From an uncultured Nannocystaceae bacterium (GTDB lineage Bacteria; Myxococcota_A; Bradymonadia; UBA7976; UBA1532): a stretch of 64,000 bases of DNA. How positions within the stretch are numbered: the stretch's first letter is position 1; every line of letters begins with the position of its first letter. Below are positions 1-64,000 of this stretch, piece by piece. The position numbers were made by a program, and so were the translations under genes. Below the pieces are notes generated by a model, which saw only the letters and a list, made by a program, of their open reading frames with translations, made no database searches and was not told the DNA's origin. Location of the stretch: contig CAYLJJ010000002.1 in the NCBI GenBank assembly GCA_964384025.1, positions 130,189 to 194,188 on the forward strand, read 5' to 3'.

Positions 1-2
1 TC

Positions 3-3000
3 CAGCGCGAGGTTAAGGCTTACGCGAACTCAGATCGAGATGGTTGGCGAATACATCCCAGACATCTTACCTGGATCATCCCTCATGTAGCTGTGGGACA
101 ACATCACTTCAAAATCCAAGTGCAGAAGATGTCCACAGGGGTGAGTCAATGCCTCTCTGGCTGGCCCAACGGAGCGACAGCCAATAGCCTCTCGGTGCAA
201 GAGATAGAGCCTGCCTCTTTAGGAATCATCCGTGAGATGGCTTACACCAACAGCACCCCTAATGTTTGGACCGCTCTCCCTGGTCGAGATCTGACTCATA
301 TCAAGGAGGAGGCTGCTACCCAGATCCGCATCAGCTATCTGGATACTTTGGGCACCAACATGCTTACGCGGGGTTGGGGTTGTCGTTGGCGCCTCACTGT
401 CGATGGAGAGGCCCACGGTCGTCCCTTCAACACCTATAACAGCGACGCTACTGGCTGGAGGATGGATCCCAGTCACCTTCAGTGGATCATCAGCGATCTC
501 CCAGCCGGTTCCCACCGTTATCGCATCGAAAATTTGCGCCCTGATAACGGCAGCACCGAATATTGCCGCGCAGGCTGGTCCAGCCCTCAGAATCATCTCT
601 TGGCGGAGGAGATTCACCCTGTTCCGGCAGCTGGAGATGGCGGTGACCCCATCCCCGCGCGCACCCCCAGCCCCGATGTCAGTGGCTATTTTGCAGACAA
701 CCGTCACTCTCCTCTTGATTGGGAGGATCTGCCTGGACGCAGCTTTAGTTTTGAGAAGCAGGCAGAGGATACAACCCTCCGAGTGAACTACGAAGATGTC
801 TTGGGCTATGACATGATCAGCGAAAACCCAGCCTGCGCTTGGCGTCTTCAGGTTGATAACATCAATTATGAACCCTTCGCGGGCTTCTCCAGCTCGGCGC
901 TGGGTTTGCGGCTCTGGCCCAGCAGTCTGGAGTGGTATCTGGAGGGCCTGCGAGCTGGAGTGCATAACTTCCAGATTCAGGTACGTCAACTTCCAGGCGC
1001 AGGACAGTGCCTCGCGGGCTGGATCGAGGGAGAGACGGAGAACTTTATTGAGGTAGAGGAGCTGGACTCTGCTCGCCTCGCGATCACTCAAGGGATGAGC
1101 GAGGAGGTCACCGCATCGACCTCTTGGGTTGATGTCCCTGGCCGCAGCGTGACCTACCAGAAGCAGGATGAGGAGACACACCTTAAGGTCTCCTATATGG
1201 ACAACTTGGGCTACAACATGAAGTCCTCAGGCGTTGGCTGTCACTGGCGCTTGACCATGGATGGGGCGGTGATGCAGCAAGAGGTTAAGACCTATAGCAA
1301 CACCAGCCATGATGGTTGGCGGATCCACCCCAGGCACCTGGTCTGGGTCCTTCCCCATATTGCGATGGGACAACACACCTTCAAACTCCAGATCATCAAG
1401 GCATCGACAGGGGTCAGTCAGTGCCTCACAGGTTGGCCCAGCGGGGGGGTAGGGAACAGCTTTGTGGTCCAAGAGCTTGATGTCGATGAGGCCAGCATCA
1501 TTCGGAATCTCAGTTATCAGCAATCCGCGCCTGATGTATGGACCAACATCACCAGTCGAGATCTAGTTCATGAGAAGCGGGGCGCTCACACTCAGGTGAG
1601 GATCACCTATACGGACACCTTGGGGATTACGATGACGACTCGAGGCTGGGGTTGTCGTTGGCGTCTCACCGTAGATGGAGCGGTGAGGGGGCGCCCCTTC
1701 AACACCTATAACAGCGACGCGACCGGTTGGCGTACAGATCCCAGCTATCTTCAGTGGGTGGTCAATGATCTGGAACCAGGAGAGCACCGCTATAGGATAC
1801 AGCTGCTGCGCCCAGATGCGCAGACAAGCAGCGCCTGTAGAGCAGGGCACGGCTCACCTCACAACTTCCTTTTTGTTGAGGAGGTCAACCCAGAGGTGAT
1901 CGACGACAGCCTCCCCACCGCAGGGCGAGAAGCCAGCACCGAGGTCAGCGACTACGCTCCAGACAGTCGCCTCAGTCCAGGGGCCTGGACTGATCTACCT
2001 GGGCGCCTCTTCCTGTTTAATAAGGCGACAGCTGAGAGCACGCTGCGGGTGAACTATGCAGATGTCCTGGGCTATGACATGCAAGCTGAGGGTCCCGCTT
2101 GTTCCTGGCGTTTGAGCGTCAATGGAGCTGCGACGCGCAGCTTTGGAGGGAACAGTAGTCAAGCCCATGGCCTGCGACTCTGGCCTACAAACCTGGAATG
2201 GTTCCTCAAAGATCTGCCCGCTGGTCCCCTGGAATTCAAGATCCAAGTTCTTAAAGGGGCTGGAGCTACTCAGTGCTTAGCGGGTTGGCAACAAGGTGAT
2301 GCTGAGAACTTTATCGAGGTGGAGGAGTTGGACTCCTACTATGTTGGGGTCACCGAAGAGATGGGGGAGAGCGCAACGGCATCTACAAGCTGGGTAGATG
2401 TACCTGGTAGAGTGCTGGTGTATGAAAAAAAGGAAGATGATAGCGCCATGAAGGTTCATTATATGGATAACCTTGGCTATAATATGTCATCAAGCGGCTG
2501 GGCCTGCAACTGGCGTTTACTTATGGATGATAAAGTCATCCAACAAGAGGCAAAGGCTTATAGTAACACAAGTAAGGATGGATGGCGTACACATCCTAAT
2601 AACCTCTCTTGGTTGATCTTAGACGCGGCCTTGGGAGAGCACACCTTCAAGATCCAAGTCATCAAGGCTTCTACAGGAGTCAGTCAGTGTGTCTCCGGCT
2701 GGCCCAACGCAGAGGTCGCCAACAGCCTCAGCGTTCAGGAGTTCAATGGGGGAGAGATGGCCCTCAAGCGAGAGATGGCTTACACCAACAGTACTCCTAA
2801 CAGCTGGAGCAATCTGCCCTCACGTGACATTGTTCATGATAAACAGGAGGTGGAGAGTCAGATCCGAGTGACCTATACAGATACCCTAGGGACCAGCATG
2901 CTCACTCGGGGTTGGGGCTGCCGTTGGCAGCTCACCGTAGACAATGAGGTCAAGGGTCGTCCCTACAGCAGCTATAACAGCAACGCTACGGGTTGGAGGA

Positions 3001-5684
3001 TGGATCCCAGCCGCCTTCAGTGGATCGTCAACGGTCTGAGCACCGGGGCTCATCAGTATCGTATTCAGCTCGTTCGTCCAGATACACTCACCACCGAATA
3101 CTGTCGTGCAGGCTGGTCCAGCCCTCAAAACTCTCTATTGATCGAGGAGATTGGTCGCGAGGTCCCAGAGCCACCTCCAGGGCTGCCTCCTCGGGTGGCC
3201 AGCGCCGAGGTGAGCGATTACCTCGCCTATACAGAGTTGAGCCCTCAGGACTGGACAGATCTGCCTGGACGAGAGTTTGGCTTTAACAAGAGCTCAGCGG
3301 AGAGCGTCCTGCGCCTTAACTACAGCGACATGTTGGGCTACAACATGAACAGCGAAGGCCCCGCCTGCTCCTGGCGTCTCTTGGTGGACAACACGCCCAC
3401 TCGAACCTTTGGAGGCTTCAGCAGTGAGGCTCGAGGGGTACGGCTCTGGCCCAGCAGCTTAGAATGGCACCTAGAGGGCCTCAGCCAGGGGGCTCATCAG
3501 TTCAAGATCCAGGTCAAGCGAGGTGCAGGGGTCTCTCAGTGCTATGCAGGCTGGTCTGATGGAGAGGCAGAGAACTTCATTGAGGTAGAGGAGCTGGAGG
3601 CCAGCCGTACAGGGATCACGCTGCATATGGGCGAGAACGCAACTAACTCCACAAGCTGGGTGGATCTCCCTGGTCGTACATTAATTCACCATAAACAAGA
3701 GGATCCAACCATTATCAAGGTCTCTTATATGGACAATTTGGGCTATAACATGTCTGCGGCAGGCTGGGCTTGTCACTGGCGTTTGCTCATGGATAATGCC
3801 GTGGTTCAGAAGGAGGCCATGGCCTATGCCAACTCCAGCCATGATGGCTGGAGAACACACCCGCATAATCTATCCTGGGTCATTCCCCATGTTTCTATGG
3901 GACAACATACATTCAAGATTCAAGTTAAGAAGCTCTCTACTGGAGTCAGCCAATGTATATCAGGTTGGCCCGATGGACAGGTGGCCAACGCTCTGGTAGT
4001 TCAAGAGTTTGATGGCAGTGATATCGCCATTCGACAAGATCTTTCCTATGTATCCAGTGCTCCTAACAGTTGGACAAATATCACTAATCGAGACCTAAAC
4101 CATGAGAAGAAGGCTGAAGCAAGCCAGATCCGCGTCACTTATGTAGACAGTCTAGGCGTAGAGATGCTCCTGCGAGGTCAGGGCTGTCGTTGGCAGCTCA
4201 CGGTCGATGATCAGCCCCAGGGTCGCCCCTACAACACCTACAACAGCGAGGCTACAGGTTGGCGCCTGGGCTACGGTAAGATGCAGTGGATCATCAACGG
4301 CTTGAGCGCAGCATCTCACAACTACAAAGTCCGGATGGTTCGCCCCGATGCGAGCCGAACGAACGCGTGTAGGCAGGGCTGGAACACACCCCAGAACTAC
4401 CTTATGGTCGAGGAGATTGGTCATCAACCTCAGGCCCCTGTCCCTCTGCCCGATCGAGGCGCCAGCGCCCAGAACAGCGGAAACTTTCCTGAGAATCAGC
4501 AAAGCTCAAACGCCTGGGAAGATCTCCCAGGGCGTAGCTTTGACTTCAATAAAGCTGGAGCGGCGAGCAATCTGCGGGTGAGCTACTCCGATGTCTTGGG
4601 CTATGACATGATCGGGGAGGCTTCCGCCTGTGCTTGGCGCCTGCTCTTGGATGGTGTTGCTCAAAAGAGCTTTGGGGGCTACTCCAGCAAAGCGAACGGC
4701 CCTCGGCTCTGGCCTACGAAGATGGAGTGGTACTTTGAGGGCTTGGCGGCGGGCGCTCACAACCTGAAGATCCAGCAGCGACGTGATGCTGGAGCGGGGC
4801 GCTGCTTGGCGGGCTGGCCTGATGGAGAAGCGGAGAACTTCATTCAGGTGGAAGAGCTGGCTCCCGACCGCTCGGAGATTGTCCAGGATATGGGAGAGAG
4901 CGCTACAGCCTCCACAAGCTGGGTGGATGTCCCAGGGCGCAGCCTCAGCTATAATAAAGCGGAGGAGCTGAGCCTATTGAAGGTCTCCTACATGGACGAC
5001 CTGGGTTACAATATGAACGCCGCCGGTTGGGCTTGTCACTGGCGTCTGCTTATGGATGGTACTGCCGTGCAGCAGGAGGCCAAAGCCTATGCCAATGCAC
5101 GCAAGGGCTGGCGTACGCATCCCCGAGATCTCAATTGGGTGATCTCCGATGTTCCCTCAGGCCCGCATGACTTTAAGATCCAGGTAAAAAAGATGTCCAC
5201 AGGGGTGAGTCAATGCATCTCGGGATGGCCCAATGGTGGCGTAGCCAACAGCTTCGTGGTTGAGGAGGTCCCAGAGGATTCGCTTACGATCATCCGGGGG
5301 ATGGCCTACACCAACAGCACCCCTAACTCCTGGACCGCTCTCCCCAGCCGCGATCTGAGCCACACCAAGGCGGAAGCCGGCACTCGAATCCGGGTCAGCT
5401 ATATGGACACCATCGGCACCAGCATGCTCAAGCGAGGCTGGGGTTGTCGTTGGCGTCTCAACGTGGATACCCTGCCTCAGGGTCGCATCTACAGCAGCTA
5501 TAACAGTGATGCTACAGGCTGGCGAATGGACCCGACAGAGATGGAGTGGATCATCCCAGGATTGCCTGCCGGAGAGCATCGCTATCGCATCGAATTGCTG
5601 CGTCCAGACAACACCACCACCGAATACTGCCGCGCCGGTTGGTCCAGTCCTCAGAACTTCCTTCTCATCGAAGAGCTGCCCTGA
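3..5684 (+). CDS. 5'-truncated giant secreted or surface repeat protein, built from about 4.4 tandem copies of a 422-aa (A-B-C) supermodule; each roughly 140-aa module carries conserved Trp residues and two Cys; family not recognised
   Basis: The frame-3 reading frame is open from the first bases of the window (QREVKAYANSDRDGWRIHPRHLTWIIPHVAVGQHHFKIQV precedes the track's Met at 93), so the gene starts upstream of the window. The motif G(Q/E)H.FKIQV.K.STGVSQC..GWP recurs at about nt 100, 1370, 2637, 3903 and 5163, giving a period of about 1267 bp. Other repeated motifs are LGYNM..G..C.WRL and GWR.HP..L.W. Confidence 0.75.
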   Translation, partial: QREVKAYANSDRDGWRIHPRHLTWIIPHVAVGQHHFKIQVQKMSTGVSQCLSGWPNGATANSLSVQEIEPASLGIIREMAYTNSTPNVWTALPGRDLTHIKEEAATQIRISYLDTLGTNMLTRGWGCRWRLTVDGEAHGRPFNTYNSDATGWRMDPSHLQWIISDLPAGSHRYRIENLRPDNGSTEYCRAGWSSPQNHLLAEEIHPVPAAGDGGDPIPARTPSPDVSGYFADNRHSPLDWEDLPGRSFSFEKQAEDTTLRVNYEDVLGYDMISENPACAWRLQVDNINYEPFAGFSSSALGLRLWPSSLEWYLEGLRAGVHNFQIQVRQLPGAGQCLAGWIEGETENFIEVEELDSARLAITQGMSEEVTASTSWVDVPGRSVTYQKQDEETHLKVSYMDNLGYNMKSSGVGCHWRLTMDGAVMQQEVKTYSNTSHDGWRIHPRHLVWVLPHIAMGQHTFKLQIIKASTGVSQCLTGWPSGGVGNSFVVQELDVDEASIIRNLSYQQSAPDVWTNITSRDLVHEKRGAHTQVRITYTDTLGITMTTRGWGCRWRLTVDGAVRGRPFNTYNSDATGWRTDPSYLQWVVNDLEPGEHRYRIQLLRPDAQTSSACRAGHGSPHNFLFVEEVNPEVIDDSLPTAGREASTEVSDYAPDSRLSPGAWTDLPGRLFLFNKATAESTLRVNYADVLGYDMQAEGPACSWRLSVNGAATRSFGGNSSQAHGLRLWPTNLEWFLKDLPAGPLEFKIQVLKGAGATQCLAGWQQGDAENFIEVEELDSYYVGVTEEMGESATASTSWVDVPGRVLVYEKKEDDSAMKVHYMDNLGYNMSSSGWACNWRLLMDDKVIQQEAKAYSNTSKDGWRTHPNNLSWLILDAALGEHTFKIQVIKASTGVSQCVSGWPNAEVANSLSVQEFNGGEMALKREMAYTNSTPNSWSNLPSRDIVHDKQEVESQIRVTYTDTLGTSMLTRGWGCRWQLTVDNEVKGRPYSSYNSNATGWRMDPSRLQWIVNGLSTGAHQYRIQLVRPDTLTTEYCRAGWSSPQNSLLIEEIGREVPEPPPGLPPRVASAEVSDYLAYTELSPQDWTDLPGREFGFNKSSAESVLRLNYSDMLGYNMNSEGPACSWRLLVDNTPTRTFGGFSSEARGVRLWPSSLEWHLEGLSQGAHQFKIQVKRGAGVSQCYAGWSDGEAENFIEVEELEASRTGITLHMGENATNSTSWVDLPGRTLIHHKQEDPTIIKVSYMDNLGYNMSAAGWACHWRLLMDNAVVQKEAMAYANSSHDGWRTHPHNLSWVIPHVSMGQHTFKIQVKKLSTGVSQCISGWPDGQVANALVVQEFDGSDIAIRQDLSYVSSAPNSWTNITNRDLNHEKKAEASQIRVTYVDSLGVEMLLRGQGCRWQLTVDDQPQGRPYNTYNSEATGWRLGYGKMQWIINGLSAASHNYKVRMVRPDASRTNACRQGWNTPQNYLMVEEIGHQPQAPVPLPDRGASAQNSGNFPENQQSSNAWEDLPGRSFDFNKAGAASNLRVSYSDVLGYDMIGEASACAWRLLLDGVAQKSFGGYSSKANGPRLWPTKMEWYFEGLAAGAHNLKIQQRRDAGAGRCLAGWPDGEAENFIQVEELAPDRSEIVQDMGESATASTSWVDVPGRSLSYNKAEELSLLKVSYMDDLGYNMNAAGWACHWRLLMDGTAVQQEAKAYANARKGWRTHPRDLNWVISDVPSGPHDFKIQVKKMSTGVSQCISGWPNGGVANSFVVEEVPEDSLTIIRGMAYTNSTPNSWTALPSRDLSHTKAEAGTRIRVSYMDTIGTSMLKRGWGCRWRLNVDTLPQGRIYSSYNSDATGWRMDPTEMEWIIPGLPAGEHRYRIELLRPDNTTTEYCRAGWSSPQNFLLIEELP
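3..5684 (+). repeat. Intragenic tandem DNA repeat, period about 1.27 kb, about 4.4 copies; the first and last copies are nearly identical over about 30 nt
   Basis: 'aagatgtccacaggggtgagtcaatgc' is present at about nt 125 and again at about nt 5190; intermediate copies are diverged. Confidence 0.7.
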
Positions 5685-5735
5685 GATAAAGCAGGGCGCT
5701 CCGAGATAGATCGGTCGCCCTCAAATCAGGAGAAT

Positions 5736-6362
5736 ATGCAGGACCCCATCATCCTTGGCCCGAGAGCCATCCAAGCGATCAGCGGCGCAGTTGATGAGCT
5801 GCTGCCCTGGTTGGCGCGCTCCAAATATCGAATCAGGGAGGATGGCGCCCTGGAGTTTCAGGAGCCTGAGCCCGCTGAAGCCCTGCTCAACCTCCAACGG
5901 TATGTAGAGGGCGCGCTGCCGGGAGAGATCTTAGAGCAGATTGGGAGCCGCAGCGGCTTGGGCTGGCCTAAGTTCTTTGGACAGGTGGTCAGCTTCTGGT
6001 TGCCCCAACGCCGCTACCTGGGTTTTCTACGTGCCCTCACAGATCGAGCTGCGCTCCATCAGATCCAGCTCAAGCTGCACTGGAATCTAGGTCGCCAAGT
6101 TCCGGTGCAGTATCGTAAACCAGGGCAGGATGCTCTGCTCTGGGGAGGCGGCGCGGGCCTCGTGGGCGCTTTCCTGGTCACCCGAATTTGGCGGGGAGAG
6201 CCGATAGCCGCGCTCCTGGCTCTGGCCGCTGGCTTGGTGGCCGGGCGCATCTATCAGCGGGCAGCACGCCTGCGAATCTGTGGAGACTCTCTCTGTCGAG
6301 CGCCCGCAGGTCGCGCCAATAGCTGCCCATCTTGTGGGGCTGATCTTCGGAAACCTGGATGA
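5736..6362 (+). CDS. Hypothetical protein with one predicted TM segment and a C-terminal CxxC...CPSC zinc-ribbon-like motif; first gene of a translationally coupled operon
   Basis: The ORF has an RBS (GGAGAATATG). A hydrophobic stretch LVGAFLV...ALLALAAGLVAG is present, and the protein ends ICGDSLCRAPAGRANSCPSCGADL. Its stop overlaps the mutY start (ATGA). Confidence 0.5.
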   Translation: MQDPIILGPRAIQAISGAVDELLPWLARSKYRIREDGALEFQEPEPAEALLNLQRYVEGALPGEILEQIGSRSGLGWPKFFGQVVSFWLPQRRYLGFLRALTDRAALHQIQLKLHWNLGRQVPVQYRKPGQDALLWGGGAGLVGAFLVTRIWRGEPIAALLALAAGLVAGRIYQRAARLRICGDSLCRAPAGRANSCPSCGADLRKPG

Positions 6363-7411
6363 GCTCCCTACGCGCCGCGCTCCTAACCTGGTATGAGCGT
6401 CACCGCCGCGCGTTGCCCTGGCGAGAGCGACCCAGCCCTTGGCGAGTCTGGGTCTCTGAGATCATGCTTCAACAGACCCGCAGCGCCTCAGTGATCCCCT
6501 ATTTTGAGCGTTTTCTGGCGCGCTTCCCCGATCCTGAGAGCCTCGCCCTGGCCCCGCAAGATGAGCTGTTGGGGCTCTGGGCTGGCCTGGGCTACTACGC
6601 CCGCGCTCGCAACCTCCAGAAGGCGGCGAGACAGGTGATAGCGCGACATGGAGGGGTGGTTCCTAACGATCCTGAAGCTTTTAGAGCCTTAGCTGGAGTA
6701 GGGGAGTACAGCTGTGGAGCGGTGATGTCCATCGCCTTTGGCCTAGAGACCCCCATCCTGGACGGGAACGTCGTCCGGCTCCTCTGCCGCCTCCATCGTA
6801 TCGCTGAAGATCCCCGTAAGGCGGCGACGCGCAAGCGGCTCTGGGGGCTCTCAGCGGCTCTGGTGAAGGGTGAGCGGCCAGGAGATCTCAACCAAGCTTT
6901 GATGGAGATGGGCGCTCAGATCTGTACTCCTCGGGCACCGCGCTGCTTACTCTGCCCTATTCGTGAGCATTGCCAAGCCCTCGCTGCGGGAGAGACAGAT
7001 GTTCTCCCCCTTAAAGCAACCCCTAAGCCTCGCCTGCTGATCAAGCGGGTGGCCGCGCTCCTTCAGACGAGGGTGGGTCTCTGCTTGGGCCGTCGCCCTG
7101 AAGAGGGGATGTTGGGGGGGCTTTGGGAACTGCCCGCTCTAGAGGCTGAGAGCGCCGAGGCCTTGAAGCGCCTAGGATTAGAACCTGGAGCCCTGCTCGC
7201 TCAGGTGGAGCATCGCTTCACACATCGAATCTGGAAGACTCAGATCTTTCGTGCTCAGGGAGAGATCCAAGCTCAGGCGCTGAGCTACACTCGCCTTGAG
7301 TTTCTCCCTGAGGAGCGGCTGCCCAGCTTGGGGCTCAGCGGTCCCAGCCTTAAGGCCCTAAGAGCCTGTGGCTTTAAAATCCCCCATCGAAGAGGGGCAG
7401 GGCCTCGATGA
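6359..7411 (+). CDS. mutY: A/G-specific adenine DNA glycosylase MutY: HhH-GPD domain with a 4Fe-4S cluster loop, plus a C-terminal NUDIX-like domain
   Basis: WYERHRRALPWRE...PW.VW.SEIMLQQT, LGYYARARNL, VGEYSCGAV, and the Cys cluster CTPRAPRCLLCPIREHC. Confidence 0.9.
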   Translation: MSSLRAALLTWYERHRRALPWRERPSPWRVWVSEIMLQQTRSASVIPYFERFLARFPDPESLALAPQDELLGLWAGLGYYARARNLQKAARQVIARHGGVVPNDPEAFRALAGVGEYSCGAVMSIAFGLETPILDGNVVRLLCRLHRIAEDPRKAATRKRLWGLSAALVKGERPGDLNQALMEMGAQICTPRAPRCLLCPIREHCQALAAGETDVLPLKATPKPRLLIKRVAALLQTRVGLCLGRRPEEGMLGGLWELPALEAESAEALKRLGLEPGALLAQVEHRFTHRIWKTQIFRAQGEIQAQALSYTRLEFLPEERLPSLGLSGPSLKALRACGFKIPHRRGAGPR

Positions 7412-8823
7412 ACTCCTCTGCACAGCGCCACCCCATCAGCGTCAGCGAGCTGAGCCGCCGTATCCGCCTGCTCCTAGAGCAGCAAGGCCCTGTCTGGGTC
7501 GAGGGGGAGTTGGGGCAGATCAGCCCTCAACAGAGCGGGCATGTTTATCTGAGCCTTAAAGATCAAGAAGCGCGCATCAGCGCTGTGGTCTGGCGCAATG
7601 TCCGTTCCAAATTGCGCTATGAGCCGGGAGAGGGCAGCCGGGTCCTCATCTATGGCCGCCTGAGCGTTTATGCTCCTAAGGGGGGCTATCAGCTGGTGGT
7701 GGAGCATATCGAGCCTGCCGGTCAGGGGGCGATGCAGCAAGCTTTTGAAGCGCTCAAAGCGCGCCTAGCGGCTGAAGGTTTCTTTGCTCAGGAGCGTAAG
7801 CGCCGCCTCCCGCTCCTGCCTCGCCGGGTAGGAGTGATCACCAGCCCTACCAGCGCTGCACGGCGAGATATTGAGGCGGTCCTCCACCGCCGCTCTCCTC
7901 AGATCCCAATTTTGCTCTACCCCGCCTTGGTGCAGGGGGAACAGGCTGCCGCTGATCTCGTCGCAGGGCTCTGGGCTTTGAGTCAGGCTCCTGGGATCGA
8001 CTTGATCATCCTGGCGCGTGGCGGAGGCAGCGCAGAGTCGCTCTGGGCTTTCAATGATGAGCGCTTGGCTCGCAGTATCGCTGCCTGCCCGCTCCCAGTA
8101 ATCACGGGGGTGGGTCATGAGACCGACATCACCATCGCAGATCTCGTCGCAGATCTGCGGGCTGCGACCCCCTCTGAGGCGGCGGAGAAGGCGGTCCCAG
8201 TGCGCCAGAAGCTGTTTCAGGATCTCGACCTGCTCTGGCAGCGTATGGAGCAGGCTCTCTTTACGCGGATGCAGCGAGCCCGACAGCTCTTGCTGCTCCT
8301 ACAGCGCCGCGCCAGCCTGGATCTGGGCCTGGATCATCGCCGCCTGCATCTCAGCCGCCTCTCTCGGCGCTTGGAGGGAGAGAGCTTCGCTCAAATCCGC
8401 CGTCGACGGCTGCAGCTTGAGGCCCTGGCTCAGCGCTTGAGGGAGCGAGATCCTGCCCGCGCCCTGGGTCAGGCGAGGCTGCGCCTGGAGAGCGCACGGG
8501 CACGCCTGCTTCTCCTGGGCCCAGGGCTCTGTCTCTTGGGGCGTCGTCGCCTTGAGCACTACAGCGAGCGCTTGGAGCGAGCGACTCAGACACTCTTGAA
8601 CCGACGACGAAGCGCCTTGGCTCAGCTCCTGGGACCTCTCCGAGCGCTCTCCCCTCTGGCCAGCTTAGAGCGCGGCTACAGCATCACCTTGGGTCCAAAG
8701 GGTGCTGTGACTGAGGCTGAGAGCTTGAGCGCGGGTGACACCGTCCAGATTCGCCTCTATCATGGGCAACTTGAGGCGGTGGTGACCGCCATCCGTCCCC
8801 CTGAGCATCAGGAGAAAGCTTGA
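7408..8823 (+). CDS. xseA: Exodeoxyribonuclease VII large subunit
   Basis: N-terminal OB fold (VWVEGELGQIS...SGHVYLSLKD), then the catalytic region GVITSPTSAARRDI, ILARGGGS and ITGVGHETD. There is a 4-nt overlap with both mutY and xseB. Confidence 0.9.
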   Translation: MNSSAQRHPISVSELSRRIRLLLEQQGPVWVEGELGQISPQQSGHVYLSLKDQEARISAVVWRNVRSKLRYEPGEGSRVLIYGRLSVYAPKGGYQLVVEHIEPAGQGAMQQAFEALKARLAAEGFFAQERKRRLPLLPRRVGVITSPTSAARRDIEAVLHRRSPQIPILLYPALVQGEQAAADLVAGLWALSQAPGIDLIILARGGGSAESLWAFNDERLARSIAACPLPVITGVGHETDITIADLVADLRAATPSEAAEKAVPVRQKLFQDLDLLWQRMEQALFTRMQRARQLLLLLQRRASLDLGLDHRRLHLSRLSRRLEGESFAQIRRRRLQLEALAQRLRERDPARALGQARLRLESARARLLLLGPGLCLLGRRRLEHYSERLERATQTLLNRRRSALAQLLGPLRALSPLASLERGYSITLGPKGAVTEAESLSAGDTVQIRLYHGQLEAVVTAIRPPEHQEKA

Positions 8824-9032
8824 GCGAGACGCAGAGAGCCCGAGAGCCTCAATTTGAGGAGGTCGTAGAGGAGCTACAAGCCCTTGTAGAGCAGCTTGAG
8901 GCGGGTCAACTGCCGCTGGACCGTGCTTTGGAGCTTTATGAGCGTGGAGTCCGCTTGGCCCGCACAGGCAACAGCCTTTTGGAGGGAGCTGAGCGCCGCG
9001 TAGAAGAGCTGCGGCGGAGCGGGGGGCGTTGA
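8820..9032 (+). CDS. xseB: Exodeoxyribonuclease VII small subunit
   Basis: A 70-aa helical protein with FEE..EELQALVEQLEAGQLPLDRALELYERGVRL, immediately downstream of and overlapping xseA. Confidence 0.8.
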   Translation: MSETQRAREPQFEEVVEELQALVEQLEAGQLPLDRALELYERGVRLARTGNSLLEGAERRVEELRRSGGR

Positions 9033-9766
9033 GACCCAAGCTGCGAGCTGATGCCCTACTCTTAGAGCGGGGTCTGGCCTCAGATCTACATAACGCCCGC
9101 GCCCTGATCATGGCTGGCCAAGTCCTGAGTGGAGATCGCCGCATAGAGAAGGCGGGCGAGCCCCTGTTACGCTCCACTCCTCTGCGCCTCAAGCGCCGTA
9201 AGCGGCGGGGCTATGTCAGCCGAGGGGGAGAGAAGCTGGAGGGAGGCTTAGAGCACTTTAAGATCGACCCTCAAGGACGCTGCTGCCTTGATCTGGGAGC
9301 CAGCACGGGAGGCTTTAGCGACTGCCTCCTTCAACGAGGGGCTCAGCGCGTCTACGCTGTTGATGTGGGCTATGGCCTCTTAGATTGGAAGCTGCGCGGA
9401 GATGAGCGCCTCATCGCTCTGGAGCGAACCCACGCCCGCGATCTCAGCCCAGAGCTGATCTCTGAACCCATCGATCTCCTGGTGGCCGACATCTCTTTTA
9501 ACGCTTTAGCCCGCATCCTGGAGCCTGCCCTTGAGCTCTTGAGCCGAGGCGCAGATCTGCTGCTCCTGGTCAAACCTCAGTTTGAGCTGCCCAGAGAACA
9601 GGTGCCCAGGGGAGGGGTGATCTATGAAGAGGCTCTTCAACAGCGCGCCTGTGAACGGGTCGCCGCCTCCTTGCAGGGATTGGGCTTGGCGGTTCAAGGT
9701 TGGACCCCTTCTCAACTTAGAGGGACTCGAGGAAATCAGGAGTATCTGCTCTATGCTCAGAGTTGA
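9029..9766 (+). CDS. tlyA: TlyA-family rRNA 2'-O-methyltransferase (hemolysin A-like): S4 domain plus FtsJ-like methyltransferase domain
   Basis: RADALLLERGLASDLHNARALIMAGQV (S4 domain), VSRGGEKL, and CLDLGASTGGFSDCLLQRGAQRVYAVDVGYGLL (SAM-binding). Confidence 0.85.
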   Translation: MRPKLRADALLLERGLASDLHNARALIMAGQVLSGDRRIEKAGEPLLRSTPLRLKRRKRRGYVSRGGEKLEGGLEHFKIDPQGRCCLDLGASTGGFSDCLLQRGAQRVYAVDVGYGLLDWKLRGDERLIALERTHARDLSPELISEPIDLLVADISFNALARILEPALELLSRGADLLLLVKPQFELPREQVPRGGVIYEEALQQRACERVAASLQGLGLAVQGWTPSQLRGTRGNQEYLLYAQS

Positions 9767-10135
9767 GCCTCTCTCTGTTTGAGCTTTCGATTCCAAACAG
9801 CTATCGAACCAATATCTCCTCGAGTATTTTCAACACTTGGGACCAAAATAACGACTGTCCTCAAAGGACTGCTGCATCTCGGGGAGGTGGCCTCAGGTGA
9901 GATTCGACATGCGCTGGCTGTCAGCATCGATCAGATTCGCAACCCGATCGAAGAAACATCCCTGTGAACCGCCTCCGAGTCATTGAGCAGGGTGAGGAGA
10001 GGCAGCGCTGGTATCCTTGAACCACATAAAGGTAGAGTTCCGCGGTATCGTTTTTACCCAAGGCTGGCTCTTTGAACGGGAAGCCAGAGTAAGCGAGGCG
10101 GGTGATTCTATCGTCGGCTCCACCAGGGATAAACC

Positions 10136-11044
10136 ATGAGGCTCAAAACCATATCTCCTCTTCTGCCTCTGCTCCTCCTGGGCTCTCTAAGCTGCCAGGG
10201 AGAGGATGAGCCCAATCCTTTCGAAGACAGCGGCCCTCTGGATATCATCTGTCAGCCCAACTGTGAGGAGCTGGAATGTGGCCCAGACCTCAGCTGCGGA
10301 GCCAACTGCGGTCTCTGCTCTACCGGCCTCCTCTGTCGAGAGGGGCGCTGTATTGAGGAGAGCTGCGAATCTGATTGTGAGGAGCTGGAGTGCGGTTTTG
10401 ATCCGATCTGTGGGCTCTCTTGTGGTGAATGCAGTGAAGAGGAGGGCTGCAACAACGGTCGTTGTGTTTCCATGGCTTGTGAGCCAGAATGTGGTATGCG
10501 CGAGTGTGGTTCAGAACCACACTGTGGACAATCCTGCGGAAGCTGTAGTGACACCGAACGTTGTAACAACGGGCAGTGTGTTTCTGCTGTCTGCCAGCCT
10601 GATTGCGAGCATCGAGAGTGTGGTGTCGATGCTATTTGCGGACAGAGCTGCGGGAGCTGTGATGGTACCGAACGTTGTGATACAGGGCACTGCGTCTCAG
10701 CTGTGTGCGTGCCCGAGTGTGAGGGTTTGGAGTGTGGCGTTGATCCCCTCTGCGGGCAGAGCTGCGGGAGCTGTGATGATACTGAGCGCTGTGATACAGG
10801 GCGCTGCGTTCCCGCAGGATGTCAGCCCAACTGCGAGGAGCGGATCTGCGGTCCGGATCCCATCTGTGGTCAATCCTGCGGGAGCTGCGCTCTTACAGAT
10901 CGCTGTGAGGAGGGCCGCTGTCTCCCTGCAGGCTGTCAGCCCAATTGTACCGGCTTAGAGTGTGGGGTGGATCCGGTCTGTAGCTATTCCTGTGGGACCT
11001 GTGAGGGTGTGGAGCGCTGTATAGATGGGCGCTGTGTCCGTTGA
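10136..11044 (+). CDS. Secreted lipoprotein with nine tandem roughly 31-aa Cys-rich repeats (C.P.CE..ECG.D..CG.SCG.C.....C..G.CV), Myxococcus-type cysteine-rich repeat
   Basis: Signal peptide with lipobox (LLLLGSLSC) and a regular 6-Cys repeat unit. Confidence 0.75.
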   Translation: MRLKTISPLLPLLLLGSLSCQGEDEPNPFEDSGPLDIICQPNCEELECGPDLSCGANCGLCSTGLLCREGRCIEESCESDCEELECGFDPICGLSCGECSEEEGCNNGRCVSMACEPECGMRECGSEPHCGQSCGSCSDTERCNNGQCVSAVCQPDCEHRECGVDAICGQSCGSCDGTERCDTGHCVSAVCVPECEGLECGVDPLCGQSCGSCDDTERCDTGRCVPAGCQPNCEERICGPDPICGQSCGSCALTDRCEEGRCLPAGCQPNCTGLECGVDPVCSYSCGTCEGVERCIDGRCVR

Positions 11045-11164
11045 GAGCTTTTTTAAGGCAGGGCTGCTTCAGAGTTCGCCAAGCCCTGAAGCTTAATAAG
11101 ATGAGAGCTTGTTGAGCCTTTGGCGCTCCCATTGCTAACCTAGCTTCGACAAGAAAGGCGGCAC

Positions 11165-11914
11165 ATGCGCTCTATCCCTCTTATCTGCATCGCCAACGCG
11201 CTGCTTCTATCGCTACTCCCTCTTAGGGCTCAGGCAGCCTCTTTTGAAGAGAGCCGTGATCAAGGCACCCTCTATTTCAAGAAGGGGCACTTCAAGCTGG
11301 CTAAGCTCAAGTTAGACGGTGCGTATCGAACCCCTCAGGGAAAGCAGGACTTTCGCACGCTCTATTATCGAGGGCGCAGCGCTCAAAAACTGCTCCTCTT
11401 GGAGACCGCCTTTGAGATGGCCAAAGCGGCGGGTAAGCTCCCTGAGCTGAGCAAAAAAATGAAGTCTAAACTCTTAGAATTTCAAGGTGAACTCGACGAT
11501 TTCTATGGCCCTGTCTATATCAAGCCAGCCAAGGGAGAGACCAACAGTAAAGGGCGCATCTTTCTAGAGTCTAAGACGGGGATCATCAACCGCCAGAAGA
11601 AACGGGTCTTTCTCTCTATTCGAGAGCGCTTTCGCGCTCTGGAGGTCAGCCTGCCTCTGCGTATCTATCTGCCCTATGGGGACTATCTGGCCAACAACAT
11701 TCCCTTCACCATCGCTCGTGGTGAAAAGGAGCCTGTGGTCAATGCCTTCCTACAGATCATTGTTGTCCCCAAGGAGAGCAAGCTCTGGTGGTATGTGGGG
11801 ATCGGCGGCGCCACCGCTGTTGCCGCTGGCTTGGGCGCTTTTCTACTCCTCAATCAAGATGATGCAAAAGTTGAAGATCGACTTATACCCAGGCTCCCGC
11901 AGGAGGAAAGATGA
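11165..11914 (+). CDS. Hypothetical secreted protein with an N-terminal signal peptide and a C-terminal TM anchor
   Basis: MRSIPLICIANALLLSLLPLRAQA signal; C-terminal WWYVGIGGATAVAAGLGAFLLL; stop overlaps the next gene's start. Confidence 0.5.
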   Translation: MRSIPLICIANALLLSLLPLRAQAASFEESRDQGTLYFKKGHFKLAKLKLDGAYRTPQGKQDFRTLYYRGRSAQKLLLLETAFEMAKAAGKLPELSKKMKSKLLEFQGELDDFYGPVYIKPAKGETNSKGRIFLESKTGIINRQKKRVFLSIRERFRALEVSLPLRIYLPYGDYLANNIPFTIARGEKEPVVNAFLQIIVVPKESKLWWYVGIGGATAVAAGLGAFLLLNQDDAKVEDRLIPRLPQEER

Positions 11915-14900
11915 TGATAAAGAGATCTCCAAAGTTCCTCTTGCTGCTCTCAGGTCTGCTCCCCTTAAGCGCCTGTGATGAGAGCGTTAAGTATGAAGAT
12001 CGAACACTGAACATCAGTCTGAACGCTTGTTTGGGAGATAGAGAAGCCTCTGAAGAGGGCCTCGCCAGCACCTGCCGAACACGCTTGGATCAGCGCGTGG
12101 CCGCCTCTGAGAGCAACGCCTGTTTGCTGATCAGAAGGACAGAGGAGGGCAGCGAAGTGCACCCTCTACCGCTGCGCTGGCAAGAGGGTCGGATGTCCTT
12201 CTTGGAGCAGGGTGAGCTGCCCCTGGCTGTAGGCCAGGAGATCGAGGCGGAGCTTTACCTCTTCAGCGCTGAGGAGGAGGCGGGGAGTTGCACCAGGGGC
12301 TTGGCCTTTGGAAGCGCTTGTGAGACCACGACAGGCTGCCTACTCAAGCTGATCCAAACGCCCAGTTCCATCGGAGAGAAGGGCCTTGAGTTTGACTTTG
12401 GAGGCGATAGTGGAGCTTGCCGTACCGAAGGCCCTCTGGACTCTGAGGAGGAGGCGGAGATCTGCGATGGCGCTGACAATGACTGTGATGGAGAGATCGA
12501 TGAGGGTGAGCCAGGTGCCGGTGAAGCTTGTGACAGCGGCGCCTTGGGCATCTGTCAACCTGGGATTCAGACCTGCGTAGAGGGCACGATCCGCTGTGAC
12601 AGCCTGAGCGGACCTGAGCAGGAGATCTGTGGAGATGGCTTGGATAATGATTGTGATGGAGAGCTGGATGAGGAGATCGGCTGGCGACCCAACCCTGAGG
12701 CGGAGACCATCTTCATCGGCCAGCCCTGTGAGCAGGGGCAGGGGCTTTGCCGAGCCTCTGGAACGGTGGTCTGCAACCCAGAAAATCCAAGAGAGGGGCT
12801 CTGTGATGCTCAGCCAGGAGAGGCTGATGTGGAGATCTGTGACGCCCTAGACAATGACTGTGATGGAGAGACTGATGAGGGCTTTGAGTTGGGGATGCCC
12901 TGTACCGTGGGGCAGGGAGAGTGTCGTCGAGAGGGGCTGAGCATCTGTGAAAACGGGGGGATGGGTTGTAATGCTCAGAGCGGAGAGATGAGCCCAGAGA
13001 TCTGCGATGGGAAGGACAATGATTGTGATGGTCTAGAAGATGAAGATTTCCCAGAGCTTTCTCAAAGCTGTTCGCTGGGTGTAGGTGCCTGTCTTCGTGA
13101 GGGGACCTTTGCCTGCAGAGCCGACAATCTGGGGAGTGAATGTAACGCCCGGACTGGATCTCCTGCCCAGGAGATCTGCGGAGATGAGCTGGACAATGAC
13201 TGTGATGGGGAGACTGACGAGGACTTCCGGGAGTTGGGGCAAGCTTGTGAAGTGGGTATCGGTGAGTGTAAGCGCCATGGGGTACGGATCTGTGACCCCA
13301 ACCTCCTCACCCGGATGCGTTGTAGCGTTGACGCTGCAGAACCGGGCGTGGATGACAACTGTGATGGCTTAGATGATGACTGTGATGAGGAGCTTGATGA
13401 GCACTATGAGTCCAGCACAGTTGAGTGTGGCGAGGGAGCTTGTGGCGCTGTCGGTCAGCTGATCTGTCGAGGGGGAGAGGAGCAGAGCACCTGTCGAAGT
13501 GGAGAACCCGCAGAAGATGACGCCAACTGTGATGATATCGATGATGATTGTGATGGAGAGCTGAACGAAGATTGGATCATCCTACCTACCGCCTGTGGTG
13601 TGGGCGCCTGTGCTGCTGCTGGGCGCTTGGTCTGTGTTCGAGGAGAGACTCGGGACACCTGCCAGGAGGGAGAGCCTGCTGTTGACGATTCAAACTGTGA
13701 TGGCCGAGATGATGACTGTAATGGTGAAGTGGACGAGGAGTTCCAGGGCCAGGCGACAGAGTGTGGGGTGGGGGCCTGCTGGGCCACAGGGCATACACGC
13801 TGTGAAGAAGCTCAGATTTTAGACAGCTGCCAACCTGAGGAGCCCGCCGTTGATGACGCCACTTGCGACCTCATCGATGACGACTGCGATGGAGATATGA
13901 ATGAGGATTGGGAGATTTTACCAACGCAGTGCGGCATCCAGGCCTGCGCTTCTACGGGAAGCTTGATCTGCGTTCAGGGCGAAGTTCAAGACACATGTCA
14001 TCCTCGAGAGCCTGCCGCTGATGACGCCAACTGCGATGGTGTTGATGATGATTGCGACGAGATATTTGATGAAGATTTCCTGAGCCAGGCGACGAGCTGT
14101 GGTGTGGGCGCCTGCGCCGCCACCGGCCGTACAGAGTGCTGCCATACAGAAGAGTGTGGTGGTGCGCAGATCATAGACACCTGCACAGCTGAAGAGCCCA
14201 TCAGCGCTGATGATGCTACCTGTGACGCCATCGACGATAACTGTAATGGCAACTTTGATGAGGACTTCTCCAGTCAGGAGACAGAGTGTGGGCGGGGAGA
14301 GTGTCATGCTCAGGGCCTCACCTTCTGTGTACAGGGGGTGGTACAGGACAGCTGTGTACCTGAGCACCCCGCTGCTGATGACGCCAGCTGTGATGGTCGC
14401 GATGATGACTGCGATGGGGAGTTTGACGAAGACTTCTTAAGCCAAGAGACCCGCTGTGGTGTGGGCGCCTGTGCTGCGACAGGCCAAACCGAGTGTATCG
14501 ACGCGCAGATCATAGACAGCTGCGTTCCGGGAGAGCCTGCTCTTGACGATGTGACCTGTGATGCCATCGACGATAACTGCAATGGCAGCTTTGATGAGGG
14601 CTTCTCGAGCCAGGAGACGGAGTGTGGGCGGGGAGAGTGTCATGCTCTGGGCCGCACCTTCTGTGTCCAGGGTGAGGTGCAAGACAGCTGCGCACCCAGG
14701 CTCCCTGCCGAGGGGGACGCCAGCTGCGACGGTCGAGATGATGATTGTGATGGCAGCTTTGATGAAGACTTTCTTGGCAACGCCACCGAGTGTGGCGTGG
14801 GCGCTTGTGCAGCGGGGGGGCAGATCCTCTGTGTTGAAGGGAGACTCCAAGACAGCTGCACACCGAGGCCGCCTGCCGCCGATGATGTCAGCTGTGATGG

Positions 14901-17796
14901 CGTCGATGATGATTGTGATGCATTGATCGACGAGGATTTTCAGCGGGTGGTTGTCCAATGTGGTGAGGGATCCTGTGGAGACTCAGGAGAGACCATCTGT
15001 ATCAACGGCCAGGAGGAGGACACTTGCGCGCCAGGGACTCCTGCGCTCAATGACGCCAGCTGCGACGGTGTTGACGATGACTGTGATGGAGTGACGGATG
15101 AGGATTACCTCCCACAGGAGACTCAATGCGGCGTTGGTGCTTGCGCCTCTACAGGCTTGCTGAGCTGCGTCAATGGCGCTGAGCAGGACAGCTGTATCGC
15201 TGGAGATCCTGCTCCAGACGACGCCAGTTGTGATGGTGTAGATGATGATTGTGATGGCCGCTTCGATGAGAACTACCGCTCTTTGGAGACCCAGTGCGGC
15301 CAGGGAGAATGTCTGTCTCAAGGTCGTACCTTCTGTATCCAGGGGGTGGTGGAGGACAGCTGTGAAGAGGGGCAGGTGGCCCCCAACGATCCTACTTGCG
15401 ATGGTCGGGATGATGACTGTGATGGCCGCTTCGATGAGGACTATATCAGACAGGAGCCTCAGTGTGGGATTGGCGCCTGCGTCAGCACAGGGCGTACACG
15501 TTGCCAAGGTGGCCGTATCCTAGACTCCTGCCGACCTCTTCATCCTGCGGACGATGACGCCACCTGCGACAACATCGATGATGACTGTGACGGGATCCGC
15601 GACGAGAACTTCCTCTTTCAGGAGACAGAATGTGGTCGAGGAGAGTGTCTCGCCCAGGGCCGCACCTTCTGCGTCCAGGGGGTCTTGACCGACAGCTGTG
15701 TGCCTGGAGAGCCCGCCGGTGATGATCCCAGCTGTGATGGTCGAGATGATGACTGCGATGGAGAGGATGATGAAGATTATCTGAGCCAGGGCACCGAGTG
15801 TGGTGTGGGTGACTGCTTCGCTGAGGGGGTCACTCTCTGTGTCGCTGGAGAGATCCAAGACAGCTGTACGCCTGGGGATCCCGCCAATGATGATGCCACC
15901 TGTGATGGTATCGATGATGACTGCGATGCGCTCACAGATGAGGATTTTGTTCGTGAGCCGGTGGTCTGCGGTGAGGGCTCCTGTGGAGACTCGGGAGAGA
16001 CCATCTGCATTAACGGTGGGGAAGAGAACACCTGCGCACCGGGAGAAGCCGCTGGGGATGATGCCACCTGCGATGGTGTCGATGATGATTGTGATGGGGT
16101 GACCGATGAGGACTATACCCCACAACGAACTCAGTGTGGTGTAGGGATCTGCGTCTCTACCGGATGGCTGAGCTGTGTTGGTGGCGTAGAGCAGGACAGC
16201 TGCGTTACTGGAGATCCCGCGATTAATGATGCCAATTGCAACACTGTAGATGATGATTGTAATGGTGAAGTTGATGAAGACTATCCAGTTGAAGCAACCA
16301 GCTGTGGTGTTGGCCCTTGTGCGGCTGTTGGATTATTGACCTGTGATAATGGTGCAATCACCGATTCCTGCACTCCAGGAGTTCCTGCTAATAGTGATGC
16401 CAGCTGTAATGGAAACGATGACAATTGCAATGGGGCTGTAGATGAGGAGTACCTTGGCGAAGAGACCGTTTGTGGTATTGGTGAGTGTATAAGAACGGGC
16501 CGGATTTTTTGTGTTAATGGGAGCGAACAAGATTCTTGTGTAGAAGGAATTCCAGGGAACGATAATAATTGCGATGGACGCGATAATGATTGTGATGGAG
16601 AGATTGATGAACATTATCTCGTCCAGCAAACAGAGTGCGGTATAGGCCCCTGTATTTCTCAAGGACATACGCGCTGTGTAAATGGAACAGTTGAAGATGA
16701 TTGTATCCCTGGAGTGCCGCCAGGAGAAGACACGAACTGTGATAATATAGACAATGACTGCGATGGTACTGTTGATGATGATTATGTTCGAGTCGTCATC
16801 GAATGTGGTGAAGGATCTTGTGGAGAGGCTGGAGAAATAATATGTGTCAATGGACAGGAATACAACACATGTCAGCCAGGAGAGCCTGCTGCCGATGACA
16901 GCACATGTGATGGGATTGACGATGACTGTGACGGGGAGACAGACGAAGACTATGTAAGACAGAACACATCATGTGGAATTGGTCTATGTGTCTCTCAAGG
17001 GACTCTGAAATGCGTAAATGGCGCAGAGCATGACAGCTGTGTTCCTGGTAATGGGGCTGTAGATGATTCAACCTGCGATGATATTGATGATGACTGTGAT
17101 GGGCAAAGCGATGAAGAGTACTCCCCTCCAGTGACAAACTGTGGTGTAGGAGCCTGCGCCGCACAGGGCCTCCTCAATTGTCAGAATGGAGTTGAAGTAG
17201 ATACTTGCAGTCCGGGCGTGGCGGGAGACGAACTCTGTGGAAACCTATCGGATGATGATTGTGATGGAGAGGTAGATGAGGGTTTCCCCAATCTGGAGCA
17301 GGACTGCATTGTGGGTCAGGGAGAGTGTGAAGAGGCAGGGATCTTGGTCTGTACCGCAGATGGTCTCAACACCACCTGTAGCGTGAGCCCTACCGAGCCC
17401 CAAAATGAGATCTGCGATGGTTTGGACAATGACTGTGATGGGGATGTGGATGAAGAAAACCCAGGCGGTGGCGCACCCTGTAGCATGGGGGAGCAAGGGG
17501 TCTGCGACACTGGGCTGATTGAGTGTATTGGCGGAGCTCCCGCCTGTGTTCAAATCCAGGGAGCTGAAGCGGAGATCTGCGATGGTTTGGACAATGATTG
17601 CGATGGGGATACGGATGAAGAGCTGGGGCAGAGCACCTGTGGTCTGGGGATCTGTGAGAACACTGTAGATAATTGTCTATTGGGAGAGGAGCAGCTCTGT
17701 GAGCCCTTAGATCTCGCTGTCGCTGAGATCTGTGATGATGGATTGGATAATAACTGTGACGGTGATGTAGACGCAGCGGACGCTGGCTGCCCCTAA
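11911..17796 (+). CDS. Giant (1961 aa) lipoprotein composed of about 40 tandem MopE-like putative metal-binding repeats (C.G.G.C...G...C..G...D.C.PGEPA.DD..CDG.DDDCDG..DED)
   Basis: RBS GAGGAGG; lipoprotein signal LLSGLLPLSAC; (E/A)ICDG.DNDCDGE.DE or CDG.DDDCDG..DED motifs recur about every 45-50 aa through the whole protein. Confidence 0.8.
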   Translation: MMIKRSPKFLLLLSGLLPLSACDESVKYEDRTLNISLNACLGDREASEEGLASTCRTRLDQRVAASESNACLLIRRTEEGSEVHPLPLRWQEGRMSFLEQGELPLAVGQEIEAELYLFSAEEEAGSCTRGLAFGSACETTTGCLLKLIQTPSSIGEKGLEFDFGGDSGACRTEGPLDSEEEAEICDGADNDCDGEIDEGEPGAGEACDSGALGICQPGIQTCVEGTIRCDSLSGPEQEICGDGLDNDCDGELDEEIGWRPNPEAETIFIGQPCEQGQGLCRASGTVVCNPENPREGLCDAQPGEADVEICDALDNDCDGETDEGFELGMPCTVGQGECRREGLSICENGGMGCNAQSGEMSPEICDGKDNDCDGLEDEDFPELSQSCSLGVGACLREGTFACRADNLGSECNARTGSPAQEICGDELDNDCDGETDEDFRELGQACEVGIGECKRHGVRICDPNLLTRMRCSVDAAEPGVDDNCDGLDDDCDEELDEHYESSTVECGEGACGAVGQLICRGGEEQSTCRSGEPAEDDANCDDIDDDCDGELNEDWIILPTACGVGACAAAGRLVCVRGETRDTCQEGEPAVDDSNCDGRDDDCNGEVDEEFQGQATECGVGACWATGHTRCEEAQILDSCQPEEPAVDDATCDLIDDDCDGDMNEDWEILPTQCGIQACASTGSLICVQGEVQDTCHPREPAADDANCDGVDDDCDEIFDEDFLSQATSCGVGACAATGRTECCHTEECGGAQIIDTCTAEEPISADDATCDAIDDNCNGNFDEDFSSQETECGRGECHAQGLTFCVQGVVQDSCVPEHPAADDASCDGRDDDCDGEFDEDFLSQETRCGVGACAATGQTECIDAQIIDSCVPGEPALDDVTCDAIDDNCNGSFDEGFSSQETECGRGECHALGRTFCVQGEVQDSCAPRLPAEGDASCDGRDDDCDGSFDEDFLGNATECGVGACAAGGQILCVEGRLQDSCTPRPPAADDVSCDGVDDDCDALIDEDFQRVVVQCGEGSCGDSGETICINGQEEDTCAPGTPALNDASCDGVDDDCDGVTDEDYLPQETQCGVGACASTGLLSCVNGAEQDSCIAGDPAPDDASCDGVDDDCDGRFDENYRSLETQCGQGECLSQGRTFCIQGVVEDSCEEGQVAPNDPTCDGRDDDCDGRFDEDYIRQEPQCGIGACVSTGRTRCQGGRILDSCRPLHPADDDATCDNIDDDCDGIRDENFLFQETECGRGECLAQGRTFCVQGVLTDSCVPGEPAGDDPSCDGRDDDCDGEDDEDYLSQGTECGVGDCFAEGVTLCVAGEIQDSCTPGDPANDDATCDGIDDDCDALTDEDFVREPVVCGEGSCGDSGETICINGGEENTCAPGEAAGDDATCDGVDDDCDGVTDEDYTPQRTQCGVGICVSTGWLSCVGGVEQDSCVTGDPAINDANCNTVDDDCNGEVDEDYPVEATSCGVGPCAAVGLLTCDNGAITDSCTPGVPANSDASCNGNDDNCNGAVDEEYLGEETVCGIGECIRTGRIFCVNGSEQDSCVEGIPGNDNNCDGRDNDCDGEIDEHYLVQQTECGIGPCISQGHTRCVNGTVEDDCIPGVPPGEDTNCDNIDNDCDGTVDDDYVRVVIECGEGSCGEAGEIICVNGQEYNTCQPGEPAADDSTCDGIDDDCDGETDEDYVRQNTSCGIGLCVSQGTLKCVNGAEHDSCVPGNGAVDDSTCDDIDDDCDGQSDEEYSPPVTNCGVGACAAQGLLNCQNGVEVDTCSPGVAGDELCGNLSDDDCDGEVDEGFPNLEQDCIVGQGECEEAGILVCTADGLNTTCSVSPTEPQNEICDGLDNDCDGDVDEENPGGGAPCSMGEQGVCDTGLIECIGGAPACVQIQGAEAEICDGLDNDCDGDTDEELGQSTCGLGICENTVDNCLLGEEQLCEPLDLAVAEICDDGLDNNCDGDVDAADAGCP
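12420..17760 (+). repeat. Intragenic tandem repeat array (about 135-150 bp units, about 40 copies) encoding the MopE-like repeats
   Basis: Periodic gatgatgactgtgatgg / gacaatgactgtgatgg DNA motifs. Confidence 0.7.
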
Positions 17797-17844
17797 GGTC
17801 CCGTTGGCCTATCCTACTAACGACGATCAGCCAGCAACCCCGAG

Positions 17845-20244
17845 TCAGAGATCACTCAACCAGGGCAGGCGAGCGAGAGCCTCACCAGAGGGATGCAGGA
17901 GGAAGGGGTGCTGAACCAACTCCCCCAGGAGCCGACCCAGAGCAGGCAGCTCAGGGATAACTCGCAAGCTGATCTTCTCAGGAGGCAGCAGTAGACGATA
18001 GTCCCCCTCTCCCAAACCGGCTGCCAAGACCGCCAGATCGATCGCTGTTAGAAAGCCTGCCTCCCGATCAACGAGACCACAGGCCAGGGCATGATCCCCC
18101 ATCCAGACTCGCCCAGAAGCCAGGGCCTCCACCTCAGGGAGACCAAGACCCTCTCGGCTCTCAGCCACCCGTTGATGAAAGAGATCATCCAGCGCCTCGA
18201 TCAGCGAGCGATAGGCGATCCGCTCCTCAGGGCTCCAGGGCTTTGAGTGGCTTAGGATGGCGGCGTTGCGCCCTCGAGAGAAGAGCAGATGCTTGACGCC
18301 CAGCTTCTTATAGAGCCCCGAGAGGTTGAACTTGCCACCGAAAACCCCGATGCTCCCTGTGATGGTCTGTGGAGAGACCAGGATCTCTTGAGCTGGGACG
18401 GCGGCGTAGTAGCCCCCAGAGGCGGCTACATCTCCCATACTGACGATCAGGGGCTTCTCCTGAGCTAGGCGGCTCAGCTCCCGCCACATCGTATCTGAGG
18501 CGGAGGCGGAGCCCCCAGGGCTGTCGATCCTCAGGACCACAGCTTTGACTCGGGGATCCTCCCGTAGGCTGCGCAAGGCTTGGAGGAAGCTGTGGGCCCC
18601 TGTGGTGCGATGCCCCAGGGTGGGCTGAGTGAGTGACTCTCCTCCGGTGATCTCGCCCACGATAAAGAGCAAGCCGATCGCGGGCTGGCTGCCCCAGCGT
18701 TGATCTCGGGGGCGCTCCAGCTTGCTCAGCTCCAGGAAGCGCACCGAAGCACCAAAGCGCTCCCGAAAGATCCGGTCAAACTCATCATAGTGGATCAGCT
18801 CATCCAGGAGCTGAGCCTTCTCAGCAGCTTGAACACTATAAGGCCCCCCATCGATGATCGCCTTAACCGTCTCCTCCTTAAGCCCACGCTCGCTCATGAT
18901 CTCCTGGATGACCATCTCATAGAGGTTGTCCAGGATCTGTTCCTCCATACGCGCCGCGTTTTGAGAGGGACCGCTGCGCGTAAACATCTCTGGCGCCGTC
19001 TTAAAGCCCCCACTGGCGACAAACTCCGCCTGGATCCCCAATGAATCTAGAAGGTCTCGGAGGTACCAAAACTGCCCCTTAACTCCAGTGAGCAGGAGGG
19101 CTCCAGCGGGAGGAGCGTAGATGCGCTCAGCGCGTACCGCGATGCTGTAGTTGCGGGTGTCTCCAAAGGGCAGCCAAGCATAGACCACCTTTCCAGCGTC
19201 TCGCAGCGCCTGGATCGAGCGCCGCAGCTCATGGGCCTGAGCCCAACCCAGATCACCCTCCCCAAAAGTCAGGAGAACCCCATCCACATCCTCTCGTCGG
19301 CTCAGATGTCGAAGATCTTGGAGCAGGGTCAAGAAGGGGGTTGAGGGGGCGCCTCCCAGAAGGGGGGCTGGACCCAACTCCTGACTGGCTCCGATAGAGA
19401 CCTCCACCACCAAGGGCGCGCTGCGATAGGGGTCTAAGCTTCCTTCAGAACGATACTCAGCATGGACAGCGAAGCCGTCGCGACCCTCAGGTTTGCTCAG
19501 ATCAGCGCTGTAACCAAAGAAGCCCAGACCCAAGGCGCTGTCCAAAAGTCCCAAGAAGAGACGCTGGACGCCATCATGGTGCTCATAGCGAGCGCTGAGA
19601 CTCAAGGCGCCCCAGAGCTGTAGCTTAAAGCCCCCTCCATACCAGGGGGTCTCCATTCCTCCCTCCTCGCTCCGCAAAGAGGCAGAGAGGCTTAGGGCCT
19701 CGGTCCCTGGGCGCAGCGCCAGGGCGAAGTCATAGCCCCGCTGAATCAACCGCCCTTGGTGAAGCGGGCTGCTCAAATCTCGGATGTTGAGCCCCACCGC
19801 CAACCAACGGCTGGGGCGCAGTTGAAAGCCCAAATCCCAGCTCTCCAGGCCATCTAGGAGTGGGTCTTCATCAGCAAAGAAATAGCTCCAATTGAACCCC
19901 AGAGAGAGGCTTGAGCCCAGACGGAGCGCGTGGCCCCAGCCGAACTTAAGGGGGGCGTGCTCCTGAGCACCAGGAGGGTTGAGGAGTTGGAATCCCAGAC
20001 CCATATGGTAAGGATCCAAGAGCCCAAAAGCGCCAAAGAAAGCTTGCCCCTGCCCCAAGCGCTGCCGTTTGGCTTCGACGAGGGTAAAGCTCAGCTCCAG
20101 CGGATCGGAGAAGGCCAGCCCAGCGGGGTTGCTCTCCAAGGCCGCCGCGCGCTCCTCTGTGGCGACGTCCCCCTGGGGTTGTAGAACCCCCTGGGTAGGG
20201 CGCCAAGCCAGGAGGAGGGGGAGGAGCATCAGGAGTGAGCGCAT
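17845..20244 (-). CDS. sppA: Signal peptide peptidase SppA, 67K type (two S49 domains), with an extra roughly 250-aa N-terminal domain
   Basis: Two S49 cores: IVSMGDVAASGGYYAA and EFVASGGFKTAPEMF. The signal peptide MRSLLMLLPLLLAWRP begins at the internal Met, so the start is moved from the track's 20382 to 20244. Confidence 0.65.
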   Translation of the reverse strand: MRSLLMLLPLLLAWRPTQGVLQPQGDVATEERAAALESNPAGLAFSDPLELSFTLVEAKRQRLGQGQAFFGAFGLLDPYHMGLGFQLLNPPGAQEHAPLKFGWGHALRLGSSLSLGFNWSYFFADEDPLLDGLESWDLGFQLRPSRWLAVGLNIRDLSSPLHQGRLIQRGYDFALALRPGTEALSLSASLRSEEGGMETPWYGGGFKLQLWGALSLSARYEHHDGVQRLFLGLLDSALGLGFFGYSADLSKPEGRDGFAVHAEYRSEGSLDPYRSAPLVVEVSIGASQELGPAPLLGGAPSTPFLTLLQDLRHLSRREDVDGVLLTFGEGDLGWAQAHELRRSIQALRDAGKVVYAWLPFGDTRNYSIAVRAERIYAPPAGALLLTGVKGQFWYLRDLLDSLGIQAEFVASGGFKTAPEMFTRSGPSQNAARMEEQILDNLYEMVIQEIMSERGLKEETVKAIIDGGPYSVQAAEKAQLLDELIHYDEFDRIFRERFGASVRFLELSKLERPRDQRWGSQPAIGLLFIVGEITGGESLTQPTLGHRTTGAHSFLQALRSLREDPRVKAVVLRIDSPGGSASASDTMWRELSRLAQEKPLIVSMGDVAASGGYYAAVPAQEILVSPQTITGSIGVFGGKFNLSGLYKKLGVKHLLFSRGRNAAILSHSKPWSPEERIAYRSLIEALDDLFHQRVAESREGLGLPEVEALASGRVWMGDHALACGLVDREAGFLTAIDLAVLAAGLGEGDYRLLLPPEKISLRVIPELPALGRLLGELVQHPFLLHPSGEALARLPWLSDL

Positions 20245-20666
20245 AGAGACCTCAGAGAGCATGAAGTCGCTCATCTTGGCGATTTTTTCTGAGCTTGGAA
20301 AGCGAGCTGGTTTGAGCATCTCAGGCAGCGCGGTGGAGACACAGGAGCAAAGATCACAGCGTATAGCAGCGATTGACTTCAAAGCCCTTGAGTCCTCGTG
20401 TGATCGTCGCCGCTTGGGGCTCGATCTTCAGCCAGGGCTTTGAGTCGATCTGCTCCAGAACAAACCCGTTACCTCAACCGCAGAGAGGCATATCGGCGCC
20501 TTGAGGTTTTGGCTCTCATCGATAAAGCAGAGCGCTGATCTCAGATCCTCGATCTTGCTCAGGATCGCGTAGTGGTGGAGATCTCTAGGCTCGGCGCTGA
20601 GAGGAGAGAACACGCAACGTTTGGCGCAGCTTAAGCAGGCGTAGAGTGCTGATAAAGACAGCGAAT

Positions 20667-22865
20667 TTAGCCAGGATCAGCGTCGATAAACTGATCGAGG
20701 CGCTTGAGCAGCTCAGCGCCAGCCTCAGGGTTTTTCTCTAAGAGGTTCCTCTTCTCAGCGGGATCCTCTTTGACGTTAAACACCTCGGTGACATTGGCGC
20801 TGAGCTGTCGGATCACCTTGTAATCTCCTGAGAGGAGCCCAACGGTGTGCTTCTCCCAGTGAGGATAGGGCAGGTTCTCCATAAAGATCAGACGATCTTC
20901 AGCAGGAGGAGTTCCCATGCCATGGAGGAGCGCATCAAAGCTCTGCCCCATCGCCTGAGGAGCCTTGAGTCCGGTCAACGCGGTGAGGGTGGGCAAGAGG
21001 TCGATGAGGGCGATGGGCTGCTTGATGCGCTTGGGCTCAGCTCCCGGCATACGGATCAGCAGAGGGACACGGATCTCTTCATCGTAGAGGTTGCGACCGT
21101 GAAAATGGACCCGATGCTCTTTAAAAGCCTCGCCATGATCGGAGAAGAGCATAACGATGGTGTTTTCATAGAGCTTTTGCTCCTCTAGAGCATCAAAGAC
21201 CTTCTGAAGGTGGTGATCTACATAAGCAATCTCACTGTCATATTTGTCCATCAGCTTCTTGCCAAAGAGCTTCACCCGTCTGTGGTTCATATAGCGGCTA
21301 TGTGGGTCAAAGAAATGGACAAAGAGCAGGAAGGGGGCCTCCTCTTTCCCAAGAGCCTCAAGGCGCTTGACTGCTCGAGGGGCCAGGAGTTGAGCTGTTG
21401 TCTGGGTGTTGCTCTCCTTGATGGAGAGGAAGCCCCGGTTGTCCCAATGATCGACCCCCTGCTTGATGCCTCGAGCCTTCTCCCAATACCAATGAGCGCT
21501 CACCACCTCGGTGCGCCACCCCCCCGCTTGGAAGATCTCAAAGAGCGTCTCATTCTCCGGTCGGATACCGCCAAAGCGAGCAAAGCGCTTCCTCCACTTG
21601 ACACGCGAGGGGTAGCGTCCTGTGAATATCGAGGGGAAGGAGCGAGGGGTGTTGGGGGCCTGGGCATAGACTCGCTCAAAAACCAGGGCATCTTGAGCCC
21701 AGCGGGCGATGTTGGGGCTGGTCTCACGCTCATAGCCATAGAGCCCCATATGATCTGGGCGCACCGTGTCGATCACGAGCATCAAGATGTTGAAACGCTT
21801 GGGCTCCCAGCGCGGTGGGGCAATCGCAGCGGCCTCTGGCGCTGGTGCCTTCAGCGCTGGCGTTGGGGGGGGTGGCTCCTTGGGAGCATCACCTCCTCGG
21901 CAGTTGTCATCTATACCGTTGCCAGGGATCTCCCGTGCCTGGGGGTGGATCTCAGGGTTCTCATCGTCACAATCTCCCCCTGAGAGCCGCGTGGAGAAGC
22001 CATCACCATCGCCATCCAGAAGCTTGCGCCCCATCTCCAGGGCCAAACGCCCCAAGTGAGCTTTGAGAGGCATGATCTGCATCGCCACCGGTGAGCTTTC
22101 AAAGCGCAGCACTGCCCAAGTAGCGCTCCCAAGGGTGATGATGAGCAGCAGCAGGGTTACAGGCCAGCGCCCAAAGAAGCCCCGCGCTACGAGCAGGAGC
22201 AACAGGCTCAACGAGAGCCCCATCAAGGCAGCAAAGTAGGGCTCTAGACGGTAGGCGCCCAGATCCAGGGCGAAGATCTTAAGAGCTACGAACACGCCCA
22301 AGGAGAGCAGCGCCAGGAGGGGGTAAGCGGGGAGAGGCAGGAGCAGGCGCCCTGAGGGAGCCAAGCGCTTGAGCAGCCCTCGGCTCCCCAGATAGAGCGC
22401 GGGGTAGAAGATCAGCCCTAAGCTCAGACCCGCCAGAGTTCCCAGGGCTACAAAGGGGCCGGTGAAGCTGGAGTTGGCGAAGCCATGCGCGATCTTGCCC
22501 GCCACAAAGGCTCCAGCCAGCACTGGGAGCAAACTCAAAGGTCCCGCGATCCAGATCGCCGCGCGCCGCTGCAAGGTAGCGGCGGAGATCTGAGCCTTGG
22601 GCCAGAGGGCGCTCTTGAGGCTCTGTCCTGGGCGAAAAAGCTTCACAAAGGGGGGCAGAAGCAGCGCGATGAGTAGAGCCAAGGGCAGGCTCAAGAGCCC
22701 GACCAACCCCAGCTGATGGATCAGGGCATGGAGGCCAGCGCTCAGGCTGGCTCCCTCCATTGCGCCCTGCGTCATCAACAGGAGCAGTTCAAGAGCTGCG
22801 ATCAACAGAAAGGCGGCCAGGGTGGCGGCCAGAGCGGCGAGGGGCGTTGGGGATGTCTCTTTCAC
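20667..22865 (-). CDS. Polytopic membrane protein with a C-terminal alkaline-phosphatase-superfamily (sulfatase or phosphotransferase-like) domain; one isolated MopE-like metal-binding motif lies in the linker
   Basis: About 9 N-terminal TM helices; NILMLVIDTVRPDHMG...APNTPRSFPSIFTGRYPS (Thr or Ser nucleophile type); linker GDGDGFSTRLSGGDCDDENPEIHPQAREIPGNGIDDNCRGGD. Confidence 0.6.
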   Translation of the reverse strand: MKETSPTPLAALAATLAAFLLIAALELLLLMTQGAMEGASLSAGLHALIHQLGLVGLLSLPLALLIALLLPPFVKLFRPGQSLKSALWPKAQISAATLQRRAAIWIAGPLSLLPVLAGAFVAGKIAHGFANSSFTGPFVALGTLAGLSLGLIFYPALYLGSRGLLKRLAPSGRLLLPLPAYPLLALLSLGVFVALKIFALDLGAYRLEPYFAALMGLSLSLLLLLVARGFFGRWPVTLLLLIITLGSATWAVLRFESSPVAMQIMPLKAHLGRLALEMGRKLLDGDGDGFSTRLSGGDCDDENPEIHPQAREIPGNGIDDNCRGGDAPKEPPPPTPALKAPAPEAAAIAPPRWEPKRFNILMLVIDTVRPDHMGLYGYERETSPNIARWAQDALVFERVYAQAPNTPRSFPSIFTGRYPSRVKWRKRFARFGGIRPENETLFEIFQAGGWRTEVVSAHWYWEKARGIKQGVDHWDNRGFLSIKESNTQTTAQLLAPRAVKRLEALGKEEAPFLLFVHFFDPHSRYMNHRRVKLFGKKLMDKYDSEIAYVDHHLQKVFDALEEQKLYENTIVMLFSDHGEAFKEHRVHFHGRNLYDEEIRVPLLIRMPGAEPKRIKQPIALIDLLPTLTALTGLKAPQAMGQSFDALLHGMGTPPAEDRLIFMENLPYPHWEKHTVGLLSGDYKVIRQLSANVTEVFNVKEDPAEKRNLLEKNPEAGAELLKRLDQFIDADPG

Positions 22866-22938
22866 GGGGCCGGGTTACATCGCCCAAGGGGAGCTGTCAA
22901 TCCTTGATCCTGGCAGATTCTGAGGAGAGTATCACTCG

Positions 22939-24993
22939 ATGAATCTCCTGCTCCTCTCGCCGCTCCTGCTTCTCTCTCTCTGTTCCTGCAACACCAGAGC
23001 ACCTGGAACGATCATCGGTGGGGCAACGGACGCAGCCCCAAAATCTCAACTTAAGCTCTCTCCTGTGTCTGAGGTCTTCTTTGATCTGGTACAGAACAGC
23101 CAACGGGCCCATGTGAGCCGCGAAGGGCCGATCTTGGCACCCCAAGCCCCTGGCTGGGAGCTGATCAGCCAGCTCTCAGAGCGTAGCCCCTGGGGGGATG
23201 CTCAAGAGATCAGCGGGCGTAGGGCGGTTTGGTTAAACAGCATCGGAGGCAGCCTTCACTTTCCGATCAGGCCTCAAGATGAAGGGCCCAGTTGGCTGGA
23301 GATGTGGCTGCGTCCCATCGCTAAGGGTCAGAGGGTCAGCCTCTTCCTAGATGAGGAGCCGCTGCGCACCATCAATGTTAAGCCCGGTTGGAACCGTTAC
23401 CGCTTCCCGCTCAGCGCTCTGAGCATTGGAGAGCACAGCCTGCGCTTCTGGTTTCGATTCACCCGGTTTCGAGGAAAGCGGCGCAGCCCTGCAGCTCTCT
23501 CGGGGCTGCGTCTCCTCTCTGAAGAGAAGGTCCTTTCACTGCCTGAGACCTGGAGCGGTGAGCTGGAGTTGGGAGGAGAGCAGGCTTCGGCGCTCTTTGC
23601 AGGACCCCCTATGAGCTGGAGCTACTTCTTTATGCTCCCTGAACAGGCCCGGTTCCTCACTCGGGCTGGAGTCCTAGAGGGCAACGCTGTGCAATTTCGC
23701 CTGCGTATCGAGCGCGATGGAGAGCCCTCGGTGATTCAGGAGTTGAGCCTTGGAGGAGGGAGCAGCTCAGAGATCGAGGTGGATCTCTCTCTCTACGGAG
23801 GGCAGCCTCTACGTCTCTCTTTGGAGACTGAGGGGGCGCCCGGATCGATCAAGCGCGCCGCCTGGTTTGAGCCCCGGATCTTGATGCCAGGAGCGCCTCA
23901 CTCGCTCCTGCCTCCGGCGCGCAACCTGCTCATCTGGGTTGTTGAGGGTCTGCGCGCAGATCGAGTGGGTTTGGGGCGGGGAGGAGATCGAGCAGCGACT
24001 CCCAACCTGGATCTTATCGTCGCTGAAGGAGCTGCTGCGGTGGATGTCTGGAGCGGTGGAGCGGGGGCCGCTGATGGGCATCAACGTCTGCTGCGTTCGG
24101 GGAGCCTCTCTCTGGCCAAGCTGCTGAGCACAGCTGGGCGAACTACAGGTCTGCTCAACGCCGGTAAGGTCCCCACGGAGCTGGCTGAGGAGTTCACCAG
24201 CCATGTTGAGCTGGGTCGCGAGCCTCCCGACACCGCAGTGCTCCTTAAGGAGCTGGATGGATGGTTGGATGTCAGAAAGCGTCAACCCTTCTTCCTCTAT
24301 ATCGCCAGCGCCGATGTCAGCCCCTCCCGAGAGGCGCCCAAGGGCTATCAACGCCTCTATGAGCGGAGCCGACCAGAGCGGCTCCAGATGAGCCCCGAGG
24401 AGAAGCGACGACGAGAATCCTTGGTGGCTTACGATGCCAAGGTGAGCGCTGCAGATTATTGGATCGCTCAGATGTTGGCGCTCTTACAGAAACATGAAGT
24501 GTTGGACAAAACCGCCATCCTGATCACCAGCGCTGTGGGTCAGAAGCTGCTGGAGCCTGGGGGAGGTAGAGAGGGACACTCTCTCCTGGCCCCCTTGCTC
24601 TTGGTGCCTCTTGTGATCTGGCACCCTCAACTTAAGCAGGGACCTCGAGCTTTAGGCCGGGGAGGAGACTTAGCCGATGTGGCCGCCACCGCGCTCTCGC
24701 TCTTGGGGGTGGAGCGCCCTGAAGCTTGGGATGGGCGAGAGATGGCGACCGCTCTCTTTAACAGCCTGCCCCTCAAACCTCGGCCCAGCCACGCTCGCTT
24801 GGGCAACCATGTGGTCGCGCGCTTTGGGCACTGGCTCCTCCAGGGCCGGGGGAGCCGTGGGCCAAAGCTCTGGAACCTTGATGAAGATCCCAACGGAAAG
24901 CGGGAGCTGAGCGCCGATCATCCCATCGGTCTAAGGACCTTAAAAGACAGCATGAAAAATTATAGAGATCAGCCCTCAAGAGCTGCTTTTTAA
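22939..24993 (+). CDS. Lipoprotein, possibly a sulfatase or alkaline-phosphatase-superfamily domain protein, divergent from the previous gene
   Basis: RBS GAGGAG; lipobox LLLSLCSC; NLLIWVVEGLRADRVG resembles the N-terminal metal-binding strand of sulfatase-family enzymes. The assignment is weak. Confidence 0.4.
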   Translation: MNLLLLSPLLLLSLCSCNTRAPGTIIGGATDAAPKSQLKLSPVSEVFFDLVQNSQRAHVSREGPILAPQAPGWELISQLSERSPWGDAQEISGRRAVWLNSIGGSLHFPIRPQDEGPSWLEMWLRPIAKGQRVSLFLDEEPLRTINVKPGWNRYRFPLSALSIGEHSLRFWFRFTRFRGKRRSPAALSGLRLLSEEKVLSLPETWSGELELGGEQASALFAGPPMSWSYFFMLPEQARFLTRAGVLEGNAVQFRLRIERDGEPSVIQELSLGGGSSSEIEVDLSLYGGQPLRLSLETEGAPGSIKRAAWFEPRILMPGAPHSLLPPARNLLIWVVEGLRADRVGLGRGGDRAATPNLDLIVAEGAAAVDVWSGGAGAADGHQRLLRSGSLSLAKLLSTAGRTTGLLNAGKVPTELAEEFTSHVELGREPPDTAVLLKELDGWLDVRKRQPFFLYIASADVSPSREAPKGYQRLYERSRPERLQMSPEEKRRRESLVAYDAKVSAADYWIAQMLALLQKHEVLDKTAILITSAVGQKLLEPGGGREGHSLLAPLLLVPLVIWHPQLKQGPRALGRGGDLADVAATALSLLGVERPEAWDGREMATALFNSLPLKPRPSHARLGNHVVARFGHWLLQGRGSRGPKLWNLDEDPNGKRELSADHPIGLRTLKDSMKNYRDQPSRAAF

Positions 24994-25033
24994 AAATACC
25001 AGCTTTTGGATGGAGTTTTGCTAAATTGCCTTT

Positions 25034-26644
25034 ATGAAACATCAGCCTCTTAAGCTTCTTCCACTGCTGCTTCTTTTTGCATGTCAAGAGTCAGAGAAAG
25101 CACCTCTTATGGAACGCAGCCAACTTCCTCTAGAAGCCTACTGCCAGGTTAGGGTTGAGGGTCAGGGAGAGCTGGAGATGGAAGAGGATTACATCCCTCA
25201 TGTAATCACCTGTGAAAATGGGAACGCAGACTTTGAGGCCCTCAAGGCTCAGGCTGTCGCTGCTCGAAGCTATGCCTACTACAAACTCCGACATGGAGAT
25301 GTCATCGCAGATGGACAGTCTGATCAGGTCTATTCCTGTAGGCGAGATCCTGGAGAGGAGCATTTTCGCGCGGTTCGAGAGACTGCTGGGCAGGTGCTCA
25401 TGTATCAGGATGTGGTCATCGCTGCCTTCTACGTGGCAGGGGCGATCCCTTCGACAGCGGACTGCGTTGCTCTTGATGGTGATCGAGATCCAACCGGAAC
25501 AGAGCATTATGTTACTTATAACAGTGGGCTCAGAGGAGATGACTTAGTTCAAACTACGCTCGGTTGGGTCAATTCAGGAAACCTCGAAAACAGAGGCTGT
25601 CAGTCTCAAAATGGGGCCCATTGTCTTGCACAGCATGGTTCAAGTTATGAAGAGATCCTGCGCTTCTATTATGGAGAAGATATCATTCTGGAACAGAGCG
25701 TGGGTGATTGCCTGGAGCCTATTGAGCCTCCGCCCAATTGCCAAGCGCTCCTCCAAGGTGAGCTGCTGATCGATGATGATGATCCCTGCTTCTCGCGCCA
25801 TTGCAGCAGCGGGGACTGGTGGGATCCGGCGGAGGGCCTTGGCGGTCAGGCTTGGACCACAGGAGCGATCATCCGCGCAGAGCCGGTCTGTTATGGAGAA
25901 TGGCGCTTTGAGGTAGAGCAAGCGGGACACTATCAGCTTGAGGTTTACCTTGAGGATCAACCCCGCCCCTTGAGTCATCAAGCTCCCTACACCATCCGAC
26001 ATGCAGGGCAGGAGGAGCTTCAACGCATCGATCAAGAGAGGGCCAGCGGCTGGACCTCGCTGGGCAGTTACCACTTTCAAGCGGGGGGAGGGCAGTGGGT
26101 TCGCCTGGGAGACAACAGCGGTGAGGAGGATCTGCGCATCCTCTTTGACGCTCTACGGCTCCGCCCTGATGAGCCTGAGCGCCCTGACGCGGCGCGCCCC
26201 CCCCTCGATGCACAGCTCCGCGATATGGGGCCACGCGATCTCCCTCCCCTCCCTCGCGATCAAAGGCCGCCTCGCTTTGATCAGGCTCCTCCACCCAGAG
26301 ATCTTGGGTTAAGACCCCCTCAAGATCAAGGCCCTCAAAGAGATCTTAGACTCCAAGAGAGAGGCTTTAGAGATCTCCTCAGCTCCCATCCAGATCCCTG
26401 GCAACCCCCTGCCTCCTTAGATACAGGTTTATCTGCACGTCCAGATTTAAAAAATTCCGACCCCCAGGACTTTTCAGCGTTTGGAGAGCGTGGACTTCCT
26501 GGGCAGCGACCTCAGGAGCAGGTGCGACAGCGAGGAGAGGGCTGTCAGCAGGGAGGAAGCTTAAAGCTGCCTTTGGGGCCTTTCCTTATGCTTGGTGGGC
26601 TTCTACTGAGCATGAGGAGAAGGCTCTCCTCTCAAAACCTTTGA
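25034..26644 (+). CDS. SpoIID/LytB-domain lipoprotein with a Pro-rich low-complexity C-terminal half and a MYXO-CTERM-like sorting tail
   Basis: Lipobox LLLFAC; EALKAQAVAARSYAYYKL matches the SpoIID/LytB signature; the tail GCQQGGSLKLPLGPFLMLGGLLLSMRRRL has a Cys, a hydrophobic stretch and RRR. Confidence 0.65.
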   Translation: MKHQPLKLLPLLLLFACQESEKAPLMERSQLPLEAYCQVRVEGQGELEMEEDYIPHVITCENGNADFEALKAQAVAARSYAYYKLRHGDVIADGQSDQVYSCRRDPGEEHFRAVRETAGQVLMYQDVVIAAFYVAGAIPSTADCVALDGDRDPTGTEHYVTYNSGLRGDDLVQTTLGWVNSGNLENRGCQSQNGAHCLAQHGSSYEEILRFYYGEDIILEQSVGDCLEPIEPPPNCQALLQGELLIDDDDPCFSRHCSSGDWWDPAEGLGGQAWTTGAIIRAEPVCYGEWRFEVEQAGHYQLEVYLEDQPRPLSHQAPYTIRHAGQEELQRIDQERASGWTSLGSYHFQAGGGQWVRLGDNSGEEDLRILFDALRLRPDEPERPDAARPPLDAQLRDMGPRDLPPLPRDQRPPRFDQAPPPRDLGLRPPQDQGPQRDLRLQERGFRDLLSSHPDPWQPPASLDTGLSARPDLKNSDPQDFSAFGERGLPGQRPQEQVRQRGEGCQQGGSLKLPLGPFLMLGGLLLSMRRRLSSQNL

Positions 26645-26726
26645 ACTGTTCCTGTATGTGTGCTTTTATATTTGAACGTCGAGAGCCTAAAAAGTCTACT
26701 AATCTATCAAAATAAGGACACTCTTC

Positions 26727-27269
26727 ATGTCCATTGAACTTGAGATCTCACTTGATCGTCTGCGTGATCCTCAGACAGCAGAGGCGATGGCTCAGTTGGT
26801 ACTCGCCCTGGGCGCCCAAGCACGAGCGGGGGTGACAAAGCCCAGCCCCAAGCCTCCTGTTTCAGCTCCTCAACGACTCCAAGATCAAGAACCCAACCCC
26901 ACAGTATCAGCCGCAGCCCCCGCTCCAGTTCCCCGAAGATATCGAGTCAGTAAGCCTCGGAGAGAACGCACCGGTCCTTCACCCAAAGAGATCATGGCTT
27001 TGCCAAATGAGGAACGTTGGGCCGCCTATTTCACCACTCTCCCTGAACCCTCCCGGCGCTTCTTAGAGTTGTTGAAGGAGCAGGGCCGCCTCACGGTGGG
27101 AGAGGCGGTCGAAGCTCTTGAACTGAGCAGTCGTAAGGCGATGGGAGGGCTCACCGGGGCGATGGTACGTTGGGCACCTCGCTGTGGCGTGGTTCTACCC
27201 TTCCAACCCAGTGAAACAGAGTATGGGGAGCGTTGTTGGGTCTGGACTGGCAAACCTAAAGAAGCTTAA
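26727..27269 (+). CDS. Hypothetical protein
   Basis: ORF in an appropriate intergenic context; no recognisable motifs. Confidence 0.35.
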   Translation: MSIELEISLDRLRDPQTAEAMAQLVLALGAQARAGVTKPSPKPPVSAPQRLQDQEPNPTVSAAAPAPVPRRYRVSKPRRERTGPSPKEIMALPNEERWAAYFTTLPEPSRRFLELLKEQGRLTVGEAVEALELSSRKAMGGLTGAMVRWAPRCGVVLPFQPSETEYGERCWVWTGKPKEA

Positions 27270-28068
27270 TCTCTCCTGGCCCTAAGGTTTGTAGATGCGT
27301 GTAGAGTTCATCTCGTTTATCTGCCAGAAAAGAGAAGCGCTCACGAACCCTCTCCACCTCTCTACGCTCCAAGACCCCGCTGACGATCCCCTCCTGGGCT
27401 GAGACTGAGCTGCGCAGTTCTCCCAGAGGATCGATGAGCGCCGAGTCTCCGCTGTATTCGAGCCTGTCATCGCGGCCCACCCGGTTGACACCCAAGAGAA
27501 AAGCCTGATTTTCAATCGCTCGAGCTTGGAGCAGGGTAGACCAATGCCGCCTTCGAACCTTGGGCCAACTGGCGATAAGGATAAAGAGATCGGTTTGGGG
27601 AGCCATAAGCCGAAAAGGCTCAGGAAAGCGCAGGTCGTAACAGATGAGAGGGCAGATCCGCAGGCCCTTAAGCTCAAAGCGATTAAGCTGTGATCCCGAC
27701 TGAAAGTGAAGCTGCTCCTTAGCCAGGGAAAAGGGGTGCATCTTGTTATAACGCAGCTGTACCTCTCCCCGAGGATCTAAGAGGATGAGTTGGTTTTCAG
27801 GGCGGCCCTCACCGGGCCAAGCCAAGCCCGCCAGGATCCAACGCTCTAGGCATTGAGCTTGAGTTGAGAGCCAAGCCTGTACATGGGGACCATAAGCCGC
27901 CATCGCCTCTGCGCGCATAGAGAAACCGGTAGCAAACATCTCAGGGAGGACCAACAGCTCTGCGCCCTGAGCCGCTGCCTGTTTGAGCAGCTCTCCACAG
28001 CGCAGCAAATTCTCCTCAGGCTTCTCCCACTCGATGTTCAGCTGAATCCCTGCGATCTTTAACATCAA
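27256..28068 (-). CDS. Carbon-nitrogen hydrolase family protein (nitrilase or amidase superfamily)
   Basis: IAGIQLNIEWEKPEENL...AELLVLPEMFATGF (catalytic Glu), LICYDLRFPE (catalytic Cys region). Confidence 0.8.
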   Translation of the reverse strand: MMLKIAGIQLNIEWEKPEENLLRCGELLKQAAAQGAELLVLPEMFATGFSMRAEAMAAYGPHVQAWLSTQAQCLERWILAGLAWPGEGRPENQLILLDPRGEVQLRYNKMHPFSLAKEQLHFQSGSQLNRFELKGLRICPLICYDLRFPEPFRLMAPQTDLFILIASWPKVRRRHWSTLLQARAIENQAFLLGVNRVGRDDRLEYSGDSALIDPLGELRSSVSAQEGIVSGVLERREVERVRERFSFLADKRDELYTHLQTLGPGEIKLL

Positions 28069-28149
28069 CTCTCAACTTTAGACTCTCTTGGTGTTGCAAT
28101 CTCTCAGCACGCTACAGGAAGATCAAGCAGGAAGAGTTTAGGAGAGCAG

Positions 28150-29430
28150 ATGAACAGAGAGCCTCAAACCCTGGCCGAGGAGCTACAGCGCTTCTTGGAC
28201 AACAGTCCCAGCCCCTACCACCTCGTGGATGGCGCGATTCAGCGCCTGAAGGCCCTGGGATTTCAAGCCCTGAGTGAGGGAGATGCTTGGTCTACAGAGC
28301 CGGGAGGTGCCTACTACATCAATCGAGGAGGCAGCGCCCTGTTGGCTTTTCGCGCAGGAGAACAACCGGCAGCTGAGACAGGCTTTCGCCTCATCGGAGC
28401 GCATACAGACTCTCCCAGTCTGCGCCTCAAGCCCAAGTTGGCCAAGAGTGCGCATGGTTGTTTGCTCTTTGATGTGGAGCCTTATGGGGGTCTGCTCCTG
28501 GCCACCTGGGCAGATCGGGATCTTGGGCTCGCGGGGCGAGTCTTTCTCAGGGGAGAGGAGAGGCCAAGGCTCCTTCAGCTCGCCCGCCCTCTCTGTCGCA
28601 TCCCCAATCTAGCGATTCACCTGAACCGTGGGGTCAATGATAAGGGCCTGATCCTCAACAAACACTCTCAGATGGCCCCTGTGTTGGGGATCGATCCGGG
28701 TGGAGAGCCCACCGAGCTGGTCCTGGAGCTGCTCGCTGAGCAGTTAAAGGTTGCCTCGGAGGAGATCATCGGCCATGAACTCAACCTGATCGATGTTCAA
28801 GGCGCTTCTTTGGGCGGGCTCAAGGGGGAGTTTCTTCAGGCAGCCAACCTGGATGATCAGGCGATGTGTTTCGCGGCGCTTGAGGCTCTGCGCTCCTCTA
28901 ACCCCTGCCCCTGGTGGCGTGGAATCGCCCTCTTTGATCATGAGGAGTGTGGCAGTCGCAGCGTTCAGGGGGCTGAGGGGACTCTCCTAAAGAGCGCCCT
29001 TAAGCGCCTCAGCGGGGGAGAGGAGCTTTACTACCGAGCCGCAGCCAAGAGCTTTCAAATCAGCGCTGATATGGCTCATGGGCTCCACCCCAACTACGGG
29101 GATATGCATGATGGCCGTCACCTGCCCCGGATGAACGAAGGTCCGGTGATCAAGAGCAACTGCAACCAGCGCTATGCTACCAGCGGCGCTACCGCTGCGC
29201 GCTTTCGAAGGATCTGTGAAGCTGCTGAGATCCCCTATCAGGAGTTTGTCAACCGCGCCGATCTCCCTTGTGGCTCCACCATCGGCGCCATCGCCTCTGC
29301 TGGCCTGGGTATCGACACTGTAGATGTGGGCAACGCGATGTGGGCGATGCACTCCCTCAGGGAGACTGTAGGGGTTCAAGATCTCAGCTTGATGCAGGCC
29401 GCGATGGATCACTTTTTCTTGGAGCGATGA
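28150..29430 (+). CDS. apeB: M18 family aspartyl aminopeptidase
   Basis: RBS AGGAGAG; LQRFLDNSPSPYHLVD, GAHTDSPSLRLKPK, and an HEECGS-type metal-ligand region, typical of M18 (DAP/ApeB). Confidence 0.8.
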   Translation: MNREPQTLAEELQRFLDNSPSPYHLVDGAIQRLKALGFQALSEGDAWSTEPGGAYYINRGGSALLAFRAGEQPAAETGFRLIGAHTDSPSLRLKPKLAKSAHGCLLFDVEPYGGLLLATWADRDLGLAGRVFLRGEERPRLLQLARPLCRIPNLAIHLNRGVNDKGLILNKHSQMAPVLGIDPGGEPTELVLELLAEQLKVASEEIIGHELNLIDVQGASLGGLKGEFLQAANLDDQAMCFAALEALRSSNPCPWWRGIALFDHEECGSRSVQGAEGTLLKSALKRLSGGEELYYRAAAKSFQISADMAHGLHPNYGDMHDGRHLPRMNEGPVIKSNCNQRYATSGATAARFRRICEAAEIPYQEFVNRADLPCGSTIGAIASAGLGIDTVDVGNAMWAMHSLRETVGVQDLSLMQAAMDHFFLER

Positions 29431-30779
29431 TGAAGATCTTTAAATCCAGCCTCTGCTTGTTTTTGCTCTTGGCCTGCGCTGAAGAGGAGAGCAGTTTCAA
29501 TGAGAGCCGTGATGCTCAGGGAGATCTCGCTGTCCAGGAGAGGACAGAGATCGGGAGCGTACAGCCAGGGACAGATGGGGGGCAGCTCAAGGATCTGGGT
29601 CGCTTAGACTCAAGCCCCCGTCTAGATCTTGGCTTGCTTCAGGACAGCGAGTCTCCCCAGAGAGATCGCTCGCGGCCTCCTGTTGAAGATCAGGGCCTGC
29701 GACAAGATCGTGGAGATCCACCACCCCAGGACGCCACCCCCCTGGACAGAGCGCCTCCACCAGCAGATGCAGTACCACCAGCAGATGCAGTACCACCAGC
29801 AGATGCAGCTCCTCCTGTAGATGAGGGGCTCCCTCCCGATCCAGGCATCAACGCGGGTTGGATCGGGGGACCCTGTGAGGAGCATGAGGATTGTGACTAT
29901 CCTGAAGCTTTCTGCTTTATGGATGATTACCCCAGAGGGATGTGCAGCTTAGGCTGTGATCGCTTCTGTGATGATCGGGAGGGGATGCCGATGACCTTCT
30001 GCGTGGGTGATCTCTTGGCTGGAGAGGGTGCCTGTGTTCAGCGCTGTGACTATGGAGCCTTCGCCTCGGGCTGTCGTCCAGGCTATGGCTGTCAGCGGCA
30101 GGCGCGCTATAATGAGCCGGATCGTCAGGAGTCTGTCTGTCTGCCTGGGGAGGGAGAGGAACCTCCCCCCGTAGAGGGCTGCCCTGCTGAGGCGCGGGAG
30201 CTGGGCCTACACTTTGATCCCCTCGGAGAGTGGAGCGAGAGCCCTGAAGGACACCCAGAGCTGACTTGCCGGATCCCCTCCCCTATTCGCCTCAGCAGCC
30301 CCATCAATGGGGTGAGTTACCGCTATATCACCATGGATCACTCTACACCGATGACGATTGGCTGCCCCCTGGCGCTGGCACTTCAGCACGCCTCAGAGAT
30401 CCTCAGCCAGTATGACATCGTGGAGGTGGGACATATGGGGACCTATAACTGTCGAGTCATCGCAGGGACCGCTAGCCTCAGTCAGCATGGGAGCGGCCTC
30501 GCCATCGACTATGCTTGGTTCCGTACAGCGGGTGGTCAGATCTACGATGTGGAAGATCACTGGGAGCACGACACCCAGGAGTTTCAGACTGAGGCGGGGC
30601 GAATACTCTATGAGATCGCCCAGGCTTTTTATCACGAAGATGTTTTTAACATCGTCCTCACCCCGAACTACAACGCCGCCCATGACGATCACCTCCATGT
30701 GGATCTCAGCGATGGAGGAGATCTCATCGGCAAGAGCAGACCAGGGCGCTATATCGGACCCAATCCAAACGGGGATTGA
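29427..30779 (+). CDS. Lipoprotein with a Pro/Ala/Asp repeat linker (PPADAV x3) and a C-terminal extensin-like / LAS (M15-like) zinc-peptidase fold domain
   Basis: The ATGATG start overlaps the apeB stop; lipobox FLLLAC; SQHGSGLAIDYAW ... HDDHLHVD fits the H-x-D / HxH zinc-ligand pattern of LAS peptidases. An 18-bp DNA tandem repeat 'ccaccagcagatgcagta' occurs three times at about 29760-29815. Confidence 0.55.
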   Translation: MMKIFKSSLCLFLLLACAEEESSFNESRDAQGDLAVQERTEIGSVQPGTDGGQLKDLGRLDSSPRLDLGLLQDSESPQRDRSRPPVEDQGLRQDRGDPPPQDATPLDRAPPPADAVPPADAVPPADAAPPVDEGLPPDPGINAGWIGGPCEEHEDCDYPEAFCFMDDYPRGMCSLGCDRFCDDREGMPMTFCVGDLLAGEGACVQRCDYGAFASGCRPGYGCQRQARYNEPDRQESVCLPGEGEEPPPVEGCPAEARELGLHFDPLGEWSESPEGHPELTCRIPSPIRLSSPINGVSYRYITMDHSTPMTIGCPLALALQHASEILSQYDIVEVGHMGTYNCRVIAGTASLSQHGSGLAIDYAWFRTAGGQIYDVEDHWEHDTQEFQTEAGRILYEIAQAFYHEDVFNIVLTPNYNAAHDDHLHVDLSDGGDLIGKSRPGRYIGPNPNGD

Positions 30780-30798
30780 TATCGAGGGGTGGGAGAGA

Positions 30799-33700
30799 TC
30801 AGCGGCGACGGCGACGCATCGTAAAGATACTGAAGCCAAAGAGCAGGGCCATATGCCAGGGGACAGAAGATGGGATGCCTGGTACGTTCATGCAGAAACT
30901 TGAGCCTCCACCTCCAAAATTCGTACTCAGATCGGGTTCGAGCGGATCGGTCCCTGCTTCAATCTCTGCACCATCATCGATACCATCCCCGTCCGTATCC
31001 GATTGGATTGGGTCGGTCCCCTGTTCCAACTCAAAATCGTCGGAGAGACCATCGCCATCAGAGTCAGTATTCATCGGATCCATACCCCGATCTTTTTCCT
31101 CCTCGTTACTGATGCCATCGCCATCAGAGTCATCATCACAGAGGTCGCCCAGGTTGTCGTTGTCCAGATCCCCCTGATCGCTGTTGTTGTCGAGGTGACA
31201 GTTATCTTGATCATCACTGACACCGTCATTGTCTGAGTCATCATCGAAGGCATCGCTGTTGCCGTCACCGTCAGAGTCCAGCGTCCCCTCTGTACCATCA
31301 GGGATGCCGTCACCATCACTATCTGTATCAGTATAGTTAGGGTTACCATCGTTGTCGGTGTCCTCGTTACCTTCATCAATATCGAGAATACCGTCACCGT
31401 CGGAGTCTTCATCTAATGCATCAGAGATGCCGTCACCGTCGGTATCCTCACCACCTTCATCAAGATCAAGGATGCCGTCATCATCGGAGTCTTCATCGAG
31501 GTAGTTGGGGATATCATCATCATCGGGGTCTTCTCTACCTTCATCAGAATCGAGGATACCATCACCATCAGCATCAGTATCGATATAGTTTGAGGCGCCA
31601 TCATCGTCAGTATCCTCATCGCCTTCGACCACATCTCTGATGCCATCACCATCAGCATCAGTATCAAGGTAGTTGGGGATACCATCATCATCGACGTCGC
31701 TATCGCCCTCATCTATATCCAAGATATCATCGTTGTCTGAATCTGGATCGAGGTAGTTGGGGGTGCCATCGTTGTCAACATCATCGCGGCCCTCATCTGT
31801 GTCTAAGATCCCATCCCCATCCACATCATCATCGAGATAATTAGGGATGTTGTCACCGTCGAGATCCTGATTGCCATCTACAGCATCGCTGACACCGTCA
31901 TTATCTGAATCATCATCAAGATAATCAGGTAAATCATCGCCGTCGCTGTCGCCATCACCCTCATAATTGTCTGTCAGACCATCATTATCCGAGTCTTCGT
32001 CAAGATAATCAGGGATTCTATCACCATCGGCGTCACCGTTGCCCTCAACTTCATCGCTGATATTATCGTTGTCGGAGTCAGTATCGAGGAAATTGGGAAT
32101 GCCATCTTCATCTGCATCCTCATTACCTTCATCCTCATCCATGACACCATCACCGTCAGCATCTTCATCGAGATAGTTGGCAAGACCATCGCCATCTGGA
32201 TCGTCAAAGCCTTCATCTATATCGGAAACGCCATCGCCGTCCGTATCGGTGTCGAGATAATCGGGGATTCCGTCTTCATCATAGTCACCAAAGCCCTCAT
32301 CAGCATCAGGAATGCCATCATTATCTGAGTCTGTATCGAGATAAGCAGGTATTCCATCCTCATCATCGTCATTCATGCCCTCAATGGCATCACTAACGCC
32401 ATCATTGTCTGAGTCAGTATCGAGGCGATTGGGTATACCATCTTCATCGTTATCACCAAGGCCCTCATCACCATCATTTACGCCATCGTTATCAGAGTCT
32501 GTATCCCTGCGATCTGGGATACCATCCCCATCGCTGTCGTCGAGACCCTCATCCCCATCGTTGATACCATCATTATCTGAGTCTGTATCCTGACGATCCG
32601 GGGTTCCATCCTCATCTGCATCGCCGAGGCCCTCTTCACTGTCTGGGATGCTGTCATCATCAGAGTCATCATCGAGACGATCAGGGATGCCATCCTCATC
32701 GGCATCGCCGAGGCCCTCATCGCCGTCATTGAGGCCATCATTGTCAGAGTCTTCATCGAGGCGATCAGGGGTACCATCCTCATCGGTATCGCCGAGACCT
32801 TCGTCCCCATCGTCGATGCCATCATTATCAGAGTCACGATCAAGGTAGTCAGCTCGACCATCGTCATCAGAGTCTGGTGGCTCTGTTCCAATTTCCCCCT
32901 CACCGCGCTCATCGCTGTCAGAGAGACCATCATTATCGGAGTCCTCATCGAGGTAATCTGGAATTCCGTCCCTGTCTGCATCCGCGTCACCCTCATCGCT
33001 GTCGAGGATGCCATCATCGTCGGAATCATCGTCGAGGTAATCTGGAGTACCATCCTCGTCGGTGTCGCCATAACCCTCGTCGGCGTCGGGGATATCATCG
33101 TTATCAGAGTCATCGTCGAGGAAGTTACGCACGCCATCCTCATCCGTGTCCTCTCCCCCCTCGTTGAGGTCTGGAATGCCATCACCATCTGAATCATCAT
33201 CGAGATAGTTGGGCACACCGTCGCCGTCATCATCGCCGTTACCTTCAACTGTATCGCCGATGCCGTCGTCATCTGTATCGTTGTCGAGGTAGTCAGGCAC
33301 ACCATCGCCGTCGCTGTCGCCGAGGCCCTCATCCTCATCGTTCACGCCATCACCGTCTGCATCCTCGTCAAGGTAGTTGGGGGTGCCATCGCCGTCGTAA
33401 TCGCCGCCACCCTCATCAGCATCAGGGATGCCATCACCATCCGAGTCTTCGTCGAGGTAGTTGGGGACATCATCGCCATCGGGGTCTTCGTTGCCCTCCT
33501 CTCCGTCGGCTACGCCATCGCCATCTGAGTCCTCATCAAGGTAATCAGGTATGCCATCTTCGTCAGAGTCGCCTGCGCCCTCCTCCTCATCAGAGATACC
33601 ATCATCATCTGAATCCTCATCGCGATAATCGGAGGTACCATCTCCATCTGTATCTTCATCCCCCTCATCAGCGTCTGGGATGCCATCACCATCTGAGTCT

Positions 33701-36700
33701 TCATCTTGAGCGTTAAACACGCCATCACCATCATCATCATCGTCACCCTCAACGCTATCTGGGATGCCATCACCATCGGAGTCCTCATCAAGGTAATCAG
33801 GCACAGCGTCACCATCCGTATCTCCATCACCCTCATCAGCGTCGAGGATCTCATCACCATCCGAATCATCGTCGAGGTAATCGGACACGCCGTCACTGTC
33901 TGTATCTCCGTCGCCTTCGTCGGCGTCGAGGATGCCATCACCGTCAGAATCGTCGTCGAGGAAATCACGCACACCATCTTCATCGCTGTCTTCAGCACCC
34001 TCGGTGATGTCTAGGATGCCGTCGCCATCGCTGTCATCATCAAGGGCGTTGGGGATCTCATCGCCATCAAAGTCATCCAAGCCCTCAATGGTGTCGTTGA
34101 TGCCATCGCCGTCGGTGTCATTGTCGAGGTAGTCAGGGATGCCGTCGTCATCGCTGTCACCACGGCCCTCGTTCTGATCCTCAATACCGTCGCCGTCTGA
34201 ATCATCATCAAGATAATTGGGGGTGCCATCGCCATCGTGATCATCGCCCCCTTCTTCGATATCGGGGATGCCATCGTTATCAGCATCAGGATCAAGATAG
34301 TCGGGGATCTCATCGTTGTCGGAGTCGCCACCACCCTCGATAACATCGGGGATTCCATCATTGTCGGAGTCTGAATCGGTGTAATCAGGATCGCCATCCT
34401 GATCGTTGTCACCAAGACCCTCTTCAGCGTCATTGATGCCATCATTATCGCTGTCCTCTTCGAGGTAGTTGGGGATGCCATCCCCATCTGAATCGGCGTC
34501 TCCCTCGTCTGCGTCGTTGAGGCCGTCATTGTCGCTGTCGCTGTCGAGATAATCAGGGATCTCGTCTAGATCACTGTCCCCTCCACCCTCATCTAGGTCG
34601 CTGAGACCATCACCATCGCTGTCATCGTCGAGGTAGTTGGGGATCTCATCACCATCGCGATCGCCCTCGCCTTCATCCTCATCAAGGATCCCATCACCAT
34701 CGCTGTCATCGTCGAGGTAGTTGGGGATCTCATCCTCGTCGTCATCTTCACCACCCTCGCGGGCATCAGGGACTCCATCACCATCAGAATCCTCATCGAG
34801 ATAGTCAGGTGTCTCATCTTCGTCAGAGTCGCCATCGCCCTCATCCGCGTCGGAGAGGCCATCATCGTCAGAATCCTCGTCGAGGTAGTCGAGGATGCCA
34901 TCCCCATCGCTGTCAACGTCACCCTCTATGATGTCTGGGATATTATCGCCATCAGCATCCTCGTCGAGGAAGTCTGGCGTACCATCACCGTCGCTATCAC
35001 CACCGCCCTCCAGCTCATCATCAAGGCCATCACCGTCGCTGTCAGTGTCGAAACGGTTAGGCACACCATCCCCATCATGGTCGCCGTCTCCCTCTTGCTC
35101 ATCACTCACGCCGTCGTTGTCATCATCCAGGTCACCCAGGTCACAGAGACCATCCGCGTCGAAGTCGTCACCGTCATTGGCAGGATCGGTCCTCCCACTC
35201 ACGCAGTCATCGCAGGTATCACCATCGCTGTCCGCGCAGGCATTGGGGTTGAGCGGCATCTCATCAGCATGATCGAGGATGCCGTCATTGTCGTCATCGC
35301 GATCACCAGCATCACAGAGGCCATCACCATCAAAGTCATCACCGTCATTGGCAGGATCTGTGACTCCGCTTAAACAGTCATCGCAGGTATCCATATCTGC
35401 ATCAGCACAGCCGCCTGCGTTGTGGGGATCTGCATCATTTTCATCAATGATGCCATCGTTGTCATCATCAGGATCACCCGCATTGCAGAGACCATCGTGC
35501 TCGTAATCGTCGCCGTCGTTGTTTATATCATCAATACCACTGCTGCAATCGTCACAGCTGTCGTTATCTACATCACGACAAACATCAGGATTTTGGGGGG
35601 CGCTGTCTTCTTCATCGGGTACGTTGTCATTATCATCATCGGGATCACCTGTGTCGCAGATACCATCCGCGTCGAAATCATCACCGTCTTCAGCGGGATT
35701 GGTTACACCAGAGAGGCAATCATCACAGTTGTCATTGTCGCTATCGCCACAGACGTTGGGGTTCTGCGGGGCGCTGTCTTCATCATCAGGGATATTGTCG
35801 TTGTCGTCGTCGGGATCGCCCGCATCGCAGAGGCCATCTCCTTCAAAATCTACACCGTCGGCAGCGGGGTTGGCTACACCAGAGAGGCAATCATCGCAGG
35901 TGTCGCGATCACTGTCACCACAGATGTTGGGGTTCTGCGACGCTGAGTCCTCAAGATCAGGGATGTTATCGTTGTCATCATCAGGATCACCCAGGTCGCA
36001 GAGGCCATCGTTCTCAAAGTCAACGCCGTCATTGGCAGGGTCAAACGAGCCGCTGGTGCAGTCATCACAAGTATCATTGTCGCTGTCTGTACAGACGTTG
36101 ATGTTGTGAGGTGCGCTGTCGCCGTTGTCGTTTACACCATCGTTGTCATCGTCGGGATCACCAGCATCGCAGAGACCATCATCATCAAAATCGGCGCCAT
36201 CATTCGCGGGATTGGTAACACCAGAGAGACAATCATCACAGCTGTCATTGTCAGTATCGCCGCAGAGATTGGGGTTTTGAGGTGTCTCATCTTGAGCGTC
36301 AGGGACGTTGTCGTTGTCATCATCAGGATCGCCCGCGTCACAGAGACCATCGTCGTCAAAATCAGCGCCATCGTTGGCAGGGGCGAATAGACCGCTCACA
36401 CAATCATCACAGGTATCAGCGTCGTTATCTGTGCAAATGTTGGGATTTCGTGGCGCGCTGTCGTCGCCATCAAGCACATTGTCATTATCATCATCTGCGT
36501 CGCCTGCATCACAGACACCATCACCGTCGGAGTCTAAACCGTCATCTCCGGGAGCAAAGCTGCCATTGACACAATCATCGCAGGTGTCGTTGTCGCTGTC
36601 GGCGCAGAGGTTGGGGTTCTTCGGAGCAACATCAGCGTTATCGTTGATACCATCATTGTCGTCATCATCATCACCGACATCACAAGCGCCATCAGCGTCG

Positions 36701-39700
36701 AAGTCCGCGCCATCGTTGTTCGGATCTACTGTGCCGCTTACACAGTCATCACAGAAATCGCCGTCAGAGTCCGCGCAAACATGTGGGTTAAAGGGCGCGT
36801 TGTCATCGTCATCATTTATACCGTCGTTGTCATCATCTCGATCACCCGCATTGCAAGCTCCATCGCCGTCTGTATCCACACCATCATTGGCAGGATCTAG
36901 GCTACCGCCGCTGCAGTCATCACAAGTATCACCGTCACTGTCAGCGCAGATGTTGGGATTGAGAGGAGCAGAGTCTTGGTCGTCATCGGCGCCATCGTTA
37001 TCATCATCAGCGTCGCCCAGATCACATGCACCATCGGCGTCACTATCTAGACCGTCGTCGTTGGGATTGGAGGCGCCGTTGACGCAGTCATCACAGGAAT
37101 CACCGTCGCTGTCAGCGCACACGTTGGGGTTGAGTGGATTGCCGTCGTCAGCGTCGTTGATCCCATCATTATCGTCATCCACATCACCTGCGTTACAGAG
37201 CCCATCAGCGTCCGTGTCGAGGCCATCATTGGTGAAGTCAAACGTGCCGCTCACACAATCGTCACAGGTATCGTTATCGAGATCGATGCAGACGTTGGGG
37301 TTGAGAGGTGCGCTGTCCTCAGCATCATCTACATCATCATTGTCGTCATCAGTGTCACAGGCATCGCCGCTGAGATCACCATCTGTATCAGTTTGATCAG
37401 GGTTGGGAGTGTCGATACAGTTGTCATCTACATTGGGAACACTGTCGTTGTCGTCATCGTAAAGCGTAGCGGGACAACTAAAGTTGACAGCTGTTTCAGC
37501 ACCATCATCATCGGTAACACTCAGTCTAAAATTGGCGGATCCCGCACGAGCTTCAGCTACTGTAACCTGCCAGAGCAGGGTACAATCCTCAATAATCGCT
37601 TGCTCAGGCAGCGCCACGGCGTTGCAGGTGATTATATCGGTGATGTCGGGATCGGTGATCTCCAAATCGATCTCAACCAGATCGCCATCACCAACCCCCG
37701 CTGGACAGCTTGACACCACAGCAGGCGCCACATTGTTCACGGTCACGTCGATAGTGGCCTGAGCTGAGAGCCCAGCCAGATCGGTGACGCTCACGCGGAT
37801 TTGATCAACGCGAGGACCGTCAGTGTTGGGTGTATAGGTGATCAGTGGCCCTTGATTGTCGGGATTATTCGCAAACTCTGGTGCAGGGATAATGGTGCCA
37901 GAGCCTGAGATGAGTTCATAAGAGTAGGTCATCCCGAGAACACCCTCGGGATCTTCAGCATCGATCGTGATCTGTACAGGCGCGGGTAGCGCATTGTAGG
38001 GCCCACCGACGCTATTGATCACCGGAGGCAGCTCATTCACCAGGAGTTGAATCGAGGCGGAACCATAGGAGCACTCGGTGCAGTCAGGCTGGGTCACGCC
38101 GTCATAACACTCACCGTTCCACTGAGCATCGTCACAGATCCGCACAGGCAGCGCGATGAAGTCGCCCTCAGCCATCCCGTCCAGGATCGTAAAGGTCACC
38201 GGCCCATCGGTGGCGTTCTCACCCACATCATCATAATCGCCATCGAGGTTGAGATCGATATGCATGCTGGTGATGTGTTCAGGGATGCCTGGATCCCGGT
38301 TGCCGTCGCCAGGGAACACATCATAAGCCTCATCAGGATCGTAGCTGGCGCTCAAATCGATGGTGACATCATGACCAACATAGCCACGATAGCGCGCGTT
38401 GGGGTCCGTCGGGTGCGTGATGATGATCGGTTTATGGTTATCCAAAGAGAGTTGAATCTGAACAGAGTCGTAATCATAATAGGTTCGACCACTATTGTCT
38501 GTCACGCCGAGAGTAACATTGTGGTTTTCAACATCTCCCCAACCTATATCAGAGTCATATTGGTAAACAGGTCTTTCATATGGATTATCGGTTGTAAACT
38601 CCCAGACAATCTCATCACCTGTGACATTGCCATCTCCGTTCGTGTCATCCCCAGGTTCGTCAACCACATTCCAACGAAAACTTACAATTTCGACAGCTGG
38701 ATCTAGGACATAAGACCAGGAATGATCAAAAACGATATCCATACCTGGGCCAGCAAGCTGTGGTGTTGCACGTCCATAAGGGCTAACTTCAAGCCAGCTC
38801 TGAATAATTTGAACCGACAACGCAGTTCGTTCATGGACGTTAATATATCCACCCCAACTCCAATTCCCTGACCAGTTCCAACTTCCATCAGCTCGTTGAA
38901 CCGGAAGCAAAAAGTCGGTGTAATAAGCGCTCCAGTCTTGATTGGCTCCAGCATTTGGCAAGTAACGAATCTCGGGATCGAAAGAACGCAATCCCTTTGT
39001 ATTTGCATATATGTAGTACAATCCCCAAAAACCATGTGAGGTATTCGAGATAGTTTGAATACTATTTAGATGTGAAACATGCTGCGCGTTGTTATAGTCG
39101 AATATTTCATTATCGACCCATCCATAACCAACAAGTGCGTTTCCAGAAAGTTTTGGTCCTCCATGGTGATAAGAACATGAGCCATTATTACAATAGCTCT
39201 GAAGCCATGATCTCTGGCGATCTTTAGCAAATTGGTAGGTATCCGTTCCAAACTTTCTTTCAAGAAGCCTTAATGCTTCAGGAGCCCAACCATTTGTTGA
39301 TGCATCGCTTGTACCCCCTGACATGCTACCACATGAGTAGTACCATCCACCATCTCCTCTTGCGCAATAAACTAAACCATCAGCCATATCTTGACCGAGA
39401 TCTCTAAGAGTACGATTAATAATTCCAGCATTTCCAGCTGGTGAAACATAATCAGGGTTACCAAATCCAACCATTGGTTCTACCCATGCTGTGCTTACAT
39501 AGCTCGACCAATGGCCACTTTGATCCATCAGTCCACTATTGGTCATCGAAATACCTTGGCCATTGACACCCACATTGTTATTGTCGTCGAAGCCAACATT
39601 TGTCATTGTCATCATTGTCATTAAACTGTGGATACCGCACTGAGTCATATGGCGATAATAAGGATCCGTTTCTAATCCTTCGCCATGGCCATGACCACGT

Positions 39701-40350
39701 CGAAGAAAAGCATTAAGAGCATGGCCTGTTCCATAGATATCAACCTTTGCTGCTTGATACCAGCATGTATGGACGTTGTGACCTTGGCCATCATTAGTTC
39801 GGTGGGTGAAATTACGGAACATATACCAAAGGCCACGATCTACTGCGCGGTTGGACATGACCTTGCGAGTCATGCTGATGCTCTCTTCACCTTGACAGTC
39901 ACCCGCGACGACACCGTCAGAGAGGTTTCCGCTGCAGATGCGATCCACGCGGATGAGCACTGGCATCACCGCGCTGGCCACCTCGTTGCCGCAGGTAACC
40001 TCTACCTTGGGGTAATAGAGGCGATCTCCAAGCGCATTGGCAAAGGTGACCTCAAGGTGCAGAGGCGCAAAGTAGCCCGCATAGTTTGAATTGTTAGCTG
40101 CCTGAGAGCCCTCGTTGGCGTCGTTGAAATCACCATCACCATTCCAATCCCAACGATAGGTATAGCTCCCGCCACAGTTGCCACCTTCGGCGATAGCCTG
40201 CAACATCGTGGGCATGTTGTTTAAGGCGGGGTGTGGAATATCTGGGTTGCTCTGTACCCAAGGTATCGCGGTGACCTCTAACTGCGCCAGAGCTTGACTT
40301 CCGAAGAAGCTTGCCGTGAGCGCGAGGACTACGGATAAGGATCTTTTCAT
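30799..40350 (-). CDS. Giant (about 3180 aa) secreted protein: signal peptide, an about 850-aa N-terminal globular region of unknown fold, then over 100 thrombospondin type 3-like Ca-binding repeats (D.D.DG..D..D) in two sub-arrays, ending in a MYXO-CTERM-like tail
   Basis: Signal MKRSLSVVLALTASFFGSQALA (start moved to the internal Met); repeats CADSDGD.CDDC..G...P..DG.D.D.DG.CD.GD.DDDNDG..D, then D.DSDGDGIPD..EG.GD.D.D..PDYLD; C-terminal ...GGGGSSFCMNVPG...ALLFGFSIFTMRRRRR. Confidence 0.8.
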   Translation of the reverse strand: MKRSLSVVLALTASFFGSQALAQLEVTAIPWVQSNPDIPHPALNNMPTMLQAIAEGGNCGGSYTYRWDWNGDGDFNDANEGSQAANNSNYAGYFAPLHLEVTFANALGDRLYYPKVEVTCGNEVASAVMPVLIRVDRICSGNLSDGVVAGDCQGEESISMTRKVMSNRAVDRGLWYMFRNFTHRTNDGQGHNVHTCWYQAAKVDIYGTGHALNAFLRRGHGHGEGLETDPYYRHMTQCGIHSLMTMMTMTNVGFDDNNNVGVNGQGISMTNSGLMDQSGHWSSYVSTAWVEPMVGFGNPDYVSPAGNAGIINRTLRDLGQDMADGLVYCARGDGGWYYSCGSMSGGTSDASTNGWAPEALRLLERKFGTDTYQFAKDRQRSWLQSYCNNGSCSYHHGGPKLSGNALVGYGWVDNEIFDYNNAQHVSHLNSIQTISNTSHGFWGLYYIYANTKGLRSFDPEIRYLPNAGANQDWSAYYTDFLLPVQRADGSWNWSGNWSWGGYINVHERTALSVQIIQSWLEVSPYGRATPQLAGPGMDIVFDHSWSYVLDPAVEIVSFRWNVVDEPGDDTNGDGNVTGDEIVWEFTTDNPYERPVYQYDSDIGWGDVENHNVTLGVTDNSGRTYYDYDSVQIQLSLDNHKPIIITHPTDPNARYRGYVGHDVTIDLSASYDPDEAYDVFPGDGNRDPGIPEHITSMHIDLNLDGDYDDVGENATDGPVTFTILDGMAEGDFIALPVRICDDAQWNGECYDGVTQPDCTECSYGSASIQLLVNELPPVINSVGGPYNALPAPVQITIDAEDPEGVLGMTYSYELISGSGTIIPAPEFANNPDNQGPLITYTPNTDGPRVDQIRVSVTDLAGLSAQATIDVTVNNVAPAVVSSCPAGVGDGDLVEIDLEITDPDITDIITCNAVALPEQAIIEDCTLLWQVTVAEARAGSANFRLSVTDDDGAETAVNFSCPATLYDDDNDSVPNVDDNCIDTPNPDQTDTDGDLSGDACDTDDDNDDVDDAEDSAPLNPNVCIDLDNDTCDDCVSGTFDFTNDGLDTDADGLCNAGDVDDDNDGINDADDGNPLNPNVCADSDGDSCDDCVNGASNPNDDGLDSDADGACDLGDADDDNDGADDDQDSAPLNPNICADSDGDTCDDCSGGSLDPANDGVDTDGDGACNAGDRDDDNDGINDDDDNAPFNPHVCADSDGDFCDDCVSGTVDPNNDGADFDADGACDVGDDDDDNDGINDNADVAPKNPNLCADSDNDTCDDCVNGSFAPGDDGLDSDGDGVCDAGDADDDNDNVLDGDDSAPRNPNICTDNDADTCDDCVSGLFAPANDGADFDDDGLCDAGDPDDDNDNVPDAQDETPQNPNLCGDTDNDSCDDCLSGVTNPANDGADFDDDGLCDAGDPDDDNDGVNDNGDSAPHNINVCTDSDNDTCDDCTSGSFDPANDGVDFENDGLCDLGDPDDDNDNIPDLEDSASQNPNICGDSDRDTCDDCLSGVANPAADGVDFEGDGLCDAGDPDDDNDNIPDDEDSAPQNPNVCGDSDNDNCDDCLSGVTNPAEDGDDFDADGICDTGDPDDDNDNVPDEEDSAPQNPDVCRDVDNDSCDDCSSGIDDINNDGDDYEHDGLCNAGDPDDDNDGIIDENDADPHNAGGCADADMDTCDDCLSGVTDPANDGDDFDGDGLCDAGDRDDDNDGILDHADEMPLNPNACADSDGDTCDDCVSGRTDPANDGDDFDADGLCDLGDLDDDNDGVSDEQEGDGDHDGDGVPNRFDTDSDGDGLDDELEGGGDSDGDGTPDFLDEDADGDNIPDIIEGDVDSDGDGILDYLDEDSDDDGLSDADEGDGDSDEDETPDYLDEDSDGDGVPDAREGGEDDDEDEIPNYLDDDSDGDGILDEDEGEGDRDGDEIPNYLDDDSDGDGLSDLDEGGGDSDLDEIPDYLDSDSDNDGLNDADEGDADSDGDGIPNYLEEDSDNDGINDAEEGLGDNDQDGDPDYTDSDSDNDGIPDVIEGGGDSDNDEIPDYLDPDADNDGIPDIEEGGDDHDGDGTPNYLDDDSDGDGIEDQNEGRGDSDDDGIPDYLDNDTDGDGINDTIEGLDDFDGDEIPNALDDDSDGDGILDITEGAEDSDEDGVRDFLDDDSDGDGILDADEGDGDTDSDGVSDYLDDDSDGDEILDADEGDGDTDGDAVPDYLDEDSDGDGIPDSVEGDDDDDGDGVFNAQDEDSDGDGIPDADEGDEDTDGDGTSDYRDEDSDDDGISDEEEGAGDSDEDGIPDYLDEDSDGDGVADGEEGNEDPDGDDVPNYLDEDSDGDGIPDADEGGGDYDGDGTPNYLDEDADGDGVNDEDEGLGDSDGDGVPDYLDNDTDDDGIGDTVEGNGDDDGDGVPNYLDDDSDGDGIPDLNEGGEDTDEDGVRNFLDDDSDNDDIPDADEGYGDTDEDGTPDYLDDDSDDDGILDSDEGDADADRDGIPDYLDEDSDNDGLSDSDERGEGEIGTEPPDSDDDGRADYLDRDSDNDGIDDGDEGLGDTDEDGTPDRLDEDSDNDGLNDGDEGLGDADEDGIPDRLDDDSDDDSIPDSEEGLGDADEDGTPDRQDTDSDNDGINDGDEGLDDSDGDGIPDRRDTDSDNDGVNDGDEGLGDNDEDGIPNRLDTDSDNDGVSDAIEGMNDDDEDGIPAYLDTDSDNDGIPDADEGFGDYDEDGIPDYLDTDTDGDGVSDIDEGFDDPDGDGLANYLDEDADGDGVMDEDEGNEDADEDGIPNFLDTDSDNDNISDEVEGNGDADGDRIPDYLDEDSDNDGLTDNYEGDGDSDGDDLPDYLDDDSDNDGVSDAVDGNQDLDGDNIPNYLDDDVDGDGILDTDEGRDDVDNDGTPNYLDPDSDNDDILDIDEGDSDVDDDGIPNYLDTDADGDGIRDVVEGDEDTDDDGASNYIDTDADGDGILDSDEGREDPDDDDIPNYLDEDSDDDGILDLDEGGEDTDGDGISDALDEDSDGDGILDIDEGNEDTDNDGNPNYTDTDSDGDGIPDGTEGTLDSDGDGNSDAFDDDSDNDGVSDDQDNCHLDNNSDQGDLDNDNLGDLCDDDSDGDGISNEEEKDRGMDPMNTDSDGDGLSDDFELEQGTDPIQSDTDGDGIDDGAEIEAGTDPLEPDLSTNFGGGGSSFCMNVPGIPSSVPWHMALLFGFSIFTMRRRRR
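30957..37770 (-). repeat. Intragenic TSP3-like repeat arrays (about 165-bp units, then about 70-bp units)
   Basis: A dense periodic GA(T/C) Asp-codon pattern. Confidence 0.7.
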
Positions 40351-40619
40351 CTTTACCTCCCCAGCGGTGCTCATCTCACCGCTTAAGTTTGGGCGAACCT
40401 AAACTCCGACTATACGGGGTAAACAGATCTCTGCAACAGTGGAGTTGGCCGGTCGGAGGCTACCGAATTTGATGATTGAATCATTTTCAAGGTTTACGCC
40501 CGCTCACCGCTCCGGCAATAACGTGAGTCTCATGACTGATTTTCATGACATTAGAAACCGCTAAGGTCTTGGAAGGAAGGTCTCAATTAGATTCTCCTTG
40601 GCGGCTATGTGACGAGTAG

Positions 40620-40900
40620 GGATGGAAATTTAATATCAATGCTCATCTGCACTATTTACCAGATGAACATCTTCCAAACAGCAGTAATTATATAAAAAAC
40701 AACTAGTTTTTTCTTGAAAAGACGTTTAATTAAGAGCTCTACGGTATATTAGTAGTACCAATGGGCCATAATTAGATATGGATATTGTGAAGAGAATTAC
40801 TGCATTGAATATACTATATATTAAGGGTTGGAAGCTGGGAATATAGTTCCTTTTAATAATACCAGCTGGACACTACTGAAGAGTAGAGTGATTAACAAGC
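40620..40900. promoter_or_regulatory. Anomalously AT-rich (about 30% GC) roughly 280-bp block in the 640-bp upstream region of the giant TSP3 gene; candidate promoter / UP / nucleoid-protein binding region, or a mobile remnant
   Basis: 'tttaatatcaatgctcatctgcactatttacc...atataaaaaacaactagttttttcttgaaaagacgtttaattaag...atatactatatattaagg' stands out against roughly 58% GC flanks. Confidence 0.3.
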
Positions 40901-41018
40901 TTCATCCGTGCCCATACGCTCGTCAGCGCTCCTTGCAACTCATGGCGCTCTAACATCCTATCATTGAGGAAAGATAGCCAGCACTGAGGCAAACTTTAGG
41001 AGAAGCTCAGGGGGGTGT

Positions 41019-44000
41019 TTAGCCTTCAGCGACAGGGAGGCAGATCCCAACACCAGCTGGGAGGAAGCCCTCGTAGGGAGCGCACTCCTGCTCCGCTTGG
41101 CAGTCATTTTCAACGCTCATATCACAGTAGTAGAGGCAGGCATAGATATACTCCTCCCCTTCAGGGATAGGAGTGCAGACCATACCCCAACCACATCGGT
41201 TGGTAGAGCAGTCCTCATATTCCTGAGTCTCTCCTGCAGAGATACAGACAAAGCGCGGCTCGGGCTCCTCTCCAACAAACCACCAGTCGCAGATCCCCTC
41301 CATGCCACACTCTATCTCAAGAGGGTCGCAGCTGTTTAAGCAGACCCCGGTCTCGGGAGCGTTCATGGGGAGCCCAATGCAAACACCGTCAGGGTTCTGC
41401 TCGTCACAGATCCCCCCATAGTTCTCACACTCTATCAGATCGCAGCCGTGAGTCTCTGGGTTGCAGTAGAAGTTCATATTGGCGTCGTTGTCGCAATCCT
41501 CATCTACTCGGCAGCCCCCAGCTTCACAGGTCCCAAACTCTGGGTTGCAAAAGGACTCTTCAGGGCAGGGGCTGGAGGGACCCCAGCTTAAGCAAAGTTC
41601 ACCCTCTACATAGATGCAGCTCTGAACACCTCCAGCCTCATCACAGCGAGAGGCTCCCTCAGCAGGGCACTCATCTTCACAGTCGGCAGAGCAGATGCCC
41701 AAGCGACCGTCGATCCCCAGATCAAGGCAGCTCATTGAGCCTTCACAGCCTTCACCCAGCTCGGCGTTACAGGCCTGCATACAGTAGGAGTCAAGCTCCG
41801 TCATCTGAACACAGATCATCCCCGCAACGCACTCCATAAAGCTCTCGCAGGGCTCGCCCTGGCCCAGCTCTCCCGGCTTGAGGCACCAGCCCTGACTCCC
41901 CACCCCCATGCAGGCTTCTCGCGGGTCGCTGCATACAGGAGCCAGCAAATCACAGCTCTCCAGGCAGATCCCAGCATCTCCTTGGCCATTGGCGACATAG
42001 CACTCTGCGGGAGCATCGCAGCCCTCACCCATCGCTGGATTGCATTCGCTGATCACCTCACAGTTGCCCTCCACACAGCGTGTTCCAACCAGAGGATGTT
42101 CGCACTCTTCATGCTCGATGCAGCTCGGGATACAGGAGCCATCGATCTCATCACAGCCCATGCCCGGACCGCAGGGCTCTGGAGAACTCCACTCTAAGCA
42201 GAGGTCGTCATCGTAGTTGCCGCAACTCTGCCGGCTGCTCCCTTCACAGCGAGCATCCTCAGCGTCGCACTCAGTCTCACACTGCTCCAAACAGGCACCG
42301 ACCCGCCCTCCTACAGAGATACATTCATATTCCCCTTCACACAGGGGCTGCTCTAGGTCACAGATCGCCCGACAGGAGCCGCCACCGACACCGTCAGAGA
42401 TACATTGGGCACCCTCTACACAATCGAGGTGGCTGTCACAGGGCTGGCCGACAGCGTTGGAACCTACAGGGAGGCAGTGGCCCTCTTCTCCAAAAGAAAC
42501 ACAGTGGCGATCCTGGGGGCAGCCTCCCTCAAAGGGATCACAGATCTGTATACAGATCCCCTCGCCCTCCCAGTTCATGCAGCTCTCGCCCTCTGCACAG
42601 CCCTCGCCTGAGAGCAGGTCACAGAGGCTGTCGCGCTCGCAGATCCCCTCTACACATTGAGCCCCCAAGGGGCTGGCGTCTTGGCAATCAACATCCTGTT
42701 CACACTCCGCGAAGTAACAGGTCCCCCCCAAAGAGCTGTTGGAAGGATAGCAGGCCTGACCCTCATCACAGCGTTCAGCGTTGCTGCAGTCCCTTAGGCA
42801 AGCGCCATTGATATCATCCTCAGGGTCCACCAAGAAGCAGCTGTTCCCCGTTGGGCACGGCCGCTCAGCGCTACAGTCCATCGTACAGTAACCTCTATCT
42901 ACCTCAAGACCCGCACAGGAGAATCCCTCGCCGCACTCCCCTTCAGCGTAGCAGTTATCTCCTACAACTGAGGGGGCCTGAGCGCGGCAAACATTGCCAC
43001 CCATCACATCACAGGTCTCACCGGGACCACAGTCGAAATCCCCGTTACAGGTCAACGCGACTACACAAGCTTCACCAAGGCAGATCTGCCCCTCTAAACA
43101 GTGCGAATCCTCCTGACAACCTTCGCTGGGATCAACGCAGGCTCCTCTAGAGCAGAGCTGCCCCTCAGAGCAGGGCGCAGAGTCGGACCATTCCCGGCAG
43201 CTGTCGCTGTCAAACTGCCCACAGGACTGAACTCCATTGCCCTGACAGCGCAGCTCAGCCTCAGCGCACTCATCCTCACAGCTCTCCGCGCAGATACCAT
43301 TAGAGCAGCTCTGAGTCTCAGGGCAGGGAACACCGCTGCCCCACTCCTGGCAGTTGTCATCATCAAAGTCTCCACAGAGCTGAACTCCATCATCACCACA
43401 GCGAGTTCCGCCTTCTTGGCATTCGTCGATACAGAAGGGGCTACAGACACCTCCCGAGCAGGTCGTTTGCTCGGGGCAAGGGACCACCAGAGACCACTCT
43501 AGACAGGCATCGTCATCAAAGAGGCCACAGTGCTGGGTGCCGTTGCCTGAGCAACGGATGGTGCCCTCAGCGCACTCATCCTCACAACCCTCTCCAGTGC
43601 AGACGCCGTTAGAGCAGCTCTCTCCCTCAGCGCAAGGAGTAATGGCAGACCATTCGGCGCAGCTGTCTCCATCATACTGGCCACACTGCTGGAAGCCGTT
43701 CTCGGCGCAACGCAGAGCACCAGGACTGCACTCATCATCACAGCCCGCCGCGCAGGCGCCATTGGAGCAGCTCTCTCCCTCAGGACAGGCGGCCACGCTC
43801 CCCCAATCTGTACATCTATCTTCATCATAGTTTCCACAGGGCTGGAGCCCGCCAGGGGCACAGCGAGAGGTGCCGCTCAAGCACTCATCTTCACAGATCA
43901 CCCCAGCTTGGCACTCACCCCGAGAGCAGCTCTCCTGCTCTCCACAGGGGGTCGCTTGGCTCCACTCAAAGCACTCATCTCCATCAAAGTTACCGCAGAT

Positions 44001-45293
44001 CTGAGTTCCATTGCCTGAGCACTGAGCGGCCCCCTCTGGGCACTCATTGACGCAGCGCTCAACACACTCTCCGCCAGAACAGCTTAGCCCCCCGGCGCAG
44101 GCGCTGATGGTACCCCATTCCAAGCAGCTGTCCTCATCATGGTTCCCGCAGGTCTGGAAGCCGTTGCCAGAGCATTGGCGCTGGTTCATGGTGCCACACT
44201 CATTGCTGCATTGAGCAGAGCAAACACCCCCAGAGCAGCTGTGGCCTTCATCGCAGGCGACGATGCCGCTCCACTCCATGCAGTCGTCATCATCAAAGTT
44301 TCCACAGTTCTGAGCGCCACCGCCCGTGCACTGTCGGCTGCCCTCTGCGCACTCATCAACACAGGCGTTGCGGCACTGGCCGCCAGAGCAGCTCTCTCCC
44401 TCGGCACAGGGGCTCATCTGCCCCCACTCCAAGCAGTCATCTCCATCGTGGTTGCCGCAGAGCTGAAAGCCATTGCCTGAGCATTGACGGCTGCCCTCAG
44501 GGCCACACTCATTGCTACAAGTCAACGCACAGCTCCCATTGGAACAGAGTTCTCCCTCAGGACAGGGGGTCACTGCGCTCCACTCTAAGCAGGGATCCTC
44601 ATCAAAATCGGCGCAGTTCTCATAGCCATCCATGTTGCAACGGCGACTGTCAATCTCACACTCATCAACGCAGCCTTGGCGGCACTCCCCAGCAGAGCAG
44701 TTCTCCCCAGCGCCGCAGGGGACCACTTCTCCCCAGCGACGACAGCCCTGAGGACCATCCTCGCAGCTCTGAACTCCATTATTGCTGCAGCGACGCGCAT
44801 CAGTCTCACACTCATCGACGCAGCTTGAGCGACACTCCCCAGCAGAGCAGCTCTCTCCCTCAGGGCAAAAGTTCTCCTCTCCCCATTCTAAGCAGGGGTC
44901 TTCATCGAAGTTGTCACAAGACTCCAAGCCCCCGTTGGGGCCACAGCGTAGATTCCCTGCGCTACAGTCGGTGGTGCAACCGACGCACTGTCCCTCTACA
45001 CAGTTCTCTCCACCAGGGCAGGCTGTGGGCTGGCTCCACTCTGGGCAGCCATCACCATCAAAGTCTTGACAGTTGCGAACCCCACCACCACGACACTCGA
45101 CCATCCCAAGGGTGCAGGTGAGAGGGCAAACCGGCGCCCCTCCATCACGACTGCCCGCTGCACCTCCATCAGTGTTGGCGCCGCCGCTGCCCCCAACACC
45201 ATCATCATCATCATCCCCCGCGCAGGCCGCGAGGCTCAGGCTGAGCAGCCCAAACAGCACCCCAGCTTTCCAAGAGTTGATCGCCTTGTACAT
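41019..45293 (-). CDS. Large (1424 aa) lipoprotein of tandem roughly 50-aa Cys-rich repeats (C..EC..G..RC..NG.Q.C..FD.D.CLEW....C..GE.CS.G.C), Myxococcus-type cysteine-rich repeat family
   Basis: Lipobox LSLSLAAC followed by a poly-D/G linker; the repeat is highly regular with 6-8 Cys per unit. Confidence 0.75.
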   Translation of the reverse strand: MYKAINSWKAGVLFGLLSLSLAACAGDDDDDGVGGSGGANTDGGAAGSRDGGAPVCPLTCTLGMVECRGGGVRNCQDFDGDGCPEWSQPTACPGGENCVEGQCVGCTTDCSAGNLRCGPNGGLESCDNFDEDPCLEWGEENFCPEGESCSAGECRSSCVDECETDARRCSNNGVQSCEDGPQGCRRWGEVVPCGAGENCSAGECRQGCVDECEIDSRRCNMDGYENCADFDEDPCLEWSAVTPCPEGELCSNGSCALTCSNECGPEGSRQCSGNGFQLCGNHDGDDCLEWGQMSPCAEGESCSGGQCRNACVDECAEGSRQCTGGGAQNCGNFDDDDCMEWSGIVACDEGHSCSGGVCSAQCSNECGTMNQRQCSGNGFQTCGNHDEDSCLEWGTISACAGGLSCSGGECVERCVNECPEGAAQCSGNGTQICGNFDGDECFEWSQATPCGEQESCSRGECQAGVICEDECLSGTSRCAPGGLQPCGNYDEDRCTDWGSVAACPEGESCSNGACAAGCDDECSPGALRCAENGFQQCGQYDGDSCAEWSAITPCAEGESCSNGVCTGEGCEDECAEGTIRCSGNGTQHCGLFDDDACLEWSLVVPCPEQTTCSGGVCSPFCIDECQEGGTRCGDDGVQLCGDFDDDNCQEWGSGVPCPETQSCSNGICAESCEDECAEAELRCQGNGVQSCGQFDSDSCREWSDSAPCSEGQLCSRGACVDPSEGCQEDSHCLEGQICLGEACVVALTCNGDFDCGPGETCDVMGGNVCRAQAPSVVGDNCYAEGECGEGFSCAGLEVDRGYCTMDCSAERPCPTGNSCFLVDPEDDINGACLRDCSNAERCDEGQACYPSNSSLGGTCYFAECEQDVDCQDASPLGAQCVEGICERDSLCDLLSGEGCAEGESCMNWEGEGICIQICDPFEGGCPQDRHCVSFGEEGHCLPVGSNAVGQPCDSHLDCVEGAQCISDGVGGGSCRAICDLEQPLCEGEYECISVGGRVGACLEQCETECDAEDARCEGSSRQSCGNYDDDLCLEWSSPEPCGPGMGCDEIDGSCIPSCIEHEECEHPLVGTRCVEGNCEVISECNPAMGEGCDAPAECYVANGQGDAGICLESCDLLAPVCSDPREACMGVGSQGWCLKPGELGQGEPCESFMECVAGMICVQMTELDSYCMQACNAELGEGCEGSMSCLDLGIDGRLGICSADCEDECPAEGASRCDEAGGVQSCIYVEGELCLSWGPSSPCPEESFCNPEFGTCEAGGCRVDEDCDNDANMNFYCNPETHGCDLIECENYGGICDEQNPDGVCIGLPMNAPETGVCLNSCDPLEIECGMEGICDWWFVGEEPEPRFVCISAGETQEYEDCSTNRCGWGMVCTPIPEGEEYIYACLYYCDMSVENDCQAEQECAPYEGFLPAGVGICLPVAEG

Positions 45294-45399
45294 TCAAGCT
45301 CCTCCACTTACTCTGAGATGCAGAAACATACGTTCCCCTTCGTTTCAGATCCACCGCTCTTGTGTTGACGGCTCCTCAGCCCCGATCCACACTGACCTC

Positions 45400-46800
45400 A
45401 TGCCAAAGAAGTTTCCAGATTTTGTCCCCCTCACCCAGATCGCCTACCAGGAGGGCGCGGGGACGACCCTTCACCTGAGGAGGTGTCGTCTAGCGGTGGA
45501 GCAGGAGGGTCTGTGGCAGGAGAAGATCTTTGATCAGGCAACAGTCACTGTAGGCACCATGGAGGAGAATGATCTGATAATCCTTGATGATACGGTGAGC
45601 CGCTTTCACTGTCGGATCTATCAAGAACGCAACTCCTATGTTATCCAAGATTTGGGGAGCACCAACGGGACCTTCATCAACCGAGTGCGCATCAAAGAGG
45701 CCTATCTAGAGCCAGGCTGTAATATCCACCTTGGGAAGACCCACCTTCAGTTTCAAAGCCTGGATGAGCAGGTCCAGATCAAGCCCATCAACGAAGATCG
45801 TTTTGGGGAGATCATCGGAGCCAATGTCAAGATGCGCGAGATCTTTGGCATTCTAGAGAAGATCTCACCCACCGACACTACTGTGGTGATTGAAGGAGAG
45901 ACCGGCACAGGCAAGGAGGTGGTGGCTCATACCATCCATGCTCGCTCCAAGCGCAGCGCTCAGCCCTTTATCATCTTTGACTGCTCCGCTGTCCCCGCGA
46001 GCCTCTTGGAGTCAGAACTCTTTGGTCATGAGAAGGGCTCCTTCACCGGCGCAGTCGTGACCCGCCCAGGGCTCTTTGAGATGGCCAATGGGGGGACCAT
46101 CTTTCTAGATGAGATGGGAGAGCTGAGCCTAGAACTCCAACCCAAGCTTCTTCGTGTCTTGGAGACCCGTGAGGTGCGTAGGGTGGGCGCAACTCGCTCA
46201 ATGCGGGTCGATGTACGCATCATCGCGGCCACCAATCGCCGTCTAGAGCAGGAGGTCCGCGCGGGACGTTTCCGAGAGGATCTCTATTACCGCCTAAGCG
46301 TGGTGCGCATCTTCCTGCCCCCACTCAAGGAGCGCCCTGAAGATATCCAACTCTTGATCCATCACTTCTTGGCGAGAGGCCGCTTTAACCAGAGGGAGGA
46401 TGGAAGCCGACGCATCAAGGGGATCGAGCGTGGCGCTCTAGAGGCGCTCCTTGGCTACCACTGGCCAGGAAACGTGCGAGAGCTGCTCAACGCCGTGGAG
46501 CGTGCGTGTAGCTTTGCAGAGAGTGAGATGATCCGAATTGAAGATCTCCCGAGCCACTTTATGAACGCTGGGACTCGGAGACCTCGACTCAGCGCTCCTC
46601 CGCCTCTCCCTTCCAGTGAGGAGTTGGGCACCTTTAAGGAGTCTAAGGAGAAGTTGGTCTCAGCCTTTGAGCGAGAATACATCAAGAGCCTCCTCCAGCT
46701 GCACAACTTCAACATCAGCCAAGCTGCTCGAGAGGCACAGATCGACCGAAAATATTTCCGAAAGTTGATGAAGAAGTACAACATCGAGGCCCAACCTTGA
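45400..46800 (+). CDS. Sigma-54-dependent transcriptional activator with an N-terminal FHA domain (FHA - AAA+ sigma54-interaction domain - Fis-type HTH)
   Basis: FHA: VSRFHCRIYQERNSYVIQDLGSTNGTFIN. AAA+: GETGTGKEVVAHTIH (Walker A), ESELFGHEKGSFTGA (GAFTGA motif), FLDEMGEL. C-terminal HTH. The start is set to the first ATG after the convergent gene, at 45400. Confidence 0.85.
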   Translation: MPKKFPDFVPLTQIAYQEGAGTTLHLRRCRLAVEQEGLWQEKIFDQATVTVGTMEENDLIILDDTVSRFHCRIYQERNSYVIQDLGSTNGTFINRVRIKEAYLEPGCNIHLGKTHLQFQSLDEQVQIKPINEDRFGEIIGANVKMREIFGILEKISPTDTTVVIEGETGTGKEVVAHTIHARSKRSAQPFIIFDCSAVPASLLESELFGHEKGSFTGAVVTRPGLFEMANGGTIFLDEMGELSLELQPKLLRVLETREVRRVGATRSMRVDVRIIAATNRRLEQEVRAGRFREDLYYRLSVVRIFLPPLKERPEDIQLLIHHFLARGRFNQREDGSRRIKGIERGALEALLGYHWPGNVRELLNAVERACSFAESEMIRIEDLPSHFMNAGTRRPRLSAPPPLPSSEELGTFKESKEKLVSAFEREYIKSLLQLHNFNISQAAREAQIDRKYFRKLMKKYNIEAQP

Positions 46801-49013
46801 GCAGTTCCAAATTTCCCTCTCTGCCCCTCTGGGCTCTAGCCTCCCTGCTCTATGCGGGGCTCTTGGCTGCGGCGATGATCATCTTTGTCCCTTGGAAGAC
46901 TCCATGGGTCAACAGCGCGGTCCTACTCTACGCAGGTCTGCACTTAGTGGCGGCTCCTGGGCTCTGGAGTGGGCGGCGCTGGGCTTGGCGGCTGAGCCTC
47001 TGGGCCAACCTCCTGGGGCTCTTAGCCTGTCTCCTGGTTTGTGCGGGCTTTATCGCCTCCTGGGCCTATCTCAAGGCGGTCTTTGGTGACTTTGGGCGGG
47101 GAGCCTCTATTGTCTCCCTCCTCTTCGCCAGCGTGGCCTTTCAACTCTTGGGACTTTTTCCAACCGTTGGGCTCTATGCTCTCCTGAGGCGAAGAGAATC
47201 CTATGGTGGAGGCCAGGGCTGGCGCAGGCTTCTCCTGGGGCTGAGCCTCTCTCCTCTCCTGGCTTTCTTTATCTATCCCGCCTTCGCCTTAAGCCCGCTC
47301 TCTCCGATCTCTCCCGAGGGTCGCGATCAAGCTACAGCCTATCTGCGAGCCGCTTTAACCAAGCGAGCGCTCCCCAGCCTCTCCGCTTTAGAGGGGGTCA
47401 CCCCTGGACTGGGCCCCCTCTATGTCAGCCTCTATAACCAGGGAAAGCCGCGTATCCGCGTAACTGGAGGTGGGAGCGATATGGCTCAAGCGATCAAGCA
47501 GGCTGCTCAAAGCCTCCTGGAGCACCCTAAGCTTCAGGGGCGGCGGGTCTTCTCTGGACGCCTAAAGCTGGATCGTCTCATCGCCGTAGGACCCGTCCCC
47601 AGCACCCCTGAGTTTCTCCAGGCCTTAGCCTTTAACTCCGGCTTGGATGGCTTGCGGGTCTGGAAGGGAGAGAGCCACACCACCCTGTTACCCGATGATC
47701 TCCTCAAAAAGGAGATCTTTGGTACAAGCCCCCTGATCCCCGGTATTCGAGAGATCCGCTTGGGGGTAAACCTGAACGCTGTCAAGCGACGCCTGGGCAA
47801 ACGAGCGGAGGGACGCTGGGAGCGTATCCGTACGGAGGGCTGGATAGAACATCAGGGTGAAAGCCTGCCTGCTTTTCGAGGCAATACAGCTCTCAAGGAG
47901 CTTGGGCCCAAGGCTTGGCGTGCTGCGGCCACCGCCGCAGGTGAATATATCCTACGTCAGATTCAGGAGGATGGGCGCTTTCACTACCAGTACTACCCTC
48001 TGCGCGATCATCACCCCCCTTTTAACCCCAGGAGATACAGCCTCCCTCGTCACGCGGGTACGGTCTACTCCTTGGCGCTGCTCTACGGACTCACAGAAGA
48101 TCAACGCTTTAAGCGTGGCGCGGAGCGGGCCATCGCTTGGCTGAGCCAACAGATCCCCGCTCATTGTGGCGGAGATCCTGAGCTGGGCTGTGTAGTCAAG
48201 GAGGGCTGGGCCAACCTGGGCAGCACCGCTCTCAGCGTGGTGGGCATGTTGGAGTACCAACGCCGGACTCAAGATTCTCGCTACCAAGAGCTTATCCAGA
48301 GGCAGATCCGCTTTATCCTCTCCCTCCAACGAGAGAGTGGGGACTTCCATCACCGTTACAATGTGAAGCGGCAGGAGGTGGATAGGGTGATCCGCAAGAT
48401 GTTCTCCTCAGAGGAAGCGGCCCTGGCCCTGGTGATGGCCCATGAGCAATCGGAAGAGGAGGCGCAGCTACAGGCCGCCGAGCGAGCCTTAGACTTCTTA
48501 AGTAGCAGAAAATATGACTACTTCTTGGGCTGGTTTATCTACGGCGCCGACCACTGGACCTGTATTGCTGCTGAAGAAGCTTGGCCTCGACTGAAGTCCA
48601 AACAGTACCTGGATTTTTGCCGTGGCTACTCCGACTTTATGGGGCGGATTCAGTATGAGGATCAGGGTTTAGAGAACTGGGACTTTGCTGGGCACTATGG
48701 CCTGGGCTTCTTTATGGTGCCTCAGGCGCCAGCGGCGGCGGGCTTCAGTGAGGCGATCATCTCTACCGCGCTCTTAGCGCGAAAGCATAAAGAGGCCCAT
48801 GAGGTCTTAGATCGGCAAGTTGCTCAAGCCCTTGACGCTCTCTCCCGAGATCAGATCCGTCCAGAGAACAGCTGGTTGATGCCACGCCCCAAGGCTGCTG
48901 CGGGCGGGATCCGCCGCTCCTTAGTGGAGCAGGAGATCCGCATCGATTTTGCCCAGCACTCCGCCGCCGCGCTCATCCGAGGCGCCGCCGCCTATGAGCA
49001 GCATTCCCTGTAA
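46797..49013 (+). CDS. Hypothetical integral membrane protein (about 6 N-terminal TM helices) with a large C-terminal soluble domain; translationally coupled to the sigma54 activator. The TTG start is uncertain
   Basis: The ORF start overlaps the upstream stop (TTGA); hydrophobic N-terminal 180 aa; the C-terminal domain has W/Y-rich helical repeats. Confidence 0.45.
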   Translation: MSSSKFPSLPLWALASLLYAGLLAAAMIIFVPWKTPWVNSAVLLYAGLHLVAAPGLWSGRRWAWRLSLWANLLGLLACLLVCAGFIASWAYLKAVFGDFGRGASIVSLLFASVAFQLLGLFPTVGLYALLRRRESYGGGQGWRRLLLGLSLSPLLAFFIYPAFALSPLSPISPEGRDQATAYLRAALTKRALPSLSALEGVTPGLGPLYVSLYNQGKPRIRVTGGGSDMAQAIKQAAQSLLEHPKLQGRRVFSGRLKLDRLIAVGPVPSTPEFLQALAFNSGLDGLRVWKGESHTTLLPDDLLKKEIFGTSPLIPGIREIRLGVNLNAVKRRLGKRAEGRWERIRTEGWIEHQGESLPAFRGNTALKELGPKAWRAAATAAGEYILRQIQEDGRFHYQYYPLRDHHPPFNPRRYSLPRHAGTVYSLALLYGLTEDQRFKRGAERAIAWLSQQIPAHCGGDPELGCVVKEGWANLGSTALSVVGMLEYQRRTQDSRYQELIQRQIRFILSLQRESGDFHHRYNVKRQEVDRVIRKMFSSEEAALALVMAHEQSEEEAQLQAAERALDFLSSRKYDYFLGWFIYGADHWTCIAAEEAWPRLKSKQYLDFCRGYSDFMGRIQYEDQGLENWDFAGHYGLGFFMVPQAPAAAGFSEAIISTALLARKHKEAHEVLDRQVAQALDALSRDQIRPENSWLMPRPKAAAGGIRRSLVEQEIRIDFAQHSAAALIRGAAAYEQHSL

Positions 49014-49090
49014 AGAGCTTAAAATGATGCTCCTGTGAGGGAACGGCTCCAAATGCGGTCGGCTGTGGATTTTGACTCATGTGCCCTCTC

Positions 49091-51592
49091 TTAAGGGCTT
49101 TTAGAAAACCTCGTTGAGCGTCGTCTGAAGAGGAGGAGGGCTGAGAAGATCAACAGCGCGGCAGGAGGAGAATCTCCTCCCAATCGACAACTACAGCCCT
49201 CACTGTCGGGTTCATCTGGAGACTCCAGAGGGAGGACACCAGAATCAACCGGCCTCCTCTCCTGGATTTGGATGCTGCTGAAATCTGAGAGCATCCCTTT
49301 CTGATATTCGATTGTGCCTGAGTTGCCCGCGTTATCGTTAAGTTGAGCCCCATCTATAAGTTGAACAGAGTCGATATCCAGATCATAGATCCGTTCCCCT
49401 TCCCCGATCTCATAAGAGAAGCGGATTTCACGACTGTGTTTGATATCTCCAATCTCCAGTTCAGCTCCTGTATTGAGCTGGATCAGCATATTCCCTGTTA
49501 GATTGATGGGCTCAGAGAACTCCAGCCCCAATTCAATACGCTCTCCCTGATGATATGTACCGTTGGGGCTGTGGCTGTTGGCGGCGATCAACCTCGGACG
49601 TATCCCGTCGATCTGGATGCCCTTCTCAGCATTATCCCCTAGATGCCCCAGCGTAGGTAACTCTAACTCCAACGCCTGAGCGTTTAGAAACAGGCCCTCT
49701 GCTTCTAAATTCAAGGTCTCTTCACCTTCGGCGACCTGATAGAAACCCAAAAAACCATCTGAGCCCTCTGTGTTGCCGTTGGGGCTTAACTCTACGAGCT
49801 GTGAAGTGTTGAGCTGAAGTTGGAGGATGATCTGAGGCTGAACCCCTTCAAACTGGAGAAATATGGGGATTCTGTCCCCAATCCCAAAAATGCCAGGCTC
49901 TACATCTCCACGAAGTATCAGAATATTACGCTCATCAATGGTGGGAGGTGGAGGTTCTGAAGTAAAGTTCGCCCCTATACAAGGAGTGACAGGGATCCCC
50001 TCTTCAGGAATCCGCCCATCTAACATGTTCCCGGCTGGATCCGAGAGCGCATAAGGGGGATTTCCATCTTGGATAAACTCAAGTAGGGTTAGGCATTCAC
50101 AGCTTTCATTTTCCTGTATTATATATGGAATATATGCGACATGAGTTTGGATCTCCTGCATTTCATGTTGCACAGAGACCGATGCACCTGTATTTAGTCT
50201 TGCAATCAGCTCTTCTCTGACTATTACAGGTTTGTCGAACATTACTTTCAACAGCAGTTGTGTATTTGTGCCATATGTCGATGGGAATTCTATTTCTTGC
50301 CCAGTACCATCTTGATCGAGCAAATCAGCTGTTATCTCGATAATTTGAGCATCTTCATCTGGATTATGGACCTCTTGACCCACAACTATATCCATAACAT
50401 CACCATTTCGATCTATCCAATATCCATCTGGAAGGTTCAGCTCTTGGAAATCTCCACGAAGAGGAGTGCCTGAAATAAGGGTAACTCTCTCACTCTGATT
50501 AAGTCCTACCCCTCCTGCTTCTACCTGAAGGGTTCCACCATTGATAAAAGCATCGCCTATTACCTCAAATCGATCTGAATGTCCAACACCATTGACATCC
50601 ATATGTATTGCAGTTCCTTCGCTTTGAGCATAGCTGCCTTCGATCAATATATGCCCTAAATCTAGATTTCCATCTACCCACACTCCGCTGGGATGTATAT
50701 CTCCGGCGACAATATGAACATCTCCAATGATTTTTCCATCTCCTTGCAGATTAACTCCGTTTTCCCAGATAAATGATGACAATTCAGATGGAGACGATGA
50801 TATTTGACAGTTCTGCTCTAGATGGAGATCTCCTCCAAAACTAAAACTGCCATCTCCATCAAGGTCAAGATTACCTCTGAAGTCGCTATGTTCGAATATG
50901 CAAGAAGAACCCGCGCTTGAGGAGAAAAAACCAGTAATTATTGCATTTTGCAATCTAAGTGTGCTGTTTCCGTCTATATTTACTGTTCCTTGAATTTCTA
51001 GCCTTTGAAACCCTTCTCCAAGGCTTCCTGTAATAGTTAACTCGCTTCTATCGTTTACACTAACAACTCCTTCATTAAACAACCTAATCATGCTGTTGAC
51101 TGCAGCAGATATGTTCAGGTTGCCAAGGTTTTTAAGATACCCTTCACCGTTAATATCACCTGTTGCCTCTATATCTAATACTCCTTGATTAATAACAACT
51201 CCTCTGTCGATTAAGAGAGTTCCTCCTAATCGGCTTTCAGAGCCCTCTTCTAAACTCATGAACTGATTGTGATCATTCATCATGATCTTGAGGCTACCCT
51301 GAACTGTCAAGCCACCAAATATTCGGATAGAGTCGAGTTCCATCAGCTCAACATCACCGATGATATGTAAATTGGAGATTTCGATATTTGGACCGGCAGA
51401 CCAAACGGTGATCACTGACGAGTTCCCAGATAAAATAGCCGTATCTTCTCTACCGGGAATCGTCATATTCCCATCACAAGCCCAAGAGCTGGCAACATCC
51501 CAGAGAGGGTGCTCTGCCCCTTCAGCAACCCAGGTACACTCTGCAGCCCAGGACGGAGCACTCAGACAAAGTAAAAAGAGCAGGATCCTCAA
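49091..51592 (-). CDS. Secreted Gly/Asn-rich beta-helix-like (adhesin or autotransporter-passenger-like) protein with a MYXO-CTERM-like tail
   Basis: Signal MRILLFLLCLSAPSWA; low-complexity beta-solenoid-like composition; C-terminal SEGCSCRLGGDSPPAALLIFSALLLFRRRS. Confidence 0.55.
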   Translation of the reverse strand: MRILLFLLCLSAPSWAAECTWVAEGAEHPLWDVASSWACDGNMTIPGREDTAILSGNSSVITVWSAGPNIEISNLHIIGDVELMELDSIRIFGGLTVQGSLKIMMNDHNQFMSLEEGSESRLGGTLLIDRGVVINQGVLDIEATGDINGEGYLKNLGNLNISAAVNSMIRLFNEGVVSVNDRSELTITGSLGEGFQRLEIQGTVNIDGNSTLRLQNAIITGFFSSSAGSSCIFEHSDFRGNLDLDGDGSFSFGGDLHLEQNCQISSSPSELSSFIWENGVNLQGDGKIIGDVHIVAGDIHPSGVWVDGNLDLGHILIEGSYAQSEGTAIHMDVNGVGHSDRFEVIGDAFINGGTLQVEAGGVGLNQSERVTLISGTPLRGDFQELNLPDGYWIDRNGDVMDIVVGQEVHNPDEDAQIIEITADLLDQDGTGQEIEFPSTYGTNTQLLLKVMFDKPVIVREELIARLNTGASVSVQHEMQEIQTHVAYIPYIIQENESCECLTLLEFIQDGNPPYALSDPAGNMLDGRIPEEGIPVTPCIGANFTSEPPPPTIDERNILILRGDVEPGIFGIGDRIPIFLQFEGVQPQIILQLQLNTSQLVELSPNGNTEGSDGFLGFYQVAEGEETLNLEAEGLFLNAQALELELPTLGHLGDNAEKGIQIDGIRPRLIAANSHSPNGTYHQGERIELGLEFSEPINLTGNMLIQLNTGAELEIGDIKHSREIRFSYEIGEGERIYDLDIDSVQLIDGAQLNDNAGNSGTIEYQKGMLSDFSSIQIQERRPVDSGVLPLESPDEPDSEGCSCRLGGDSPPAALLIFSALLLFRRRSTRFSKSP

Positions 51593-51678
51593 TCTCTTAT
51601 CCTCCGAGTCAGCAAACCGGTATCGGTATGGAATCAGAGACAGCTTAGAGAAAAAGGGGAGGAGAGATCGAGGGCGAC

Positions 51679-52455
51679 TTAGAAGGAACTGCTGACCACC
51701 TGGATGAGATCCTTGGAGGAGAGATCGGAAGTGACCGCATAGCCCACAGGGCCCTGATTGAAGAGGGCAACTCGATAAGCGCCTCGATCATACATCGCGA
51801 GGCGCCGCCCCTTGATGGCATAGACCTCTGCTCCCTGCTCCAGCTCTATATCCCGACCATCGAAGATCAGGACTGTCAGTTTATGTTCATCAACCCCATA
51901 GATCAGATAAGCGGCGGAACGATCCCGAAAGCCCTCACGGGCTAAGCGGCTGAGGCGACCTCCCAGAAGGGTCGCGCGCTGAAACCGAGGAGCTGCCATA
52001 TCAAAAGAGAGCTTATCTTTGAACCAATCATCCACCTCTCGAGCTTCATCGCTGGGGACCTCTACCGGGACCTGTTGGCAGTGTTGATCCACCGCCTCTT
52101 CAACTACTGGAGCGAAGCCTTGAAGAGGCCCCGAGAGGAGAAAGAGGAGCACCGCTGCGGCCAGAGCTGGGAGAGGCAGCAGGATATTCTTGAGGAGGCG
52201 TCGAGCCCGAGCGGGGCGCTGTGCGCTCTGAAGAGAGTCGAGGAGTCGGGCCTCTACCTCTGGAGGTATATGTTGTCGAGCTTGGAGCTGAGGCCGAATC
52301 GCTCGTTTGAACCAAGCTTGCTGTTCATAATGTTGTCGGCACTGAGGACAGATGGCGAGATGTGCATCAAACTCAGCACGCTCAGGTTCATCTAACTCTC
52401 CATCCAGATAAGGATCGAGAAACTGCTCAAATTCAGTGCAATTGACCCTACTCAT
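51679..52455 (-). CDS. Anti-sigma factor with an N-terminal zinc-finger (zf-HC2 / ChrR-like) motif
   Basis: CTEFEQFLDPYLDGELDEPERAEFDAHLAICPQCRQ matches the H-x3-C-x2-C anti-sigma motif; one TM segment; its start overlaps the ECF sigma stop. Confidence 0.7.
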   Translation of the reverse strand: MSRVNCTEFEQFLDPYLDGELDEPERAEFDAHLAICPQCRQHYEQQAWFKRAIRPQLQARQHIPPEVEARLLDSLQSAQRPARARRLLKNILLPLPALAAAVLLFLLSGPLQGFAPVVEEAVDQHCQQVPVEVPSDEAREVDDWFKDKLSFDMAAPRFQRATLLGGRLSRLAREGFRDRSAAYLIYGVDEHKLTVLIFDGRDIELEQGAEVYAIKGRRLAMYDRGAYRVALFNQGPVGYAVTSDLSSKDLIQVVSSSF

Positions 52456-53102
52456 TGAGCTGCCCTACGTCGGCGCCGAAACATCTCCATATCGGTTACA
52501 TTATCCGCCTGGGCTCCTTCAGGTGCTTCGATTACGCCGCGCTCAACAGCGTACTCAAAGAGCTGCACCTGGAGAAGCTTACGGGCTCGATGAAGACGGC
52601 TCATCACGGTCCCGACAGGGCAGTCTAAGACCTCGGCGATCTCTTTATAGGAGAGGTCATGCATATCAGCGAGGAGGACCGCCATCCGAAACTCAAAAGG
52701 GAGCCGATCTAGGGCTCGCATCACCTCGTCGCCCACCACATGCTTAAGGAAAGCTTCTCGGGTCTCGGGAGGGAGCCAGGGTCTCTCCTCTACAGGATAG
52801 CGCTCCAGCAGATCGTCTACTTGGCGCCCATCCATCACCTTCTGCTCTGTTTGGCGCCGTCTATAGCGGTTGATAAAGATGTTGGTCTGTATTCGGAAGA
52901 GCCAAGCCTTGATATTGGTCCCCTGCTCAAACTTATGCCAGAAACGATAAGCCCTCAGGAAAGTCTCTTGGAGCAGATCCTCAGCTTGGTTCGGATCACG
53001 GGTCATTCGCAGGGCGGCGCCGTAGAGGATATCTCTGTGAGGCATAGCGACCTCTTCAAATTGGGCGTGCTCTCTCTTGCGGCTAAAGAAACTTTTGATC
53101 AT
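52452..53102 (-). CDS. ECF-type RNA polymerase sigma-70 factor
   Basis: Region 2: DLLQETFLRAYRFWHKFEQGTNIKAWLFRIQTN. Region 4: LSYKEIAEVLDCPVGTVMSRLHRARKLL. Confidence 0.85.
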   Translation of the reverse strand: MIKSFFSRKREHAQFEEVAMPHRDILYGAALRMTRDPNQAEDLLQETFLRAYRFWHKFEQGTNIKAWLFRIQTNIFINRYRRRQTEQKVMDGRQVDDLLERYPVEERPWLPPETREAFLKHVVGDEVMRALDRLPFEFRMAVLLADMHDLSYKEIAEVLDCPVGTVMSRLHRARKLLQVQLFEYAVERGVIEAPEGAQADNVTDMEMFRRRRRAAQ

Positions 53103-53182
53103 GGCCCATTCCTAGGGTTTTCAGGTCCGGCTTAACTTCATCTCAGCTTAAGTTATTCCCGGAAGCACCGGGATCCTGAGGA

Positions 53183-55105
53183 TCACATAAAGGCCAAGCC
53201 GATCGCCAACTCTAACCAGTGCCCCTCAAACTGAAAGCCTGGATCGCTCCCCTTCATCAGACGAAAGGGCAGACGATAGCCCAGATCGATCTCCAAGGGG
53301 ATCTGTGTCCAACCCTCAGGGAGAAAAGAGAAGCCCAGACGTGGACCAAGCCCTGAGCTTTCTCCTGCATAGAGATAGGGGCCAGCGTTCACCAGGAAGC
53401 GGGCTGCCCAGCGCCAGTGAAAGAGAAAGGCGAACTCAAGGCCCTCACCCTGGTTGACCCCGAACTGGTAGCTGGTCATCCAGTTTGCGAAGTCGTCCAA
53501 CTCTGAGAGGAAGACCAAGCGCAGGCCACTCTGATCCTGGTCCTCCCCGATTCTGAGACGGTAACTGAAGAGGATCGACTGATAGGCGAAGGGAGGTGGA
53601 GGAGTGGGGAGGGTGCCCGCAGCGAGCGCTGGCTTGAGGGCATGAAGCTGATCAGGGGGGCGAAGAGCTTGAGTAGGCAGACGCTCACAGATAAAGCGCC
53701 CGATGCCTGGAGAGCTACAACCTGTGCTTGGATCTTCGAAGTTTGGCCCCTCCGCCCACTGAAGCAGGCTGGCGACGCTGGCTCCGACCAACAGGGCGCG
53801 CTGATGTCGCAGTAGGCACTCGGTGATCTCCTGGGGTCGTCGCGCCTGAGTACACTTGAGGGGACCTTGGAGGAGGGGAGGGGCCAGGAGATAGCGATCA
53901 CCATAGGCCATAAACTCTTGCTGAGCGATGGCGGTGGCGAAGCCGGTGATCACCCCATGCTGGTTATCCCGATTGTGAACATAGCGAGAATCGGAGAGCC
54001 CCCAAGCGCCGCGATCAGTGCGTATATGCCCCCCTGCGAAGCTGTCTTGGAGGAAGTGGAGCCCTGAGCCCTCCATGATCAGGGAGAGGAGCGCTGTGGC
54101 GCTCTGCTCCAAGATATTTAAGCTTCGTGGGCTTTTGGGCTGATCCAGGAGAGCTTGGAGGGGGACGCTCACTGCTTGGGTCAACTGAGGATCAGCTCGC
54201 TGAAACCAAACACCCAGGTGCTCCAGGATCAGCTGGCCAAGCAGAGCGCAGCCCAGGGCGCGTCCCTCTGTTGGTTTCAGCTCCTCCCAGTCCAGGGCCT
54301 CAAAGGGAGGATGATCTTCGGAGAGATCCTCCAGCTCCTCTGGATCGATGCCCATAGACTCCCGACAGCCTCTCCTTAAAATCTCCTGAGCTACGCCATG
54401 AAAGCCAAGCCAAGCACCGTAGGCTTCAGCGCCAAAGTGGTGATGGTTTCTGAGCACCAAATCCAGATAGTGGGGGTTATCAAAGCTGTGAGCTGTAGGA
54501 GGATCATGAGGCCCGAAAGGGGCAGGGGCACGGCGAGCATCTTGGAGGAGCCGTTTTGGGAGCGTCTCAAGAGGAGCAGCGAGAGCTTGGCTGAGCTGCT
54601 CGCGAAGCTGCGCCCAGGGAACAGGCTCTTCCGTCTCACAAGCGTCCTCAGCGACATCAGCCTCCACACCTCCAGCATCTCCAGGTTCGCTCATCCACTC
54701 CATAAGCCTCAAGCTGAGCCCAGGCCGCACCGCTCTGGGATGACCTCGAACAGGGCCAAAGAGAGAGAGATGATCAGGCAACGCCACGATATCCCCCAGG
54801 GTGATGGGATGATCCCCCGACTCCACTGGAGGCTCAGCTAAGAGATTGATGCTGCCCTCAAGCTGCTTATACTCATCTAGACAGTAGGGACGATCCCAGC
54901 GCTGGGGACAGAAGAGAGAGAGGGCCAGATAGCGCGCCAAGAGAGGATCGCTGGGAGCCTCTTTCAGGCGTTGAACTAAGCGCTTCTGAGCTTCAAAGCA
55001 GGCCTGATCGGAGAAGAAACTGTGCTCCAGATAGTCAAAGCTCCAGCTCTGAAGAGGGTAGAGGAGAGAGAGCAGCAGGAGGGCGCGGAGAGGGCTCCAA
55101 GTCAA
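53183..55105 (-). CDS. Hypothetical secreted protein
   Basis: Signal MTWSPLRALLLLSLLYPLQSWS; no recognisable catalytic motif; its start overlaps the upstream gene's stop. Confidence 0.4.
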   Translation of the reverse strand: MTWSPLRALLLLSLLYPLQSWSFDYLEHSFFSDQACFEAQKRLVQRLKEAPSDPLLARYLALSLFCPQRWDRPYCLDEYKQLEGSINLLAEPPVESGDHPITLGDIVALPDHLSLFGPVRGHPRAVRPGLSLRLMEWMSEPGDAGGVEADVAEDACETEEPVPWAQLREQLSQALAAPLETLPKRLLQDARRAPAPFGPHDPPTAHSFDNPHYLDLVLRNHHHFGAEAYGAWLGFHGVAQEILRRGCRESMGIDPEELEDLSEDHPPFEALDWEELKPTEGRALGCALLGQLILEHLGVWFQRADPQLTQAVSVPLQALLDQPKSPRSLNILEQSATALLSLIMEGSGLHFLQDSFAGGHIRTDRGAWGLSDSRYVHNRDNQHGVITGFATAIAQQEFMAYGDRYLLAPPLLQGPLKCTQARRPQEITECLLRHQRALLVGASVASLLQWAEGPNFEDPSTGCSSPGIGRFICERLPTQALRPPDQLHALKPALAAGTLPTPPPPFAYQSILFSYRLRIGEDQDQSGLRLVFLSELDDFANWMTSYQFGVNQGEGLEFAFLFHWRWAARFLVNAGPYLYAGESSGLGPRLGFSFLPEGWTQIPLEIDLGYRLPFRLMKGSDPGFQFEGHWLELAIGLAFM

Positions 55106-57060
55106 TTTTGATATTCCCGTGTCGCGAAGGGTTTTCCAGGGAGGAGCTTCCCTCCCAATAGGCGCTCTAAAGCCAAAGCCCCAGTCCAGGAGCGAAGGAG
55201 AGGCTGACCCACTCTATCTTGAGCGCGGAGAAGAAGCTGCTCCTCTGGAGCGACTTTAGAGAGCAGCTTACAGGGGAGCTGTTCACAGGAGAGGGCTTGG
55301 CGCGCTCCCTGTTGAGGGAGGTGCTGCTCCAACTGGATAGACTCCAGATCGATGGGCCCTCGGCTGTCCAGATAGAGCGCCCCCCCCCGCTCAAAGAGGA
55401 TCAAAGGGTTCAAAGCTCCCTTGAGGGGAGGACAAGAGATCCACTCCAGCTCCCAGGGATAGCTGCGATCTCGAGCCAAGGCTCGCACCTCTTTGGGGTT
55501 ATCCAGAGCGCAGCTTAGGGCGTTAAGCCAGTCGGCTAAGTCGATCCCCTCAACGCCGACATCCACCGAGAGCCCCTCTCCAAAATAGTCAATGAGGAGC
55601 TGAAGGCTACCCGCCGCGCCCAGCTCAATCTCATCAAAGGGCTCCTCTACCCGATAGCCATCATAGGAGTCCCAAAGGATCCCCCCCACAAGCTCCTCAC
55701 GGAGCAGACCCTCGAATGTCCCTGTCGTGGTTCCAAAGAAGACGGGCAAGCTCTCTCCCTGTTGAGTCACAGCCTCTAGATCGATATGGCGTGTGTCCTC
55801 CAAGAAGGTGTCGATGATGTGGGGATCATCGAGGACAAGCGCAGCGAAGAAATAGGCGAGCCCCTCGCCATAGGCAAGGCGAGGATCAACTTGATGATCT
55901 CGATGAGCGCCTCCTGGAGAGTCATCAGCGCTGTAATGGAGCACAAAATAGTGCCCAAATTCGTGGAGGATGATGTCATCATCAAACTCATCTGTGTCCT
56001 CCAGCTGCCCCCCCAATAGAATGGTGTCTCCTCCGCTGAAGCAGGAGCCACAGGGGAAGGGCAGGCCAGGTTGCCAGATGATCTTGAGGAAGGGGGCGGG
56101 TCCATCGATATGTGGCTGGATGAGCTGGAGAGCGTCATAGAGCGTATCGGCGATGTTAAAGGCACCCTCGGCGGTCCCTTGCGCTTGAATCAAGAGAGGC
56201 TCATCTCCCAAGACAGGCGCTCTCATGCTGTAGGTTGCGTTTCCTTGAAGCTCAGCAACTCGAAGCTCATTTTCACCCACCCGAACCCAAGCTTGAACCC
56301 TCAGCTCCAGCTCCCAGAGGCCATCAAAGCGGCTCTCCATCTGAAAACGACCCTCAGCGTCTGTCCAGCCCTGCTCTACTCTCAAACCACCCCGCAGCAG
56401 CTCCACAAAGAAGCCGCGCGCAGGACGCAGAGGACGTTCTCCGCTAAAACCGGTTTCATCAAAGGGTCGATCGGGATAGAGAACCTGACCCTCTAGCTCC
56501 AGCTGATAGATCTCATCAACCCTCAGGCTATAGGCCCCTCGCTGCTCAGGAGGGAGGCTTAAGGAGAAGCTGCGCGCTTCGCGCTGTTCAGAGATGAGCA
56601 AGCTCCCTGCGCGTCTTCGAGAGATTCCCGCGCCTTCTAACTCCAGGATGAGTTCTGGGGGCTCTATTCGAAAGTGGAGGCCCCGTCCGGCGAGAGCTTC
56701 AACCTCAAAGCGCTGCTCCAGGCCGCAGAGCAGCCCCTCCTGAGGTTGCCCCAGGTTGAGGGTGCGGGGTTCTTCAGGGAGGCAGGGGGTATCTGGCTGA
56801 TCAAGCTCAAAGAGAGGCGGAGCACGATCCAGGAGAGAAGCATCTCCGACCTCAGCCTCCACTGCGAGATCTTCAAGCGCCCCGAGATCTTCAATATCTT
56901 CAATGAGTTCAGGTAGATCCTCTTCAAGTTCTAAGGCGTCGAGGCGCTCAACCCCATACAGACGATCACAACTCCAGAGGAGCCCGATTAGAAACAGGAG
57001 TTGAAATCTTTGAGTTCTCAAGAGCATGACTCCAGCTCTCCAGAGGTTCCCTGGGAGCAC
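55102..57060 (-). CDS. Hypothetical exported protein with a single HExxH zincin motif (putative metalloprotease)
   Basis: DDDIILHEFGHYFVLHY; hydrophobic N-terminus. Confidence 0.4.
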   Translation of the reverse strand: MLPGNLWRAGVMLLRTQRFQLLFLIGLLWSCDRLYGVERLDALELEEDLPELIEDIEDLGALEDLAVEAEVGDASLLDRAPPLFELDQPDTPCLPEEPRTLNLGQPQEGLLCGLEQRFEVEALAGRGLHFRIEPPELILELEGAGISRRRAGSLLISEQREARSFSLSLPPEQRGAYSLRVDEIYQLELEGQVLYPDRPFDETGFSGERPLRPARGFFVELLRGGLRVEQGWTDAEGRFQMESRFDGLWELELRVQAWVRVGENELRVAELQGNATYSMRAPVLGDEPLLIQAQGTAEGAFNIADTLYDALQLIQPHIDGPAPFLKIIWQPGLPFPCGSCFSGGDTILLGGQLEDTDEFDDDIILHEFGHYFVLHYSADDSPGGAHRDHQVDPRLAYGEGLAYFFAALVLDDPHIIDTFLEDTRHIDLEAVTQQGESLPVFFGTTTGTFEGLLREELVGGILWDSYDGYRVEEPFDEIELGAAGSLQLLIDYFGEGLSVDVGVEGIDLADWLNALSCALDNPKEVRALARDRSYPWELEWISCPPLKGALNPLILFERGGALYLDSRGPIDLESIQLEQHLPQQGARQALSCEQLPCKLLSKVAPEEQLLLRAQDRVGQPLLRSWTGALALERLLGGKLLPGKPFATREYQN

Positions 57061-57184
57061 AATCCATCCAGGGATTTCAGAATCAAGTCCTAGATTCTCC
57101 CCTGTGGCCTTGACTTAGAGCTCGAAGCACCCTCTTTCGTTTCGCTTATGATGCTTTGTAAGAGGGGCCACCTCCCTTGGGATT

Positions 57185-59665
57185 TCAGAATGGGATACCA
57201 TCGTCCTCAGCAGCAACTCTATGCGAGCTTAGAAATTCCACAGCGTTCTGAAGGCTCTCTCCACCCAATCCGGCGAATTCCTGCATACCTTTATCGACAG
57301 ACGCGGTGATTATTCTGCTCTGAGCGATCAGCTGGGCAGGTACGAGTTCAGGGATCAGAAAGCTAAAGTCGCCTAGATGCTTGAGGATCTCATCACCGTA
57401 AATCTGAACAATCCACTCCCAGTACACCCCGATCTCAATCTGTTCTGTACCGCTGATCTCACTCCCGCGCTCGATAAAGCTTGCCAGCAAGCTTCTGATC
57501 CGCGCCGTGCGTATCGGAGCTTTGGGTCCTACACCCGAGCAGAGCGCCGAGTAATGAGCCCACCACGCCTGATCTTTCTTCTCCCAGTCTTCACCGCGCT
57601 CCATCGGCGCATCAGGGAGCGTTAGAGAGCACCGCTGGCAGTAGAATGTTGCCATCAGCATGACCGGATCACAGAGCCCCAGACCTCCAGCTGTCAGCGG
57701 CCAGTAGAGCCAAGCATCTGGCAACGCATCGGCCCACTTCTCGAAGCGCTCGAGGAGCAGCGCCCGCAAGCGCGCTGATAGTCCCTCGCCTTCCATATGC
57801 ACACGCGCCACCGCGTGACTGATCGCGTCGAAATGTGCTGCGCCCAGCCTCGCAAAAGGCGCCATACCTCGCACGAGATAGCGCATGTAGCTGTTGTAGA
57901 TGAACACCTTCGAGAGGATCGCTTGTCCAGGACGCTCAAGGCGCTTTTGCAAGCGCTCTTCAAAGCGTTTGAGCGCAGACTCGTTCACCCCCCAATCGCC
58001 GCAGGGCTGAAGCTCCAGGAACGCCCAGCGCAGGCCGCCCCTGGGCAGCTCCTCAGGTTTGTCGCCGCCGATCACGACGGCGCCCGTCTTTTTGGCGTTC
58101 AGCGCGAAGCCAGCATCAGCGCAGAAGGCTTGGATCGCCTCCCACGCTTTCACAGCAGCTTTTGCCTCTGAGGTCACCAACACCAGGTCGTCCATAAAGC
58201 GAATAAGCTGGAGACCGCTGACCTCAAACACATACCGCTCAAGCAATCGAAGGAAGCTCTCCGCGAGCAGATAGGAGAGCGTGGAGTCGAGCGGGATCCC
58301 ACGCAGGACTTCATATACCGAGCCTTGCCGCCTCACGCGCACAGCGAGCATACGCAACATCAGCGCGATCCACCGCTCGGGAAACCCCTGAGCCTCCAGA
58401 ATCTTACGAGCGAGAGCGTGCGAAAAGGAAGGGAAGAAGAGCTTGATATCAGTCCGCAACACAACGATCGGTTTTTGGGGATCTACTGCTCGCAAGAGTC
58501 CAATTTCGCCTCCGAGAAGCATGAGCACCTTCTGCATGGCGTCGGGCTCTTCATCGGCAAAGTTGTGGCCATCATAATGTTCAGTTGTGCTCTGGTTGCG
58601 CGCCTTGGTCTTGAACTCACACATCGAGTCGGGCACAGACAACATAAAAAGCTCAGCCTGTTTTTGGAGCCTCAGACTCTCGACCGAGTTCGGCCACGGC
58701 ATCTCATCGGGTGGATAGACCCTACAAGAACAAAACCCACTGCCGCGTTGTGCAAAGAGCTGCTTCAGAACAATACCCCAACGCATTCCGATCACTGAGA
58801 GCAGAAGCTGGTTGAGTAAGCCATCCGCCAAAAATGGACGCCAGCGATCACGCGCCCATAAAAGCTCTACCTCCACCCCACCCTCGGGCCACTGCCAGCG
58901 CTCTAACCCATGGAGTAGGATGGTTAACGCACCCACGCACTCATTCACCTGTATCTCATCCAGGGCTGTGCTTCGGGCCACCGCGCAAAGCTTTGGGTTG
59001 CGGTAAGGCGAACGAGCCAACTGCAAGAGATTTCCACGCACCTCATCGCGCGAGATCTGCTGCCAGGAATCCCCTTCGGCATAAGCTTGCGTACCCTTCA
59101 CCACCACGTTCTCAGCGCCCGCATGAGCAGCTACAAGCGCATCGAAGAGCTCGAATTCAGGCGTTTCTTCCTCTTCGCTGAGAGCCATCTTGAAGAACGC
59201 TTCTCGCGCGAGTTCTCTTCCGCTTGGATTTGCTCCATCACAGTCGCTGTTTTCACAGGATTCAGCTGGATGAGGGGGCTCTTGCTCTGCGTCTCTTGGC
59301 TCTGCCCAAGCTTCAAGCAACCCACCAAAGAGCGTTCCAAAGCGCGCACGGCGTTCGCCTTCATCGAGCTCTCGATAGAGCCGCTCAATCCAGCACGCGA
59401 CGGTAGCGTCCGAGGCCACTCCCAACCGTGCTTTGTAGATCAGCGCCTCAAGATTCTGGATCTCGGGATGAAGCGGGCGTCCTGCAAAGCGGAGTTCAAG
59501 TAACCCTCTAAAGAGCAGCTCAAGCCGTGCCAGTGGTGTTTTAAGCGAGACCTCTTGGTTGGCTGCCTCGCGGATCTCAGCATAGCGCATACTCAAACGC
59601 TCGCACTGACGCTTTAACTCGTCGAGTTTGGTCTGAGCGACCCTGCGTGCAAATTCAGATTTCAC
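57185..59665 (-). CDS. Large standalone reverse transcriptase (826 aa): a roughly 380-aa N-terminal extension that begins with a coiled-coil-like segment, the RT core in the middle, and a roughly 270-aa helical C-terminal extension. Candidate defense-associated (Abi/UG/DRT-like) RT or rvt-like RT
   Basis: RT motifs 1/2 VVLRTDIKLFFPSFSHA; motif B GIPLDSTLSYLLAESFL; motif C LIRFMDDLVLV (YxDD-type FMDD); motif D/E region AGFALNAKKTGAVV. GTG start with an abutting GGAAGAAGGAAG Shine-Dalgarno. Confidence 0.85.
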   Translation of the reverse strand: MKSEFARRVAQTKLDELKRQCERLSMRYAEIREAANQEVSLKTPLARLELLFRGLLELRFAGRPLHPEIQNLEALIYKARLGVASDATVACWIERLYRELDEGERRARFGTLFGGLLEAWAEPRDAEQEPPHPAESCENSDCDGANPSGRELAREAFFKMALSEEEETPEFELFDALVAAHAGAENVVVKGTQAYAEGDSWQQISRDEVRGNLLQLARSPYRNPKLCAVARSTALDEIQVNECVGALTILLHGLERWQWPEGGVEVELLWARDRWRPFLADGLLNQLLLSVIGMRWGIVLKQLFAQRGSGFCSCRVYPPDEMPWPNSVESLRLQKQAELFMLSVPDSMCEFKTKARNQSTTEHYDGHNFADEEPDAMQKVLMLLGGEIGLLRAVDPQKPIVVLRTDIKLFFPSFSHALARKILEAQGFPERWIALMLRMLAVRVRRQGSVYEVLRGIPLDSTLSYLLAESFLRLLERYVFEVSGLQLIRFMDDLVLVTSEAKAAVKAWEAIQAFCADAGFALNAKKTGAVVIGGDKPEELPRGGLRWAFLELQPCGDWGVNESALKRFEERLQKRLERPGQAILSKVFIYNSYMRYLVRGMAPFARLGAAHFDAISHAVARVHMEGEGLSARLRALLLERFEKWADALPDAWLYWPLTAGGLGLCDPVMLMATFYCQRCSLTLPDAPMERGEDWEKKDQAWWAHYSALCSGVGPKAPIRTARIRSLLASFIERGSEISGTEQIEIGVYWEWIVQIYGDEILKHLGDFSFLIPELVPAQLIAQSRIITASVDKGMQEFAGLGGESLQNAVEFLSSHRVAAEDDGIPF

Positions 59666-60267
59666 TTCCTTCTTCCGTGCTCGACAATGTTATTGTGATG
59701 AACAAAAGCTTTTGGTTGATTCCCCAAAAAGTCACAAAAAATGTTTTTGGTTTGATCTACAAAATAAGGCTCGAAATGAATCCGATTCAACTCAAGACAA
59801 TATTATGGTTGTTTTTTGTCATCTCGTAATTTTGCTATGAAACATAGAAAAAGAGATCTTTAAGATACTCAGGTTTTGTAAATATAAGCAGTTGATAAGT
59901 TTTTATCGCAAAATCTCCAACTAACATGTAATAGTAGCATTTAGCTGGCCGAGCCAAAATGACATTTAATACCATATTATGCCATAATCCTCATTGTAGA
60001 ACCACACAATCAGCTGAAGCAAACATTTGATCTGCATATAATATAAAAAATATTAAGTTAACACTGAAAACCAACTGATTAAATCCGGTGATCTCAACAT
60101 TACATATGAAAAATCGATAACAAGTGCCAGTTCTCAGGAGCCTTGATTCTCTTTGCGCTGTAGATGAAGAGTATACTTCCTTTGACTGCATCTCCGGTCG
60201 CTGTGAGTATGGCTTCGCCTGTGATTGATCATCGGCTGTAGAGTGGAGAGGCTAGAGAATATGATCC
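59666..60267 (-). promoter_or_regulatory. A roughly 600-nt non-coding, strongly AT-rich leader between the zincin gene and the RT gene; candidate promoter plus structured non-coding RNA, as seen upstream of several defense RTs
   Basis: No convincing ORF (only 60-66 codon frames); about 30-35% GC against a roughly 58% host background; local hairpins such as CCAAAAAgtcacaaaaaatgTTTTTGG and CTATGaaaCATAG. Confidence 0.3.
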
Positions 60268-60975
60268 CTATTTGAGCACCTCACCATGAGGGAGATTCTC
60301 CCACAGCTCTGTCTGTTCAAAGTAGTCACGATCGATCGCCTTTGCCTCTCCCTGACGAGAGAACATCACCTCACTCAACATATCCAATAAGCCGTTCAAG
60401 TTTGTCTTTTCTGAAAGCTCTTCGATGACACGGTGACCCAATAACCCCATAACTTTGATCGTCACAGGGAGGACGTGCTCTGTCTTATCCTTGAAGCCGG
60501 TCATAAGCTCCTCACCGAAGGTCTCCTCATCCCAGTGTGAATATCGGGTACCTGAGCCATAATCGGTCTCGACGCGCATCGTCTGCAAGGCTGCCAGCTT
60601 GGTGATCGCCGCGTCTGTGAACTTCCCCGTCTCTGGATGGAACAGGCTCATCCATGCGTCCCAACCAAACCCAAGGGTATGTCCGATCTCATGAATGACT
60701 GTCCCTGCGATCTCATGCCCTGTAAAATCGGAGAGGTATTTTGTGTTGAACTCGACGACACCATAAACAACATCATCCCTCTTAAAGGGCTTGTAGGCTC
60801 TGGCGATCGTATTGCTCATCGCTGTAAAGACACCCAAGCGGATGACTACAGAAGAGCTGGGGATGATGTAGCGGTTCCAGAAATTGCACGCAGTTCGAGC
60901 AGCTCCTTTGAGTCGCCCATCCACATCACCGATGATCTTATAGGTGACCAAGTTATCAGCATTGAGTGTATCCAT
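60268..60975 (-). CDS. Cytoplasmic zincin-like metallopeptidase (HExxH; possible aspzincin-like third ligand in ETDYGSG), upstream of the AT-rich leader and RT
   Basis: GGAGG RBS; no signal peptide; VIHEIGHTLGFGWDAW plus downstream ETDYGSGTRYSHWDEE; GC about 49%, lower than the host. Confidence 0.6.
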   Translation of the reverse strand: MDTLNADNLVTYKIIGDVDGRLKGAARTACNFWNRYIIPSSSVVIRLGVFTAMSNTIARAYKPFKRDDVVYGVVEFNTKYLSDFTGHEIAGTVIHEIGHTLGFGWDAWMSLFHPETGKFTDAAITKLAALQTMRVETDYGSGTRYSHWDEETFGEELMTGFKDKTEHVLPVTIKVMGLLGHRVIEELSEKTNLNGLLDMLSEVMFSRQGEAKAIDRDYFEQTELWENLPHGEVLK

Positions 60976-61279
60976 CTGCTTGCCTCCATCTGCTCAACTG
61001 CTCAAGTTCGACCTATGCCTGGATCGAAAACCTAGGCAGCATGTATCACACCGTCAGAATCAATAGCTCAAACCAAAATCTTAGACAATAGCTTCGATAT
61101 GAAAAAGCTTCATAGACTCAAACTCCCCAGCAAAAAAGGATCTGTTTGAGACCCAAGATCTCAATGCTCTTATGGACGCTCATCATCGATCTGTGAATGA
61201 GCTACGCTGGACTTTTGCCATCTGAGCGGTTATGGAAATCTCCCCTCGCGATTGTGGGGCAAGCAGAAGGAGTAGGAAG

Positions 61280-61585
61280 ATGGCGGAGGCTCTAGAACAG
61301 AACATTCCTATCTTTGAGATGATCCAAGCTTTAAGGCAGGAGCTGCAAGCGTGTATCGAAGAAGGCAAAGGGCACCCTCTGAGATTTGAGCTGGGCGAGA
61401 TCGACTTAGAGCTTCAGGTTCAGGTCTCTAAGAAGAAGGCAGGAGGGCTTGATTTTAGCATCATCAAGGCGGGTATAGATCGGAGCGATATCACCACACA
61501 TATCTTTAGATTAAAGCTCAATCCGATTTTGGATGGAGATGATGGACCTATCCCAGTAAGTGATGAGGTCGTAGAACTGGATTAA
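61280..61585 (+). CDS. Small (101 aa) acidic protein translationally coupled to the trypsin-like protease gene; possible Trypco-type (trypsin-co-occurring) partner
   Basis: RBS GGAGTAGGAAG before the ATG at 61280 (the track's upstream Met at 61232 lacks an RBS); its stop lies 3 nt before the next start. Confidence 0.55.
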   Translation: MAEALEQNIPIFEMIQALRQELQACIEEGKGHPLRFELGEIDLELQVQVSKKKAGGLDFSIIKAGIDRSDITTHIFRLKLNPILDGDDGPIPVSDEVVELD

Positions 61586-61588
61586 GAT

Positions 61589-63865
61589 ATGTCCTATGAA
61601 GCGGAGCGCCTAGCTCAAATCCAAGGGAAGGGCTTTGGGACCGGCTATGACCTAGGGAATGGGCTTATCCTGACCGCCTGCCATGTGATCCAAGGGGTCA
61701 AATTTGGAGAGACTCCTCAGAGGGTTCAGGCCCGATTTCTCGATGAAGAGGGGCTAACCAACTGGCTTGAAGCTGATGAGGTCTGGTTCAGTCGCTCTCA
61801 AGATCTCTGGGTAGGCCGTATTCAGACAAGCAGAAAACTCACCTCGATAGAAAAACGTCCTCAGCACGATGGAATTGGGTTCACCATCGGTTTTCCAAGG
61901 ACCATCGCCGAAGGTGCTCGAAATCAAATCCGAGACACTCAGGGCTTGGATGTCAAGATCCAGTCAAAGGGGGGACATCGCTCCCAACGCATCCAGATCG
62001 ACTATCAAGGCGCAGCTCCACCTTCAGAAAACTGGGCGGGGCTCTCTGGAGGTCCTCTTTTCCTTGGAGATGATCTGGTCGGGGTTATCGTCAGTGTTCC
62101 TCCAAAGGCCGGTGGAGGGTTTTTATGGGCCAGCCCTCTTGACGAGATGATTAAGAACCTCCCTGTTCCCTATCATCCACCTGAATCAACCGTAGAAGGC
62201 AGGGTACCGCTCAAAATTAGACTAGAAATAGAGGGTAATCGTCTTTATGCTTACCATAGCCAGCCAAAATCGGGGAGTTTTTATAAAACTTGGAGTTCAT
62301 TAAGCGAAAGCAGGTCATTATTCACACGCTATAGCGATGGAAATGAGACTGAGGCGGATAAAGATCTGGCGTTTTCAATGCTATTTGGAGATGAATGCCA
62401 ACAAAGCAAAATTTTTCGTCATGTTTTCGGGAAAAAATTTGGCCCTGCTCCATCACCAGATCGTTACCCAATCGAACTTGATCTTATCATCTGTGATCTT
62501 GAGTTTCAGTCTTTTCCATGGACATCTTTATCTTGGAGAGGAAAGTTTATCGACAATTGGTGGATTCATGCACGATCAGGAGGAGAGAGAAGAAACATCA
62601 ACTTTCATATTCCATGTTCAGCTCTTTTGATCGGCTCTGATCTAGAAGATGTAAAGGAGCTTCTCTTAAGATACTGGCCAGTGGAAGAGAGCAAACTAAT
62701 CCAAAATGTCGAGAATTGGTCTCAAGTTGATCCGAAACGAAGATATCGGTTTATCTGGGACAAAACCGGAGAGAGCCCCCATAGGCTAAGGTATGAGCCT
62801 GAAATCCTAGTTAGAGACTCTATGCCACCATTGGTCAACTCTCCTTTGGGAGCAGCCTTCCGACTCCAGGCAGGTCGGAGATGTGAACACCATAAAATCT
62901 TGATGGATTGGCTCTATGCTTGGCTTGGAGAGAGCAATGATCCGACCCAAACTCTGAATATGCTCCCAAAAGCCCGAAGAGATCTGAGCTCTATTGGCAA
63001 ATATCAAAGTTGGAAGACAAGACGAACAGCGCGGAGGCGCCCTGTCAAAGATGCTCGATTGCGCCTAGATCGTTTCGCTGCGCGGAGTCAGGGAGGAGAG
63101 CATATTCGCGAGCTTGTCCAAAGCCCTGTACGCAAGTTAGAGATCCTCATCGGCTATGGCTCGCCGGGGAACCACGTTGACTTCTTTGGAAAGCAGCTCC
63201 GTGATCATGTGGCCTCCCAAGAGCGGATCCGTATCTGTCGAGATGAGCTGAGGTTTCCTGAGGCGCGAGGAGAGACGCTGACATCTGACACCTTTATGAG
63301 GAGCCTCCAGCGTGACCTGGAGAGCATGAAGATCGGCCCTGCTCTGCAACACAGGACACCCATCCCGAGCCGTCGTAGCGCTGCTGTATTGATGTTGGAT
63401 TTTGGTCGGATCGGGGAGGAGGAGGAACTCGATACTCGAGATGTTGGAGCCTGGATGGTCTTCTGTGCAGAGAAGCTTCTTCCTTTGGTCCCTGAGCAGT
63501 GCTGCTTTCTGGCTTATGTGGGAATTGAGACCGAGGCTTCACAGGAGACGGCTAGACCGTATATCGAGGATCTCTTTCCCAAAGGAAAAGAGGGTGCTCT
63601 GCACTGTGTTCTTTTGCCTGCCATCGGTCTAGTACCTAAGAGTGAGCTTCAGGATTTTATGAGAGAGCCCGACTTCTGCTCCTGTCCTGATGATTTAGTG
63701 GATGATATCGCCGCCCAACTTCATCAAGAGACAGGCGGAAACTACGAGAGGATCCTTAAGCGCCTAGAGAGAGCTGAACGTCGCTCTTGGAGCGAGTTAT
63801 ATGAGCGTATCAAGGATCAGCCTTCTCCTTCTCCAAGTCAGCTCAAGGCTGGGTTTAAACTATGA
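61589..63865 (+). CDS. Cytoplasmic trypsin-like (chymotrypsin-fold, S1-type) serine protease domain fused to a roughly 550-aa uncharacterised C-terminal region
   Basis: Catalytic His in GLILTACHVIQG, Ser in WAGLSGGPLFLGDDLVGVI (GDSGGP-like); no signal peptide; no P-loop found in the C-terminal part; GC about 47%. Confidence 0.7.
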   Translation: MSYEAERLAQIQGKGFGTGYDLGNGLILTACHVIQGVKFGETPQRVQARFLDEEGLTNWLEADEVWFSRSQDLWVGRIQTSRKLTSIEKRPQHDGIGFTIGFPRTIAEGARNQIRDTQGLDVKIQSKGGHRSQRIQIDYQGAAPPSENWAGLSGGPLFLGDDLVGVIVSVPPKAGGGFLWASPLDEMIKNLPVPYHPPESTVEGRVPLKIRLEIEGNRLYAYHSQPKSGSFYKTWSSLSESRSLFTRYSDGNETEADKDLAFSMLFGDECQQSKIFRHVFGKKFGPAPSPDRYPIELDLIICDLEFQSFPWTSLSWRGKFIDNWWIHARSGGERRNINFHIPCSALLIGSDLEDVKELLLRYWPVEESKLIQNVENWSQVDPKRRYRFIWDKTGESPHRLRYEPEILVRDSMPPLVNSPLGAAFRLQAGRRCEHHKILMDWLYAWLGESNDPTQTLNMLPKARRDLSSIGKYQSWKTRRTARRRPVKDARLRLDRFAARSQGGEHIRELVQSPVRKLEILIGYGSPGNHVDFFGKQLRDHVASQERIRICRDELRFPEARGETLTSDTFMRSLQRDLESMKIGPALQHRTPIPSRRSAAVLMLDFGRIGEEEELDTRDVGAWMVFCAEKLLPLVPEQCCFLAYVGIETEASQETARPYIEDLFPKGKEGALHCVLLPAIGLVPKSELQDFMREPDFCSCPDDLVDDIAAQLHQETGGNYERILKRLERAERRSWSELYERIKDQPSPSPSQLKAGFKL

Positions 63866-64000
63866 CCCTTCCATTTGATCTTCTAAAACATCGCGATGGA
63901 GAAGATATCGATAGAGATCCTGGAGCGACCCAGGCTCGACGCGATCAGCTAAAAGCCCGCAAGATCCCTCAAGATCTCTCCGACCTGAGCCTCTCAGCTC
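63862..64000 (+). CDS. 5' portion of a further gene overlapping the protease stop (ATGA), truncated by the window end
   Basis: ATG at 63862 overlapping the TGA; the frame stays open (MTLPFDLLKHRDGEDIDRDPGATQARRDQLKARKIPQDL...) to the window end. Confidence 0.4.
   Translation, partial: MTLPFDLLKHRDGEDIDRDPGATQARRDQLKARKIPQDLSDLSLSA

Follow-up and report, generated by a model that had tools for sequence, protein, structure and literature searches.

A giant bacterial repeat protein built from divergent CTHRC1_C domains, with triplets predicted to fold as single-chain C1q/TNF-like trimers

The window analysed here, a 64,000-nucleotide stretch of a contig from an uncultured marine Nannocystaceae bacterium, opens inside a giant gene. 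A single uninterrupted frame runs on the plus strand from nucleotide 3 to the stop codon at 5682-5684 and corresponds to the C-terminal part of a 2451-residue protein with 15 modules, hereafter P0002. As the initial annotation had assumed, the gene extends upstream past the window edge: its 5' 558 codons lie there, and the whole gene is found at positions 10001-17356 of locus L002. The identical 2451-residue product was found on four contigs, and the two that we examined are independent assemblies. On both of them the giant gene is adjoined downstream by an ORF of 208 residues, which may or may not belong with it; its product has two hydrophobic stretches and, at the C-terminus, a Cys4 motif resembling a zinc ribbon. 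For the taxonomy, the closest named matches to an M18 aminopeptidase lie in MAGs of Myxococcota, Bradymonadia, Tectomicrobia and Planctomycetota (50-57% identity). The features of the locus are as follows, with linkers defined as gaps between HMM domains (hmmsearch):

3..5684, plus strand: open frame with the C-terminal 1893 codons and the stop codon of the predicted secreted multi-head protein P0002 (2451 aa), exact match to P0002
3..194, plus strand: incomplete type-C module, covering the C-terminal 63 aa of the middle domain in head 1 (hmmsearch domain 1, HMM positions 75-136)
126..152, plus strand: 27-nt run identical to 5190-5216, encoding KMSTGVSQC (copy pair m0-m12, otherwise 70% DNA identity)
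195..647, plus strand: type-A module, third domain of head 1, with Pro-rich linker (module comparison, HMM domains)
606..656, plus strand: inter-head linker 1, Pro/Gly-rich, HPVPAAGDGGDPIPARTPSP
648..1913, plus strand: head 2 (B 648-1052, C 1053-1466, A 1467-1913)
1641..1668, plus strand: 28-nt run identical to 5433-5460, encoding RGWGCRWRL, the longest exact repeat in the gene
1881..1922, plus strand: inter-head linker 2
1914..3179, plus strand: head 3 (B 1914-2318, C 2319-2732, A 2733-3179), the unit used for modelling
3147..3191, plus strand: inter-head linker 3, REVPEPPPGLPPR
3180..4442, plus strand: head 4 (B 3180-3584, C 3585-3998, A 3999-4442), source of the single-module model (3585-3998)
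4413..4451, plus strand: inter-head linker 4, HQPQAPVPLPDR
4443..5681, plus strand: head 5 (B 4443-4847, C 4848-5258, A 5259-5681), whose final domain is the protein end
5736..6362, plus strand: downstream 208-aa ORF of unknown function

Compared with itself, the encoded sequence is 36% identical at an offset of 422 residues versus about 11-13% at unrelated offsets, and 4.49 of these periods fit into the window, in line with the at least 4.4 copies counted initially. The frame contains 13 full modules and a partial one, which fall into three types of about 149 (A), 135 (B) and 138 residues (C), with amino acid identities of 48-70% for modules of the same type and 23-37% across types. The conserved motifs already recognised in the initial annotation reappear as invariant or near-invariant positions (among them W25, R31, K37, Y48, D50, G53, M56, C63, W65, L67, G88, R90, W98, C124 and G127). 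The order of the three types had been read correctly as (A-B-C)n, but the true register of the unit is B-C-A. Junctions inside this unit measure 2 residues in 10 of 10 cases, the linkers between units are Pro-rich and 14-17 residues long, and the array stops at most 3 residues before the stop codon.

The 140-residue module is a divergent CTHRC1_C domain with a C1q/TNF-like jelly roll. Originally it was considered unassignable to any known family; the assignment comes from profile homology, as hhalign of the module profile against a bona fide CTHRC1_C profile gave 99.3% with an E-value of 3.5e-20 over 112 columns and with the two invariant cysteines aligned. A transitive link leads through other family members: a search with the profile of 13 modules returned 355 cluster representatives, 19 of the 132 scanned members passed Pfam CTHRC1_C (best E 1.4e-65), and the retrieved proteins score up to E 8e-77 on PF25815. 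On the whole of P0002 the same Pfam model sums to 29.6-31.1 bits, the best single module reaching 15.4 bits (E 0.023), and no single stretch or module lies above the gathering score of 27 bits. Apart from the jelly roll, the modules share with CTHRC1_C the conserved cysteine pair and the C-terminal position, often after a collagen-like stretch. However, of the four near-invariant cysteines that characterise the family they keep only those of C-x-W and C-x-x-G-W, which presumably pair in a disulfide; the two in 'DGxxC' and 'GxC' are missing, as is the NDH motif, and the modules are therefore regarded as a divergent subfamily.

The single-module model (3585-3998) is a jelly-roll beta-sandwich superposable on C1q/TNF protomers, in agreement with the fold suspected early on (beta-sandwich or lectin-like). 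What we found is essentially the result named at the outset as speaking against a novel module: a known domain is matched, and the copies show ordinary divergence. Pfam C1q (PF00386) and TNF (PF00229) did not match the whole protein at E <= 1 or single modules at E <= 0.1, and PDB searches with single sequences and with profiles gave no meaningful match. A word-indexed protein search with one supermodule returned nothing and even missed the protein itself, so that an exhaustive profile search was needed. Two further Pfam candidates were rejected. The 54 bits for MtxA_IG-like (PF22433) are a sum of partial matches to profile positions 45-74 of 83, which represent a G-x-H-x-Y/F-x-I-Q hairpin and of which no stretch passes alone, and the match to DPC2 is partial or sub-threshold.

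Across the family, complete-looking members have 1 domain (51 proteins), 3 domains (26), 15 or 21, with none carrying 4-14 in that set, and a separate full-length CTHRC1_C protein has 9; apparent two-domain proteins are mostly truncated or contain a hidden diverged first domain. The domain count is hence one or a multiple of three. The median junction within the triplet is 2 residues in 31 three-domain relatives, the B-C-A order is kept in a 781-residue paralogue (collinear with residues 1-763) and in P0003, and homologous loci with 15 versus 21 modules differ by whole triplets. In several relatives the three domains of one protein are closer to each other than to the domains of other proteins and, therefore, triplets arose or were homogenised repeatedly; among distant relatives, orthology of domains 1, 2 and 3 by position gives a weak signal, which we do not count in favour of the trimer. 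The domain always lies at the C-terminal end of these proteins, all of which are annotated as 'hypothetical'. Pfam Collagen repeats are found in 15 of 132 relatives, and others carry Laminin_G_3, CBM60 or CBM96. Scans of genome, metagenome and viral contigs for relatives found none, the family alignments being too diverse for pattern design.

Upstream of the window, the N-terminal 350 residues of P0002 comprise a signal peptide (judged by eye), a conserved N-terminal domain, stalk elements and a Gly-rich hinge. The stalk consists of five or six collagen-like G-X-Y triplets and three 'VDGxGSGxDxDRLDGxDS' repeats. These repeats match phage tail-fibre PHROGs with an E-value of 2e-11, and a PHROG search with the head domains gave no match.

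The period of three finds a reason in the predicted assembly of the triplet as a single-chain trimer. AlphaFold2 folded one B-C-A unit (head 3) with a pLDDT of 90.7 and a pTM of 0.90, all five models reaching at least 89. The model superposes well, as a whole unit, on single-chain trimers: Foldseek returned TM-scores of 0.59-0.60 (5hzf, 5hkj) and 0.52-0.55 (4zch), and all other chains stayed at or below 0.26. With its three domains in a threefold assembly, the B-C-A unit is a predicted natural single-chain trimer. The training set of AlphaFold2 includes TNF/C1q trimers and no partner chains were supplied, and the program might for this reason assemble any three such domains. The domain counts, junction lengths and whole-triplet duplications across the family point to the same arrangement without recourse to AlphaFold2. 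In the arrangement that we propose, each B-C-A unit would fold on itself into a pseudo-threefold head, as C1q, adiponectin and the TNF ligands do with three chains. As identity between the three positions is down to about 30%, each head would be obligately heterotrimer-like with three non-equivalent inter-domain grooves, and these grooves are candidate binding sites, being the place where TNF-like lectins bind sugars. On balance we favour the view that single-chain C1q/TNF trimers occur in nature as a recurrent design. In this family a chain would have either one copy of the domain, which gives a classical homotrimer, or copies in sets of three, each set folding into one heterotrimer-like head. 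The head would then be the unit of duplication, leading to 3, 9, 15 or 21 domains, and P0002 would be a five-headed example with three non-equivalent grooves per head.

The collagen-like and tail-fibre-like stalk suggests an association of three chains and thus leaves room for inter-chain arrangements. Three whole P0002 chains could join via the stalk with equivalent domains forming successive B3, C3 and A3 layers of a fibre, an arrangement known from phage tail fibres; relatives with one domain on a collagen stalk are presumably ordinary homotrimers. Nevertheless, both termini of C1q/TNF domains are located at the base of the trimer, and because of this geometry and the 2-residue B-C and C-A junctions such layers could not be threaded one after the other. 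In addition, stacking leaves the rule of 1, 3, 9, 15 and 21 domains as well as the duplication of whole triplets without a reason and contrasts with the compact single-chain model (pTM 0.90), so that we consider it improbable. Slightly less credit still goes to an array of 15 domains without mutual packing, comparable to Ig or cadherin repeat adhesins, with the three types as an accident of duplication. Giant repeat adhesins are common, other giant repeat proteins are encoded in the same window, and mollusc proteins with three gC1q domains are known in which each domain, expressed separately, binds alone (PMC5519582). However, a 2-residue junction offers no spacer for independent jelly rolls, counts of one or a multiple of three are found across distant branches including independent triplications, and the same high pTM and the good superposition of the whole unit on single-chain trimers argue for mutual packing.

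Taken together with the stalk, whose elements are followed by fifteen divergent CTHRC1_C domains in five B-C-A units joined by Pro-rich linkers, a self-folding triplet would make P0002 a flexible string of five heads. P0002 is probably a Sec-exported fibre or adhesin with a collagen-like and tail-fibre-like stalk and five single-chain pseudo-trimeric heads, as predicted from the model, which probably bind glycans; export and function are inferred. The most likely role is that of a multivalent adhesin or lectin, either secreted or exposed on the surface. Among solved structures, those nearest to the heads are trimers that bind glycans or the tips of fibres (PMC12914763, PMC10769870). Among bacterial proteins with TNF/C1q-like tips are the Bdellovibrio MAT fibres Bd2734 and Bd2439 (PMC10769870), Photorhabdus PLTL and Burkholderia BC2L-CN (PMC12914763), Bacillus BclA and Chlamydia Pgp3. 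As in P0002, the tip is C-terminal and carried by a fibre or a collagen-like stalk, and these proteins have adhesion or glycan-binding roles with sites between protomers, for which we suppose a counterpart in P0002. In contrast, they carry one TNF-like domain per chain and use three chains, whereas P0002 has 15 domains per chain in triplets; an elongated stalk with the tip at the chain end, as in the MAT and BclA-like fibres, is present in P0002, but not the single tip domain. Sequence similarity between the P0002 modules and these tips was not detectable in the PDB sequence searches.

A phage-tail-like particle would offer another use for such a fibre. At a homologous locus (L003/L004), the same three-gene block, coding for a 3-module protein, a protein of about 1170 residues and the giant protein, is located ~2.5 kb downstream of genes with matches to Phage_T4_gp19, CIS_tube, GpU/LysM and Phage_GPD, and together with the resemblance of the stalk repeats to phage tail fibres this could indicate that the three products serve a contractile injection system (CIS) as the fibres that recognise its target. 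We regard this as very unlikely. On the window's contig, neither the 10 kb before the giant gene nor the 58 kb after it contains any CIS gene, and in L003 the block and the CIS genes have an EF-G-like gene between them. Moreover, no relative is encoded on viral contigs, the heads have no PHROG match, and components of a particle put together in the cytoplasm would not be expected to carry an N-terminal Sec-type signal peptide.

C1q/TNF-fold proteins are a textbook example of function via the assembly of three chains. To our knowledge, single-chain versions exist only as engineered reagents (scTNF, scTRAIL, sc-adiponectin, scC1q), and no natural pseudo-trimeric C1q/TNF protein was found in the literature that we searched. 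The engineered single-chain trimers, namely the scC1q head (5hzf, 5hkj), sc-adiponectin (4dou), sc-APRIL-BAFF-BAFF (4zch) and Cbln1 x3 (5kca), share with the B-C-A unit three jelly rolls per chain and very short connections, and in scC1q, too, the three subunits of the heterotrimer are diverged. In contrast to these artificial fusions of naturally three-chain assemblies, P0002 would be natural, and its unit is itself repeated five times per chain; sequence identity to the engineered proteins is 6-12%. If the prediction is true, three diverged protomers were fused in nature and the fusion was then multiplied, which would represent a route from symmetric oligomers to asymmetric single-chain bodies. 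For protein engineers, this would provide natural solutions for linkers and interfaces, nature's version of the scTNF and scC1q formats.

In this context, the mollusc protein HcC1qDC6 also combines three tandem gC1q domains in one secreted chain with a role in pattern recognition, but it belongs to Pfam C1q and not to CTHRC1_C, is eukaryotic and has no higher-order 3n array; an intramolecular trimer was not proposed, and the word 'trimer' is absent from the text (PMC5519582). Animal CTHRC1 consists of a signal peptide and one domain and trimerises via about 12 G-X-Y triplets, whereas P0002 has 15 domains in five triplets, 5-6 G-X-Y triplets and extra tail-fibre-like repeats. Bacterial, dinoflagellate and choanoflagellate CTHRC1 homologues were noted by Leclere et al. 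2020, where tandem triplets are not mentioned (PMC7058181). Our data connect this animal signalling protein with a far broader domain family in microbes, a CTHRC1_C-like superfamily of bacterial and protist-like sequences that is almost without annotation. A confirmed single-chain trimer would offer a structural basis on which hundreds of metagenomic proteins now called 'hypothetical', protist CTHRC1-like ones among them, could be annotated.

At the DNA level, the copies are old and their synonymous sites are near saturation. The initial annotation had described near-identical DNA between distant copies and proposed recent gene conversion or recombination. While the 27-nt identity between the first and the last copy is real (126-152 and 5190-5216), the DNA identity of same-type copies is only 57-70%, and codon identity at identical residues amounts to 0.38-0.55 in 26 of 26 pairs, with 0.40 expected from codon usage alone. 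Exact runs of 28, 26 and 24 nt connect other copy pairs, and the 27-nt identity does not stand out among them. Family-wise codon shuffling gives P=0.17 for a longest run of at least 28 nt, P = 0.03 for a second run of at least 27 nt and P = 0.0075 for a third of at least 26 nt; only the joint presence of three runs of at least 26 nt is mildly unusual (P about 0.01-0.03). Neither excess synonymous identity nor long identical tracts, as sought for a recently homogenised array, were found between the copies, and Tandem Repeats Finder, for which the copies have diverged too far, reported no repeats in the array. The view of the array as a contingency locus prone to recombination, in which recent gene conversion maintains partial homogeneity and copy number is unstable, could draw on the three 26-28-nt runs between non-adjacent copies and on the homologue P0151 with three recently duplicated triplets (72-82% identity), but is highly improbable given the divergence of all same-type pairs, the synonymous identity close to its floor, the non-significant longest run and the identical product on four contigs. 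The repeat is thus explained and the idea of gene conversion set aside. The suspected copy-number variation holds between homologous loci, where it concerns whole triplets (15 vs 21 modules), but not among the four contigs with the same 2451-residue product; head 5 (4443..5681) has no counterpart in P0151.

The giant gene occupies window 3..5684 (+) as one open frame with its stop codon at 5682-5684, and its translation is 36% identical to itself when shifted by 422 aa (unrelated offsets give about 11-13%), which bears out the repeat length proposed in the initial annotation. With the C-x-W-[RQ]-L motif as anchor, the window contains 13 complete modules plus a partial one, spaced 149/135/138 aa apart and falling into three types (48-70% identity within types, 23-37% between them); the conserved motifs noted earlier are invariant or near-invariant columns of their alignment. 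The gene does run on upstream, as had been proposed: the part in the window encodes the last 1893 aa of P0002, the full-length giant protein of 2451 aa and 15 modules, which occurs on four metagenomic contigs, among them JGI 3300007510 and ENA ERZ23498660 scaffold_63. Since in P0002 type B comes first, after a stalk and a Gly-rich hinge, and type A last, before the stop, the unit is B-C-A, present five times. Relative to HMM boundaries, all 10 within-unit junctions measure 2 residues, and the four between-unit linkers are Pro-rich and 14-17 residues long.

None of the single modules exceeds any Pfam threshold, and PDB sequence searches gave no matches. For the whole giant protein, CTHRC1_C scores 29.6-31 bits (vs 27), summed from sub-threshold matches; the matches to DPC2 and to MtxA_IG-like, the latter a partial hairpin motif, are likewise whole-protein sums of sub-threshold pieces and were discarded. 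An exhaustive HMMER search with a 13-module profile collected 355 cluster representatives. Individual scans of 132 members put 19 above the CTHRC1_C threshold (best E 1.4e-65) and found collagen repeats in 15; example family members score up to E 8e-77. In hhalign, the window-module profile aligns with a profile of bona fide CTHRC1_C domains only at 99.3% (E 3.5e-20, 112 columns), with both invariant cysteines matching up. Typical CTHRC1_C domains also have a second Cys pair and an NDH motif, both absent from the window modules. Because of this profile family, its Pfam-passing members and the hhalign result, we regard the module as almost certainly a divergent CTHRC1_C / C1q-TNF-like domain in both identity and fold. 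The lectin-like or beta-sandwich fold first suggested therefore stands as a C1q-TNF-like domain, but it is assignable to a family. Neither the domain family nor its fold is new: CTHRC1-C has been modelled as C1q-like, and homologues were mentioned in dinoflagellates and bacterial metagenomes (Leclere et al. 2020, PMC7058181).

P0002 begins with MLRFLLLIALACIWIPQTASA followed by LP..., which looks like a Sec signal peptide judging from its residues. Then come a domain common to many relatives, GPQGAVGPEGEQGPAGN and three stalk repeats with similarity to phage tail-fibre PHROGs (E 2e-11, 3.5e-8). The surroundings of the gene, on its own contig (L002, which includes the upstream flank) and at a homologous locus (L003/L004), are as follows:

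L002 4070-6415: 781-aa paralogue, upstream of the window, which shares the giant's stalk and has a single B-C-A unit
L002 6417-9935: 1172-aa protein, likewise upstream of the window; Cys-rich DUF7107 domain, weak galactose-binding-like match
Window 5736-6362 (+): 208-aa ORF directly 3' of the giant gene on both contigs, without family match; two hydrophobic segments and a C-terminal CxxxxC...CxxC zinc-ribbon-like motif
L003 1-9560 and L004 1136-5654: homologous locus, on scaffold_93 of the same ENA sample and JGI 3300009008; a block of a 782-aa 3-domain protein, an about 1174-aa protein and a 3301-aa giant, preceded 5' by Phage_T4_gp19, a 1448-aa ORF, CIS_tube/GpU/LysM, Phage_GPD and an EF-G-like gene

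The three-gene order of paralogue, 1172-aa protein and giant is syntenic at both loci, and these genes may work together. Upstream of them, the window's contig differs from L003/L004, with a Ser/Thr kinase and small ORFs. The 208-aa ORF is followed 3' by mutY, xseA, xseB and a TlyA-like methyltransferase gene, so the locus is chromosomal and no prophage; no relatives were found in viral contigs. A housekeeping M18 aminopeptidase has its best named relatives, at 50-57% identity, in MAGs of Myxococcota, Bradymonadia, Tectomicrobia and Planctomycetota. An unlikely alternative, kept as a lead, is that these proteins are contractile-injection-system tail fibres, as the homologous block lies just 3' of genes for a gp19-like tube, CIS_tube/GpU/LysM and gpD. 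However, the giant gene's own locus has no such genes within 10 kb upstream or 58 kb downstream, in L003 the EF-G-like gene separates them from the block, and assembly in the cytoplasm would be at odds with a Sec signal peptide.

C1q/TNF domains function as trimers and have their N- and C-termini at one end, and we therefore tested whether one unit folds by itself. With window 1914-3179 and an alignment of 22 triplet sequences as input, AF2 modelled the B-C-A unit with pLDDT 90.7 and pTM 0.90 (all five models at least 89), above the scores of a single domain. In Foldseek, the model resembles the engineered single-chain C1q heads 5hzf and 5hkj (TM 0.59-0.60) and sc-APRIL-BAFF-BAFF (4zch, 0.52-0.55), and the remaining chains reach at most 0.26. 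Based on these models and on family comparisons that are independent of AF2, each B-C-A unit probably forms an intramolecular trimer; the case is strong, yet wholly computational. A more diverse HMM counts one domain in 51 complete-looking members, three in 26, 15 in one and 21 in one, with no such member in the 4-14 range; P0273, a full-length protist-like CTHRC1_C protein, has 9. Six of the 11 apparent 2-domain proteins turn out to have a first domain that has diverged (E from about 1e-3 to 1e-17); of the rest, four are truncated calls and one is ambiguous. Triplets also occur among bona fide CTHRC1_C proteins, and the median junction in 31 three-domain relatives is 2 residues. Stacked homotrimers built from three chains are hard to reconcile with the 2-residue junctions and with domain numbers of one or a multiple of three. 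The same two observations, together with the pTM of the unit model, are evidence against independent beads whose domains do not pack on one another. In the literature searched, neither natural single-chain C1q/TNF pseudo-trimers nor 3n arrays are described; three tandem gC1q domains are on record in molluscs without structural interpretation (PMC5519582).

The domain array always forms the C-terminal end of the protein in this family, as in C1q, BclA and fibre tips. The giant would be a secreted or surface fibre with five single-chain, heterotrimer-like C1q/TNF heads, which flexible Pro-rich tethers would hold and which might each offer three different grooves. Among solved structures, the closest relatives use inter-protomer grooves to bind glycans or cell surfaces: PLTL and BC2L-CN bind fucosylated glycans (PMC12914763), GlcNAc is the ligand of Bd2439, and Bd2734 is a prey-handling fibre tip (PMC10769870). 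Because of these relatives, and of family members with fused LamG, CBM60 and CBM96 modules, multivalent adhesion or lectin activity appears the likeliest role, at roughly even odds.

In several three-domain relatives, the domains are closer to each other than to those of any other protein (P0004 62/61/48%, P0006 56/58/74%, P0071 60/66/68% identity), so triplets arose or were homogenised more than once. The 781-aa paralogue, 3.6 kb upstream, is collinear with giant residues 1-763 at 58% identity, making the giant the three-domain form plus four extra units. P0151, the 3301-aa homologue with 21 domains, has units 1, 2 and 3 in common with the giant, three recent copies of unit 3 (72-82%), a unit 7 corresponding to the giant's unit 4 (71-77% identity) and no counterpart of unit 5; gains and losses therefore concern entire B-C-A units.

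The initial annotation had reported near-identical DNA between distant copies. The 27-nt identity (126-152 = 5190-5216) exists but is not singular, since runs of 28, 26 and 24 nt join other copy pairs, and all 26 same-type pairs are only 57-70% identical. Identical residues use identical codons in a fraction of 0.38-0.55, against 0.40 expected from codon usage, so synonymous sites are essentially saturated and the copies old. In a family-wise permutation preserving the amino-acid pattern of each pair, a longest exact run of at least 28 nt has P=0.17; the sole mildly unusual result is the co-occurrence of three runs of at least 26 nt (P=0.03 and 0.0075). Recent gene conversion or homogenisation as the explanation of the array is accordingly rejected, and the gene holds at most a few micro-patches of identity. 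Copy-number mis-assembly is unlikely, because the copies are diverged and the same product occurs on four contigs, the two examined coming from independent assemblies.

Giant secreted-looking proteins are unusually abundant in the window, and its other features include:

8457-8548 (+): ARAGORN tRNA-Ser(GGA) within the xseA coding region (7408-8823), probably a false positive
11911-17796 (+): 1961-aa giant repeat protein with at least 8 MopE-type putative metal-binding repeats (Pfam E 1e-55)
30799-40374 (-): 3191-aa protein with bacterial thrombospondin type-3 repeats
41019-45293 (-): 1424-aa ORF beside the latter, without Pfam matches
45073-46800 (+): sigma-54 activator with FHA domain
51679-53102 (-): ECF sigma factor and zf-HC2 anti-sigma partner
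57185-59665 (-): 826-aa ORF with a reverse-transcriptase domain

The reverse transcriptase has weak sub-threshold matches to group II intron RT, Drt3a and retron RT models and could be defence-type or otherwise unusual. The FHA/sigma-54 and ECF/zf-HC2 regulatory style is common in Myxococcota-like genomes.

Follow-up and report, generated by a model that had tools for sequence, protein, structure and literature searches.

The 64,000-nt stretch of Nannocystaceae DNA analysed here (the window) contains a single reading frame for a 1961-aa protein consisting largely of acidic repeats. The locus raises the questions of whether such an array is real and whether its repeats, which match a family named after a copper protein, handle copper at all. 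A preliminary description had proposed a 1961-aa lipoprotein at 11911-17796, and both a single ORF and an N-terminal lipobox were found there (Table 1). Residues 1-22 read MMIKRSPKFLLLLSGLLPLSAC and end in L-S-A-C, which fits the lipobox pattern [LVI][ASTVI][GAS]C. A lipobox was also present in the orthologues (LAAC, LIGC, VSGC, and LASC) and in most of the 34 proteins sharing the N-terminal domain. This confirmed signal predicts a lipid-anchored lipoprotein with Cys22 as the anchor residue. The non-repeat domain that follows matched no Pfam or NCBIfam family at E ≤ 10. It is rare, being found in 34 cluster representatives among 1.84 billion, and always occupies the N-terminal position.

Table 1. 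Coordinates of the giant lipoprotein gene, its parts, and the upstream gene within the window.
Feature	Coordinates	Strand	Residues	Remarks
Upstream 249-aa protein	11165..11914	+		Signal peptide and C-terminal TM helix; its stop and the giant-gene start share 4 nt (ATGA)
Giant lipoprotein gene	11911..17796	+	1961 aa	Stop codon within coordinates; from the ORF list
Predicted lipoprotein signal peptide	11911..11976	+	1-22	Lipobox LSAC, Cys22 predicted to be lipidated; read from the sequence
Non-repeat N-terminal domain	11977..12441	+	23-177	7 Cys; no Pfam/NCBIfam match
A-type modules u1-u5	12442..13338	+	178-476	55-70 aa each; EICDGxDNDCDGExDE and Cys-rich beta-subdomain
B-type core array u6-u28	13339..17214	+	477-1768	PAxDDxxCDGxDDDCDGxxDED[FY]...CGxGxC...G...C..G...DxC; 20 units of exactly 56 aa
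Most recent detectable duplication	14205..14910	+		Covers u11-u14; Tandem Repeats Finder
A-type modules u29-u31	17215..17709	+	1769-1933	
C-terminal capping half-module u32	17710..17793	+		DLAVAEICDDGLDNNCDGDVDAADAGCP; 3 Cys

Repeat arrays of this size had been described as prone to assembly error; long tandem arrays do misassemble at times in metagenomes, and the source organism is uncultured. If assembly had inflated or collapsed the repeat, or if the ORF were chimeric, the 1961-aa gene would not exist. Such an artefact is extremely improbable, because the units share a mean DNA identity of only 57% and at most 82%, and no exact repeat exceeds 28 nt, which is shorter than any read. The frame is open all along, and both array ends are orthologous to those of P0004. 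The exact protein from the window is already in NCBI (P0001, 100% identity), and an independent ENA assembly yielded a protein of the same length, 1961 aa, with a single substitution (P0121, 1960/1961 identical residues). The concern over assembly errors was not borne out. The gene is real, correctly assembled, and a very large member of the "MopE-related" group.

The repeat array spans residues 178-1961, corresponding to 91% of the protein. The Pfam search suggested in the preliminary description was run on the whole protein and returned PF11617 (Cu-binding_MopE, also titled "putative metal-binding motif") as the sole family match, in 8 separate stretches with E = 1.1e-55 and 186 bits. The motif, with the consensus acidic-x-x-C-D-G-x-D-[DN]-D-C-D-G-x-x-D-E-[DE]-aromatic, was counted 32 times rather than the roughly 40 times first estimated, compared with 0.02 ± 0.14 copies expected from 2000 composition-preserving shuffles. 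The statement that the protein is made almost entirely of repeats holds for the array but not for the motif proper, which accounts for merely ~31% of the protein. The true repeat unit is a six-Cys module of 51-70 aa, typically ~56 aa and exactly 56 aa in 20 modules, and the array, with 31 complete units and a half-module at its end, amounts to 31.5 modules.

Each module combines the acidic PF11617 motif with a small three-stranded beta-sheet lacking any Pfam coverage, and about two thirds of the 56-aa module lie outside any family model. AF2 prediction of residues 820-987 from an 85-sequence module alignment reached a pLDDT of 95.8; in the model, every module begins with an irregular loop and continues into three strands. 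Profile searches of PDB chains found no match to the 56-aa module. Against the 30-position PF11617 profile, for which the gathering threshold is 27 bits, single A-type units scored 24-27 bits and B-type units 14-21 bits or not at all. The change of repeat sub-type noted earlier, from EICDGxDNDCDG to PAxDDxxCDGxDDDCDG, does occur at unit 6 but reverses at unit 29, and therefore A-type modules (units 1-5 and 29-32) flank a B-type core (units 6-28).

The array had also been called evolutionarily labile, and the orthologues, which carry 17-27 motifs, agree with this. Units u1-u5 pair one-to-one with units 1-5 of P0004, and u29-u31 with its units 23-25. The B-type core modules map many-to-one onto the same orthologue, indicating segmental duplications in the core. 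The most recent of those detectable consists of 2.1 copies of a 336-nt (two-module) unit with 76% identity, within which u11 and u13 share 82% of their DNA sequence. Conservation extends to the modules at both ends, to the cap, and to the N-terminal domain, which suggests a defined, polar assembly.

The name of the family invites the reading that this is a copper-binding or copper-scavenging surface protein, kin to MopE/CorA of methanotrophs. Besides the name and the E-value of the match (1.1e-55), the NCBI label "MopE-related protein" given to its relatives speaks for this reading. However, the Cu(I) site of MopE is formed by His132, His203, and kynurenine-130 (PMC3423442), whereas no module position carries a conserved His, Trp, or Met across the 32 units; their 12 His and 5 Trp are scattered, and His and Trp make up 0.7% and 0.3% of the residues of the whole protein. 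PF11617 represents a small, non-specific part of MopE/CorA (PMC6189053), and in searches of all PDB chains, including 2VOV, MopE chains were matched neither by phmmer at E ≤ 1 nor by two module profiles at E ≤ 10. The Cys count is even, the invariant Cys pattern is typical of disulfides and not of thiolate ligands, and Ca2+ is the metal bound by the one relative of the motif with a solved structure. We therefore consider the copper reading very unlikely, and copper handling is not supported as the role of the giant lipoprotein. MopE (PDB 2VOV) does resemble it in having the short motif, in being secreted or surface-associated, and in being stabilised by Ca2+, which shields MopE from proteolysis (PMC3423442). 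In contrast, MopE is not a tandem-repeat protein, and the giant lipoprotein lacks the MopE* fold. Its identification as a true MopE/CorA copper protein was rejected, as the His/His/kynurenine site is absent and the PDB searches showed no similarity beyond the short motif.

The motif more probably resembles a calcium-binding loop of the TSP3/teneurin C-rich kind, which is the better-supported assignment on sequence grounds. The C-rich domain of teneurin-4 was aligned to PF11617 by Tucker et al. (PMC3278476). Its 1.5 Å structure contains three Ca2+ bound in TSP3-like and LDLR-A-like geometry, with sites I and II fitting TSP3 geometry, and the ligands are E835, D840, D843, N844, D845, D847, D851, D854, and D856 (PMC9058538). 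When the 7PLP sequence was compared with the array, all 32 motifs had an acidic residue or Asn at each position equivalent to the first seven of these nine ligands. The equivalents of D854 and D856 are not conserved, an aromatic residue standing in their place, and the Ca2+ stoichiometry is consequently uncertain.

The giant lipoprotein and human Ten4 (residues 834-871, PDB 7PLP) share the acidic motif C-x-D-x-x-D-N-D-x-D-G-x-x-D, as well as six Cys and three disulfides per unit, the disulfides and the extracellular position being predictions for the giant lipoprotein. They differ in that the teneurin domain occurs once, is 38 aa long, and has both a CC pair and a conotoxin-like tail, whereas the bacterial unit is repeated 31 times, includes a beta-sheet subdomain, and has Cys in place of Gly846. 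Alignment of the motif profiles with the teneurin C-rich domain by hhalign gave 77% probability and E = 2e-5 over 15 columns. The likeness is confined to the motif level: sequence similarity is not significant at database scale, and the module profiles retrieved no teneurin chain from the PDB at E ≤ 10. The sole PDB match of the A-type profile, an EF-hand Ca2+ loop, was not significant. TSP3 repeats (PF02412 and PF18884; M. xanthus MtsC and CglD) likewise present tandem Asp-rich Ca2+ loops of the DxDxDG type in extracellular adhesive proteins, and in TSPs they are disulfide-stabilised, as predicted for the modules described here. No Pfam TSP3 match was obtained for the giant lipoprotein, which differs in Cys spacing and in its additional beta-sheet subdomain. 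The original suggestion of a metal (Cu/Ca)-binding surface or matrix protein can thus be kept for a predicted secreted, lipid-anchored protein with a metal-binding-type motif and for calcium, but not for copper.

The giant lipoprotein contains 199 Cys, namely, the lipid-bearing residue and 198 others, with odd numbers in both the N-terminal domain and the last half-module. All six Cys were kept in 1653 of 1847 homologue modules, and 3-Cys caps resembling u32 close the arrays of >15 homologues. Judging from Cys parity and the cap analysis, none of the 198 non-lipid Cys need be left without a disulfide partner (99 disulfides predicted), and the rod geometry proposed below is drawn from the same two sources. 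Acidic residues outnumber basic ones by 485 to 72, giving a net charge of about -413 and an Asp+Glu content of 25%.

With moderate confidence, we propose that the protein is a giant lipid-anchored, Ca2+-stiffened, disulfide-stapled, polyanionic rod of the cell envelope. Cleavage by signal peptidase II would leave Cys22 bearing the lipid anchor, followed by the rare ~155-aa N-terminal domain, 31 tandem ~56-aa modules, and the capping half-module. Each module would consist of an acidic Ca2+ loop of the TSP3/teneurin C-rich kind and a three-stranded beta-sheet held by disulfides, three per module. The last Cys of a module is placed with the acidic loop of the next one, so neighbouring modules would be covalently stapled. 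At about 2 Ca2+ per motif, a molecule might bind roughly 60 or more, a figure subject to the uncertain stoichiometry, and the loaded chain would be stiff, resistant to proteases, and strongly polyanionic, forming a rod whose extended length is of the order of 100 nm. By analogy with fibrillin cbEGF arrays and the Ca2+-rigidified repeats of giant bacterial adhesins, it would most likely act at the cell surface or in the matrix, as a spacer, in adhesion, or as a structural element.

The charge could also be explained if the protein acted mainly as an ion exchanger or high-capacity sink for cations and not mechanically, an account that we regard as unlikely. The array would then serve as a Ca2+ buffer or store or take up other hard cations (Mg2+, Mn2+, Fe3+, or lanthanides) at the envelope, possibly with mineral nucleation. 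The net charge, the Asp+Glu content, the 32 multi-carboxylate loops, and the further giant acidic proteins encoded within the window would all suit it. The invariant six-Cys modules, the invariant aromatic residue, and the strict 56-aa period are, however, traits of structural repeats that a pure sink would not need, and the polar assembly suggested by the conserved ends and N-terminal domain also argues against it. The two roles are not mutually exclusive.

A narrower version of the envelope rod is contact-dependent recognition or adhesion in predation or kin interaction, with the B-type core serving as a length-tunable or specificity-bearing stalk. The relatives are restricted to predatory Myxococcota and Bradymonadia, the number of core modules differs among orthologues, and fusions of related arrays with YD/RHS toxin shells (P0063) or with Ig-like, lectin, and beta-propeller domains occur, all of which are consistent with this version. 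We nevertheless judge it improbable, as neither an effector nor a binding head can be recognised in the protein besides the uncharacterised N-terminal domain, which adjoins the lipid anchor and not the distal tip.

More than 3200 similar "MopE-related" proteins, uncharacterised and named by NCBI PGAP, occur in Myxococcota and Bradymonadia MAGs. With thousands of such annotated but unstudied proteins, the giant lipoprotein belongs to a known group, in which it is large but otherwise ordinary. Like it, these giants have the 56-aa six-Cys module, with 15-47 tandem motifs in 1000-3400 aa and 31-51% identity over most of the length; the exact 56-aa period was seen in 730 three-module windows among the top 120 matches. 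The closest orthologues (P0004, P0029, and P0047) have both the lipobox and the N-terminal domain, and among the 34 representatives with this domain the array described here (32 motifs) is the largest. Many relatives carry extra C-terminal Kelch, Ig, YD shell, or LamG domains, which are lacking here. Evidence from sequence points to a Ca2+-binding, disulfide-rich, structural module throughout the group, implying that the names "Cu-binding_MopE" and "MopE-related" mislead when given to thousands of giant proteins from Myxococcota and Bradymonadia. In the envelope of predatory Myxococcota, few proteins would be larger or more abundant than these.

In one bacterial homologue, P0063, a single chain carries both 56-aa MopE-type modules and teneurin-type C-rich motifs, along with a teneurin TTR domain and a YD shell. 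This co-occurrence favours the calcium reading of the motif and is a further concrete link for the proposed bacterial origin of teneurins. A bolder and rather unlikely possibility is that the 56-aa unit is a structurally unsolved domain, a bacterial relative or possible ancestor of the teneurin C-rich domain, and that the arrays form ~100-nm Ca2+-dependent stapled nanorods. Fibrillin cbEGF arrays and the Ca2+-rigidified giant adhesins (RTX adhesins and SiiE) also consist of tens of small modules with junctional Ca2+ that form a stiff, extended extracellular rod. Their folds are unrelated to that of the giant lipoprotein, and RTX adhesins are Cys-poor and secreted by type 1 systems, in contrast to a predicted lipid-anchored chain with 99 predicted disulfides. 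If they exist, the nanorods would be a bacterial analogue of fibrillin-type matrix fibres, acting in envelope spacing or contact in predatory Myxococcota.

The gene neighbourhood gave no functional clue. The upstream 249-aa protein is 50-65% identical to the products of genes directly upstream of orthologues P0029 and P0004, and it may be co-transcribed with the giant gene. Among 15 other GTDB species genomes carrying this partner, the giant gene lies downstream of it in two (L013 and L015, the P0029 and P0004 loci), and the association is confined to one clade. A conserved two-gene cassette was rejected, since the partner is mostly found without the giant gene. Further giant envelope proteins that are acidic or rich in Cys are encoded in the window; one of them, a TSP3-repeat protein of 3191 aa, weakly resembles MtsC and CglD, which function in cohesion and gliding in M. 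xanthus.

In the ORF list of the window, the giant gene is one uninterrupted ORF, and its 1961-aa product begins with a lipoprotein signal of typical form (residues 1-22, MMIKRSPKFLLLLSGLLPLSAC) in which the lipobox L-S-A-C can be read, in line with the lipoprotein named in the preliminary description. A Pfam profile search, the check proposed there for the MopE-like repeats, matched PF11617 Cu-binding_MopE ('putative metal-binding motif') at E=1.1e-55 as the sole Pfam-A family on this protein. NCBIfam gave no match for the window protein or its two upstream neighbours, and Pfam at E<=10 gave nothing on the N-terminal domain, the 249-aa partner encoded directly upstream, or the 302-aa neighbour. 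Scans for promoters and terminators returned site numbers not above those of shuffled controls. Counted by regular expression, the motif C[DGN]x(1-3)D[DN][DN]C[DN] occurs 32 times, not the roughly 40 times first proposed. Because same-composition shuffles (n=2000) contained only 0.02 +/- 0.14 PF11617-type motifs, the repeats are real and far above chance. Cutting at the motifs, which sets provisional boundaries, yielded the modules listed in the table, 20 of which have a length of exactly 56 aa. Only ~31% of the protein is motif proper, and Pfam covers only ~17 residues of each module, the remainder being a conserved segment, CGxGxC-x3-G-x3-C-x2-G-x5-C. A-type units scored 24-27 bits against PF11617 and B-type units 14-21 bits or none. 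The switch from A-type to B-type, which lies at unit 6, had been recognized before, but the return to A-type had been missed. The protein has an extreme composition: Asp makes up 14.5%, Glu 10.2%, Cys 10.1%, and Gly 12.7% of its residues, and the mature chain contains 485 acidic but 72 basic ones.

Features of the giant gene, its product, and other proteins encoded in the window
Feature	Position	Strand	Characteristics
Giant gene	11911..17796	+	1961-aa lipoprotein
N-terminal region	residues 1-177		non-repeat; cut at motifs
31 complete modules			51-70 aa, six Cys each; one exception with an extra inserted Cys pair; cut at motifs
Terminal half-module			28 aa, three Cys; cut at motifs
A-type EICDGxDNDCDG modules	units 1-5 and 29-32		flank core
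B-type PAxDDxxCDGxDDDCDG modules	units 6-28		core
1863-aa protein	93..5684	+	weak Pfam matches: MtxA Ig-like, CTHRC1 C-terminal domains
302-aa secreted protein	10136..11044	+	18.8% Cys; ~8 repeats C.P.CE..ECG.D..CG.SCG.C......C..G.CV
249-aa partner	11165..11914	+	signal peptide and C-terminal TM helix; no family match
Sulfatase (PF00884)	20667..22865	-	single PF11617 motif, residues 297-324
3191-aa protein	30799..40374	-	31.7% Asp+Glu; 36 DxDxDGxxDxxD (TSP type-3-like) motifs
1424-aa predicted lipoprotein	41019..45293	-	lipobox LSLAAC; 14% Cys

Repeat arrays of this size had been considered prone to assembly error, a concern that the DNA of this one does not bear out. The 56-aa units share a mean identity of 57% at the DNA level (maximum, 82%), the longest exact direct repeat within the giant gene is 28 nt, and Tandem Repeats Finder reported a single stretch only (336-nt unit, 2.1 copies, 76% identity). 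NCBI holds an identical protein on a 222.7-kb contig, and the protein encoded by an ENA record (214.3-kb contig) does not differ in length and is identical at 1960/1961 positions without gaps. It is thus very unlikely that the 1961-aa array is an assembly artefact, and as far as public data show, it does not collapse on re-assembly.

A homologue search of 5.8 billion proteins returned >3200 significant matches to the window protein. The best 120 were all 1000-3400 aa long with PF11617, came from MAGs of Myxococcota, Bradymonadia, and 'Deltaproteobacteria', and were named, where a name was given, 'MopE-related protein', 'hypothetical protein', or 'Notch-like protein'. Among them we counted 730 three-module windows at the exact 56-aa period, and the 56-aa module is therefore a domain both widespread and conserved. 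When 1.84 billion cluster representatives were searched exhaustively with HMMER, the N-terminal domain had only 34 matches, each at the very N-terminus; in most of these representatives it lies between a lipobox and MopE-type motifs. This domain defines a narrower orthologous group, no other member of which has an array as large as that of the window protein. When its modules were compared individually with those of P0004 (1667 aa), the closest orthologue, the A-type end modules mapped one-to-one and the B-type core many-to-one; for example, u15 and u21 of the window protein mapped to u15, and u11, u13, and u19 all to u13 of P0004. The core has therefore grown by segmental duplication between fixed ends, although the duplications are old, in keeping with the evolutionary lability suggested earlier for the array. 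Our literature search found no study of bacterial 'MopE-related' or 'Cu-binding_MopE' proteins. The window protein is already public; the group to which it belongs is very large and has been annotated but not characterised, and among its members this one is unusually large. Our additions are modest, namely the repeat count of 32, the A-B-A arrangement of sub-types, the 56-aa module as the repeat, the offset disulfides, the case for calcium over copper, and the link to teneurins through the homologue P0063.

The name of the Pfam family suggests that the window protein binds copper, as had also been proposed. The Cu(I) site of MopE is formed by His132, His203, and kynurenine-130 (PMC3423442), whereas the window modules have no conserved His, Trp, or Met. 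PF11617 spans just a small, non-specific portion of MopE (PMC6189053), and PDB searches with module profiles brought up no MopE chain even at E<=10; copper binding is therefore unlikely. Calcium, the other metal proposed, fits better. PF11617 has been aligned with the conserved Cys-rich region of teneurins by Tucker et al. (PMC3278476). The 1.5 A crystal structure of that region contains three Ca2+ and three disulfides, with E835, D840, D843, N844, D845, D847, D851, D854, and D856 as Ca2+ ligands in a geometry that resembles thrombospondin type-3 repeats and LDL-receptor A modules (PMC9058538). We compared unit 2 of the window protein (CGDGLDNDCDGELDEE) with the teneurin crystal sequence. In 32/32 motifs, Asp, Asn, or Glu occupies the equivalents of E835, D840, D843, N844, D845, D847, and D851, whereas those of D854 and D856 are not conserved and an invariant aromatic residue is found there instead. 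Profile-profile comparison of the MopE-type and teneurin-type motif sets gave 77% probability (E=2e-5, 15 columns), and the sole PDB match of the A-type profile, which was not significant (E=3.2), was the EF-hand Ca2+ loop of caltractin.

A further bacterial homologue, P0063 (3321 aa, JGI 'YD repeat-containing protein'), contains, in this order, a MopE-type array of 56-aa period, two teneurin-type C-rich motifs (CANNLDDDGDGSTDCSDGDC) of the form CxxxxDxDGDGxxDCxDxDC, a teneurin TTR-like domain (PF25020), and an RHS/teneurin YD shell. This order matches that of the teneurin ectodomain and bears on the proposed bacterial origin of teneurins, and P0063 ties the MopE-type and teneurin-type variants of the motif together in one chain. 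In addition, Ca2+ shields MopE itself against proteolysis (PMC3423442). Because of the conserved teneurin ligands, the profile comparison, the EF-hand match, P0063, and the protection of MopE, Ca2+ binding by the modules is the best-supported, though inferred, reading.

The window protein has 199 Cys, i.e., the lipid-modified Cys22 and an even number, 198, of others; the N-terminal domain has seven and the terminal half-module three, both odd. All six Cys were kept in 1653/1847 homologue modules. In more than 15 homologues the array ends in an exact three-Cys cap, consisting of C1, C2, and one Cys right after a DE[DE] run, and the window protein ends in the same cap (…CDDGLDNNCDGDVDAADAGCP). 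On the simplest reading of this parity, the provisional cut does not coincide with the structural unit: the acidic loop of module i+1 would go together with the last Cys of module i, and Cys170 of the N-terminal domain would take this role for module 1. A disulfide would then link neighbouring modules.

AF2 gave no usable model of three modules from a single sequence (pLDDT only 38). Given an alignment of 85 three-module sequences drawn from the window protein and its homologues, AF2 predicted residues 820-987 with confidence (pLDDT 95.8, pTM 0.64); in the model, every module starts with a ~26-residue irregular loop region that includes the acidic motif and continues with an antiparallel sheet of three strands. 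Neither the whole protein nor the A-type and B-type module profiles had a significant match among PDB sequences, and the larger part of the 56-aa module has neither a family model nor a solved relative.

We propose that the protein would be a lipid-anchored, surface-exposed chain of 31.5 modules. The acidic loop of each module would bind ~2 Ca2+, and three disulfides would lock the module, one of them stapling it to its neighbour. Such a chain would form a rod that is stiff, resistant to proteases, and highly anionic; its length may be ~100 nm in order of magnitude, an estimate taken from other small tandem modules and not calculated. Comparable rods elsewhere, such as fibrillin cbEGF arrays and the Ca2+-rigidified repeats of giant bacterial adhesins, are spacers, stalks, and adhesive or matrix fibres, and the window protein may have a similar structural or adhesive role. 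Ion buffering as the primary role is possible and not exclusive.

The stop codon of the 249-aa partner lies 4 nt inside the start of the giant gene (ATGA), and partner homologues of 50-65% identity are found directly upstream of the orthologues P0029 and P0004. We considered a conserved operon and largely rejected it. In a species-representative scan, the partner was found in 15 Myxococcota/Bradymonadia genomes (L005-L019, 43-65% identity), and the giant gene follows it in only two of them, those of P0029 and P0004; the pairing is therefore limited to a clade and does not form an obligate system. In the other genomes the next gene encodes a ~375-aa protein that is not Cys-rich and in most begins …EVSTPRQIADRPAAHCQAPRWSPDG. 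Shortly downstream of the giant gene, the orthologue loci have a second, smaller PF11617 protein (L001 10938-13142, 734 aa; L002 12033-13731, 566+ aa), whereas the window has a convergent gene for an SppA-type signal peptide peptidase on the opposite strand, followed by two sulfatases. The single copy in one sulfatase shows that the PF11617 motif also serves as a stand-alone module in enzymes of the window organism.

The other large or Cys-rich proteins of the window are of several kinds. Neither the 302-aa protein nor the 1424-aa lipoprotein, which has a ~67-aa repeat (C..EC..G..RC.GNG.Q.CGN.D.D.C.EW....PC.EGE.CS.G.C), matched Pfam or NCBIfam; some MopE-related homologues (P0043, P0059) have, towards their C-terminal side, CGxxGCGGSCGxC repeats like those of the 302-aa protein. 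The 3191-aa protein matched Pfam TSP3_bac and, in NCBIfam, weakly resembled two M. xanthus proteins, MtsC of cell cohesion and the gliding lipoprotein CglD; its C-terminus (…GGGGSSFC…LLFGFSIFTMRRRRR) looks like a putative MYXO-CTERM-type sorting tag. Judging from such predicted products, the window organism evidently commits much to giant envelope proteins rich in acidic residues and Cys. The 1863-aa protein at the window edge is also very large and probably extracellular. Within the giant gene, many antisense or out-of-frame ORFs of 100-201 aa were present (13455..17553, both strands); we rejected them as genes, as they look like by-products of its repetitive, stop-poor codon usage, rich in GAY/GGN/TGY. 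The strongly positive GC skew of the giant gene (+0.17 to +0.24) likewise looks like a by-product of repetitive codon usage.

Follow-up and report, generated by a model that had tools for sequence, protein, structure and literature searches.

We propose that the right end of the 64,000-nt stretch of DNA analysed here (the window) is more probably than otherwise a side-by-side arrangement of unrelated elements: an rvt-type reverse-transcriptase (RT) gene, an AT-rich spacer with a zincin gene, and the head of a DGR–MoxR cassette whose 5′ module is of mosaic origin. This type of cassette has already been described, and the present one represents a Myxococcota member with a compositionally deviant 5′ effector module. 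The contig was fetched for 10 kb past the window, giving 74 kb in total; for features beyond the window we quote L001 coordinates, to which 51,588 is added to obtain window positions.

Positions 59,666-62,900 form the lowest 3.2-kb GC stretch of the 74 kb (45.7% GC vs 56.0% for the remainder), and since only 0.1% of 3.2-kb windows are equally GC-poor, this low-GC feature is beyond chance. A sequence-only reading of this DNA had described a compositional island reaching the window's right end. Sliding windows and codon usage confirmed that the profile is non-uniform, with a real low-GC stretch at 59,666-62,900, and all GC values quoted in that reading were reproduced within 1-3 points, including the low GC of the leader (35.9%), the zincin gene (50.3%) and the trypsin-like gene (49.6%; 40.7-41.7% at 62,200-62,800) and the host-like composition of the RT gene (56.7% GC, GC3 62%). 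Overall, 59,666-64,000 has 47.5% GC, compared with 56.0% for 1-59,665 and 55.4% for the whole window. However, the low-GC tract ends at ~62,900, within the window and within the trypsin-like open reading frame; GC is 52.5% at 62,901-64,000 and 55.6% in the 7.5 kb to the right of the window. The compositional anomaly does not extend over the whole cassette: within it, only Trypco2 and the trypsin/mid half of the scaffold are affected, and outside it the spacer and the zincin gene.

Gene content of the cassette

The accessory unit continues past the window, as the sequence-only reading had anticipated: the cassette spans ~10.3 kb from the start of Trypco2 to ~71,533 in extended coordinates, with its first two and a half genes in the window. 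Its sequence strongly suggests a DGR serving a MoxR conflict system. The translationally coupled operon runs from Trypco2 through a trypsin scaffold and a MoxR ATPase to a 1066-aa sensor, followed by an HTH gene, Avd, the template repeat (TR), the DGR RT and a second, short lectin target. A putative operon promoter is presumably located in the 304-nt divergent intergenic region (60,976-61,279; 46.4% GC) between the zincin gene on the minus strand and Trypco2 on the plus strand.

Trypco2 (trypsin-co-occurring domain 2; 101 aa, 61,280-61,585, plus strand; Pfam PF19631, E = 7e-15) has an AGGAG 8 nt upstream of its ATG, and its stop codon lies 3 nt ahead of the start of the effector-scaffold gene (758 aa, 61,589-63,865, plus strand; Pfam Trypsin_2, E = 1.4e-3; PADLOC LmuA protease region, 1.8e-6). 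The scaffold is predicted to begin with a trypsin-like serine protease domain (aa 1-185) in which H32, D72 and S153 are present, followed by a mid domain (aa 186-384; 62,144-62,740) and a C-terminal family domain (aa 431-750; 62,879-63,838). With a profile derived from 44 relatives, the mid domain is matched at 2.4e-24 and the C domain at 1.6e-83; conservation within the scaffold is lowest in the mid domain (72 vs 268 bits). A total of 429 representatives were found. The N-terminal effectors of relatives are TIR domains in 26-33 of 45 cases, with CHAT, SIR2 or PNP also occurring, and none of the 149 closest representatives carries the trypsin domain seen here.

The gene for the MoxR-type AAA+ ATPase (315 aa, plus strand; Pfam AAA_5, E = 1.7e-14) has its 5′ end in the window (63,862-64,000) and continues to 64,809 (L001 12,274-13,221). 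Both the Walker A (GEPGTGKT) and Walker B (VVLIDE) motifs are intact, the protein is 49-56% identical to MoxR of related cassettes, and plasmid homologues are annotated as MoxR family ATPase. Its ATG overlaps the scaffold stop codon (ATGA), and the same type of overlap is found between MoxR and the sensor and between the HTH gene and Avd. The sensor is a membrane protein with three TM segments (L001 13,218-16,418) and an FGE-sulfatase domain at aa 835-1060; the 3′ end of its gene holds VR1 (L001 16,293-16,416). On sequence reading alone, a 'VLLFTDGEG' motif in the sensor may point to a degenerate vWA.

The remainder of the cassette comprises the HTH gene (L001 16,562-17,110), Avd (L001 17,107-17,439; Pfam bAvd, E = 1.2e-10; NCBIfam DivGenRetAVD, E = 1.5e-12 at 47.7 bits, under the 80-bit cutoff of that model), TR (L001 17,532-17,655), the DGR RT (L001 17,720-18,742), with IGTWMSQ (IGxxxSQ-type) at residue 211 and YQDD at 243, and the 358-aa second target on the minus strand (L001 18,869-19,945; FGE-sulfatase at aa 101-352), within which VR2 is located (L001 18,871-18,998). 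VR1 and VR2 carry 13 and 16 internal substitutions relative to TR, respectively, all at TR adenines, and differences at other sites are restricted to the repeat edges. Hairpins lie 3′ of both repeats (CGCGC-GAA-GCGCG for VR1, CGTGC-GAA-GCACG for VR2), with a compensatory change between them. Over 18 kb, VR1 included, two consensus assemblies show 100% identity.

The order scaffold, MoxR, long sensor is kept at every locus of sufficient length among 13 metagenomic loci (MoxR, E 1e-76 to 1e-94; N-terminal part of the sensor, E 1e-39 to 1e-50, plus FGS). Loci L009 and L010 go on with HTH, Avd, RT and a reversed short FGS target; the RT that occupies the corresponding place at L009 is a homologue of the present DGR RT (4e-103). 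All along the cassette, identity to relatives is low (MoxR ~50%, sensor 27-34%, scaffold C domain 20-26%), with no sharp extra break. The looked-up proteins form singleton clusters from one organism, and a genome scan with the left-flank protein returned relatives at 28-30% identity only. The family is patchily distributed and elsewhere adjoins genes for a TrwC relaxase, an IS200 transposase and a group II intron. Lateral spread of such cassettes has been inferred by both Doré et al. 2024 (PMC10907252) and Kaur et al. 2020 (PMC7159879).

Origin of the low-GC tract

The zincin gene (60,268-60,975, minus strand) encodes a small leishmanolysin-like protein of 235 aa (Pfam Peptidase_M8, 30.8 bits, cutoff 21, over a match of 45 residues only) with a HEIGH motif at residue 95; neither a signal peptide nor a TM segment was found in it. 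It gives weak matches to MMP catalytic domains, its plasmid relatives carry the annotation 'leishmanolysin-related zinc metalloendopeptidase', and it is absent from 13 related cassettes. Because its GC3 is host-like (61%), the low total GC of this gene is attributable to amino-acid composition (FYMINK/GARP 1.24). Trypco2 has 46.4-47.5% GC, GC3 of 50% and FYMINK/GARP of 1.13. In the scaffold gene the GC3 drop, to 28-44%, is confined to aa 175-400, reaching 28-36% in the mid domain, and the C-terminal domain is host-like in composition. Trypco2, the mid domain and the zincin share FYMINK/GARP ratios of 1.13-1.24, against 0.5-0.8 for the other parts of the cassette and 0.3-0.7 for core genes. Measured against core genes, the tract has a codon distance (B) of 0.46 and the scaffold C domain one of 0.36; for MoxR and the sensor, the most host-like genes tested (56.5% and 58.3% GC), it is 0.17. 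The MoxR–sensor–DGR core is fully host-adapted.

The most likely explanation, held with moderate confidence, is that the 5′ module (Trypco2 and trypsin) and, earlier, the zincin gene derive from sources of lower GC and have been only partly ameliorated, giving the locus a mosaic origin. Trypco2 and the trypsin domain are the module that varies between family members, being mostly TIR elsewhere. Several observations count against this reading. The trypsin domain is only mildly deviant (GC3 0.46-0.58, FYMINK/GARP 0.61) and the low-GC pattern is therefore patchy and not a clean block, the mid domain belongs to the conserved domains of the family and is not a foreign insert, identity to relatives, low all along the cassette, shows no sharp extra break, and no donor was identified, 0 of 149 retrieved relatives being AT-rich in amino-acid composition.

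It is possible, but unlikely, that no transfer occurred and that the tract reflects native heterogeneity, with weakly constrained or weakly expressed segments (the spacer, the fast-evolving mid domain and the small adaptor) drifting to AT under AT-biased mutation. Native-looking genes of the same genome deviate equally or more: the strongest outlier in the window, g833, bears a Myxococcota-specific MYXO-CTERM sorting tag, and the codon usage of the tract is nearest to that of the N-terminus of a giant MtsC-like adhesin (B = 0.26-0.28). The gene at 49,091-51,592 (45.6% GC, GC3 41%, B = 0.43) is more extreme than the tract, a further GC dip occurs at 38-41 kb, and other intergenic regions fall to 35-42% GC. 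The low conservation of the mid domain within the scaffold is also in keeping with drift. However, the GC3 profile is flat in 8 related scaffold genes, without a mid-domain dip, and the mid domains of relatives are richer in GARP residues than the remainder of the protein. The AT-type amino-acid enrichment (FYMINK/GARP above 1.1) points to long exposure to AT pressure and not to recent relaxation. Moreover, the mid domain is still under purifying selection, since it scores 2e-24 against the family profile and the reading frame remains open over ~225 codons of 40% GC.

We consider it improbable that one discrete, recent, GC-poor island extends from 59,666 past the window end, beside or targeted at a resident RT gene. 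The accessory cassette does reach 7.5 kb beyond the window, its family is patchy with relaxase, IS200 and group II intron neighbours in other genomes, and GC falls abruptly at the RT start codon. However, deviant composition across the whole unit, as in a classical island, was not observed: it is limited to 59,666-62,900, GC is 52-56% from 62,900 onwards, and MoxR and the sensor are host-like despite being translationally coupled to low-GC genes. The zincin GC3 is likewise host-like, and rvt genes at other loci have unrelated neighbours. Called genes at 51.6-73.9 kb contain no integrase, transposase or recombinase Pfam domains, and within 10 kb rightward there is neither a tRNA gene nor flanking, att-like direct repeats, the only long direct repeats being those of the DGR. 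Of the horizontally acquired island put forward in the sequence-only reading, the accessory unit thus stands, but composition does not delimit it; likewise, the proposed look beyond 64 kb revealed conflict-cassette genes but no integrase, tRNA or flanking repeats. No support was found for the RT gene as an integration hotspot.

The adjoining RT gene and spacer

The rvt-type (UG37) RT gene (826 aa, 57,185-59,665, minus strand; PADLOC RT_UG37, E = 9e-165; Pfam RVT_1) is a neighbour and not a component of the cassette. Its translation contains an FMDD catalytic motif, and the N-terminus is heptad-like and, judged by eye, coiled-coil-looking. The gene is stand-alone, with no neighbours common to three UG37 loci compared, and no conserved linkage to the cassette or the spacer was found at other UG37 loci or in related cassettes. 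UG37 has been equated with rvt elements, which are protein-priming, single-copy RTs without a known ncRNA (Mestre et al. 2022, PMC9226505).

Between the zincin stop codon and the rvt start lies the 602-nt non-coding, AT-rich spacer (59,666-60,267), the deepest part of the GC dip (33.5-35.7% in 400-nt windows). It is single copy, contains no ORFs >66 aa, gave no match in an Rfam search, and folds with z = 0.13, i.e. without an RNA signal. Two imperfect 29-nt direct repeats with palindromic cores, 35 nt apart (59,701-59,764; family D8, L001 8113-8141 and 8148-8176), are located 36-100 nt ahead of the rvt start and may represent an operator.

Many UG/DRT RTs rely on an adjacent ncRNA, DRT10 being one example. 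The spacer is directly upstream of the RT gene on the same strand, but it is highly implausible that this leader is an ncRNA template or scaffold for the RT (as in retrons, DRT2, DRT9 and DRT10), with RT, spacer and proteases forming one defence system, given the protein-priming nature of rvt elements (PMC9226505), the missing fold signal and Rfam match, two further UG37 loci with different neighbours and upstream spacers of only 39 and 120 nt, and the assignment of the proteases to a separately conserved cassette. The same comparisons do not uphold the earlier designation of the spacer as an RT leader.

Proposed mechanism and related systems

Retrohoming is the established mechanism of DGRs, and its footprint, adenine-only substitution, is present in the sequence. 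The DGR RT and Avd would copy TR with misincorporation at adenines, and the mutagenised cDNA would replace the VRs at the 3′ ends of the two lectin-fold (FGE-sulfatase/CLec) genes, diversifying the ligand-binding face of the 1066-aa sensor and the 358-aa target. Based on the literature, we infer that ligand binding by the sensor could reach the 758-aa scaffold via the MoxR AAA+ ATPase, releasing the scaffold's N-terminal trypsin-like protease with Trypco2 as adaptor or partner, and that the released protease may drive the infected cell into proteolytic suicide or growth arrest. No experimental test of any member of this cassette type is given in Doré et al. 2024 or Kaur et al. 2020.

The adjoining RT resembles rvt genes/UG37 RTs (Gladyshev and Arkhipova; Mestre et al. 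2022, PMC9226505) in its profile match, stand-alone occurrence and coiled-coil-looking N-terminus. The cassette shares with canonical DGRs such as that of Bordetella phage BPP-1 (Mtd/bRT/Avd) the adenine-specific TR/VR pairs, Avd, the RT IGxxxSQ motif, a C-type-lectin fold whose C-terminus carries the VR, and a hairpin on the 3′ side of that repeat. However, unlike the BPP-1 DGR, it is chromosomal and not phage-borne, and has two targets on opposite strands which are membrane sensors of a conflict system and not a tail fibre.

The cassette is also a variant of the vWA-MoxR-VMAP ternary systems (Kaur, Burroughs, Iyer, Aravind, eLife 2020, PMC7159879), with which it shares a scaffold with an N-terminal effector, a MoxR ATPase, a large protein ending in FGS/CLec, the Trypco/trypsin pairing described there, DGR linkage and swapping of N-terminal effectors (TIR, caspase-like, trypsin). 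Unlike those systems, it lacks Pfam VMAP-C/VMAP-M matches in the scaffold (E up to 5) and in 44 relatives (1e-3), although a canonical VMAP encoded by a flanking ORF at another locus is recognised by the VMAP-C and VMAP-M4 models, and vWA Pfam matches are absent from the sensor (E up to 5) and five homologues (E up to 0.1).

Point by point, the locus matches the description of clade 5A MoxR DGR loci (Thiohalocapsa PB-PSB1 DGR 8/DGR 9 type; Doré et al., PNAS 2024, PMC10907252), a likeness of gene content and layout. In both, MoxR is directly followed by a CLec target whose long N-extension is without domains. Both also have a short target made up of CLec alone, an HTH gene, a neighbouring Trypco2 adaptor, a trypsin-like effector without a canonical VMAP domain, and TM segments in the targets. 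The present locus differs from these in its Myxococcota host, its deviant 5′ effector module, and the rvt and zincin genes that adjoin it.

Composition of the right end of the window

The low-GC feature at the right end of the window is real, since the GC values that the sequence-only reading had quoted were reproduced by sliding-window and per-gene statistics, and since the tract at 59,666-62,900 (45.7% GC) is equalled in 0.1% of same-length windows across the 74 kb examined. The spacer at 59,666-60,267 (602 nt) has 35.9% GC (33.5-35.7% in 400-nt windows), the zincin gene 50.3%, the Trypco2 gene 46-47.5%, and the gene for a 758-aa trypsin-like protein (61,589-63,865, + strand; hereafter the scaffold) 49.6%, falling to ~41% over 62,200-62,800. 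The neighbouring RT gene (57,185-59,665, - strand) has 56.7% GC, compared with a window mean of 55.4%. In the zincin gene the low total stems from codon positions 1 and 2, its GC3 (61%) being host-like. GC returns to 52-57% from ~62,900, within both the window and the trypsin-like ORF.

The idea that the spacer is a leader of the neighbouring RT could not be upheld, as it has no Rfam match, folds with no excess energy (z = 0.13) and is unlike the upstream spacers (39 and 120 nt) of two other fetched UG37 loci, whose neighbours are unrelated. An ncRNA, MITE or pseudogene was rejected on the same Rfam and folding results, together with the lack of a second copy elsewhere and of any gene remnant, tblastn with family proteins and flank ORFs giving chance-level matches only. 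No sizeable ORF was found in the spacer, and a site scan returned one promoter-like and four terminator-like sites, where chance alone would give 3.4 and 1.5 respectively, none of them a sign of an RNA gene. At 36-100 nt before the rvt start codon are two imperfect direct repeats of 29 nt with palindromic cores (59,701-59,729 and 59,736-59,764; CAAAAGCTTTTG and CAAAAACATTTTTTG), which could form an operator-like binding site for a regulator.

The neighbouring RT itself matches the PADLOC model RT_UG37 (9e-165). UG37 corresponds to the rvt elements, protein-priming RTs that occur as single copies, are seldom met in bacteria and have no assigned function (Mestre et al. 2022, PMC9226505). A word-indexed search of 5.8 billion proteins yielded three matches to this RT in total, one of them, in a Polyangiaceae MAG (L003), carrying a fused ATP-grasp (R2K) domain. 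Two overlapping genes of unassigned function, on the same strand, separate the rvt gene from an ECF sigma/anti-sigma pair and encode 652 aa (55,102-57,060, -) and 640 aa (53,183-55,105, -); the two proteins were rejected as paralogues on comparison. The 652-aa protein carries a zincin-like HEFGH motif and has two relatives at 28-30% identity among 185,000 species genomes, a set that does not include its own. Further left, ARAGORN called a 92-nt tRNA-Ser(GGA) at 8,457-8,548 (+) inside the exonuclease VII large-subunit ORF (7,408-8,823), which is probably a false positive.

The cassette and its diversity-generating retroelement

An exact look-up of the 758-aa protein led to the same contig, a 214-kb metagenomic scaffold, and so to the 10 kb beyond the window (locus L001; window position = L001 + 51,588, checked). 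Two other assemblies of the contig are 100% identical, and the three assemblies bearing the locus are identical. The trypsin-like gene is followed by a 315-aa MoxR-type/AAA_5 ATPase (L001 12,274-13,221; 5' end at window 63,862), a 1066-aa sensor that is predicted to have three TM segments and ends in an FGE-sulfatase (C-type-lectin-fold) domain, an HTH_17 protein, a bAvd protein, a 340-aa RT with the DGR-type IGxxxSQ motif (DGR RT) and, in reverse orientation, the second target, a TM protein of 358 aa that also has an FGE-sulfatase domain. A repeat search located a 124-nt template repeat (TR) between Avd and RT and two copies, the variable repeats VR1 and VR2, at the 3' ends of both lectin genes. 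VR1 differs from TR by 13 internal substitutions and VR2 by 16, all at template adenines. Hairpins 3' of VR1 (CGCGC-GAA-GCGCG, L001 16,440-16,470) and of VR2 (CGTGC-GAA-GCACG, L001 18,815-18,850), each followed by a T-run, are related by a compensatory C-G to T-A change and are consistent with a DGR target-recognition hairpin. The element is a complete diversity-generating retroelement (DGR) with two targets, apparently active in hypermutating two membrane lectin sensors.

Start and stop codons overlap as ATGA at the scaffold-MoxR, MoxR-sensor and HTH-Avd junctions, and a gap of 3 nt separates Trypco2 from the scaffold gene; therefore low-GC and host-like genes belong to one operon, in which Trypco2, scaffold, MoxR and sensor form a coupled four-gene series. 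The trypsin triad of the scaffold (H32, D72, S153) and the Walker motifs of MoxR are intact. The best NCBIfam match of MoxR is the MadB family AAA-type ATPase (NF047784), at 85 bits far under the 475-bit cutoff.

A metagenome scan with a single protein returned no loci, and one seeded with twelve scaffold-family members returned 13, whose gene order was read by local phmmer with the proteins of the present locus. Wherever these loci are long enough, the scaffold is followed by MoxR (E 1e-76 to 1e-94) and a 1150-1220-aa sensor with an N-terminal part homologous to that of the present sensor (1e-39 to 1e-50) and an FGS domain at its end; five sensor homologues gave no vWA match. In two of them (L009 and L010) the sensor is followed, as here, by HTH (9e-48), Avd, RT (4e-103) and a short FGS target in reverse orientation, and the zincin and rvt genes occur in none of the 13. 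Because of this conserved layout and the match to published loci, we place the functional unit at window 61,280 to about 71,533, so that its first 2.7 kb alone fall inside the window. On the Chondrinema litorale plasmid NZ_CP111051 (L021, 8,959-13,467), a MoxR gene immediately precedes a 1183-aa gene of the formylglycine-generating-enzyme family, and the 9-kb flanks of the pair contain neither a scaffold gene nor a DGR, which suggests that MoxR and sensor are the minimal conserved core.

No relatives of the 758-aa protein emerged from the word-indexed search; an exhaustive profile search gave 429 representatives (at 50% clustering), all via the mid (aa 186-384) and C (aa 431-750) domains. The N-termini of this family are variable, with TIR in 26-33 of 45 and CHAT, SIR2, PNP or Schlafen in others, and the trypsin domain is absent among the 149 closest relatives. 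The trypsin/Trypco2 head here sits in a family dominated by TIR heads. Pfam VMAP models, which detect canonical VMAP elsewhere, have no match in the 758-aa protein or in 44 relatives. A single-sequence AlphaFold2 model of the protein reached a mean pLDDT of 34.7. All proteins checked by exact-sequence look-up were singleton clusters. In a 100% identical contig (L005 5,726-8,006), JGI gene calling turned the intact 758-aa ORF into two fragments of 268 and 79 aa, with nothing called across the low-GC middle, which is why the 90% cluster representative is the 268-aa fragment; gene callers break the intact scaffold gene exactly at its GC drop.

Origin of the low-GC 5' part

The dip is specific to the present scaffold copy, because GC3 is flat in eight related scaffold genes. 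AT-type amino acids are enriched in three segments, Trypco2, the mid domain and the zincin, where FYMINK/GARP ratios are 1.13-1.24; core genes have 0.3-0.7 and the remainder of the cassette 0.5-0.8, and the relatives' mid domains are GARP-rich. Such an excess at non-synonymous positions points to a long stay under AT pressure and favours a lower-GC source for these three segments. The zincin would be the older arrival, since its GC3 is already host-like, with Trypco2 and the mid domain arriving later. We regard a mosaic origin of the GC-poor 5' part as about evenly balanced. Rankings of mid and C hits correlate poorly (rho = 0.17, p = 0.11), at scores too low for interpretation.

The sequence-only reading had taken the right end for a horizontally acquired island, and this is partly supported. 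The scaffold and cassette family is sporadic in distribution, homologues of MoxR at 38% identity occur on plasmids, one of which forms a pair with a long FGE-family gene, and lateral spread was inferred in both source papers (Doré et al. 2024, PMC10907252; Kaur et al. 2020, PMC7159879). The relatives are flanked (L009 1,654-5,123 and others of L008-L019) by group II intron RT/maturase fragments, a TrwC/TraI relaxase, an IS200 transposase and a Gp49-like toxin, families known per locus set rather than per individual ORF; one flank in this set also holds a canonical VMAP protein. However, the look past the window revealed no integrase, tRNA gene or att-like repeats within 10 kb, the compositional boundary falls inside an ORF, and MoxR and sensor are the most host-like genes measured (Karlin codon distance B = 0.17 to core genes). 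The scaffold had no plasmid match, viral contigs had none to the scaffold family or to MoxR, and the zincin matched nothing in phages and, on plasmids, only distant sequences over part of its length. An accessory cassette extending past the window is thus retained, but not a simple island defined by its GC.

A narrower version of the mosaic origin is possible, though we hold it only tentatively: the mid and C domains may constitute a separate un-annotated family of at least 429 representatives with no Pfam model, not VMAP by sequence and perhaps the protein with which MoxR truly partners in DGR loci of clade-5A type, and the Myxococcota copy may record a fairly recent effector exchange, in which a Trypco2/trypsin/mid module from a low-GC donor replaced the usual TIR head and left a junction near 62.9 kb still visible in composition.

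Native heterogeneity of the genome is a clearly less likely cause. It would accommodate native-looking genes that deviate as much or more, the strongest codon-usage outlier in the window being an 833-aa gene (49,091-51,592, -; 45.6% GC; GC3 41%, and 28-35% in its middle; B = 0.43) whose product nevertheless has a C-terminal MYXO-CTERM sorting signal (TIGR03901, 20.6 bits, cutoff 20). This tag assigns the host to Myxococcota and means that low GC alone does not mark foreign DNA in this genome, where GC or codon deviation is a poor proxy for origin. Another such gene is a giant 3191-aa ORF with weak MtsC/CglD-like matches (30,799-40,374, -), read as an MtsC-like adhesin and deviant at its N-terminus. 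No other codon usage in the window is as close to that of the low-GC tract (B = 0.26-0.28), and its 5' end (38-40.4 kb) and the adjoining 644-nt intergenic region (40,375-41,018) are GC-poor (42-49%). Further, no AT-rich donor lineage was found among the relatives, the trypsin domain deviates only mildly, and identity calibration against other cassette pairs marks the whole cassette as a divergent lineage. The flat GC3 of the related genes and the AT-type amino acids of Trypco2, mid domain and zincin weigh against a native cause. A separate breakpoint between the C domain and MoxR was rejected, the identity calibration requiring none.

Proposed wiring and relation to described systems

Adenine-specific VR/TR differences, the coupled operon, intact catalytic motifs and a gene order conserved in related loci are read directly from the sequence; the wiring is proposed by analogy with the literature. 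The diversified lectin domains would sense a ligand or antigen, and the predicted three-TM topology suggests that the membrane separates them from the sensor N-part. MoxR would transduce the signal, the scaffold would release its protease with Trypco2 as partner, and the outcome would be abortive cell death. What had been flagged as an island thus gains a precise annotation as a DGR with two membrane lectin sensors, a MoxR ATPase and a putative trypsin-like death effector. Its host genome is that of a social bacterium (Myxococcota), the kind of organism in which antigen-sensor systems have been proposed to matter, and the rvt gene adjoins the cassette. The system type being known, the points of interest that remain are the scaffold family, which lacks annotation, and an effector swap that the locus may record, and a tractable myxobacterial example would be useful for studying this family, the domain-less sensor N-terminus and the mechanism.

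On gene content, the locus is best classed as a MoxR-linked, clade-5A-like DGR conflict cassette, a previously described type. The parent class, including the Trypco/trypsin pairing and DGR-diversified FGS domains, was defined by Kaur et al. (2020, PMC7159879). The MoxR-linked clade 5A loci of Doré et al. (2024, PMC10907252) likewise combine long-extension and short CLec-only targets with HTH and adjacent Trypco and TIR/trypsin effectors, and their DGR 9 shares with the present locus a trypsin peptidase without canonical VMAP and TM targets without vWA.
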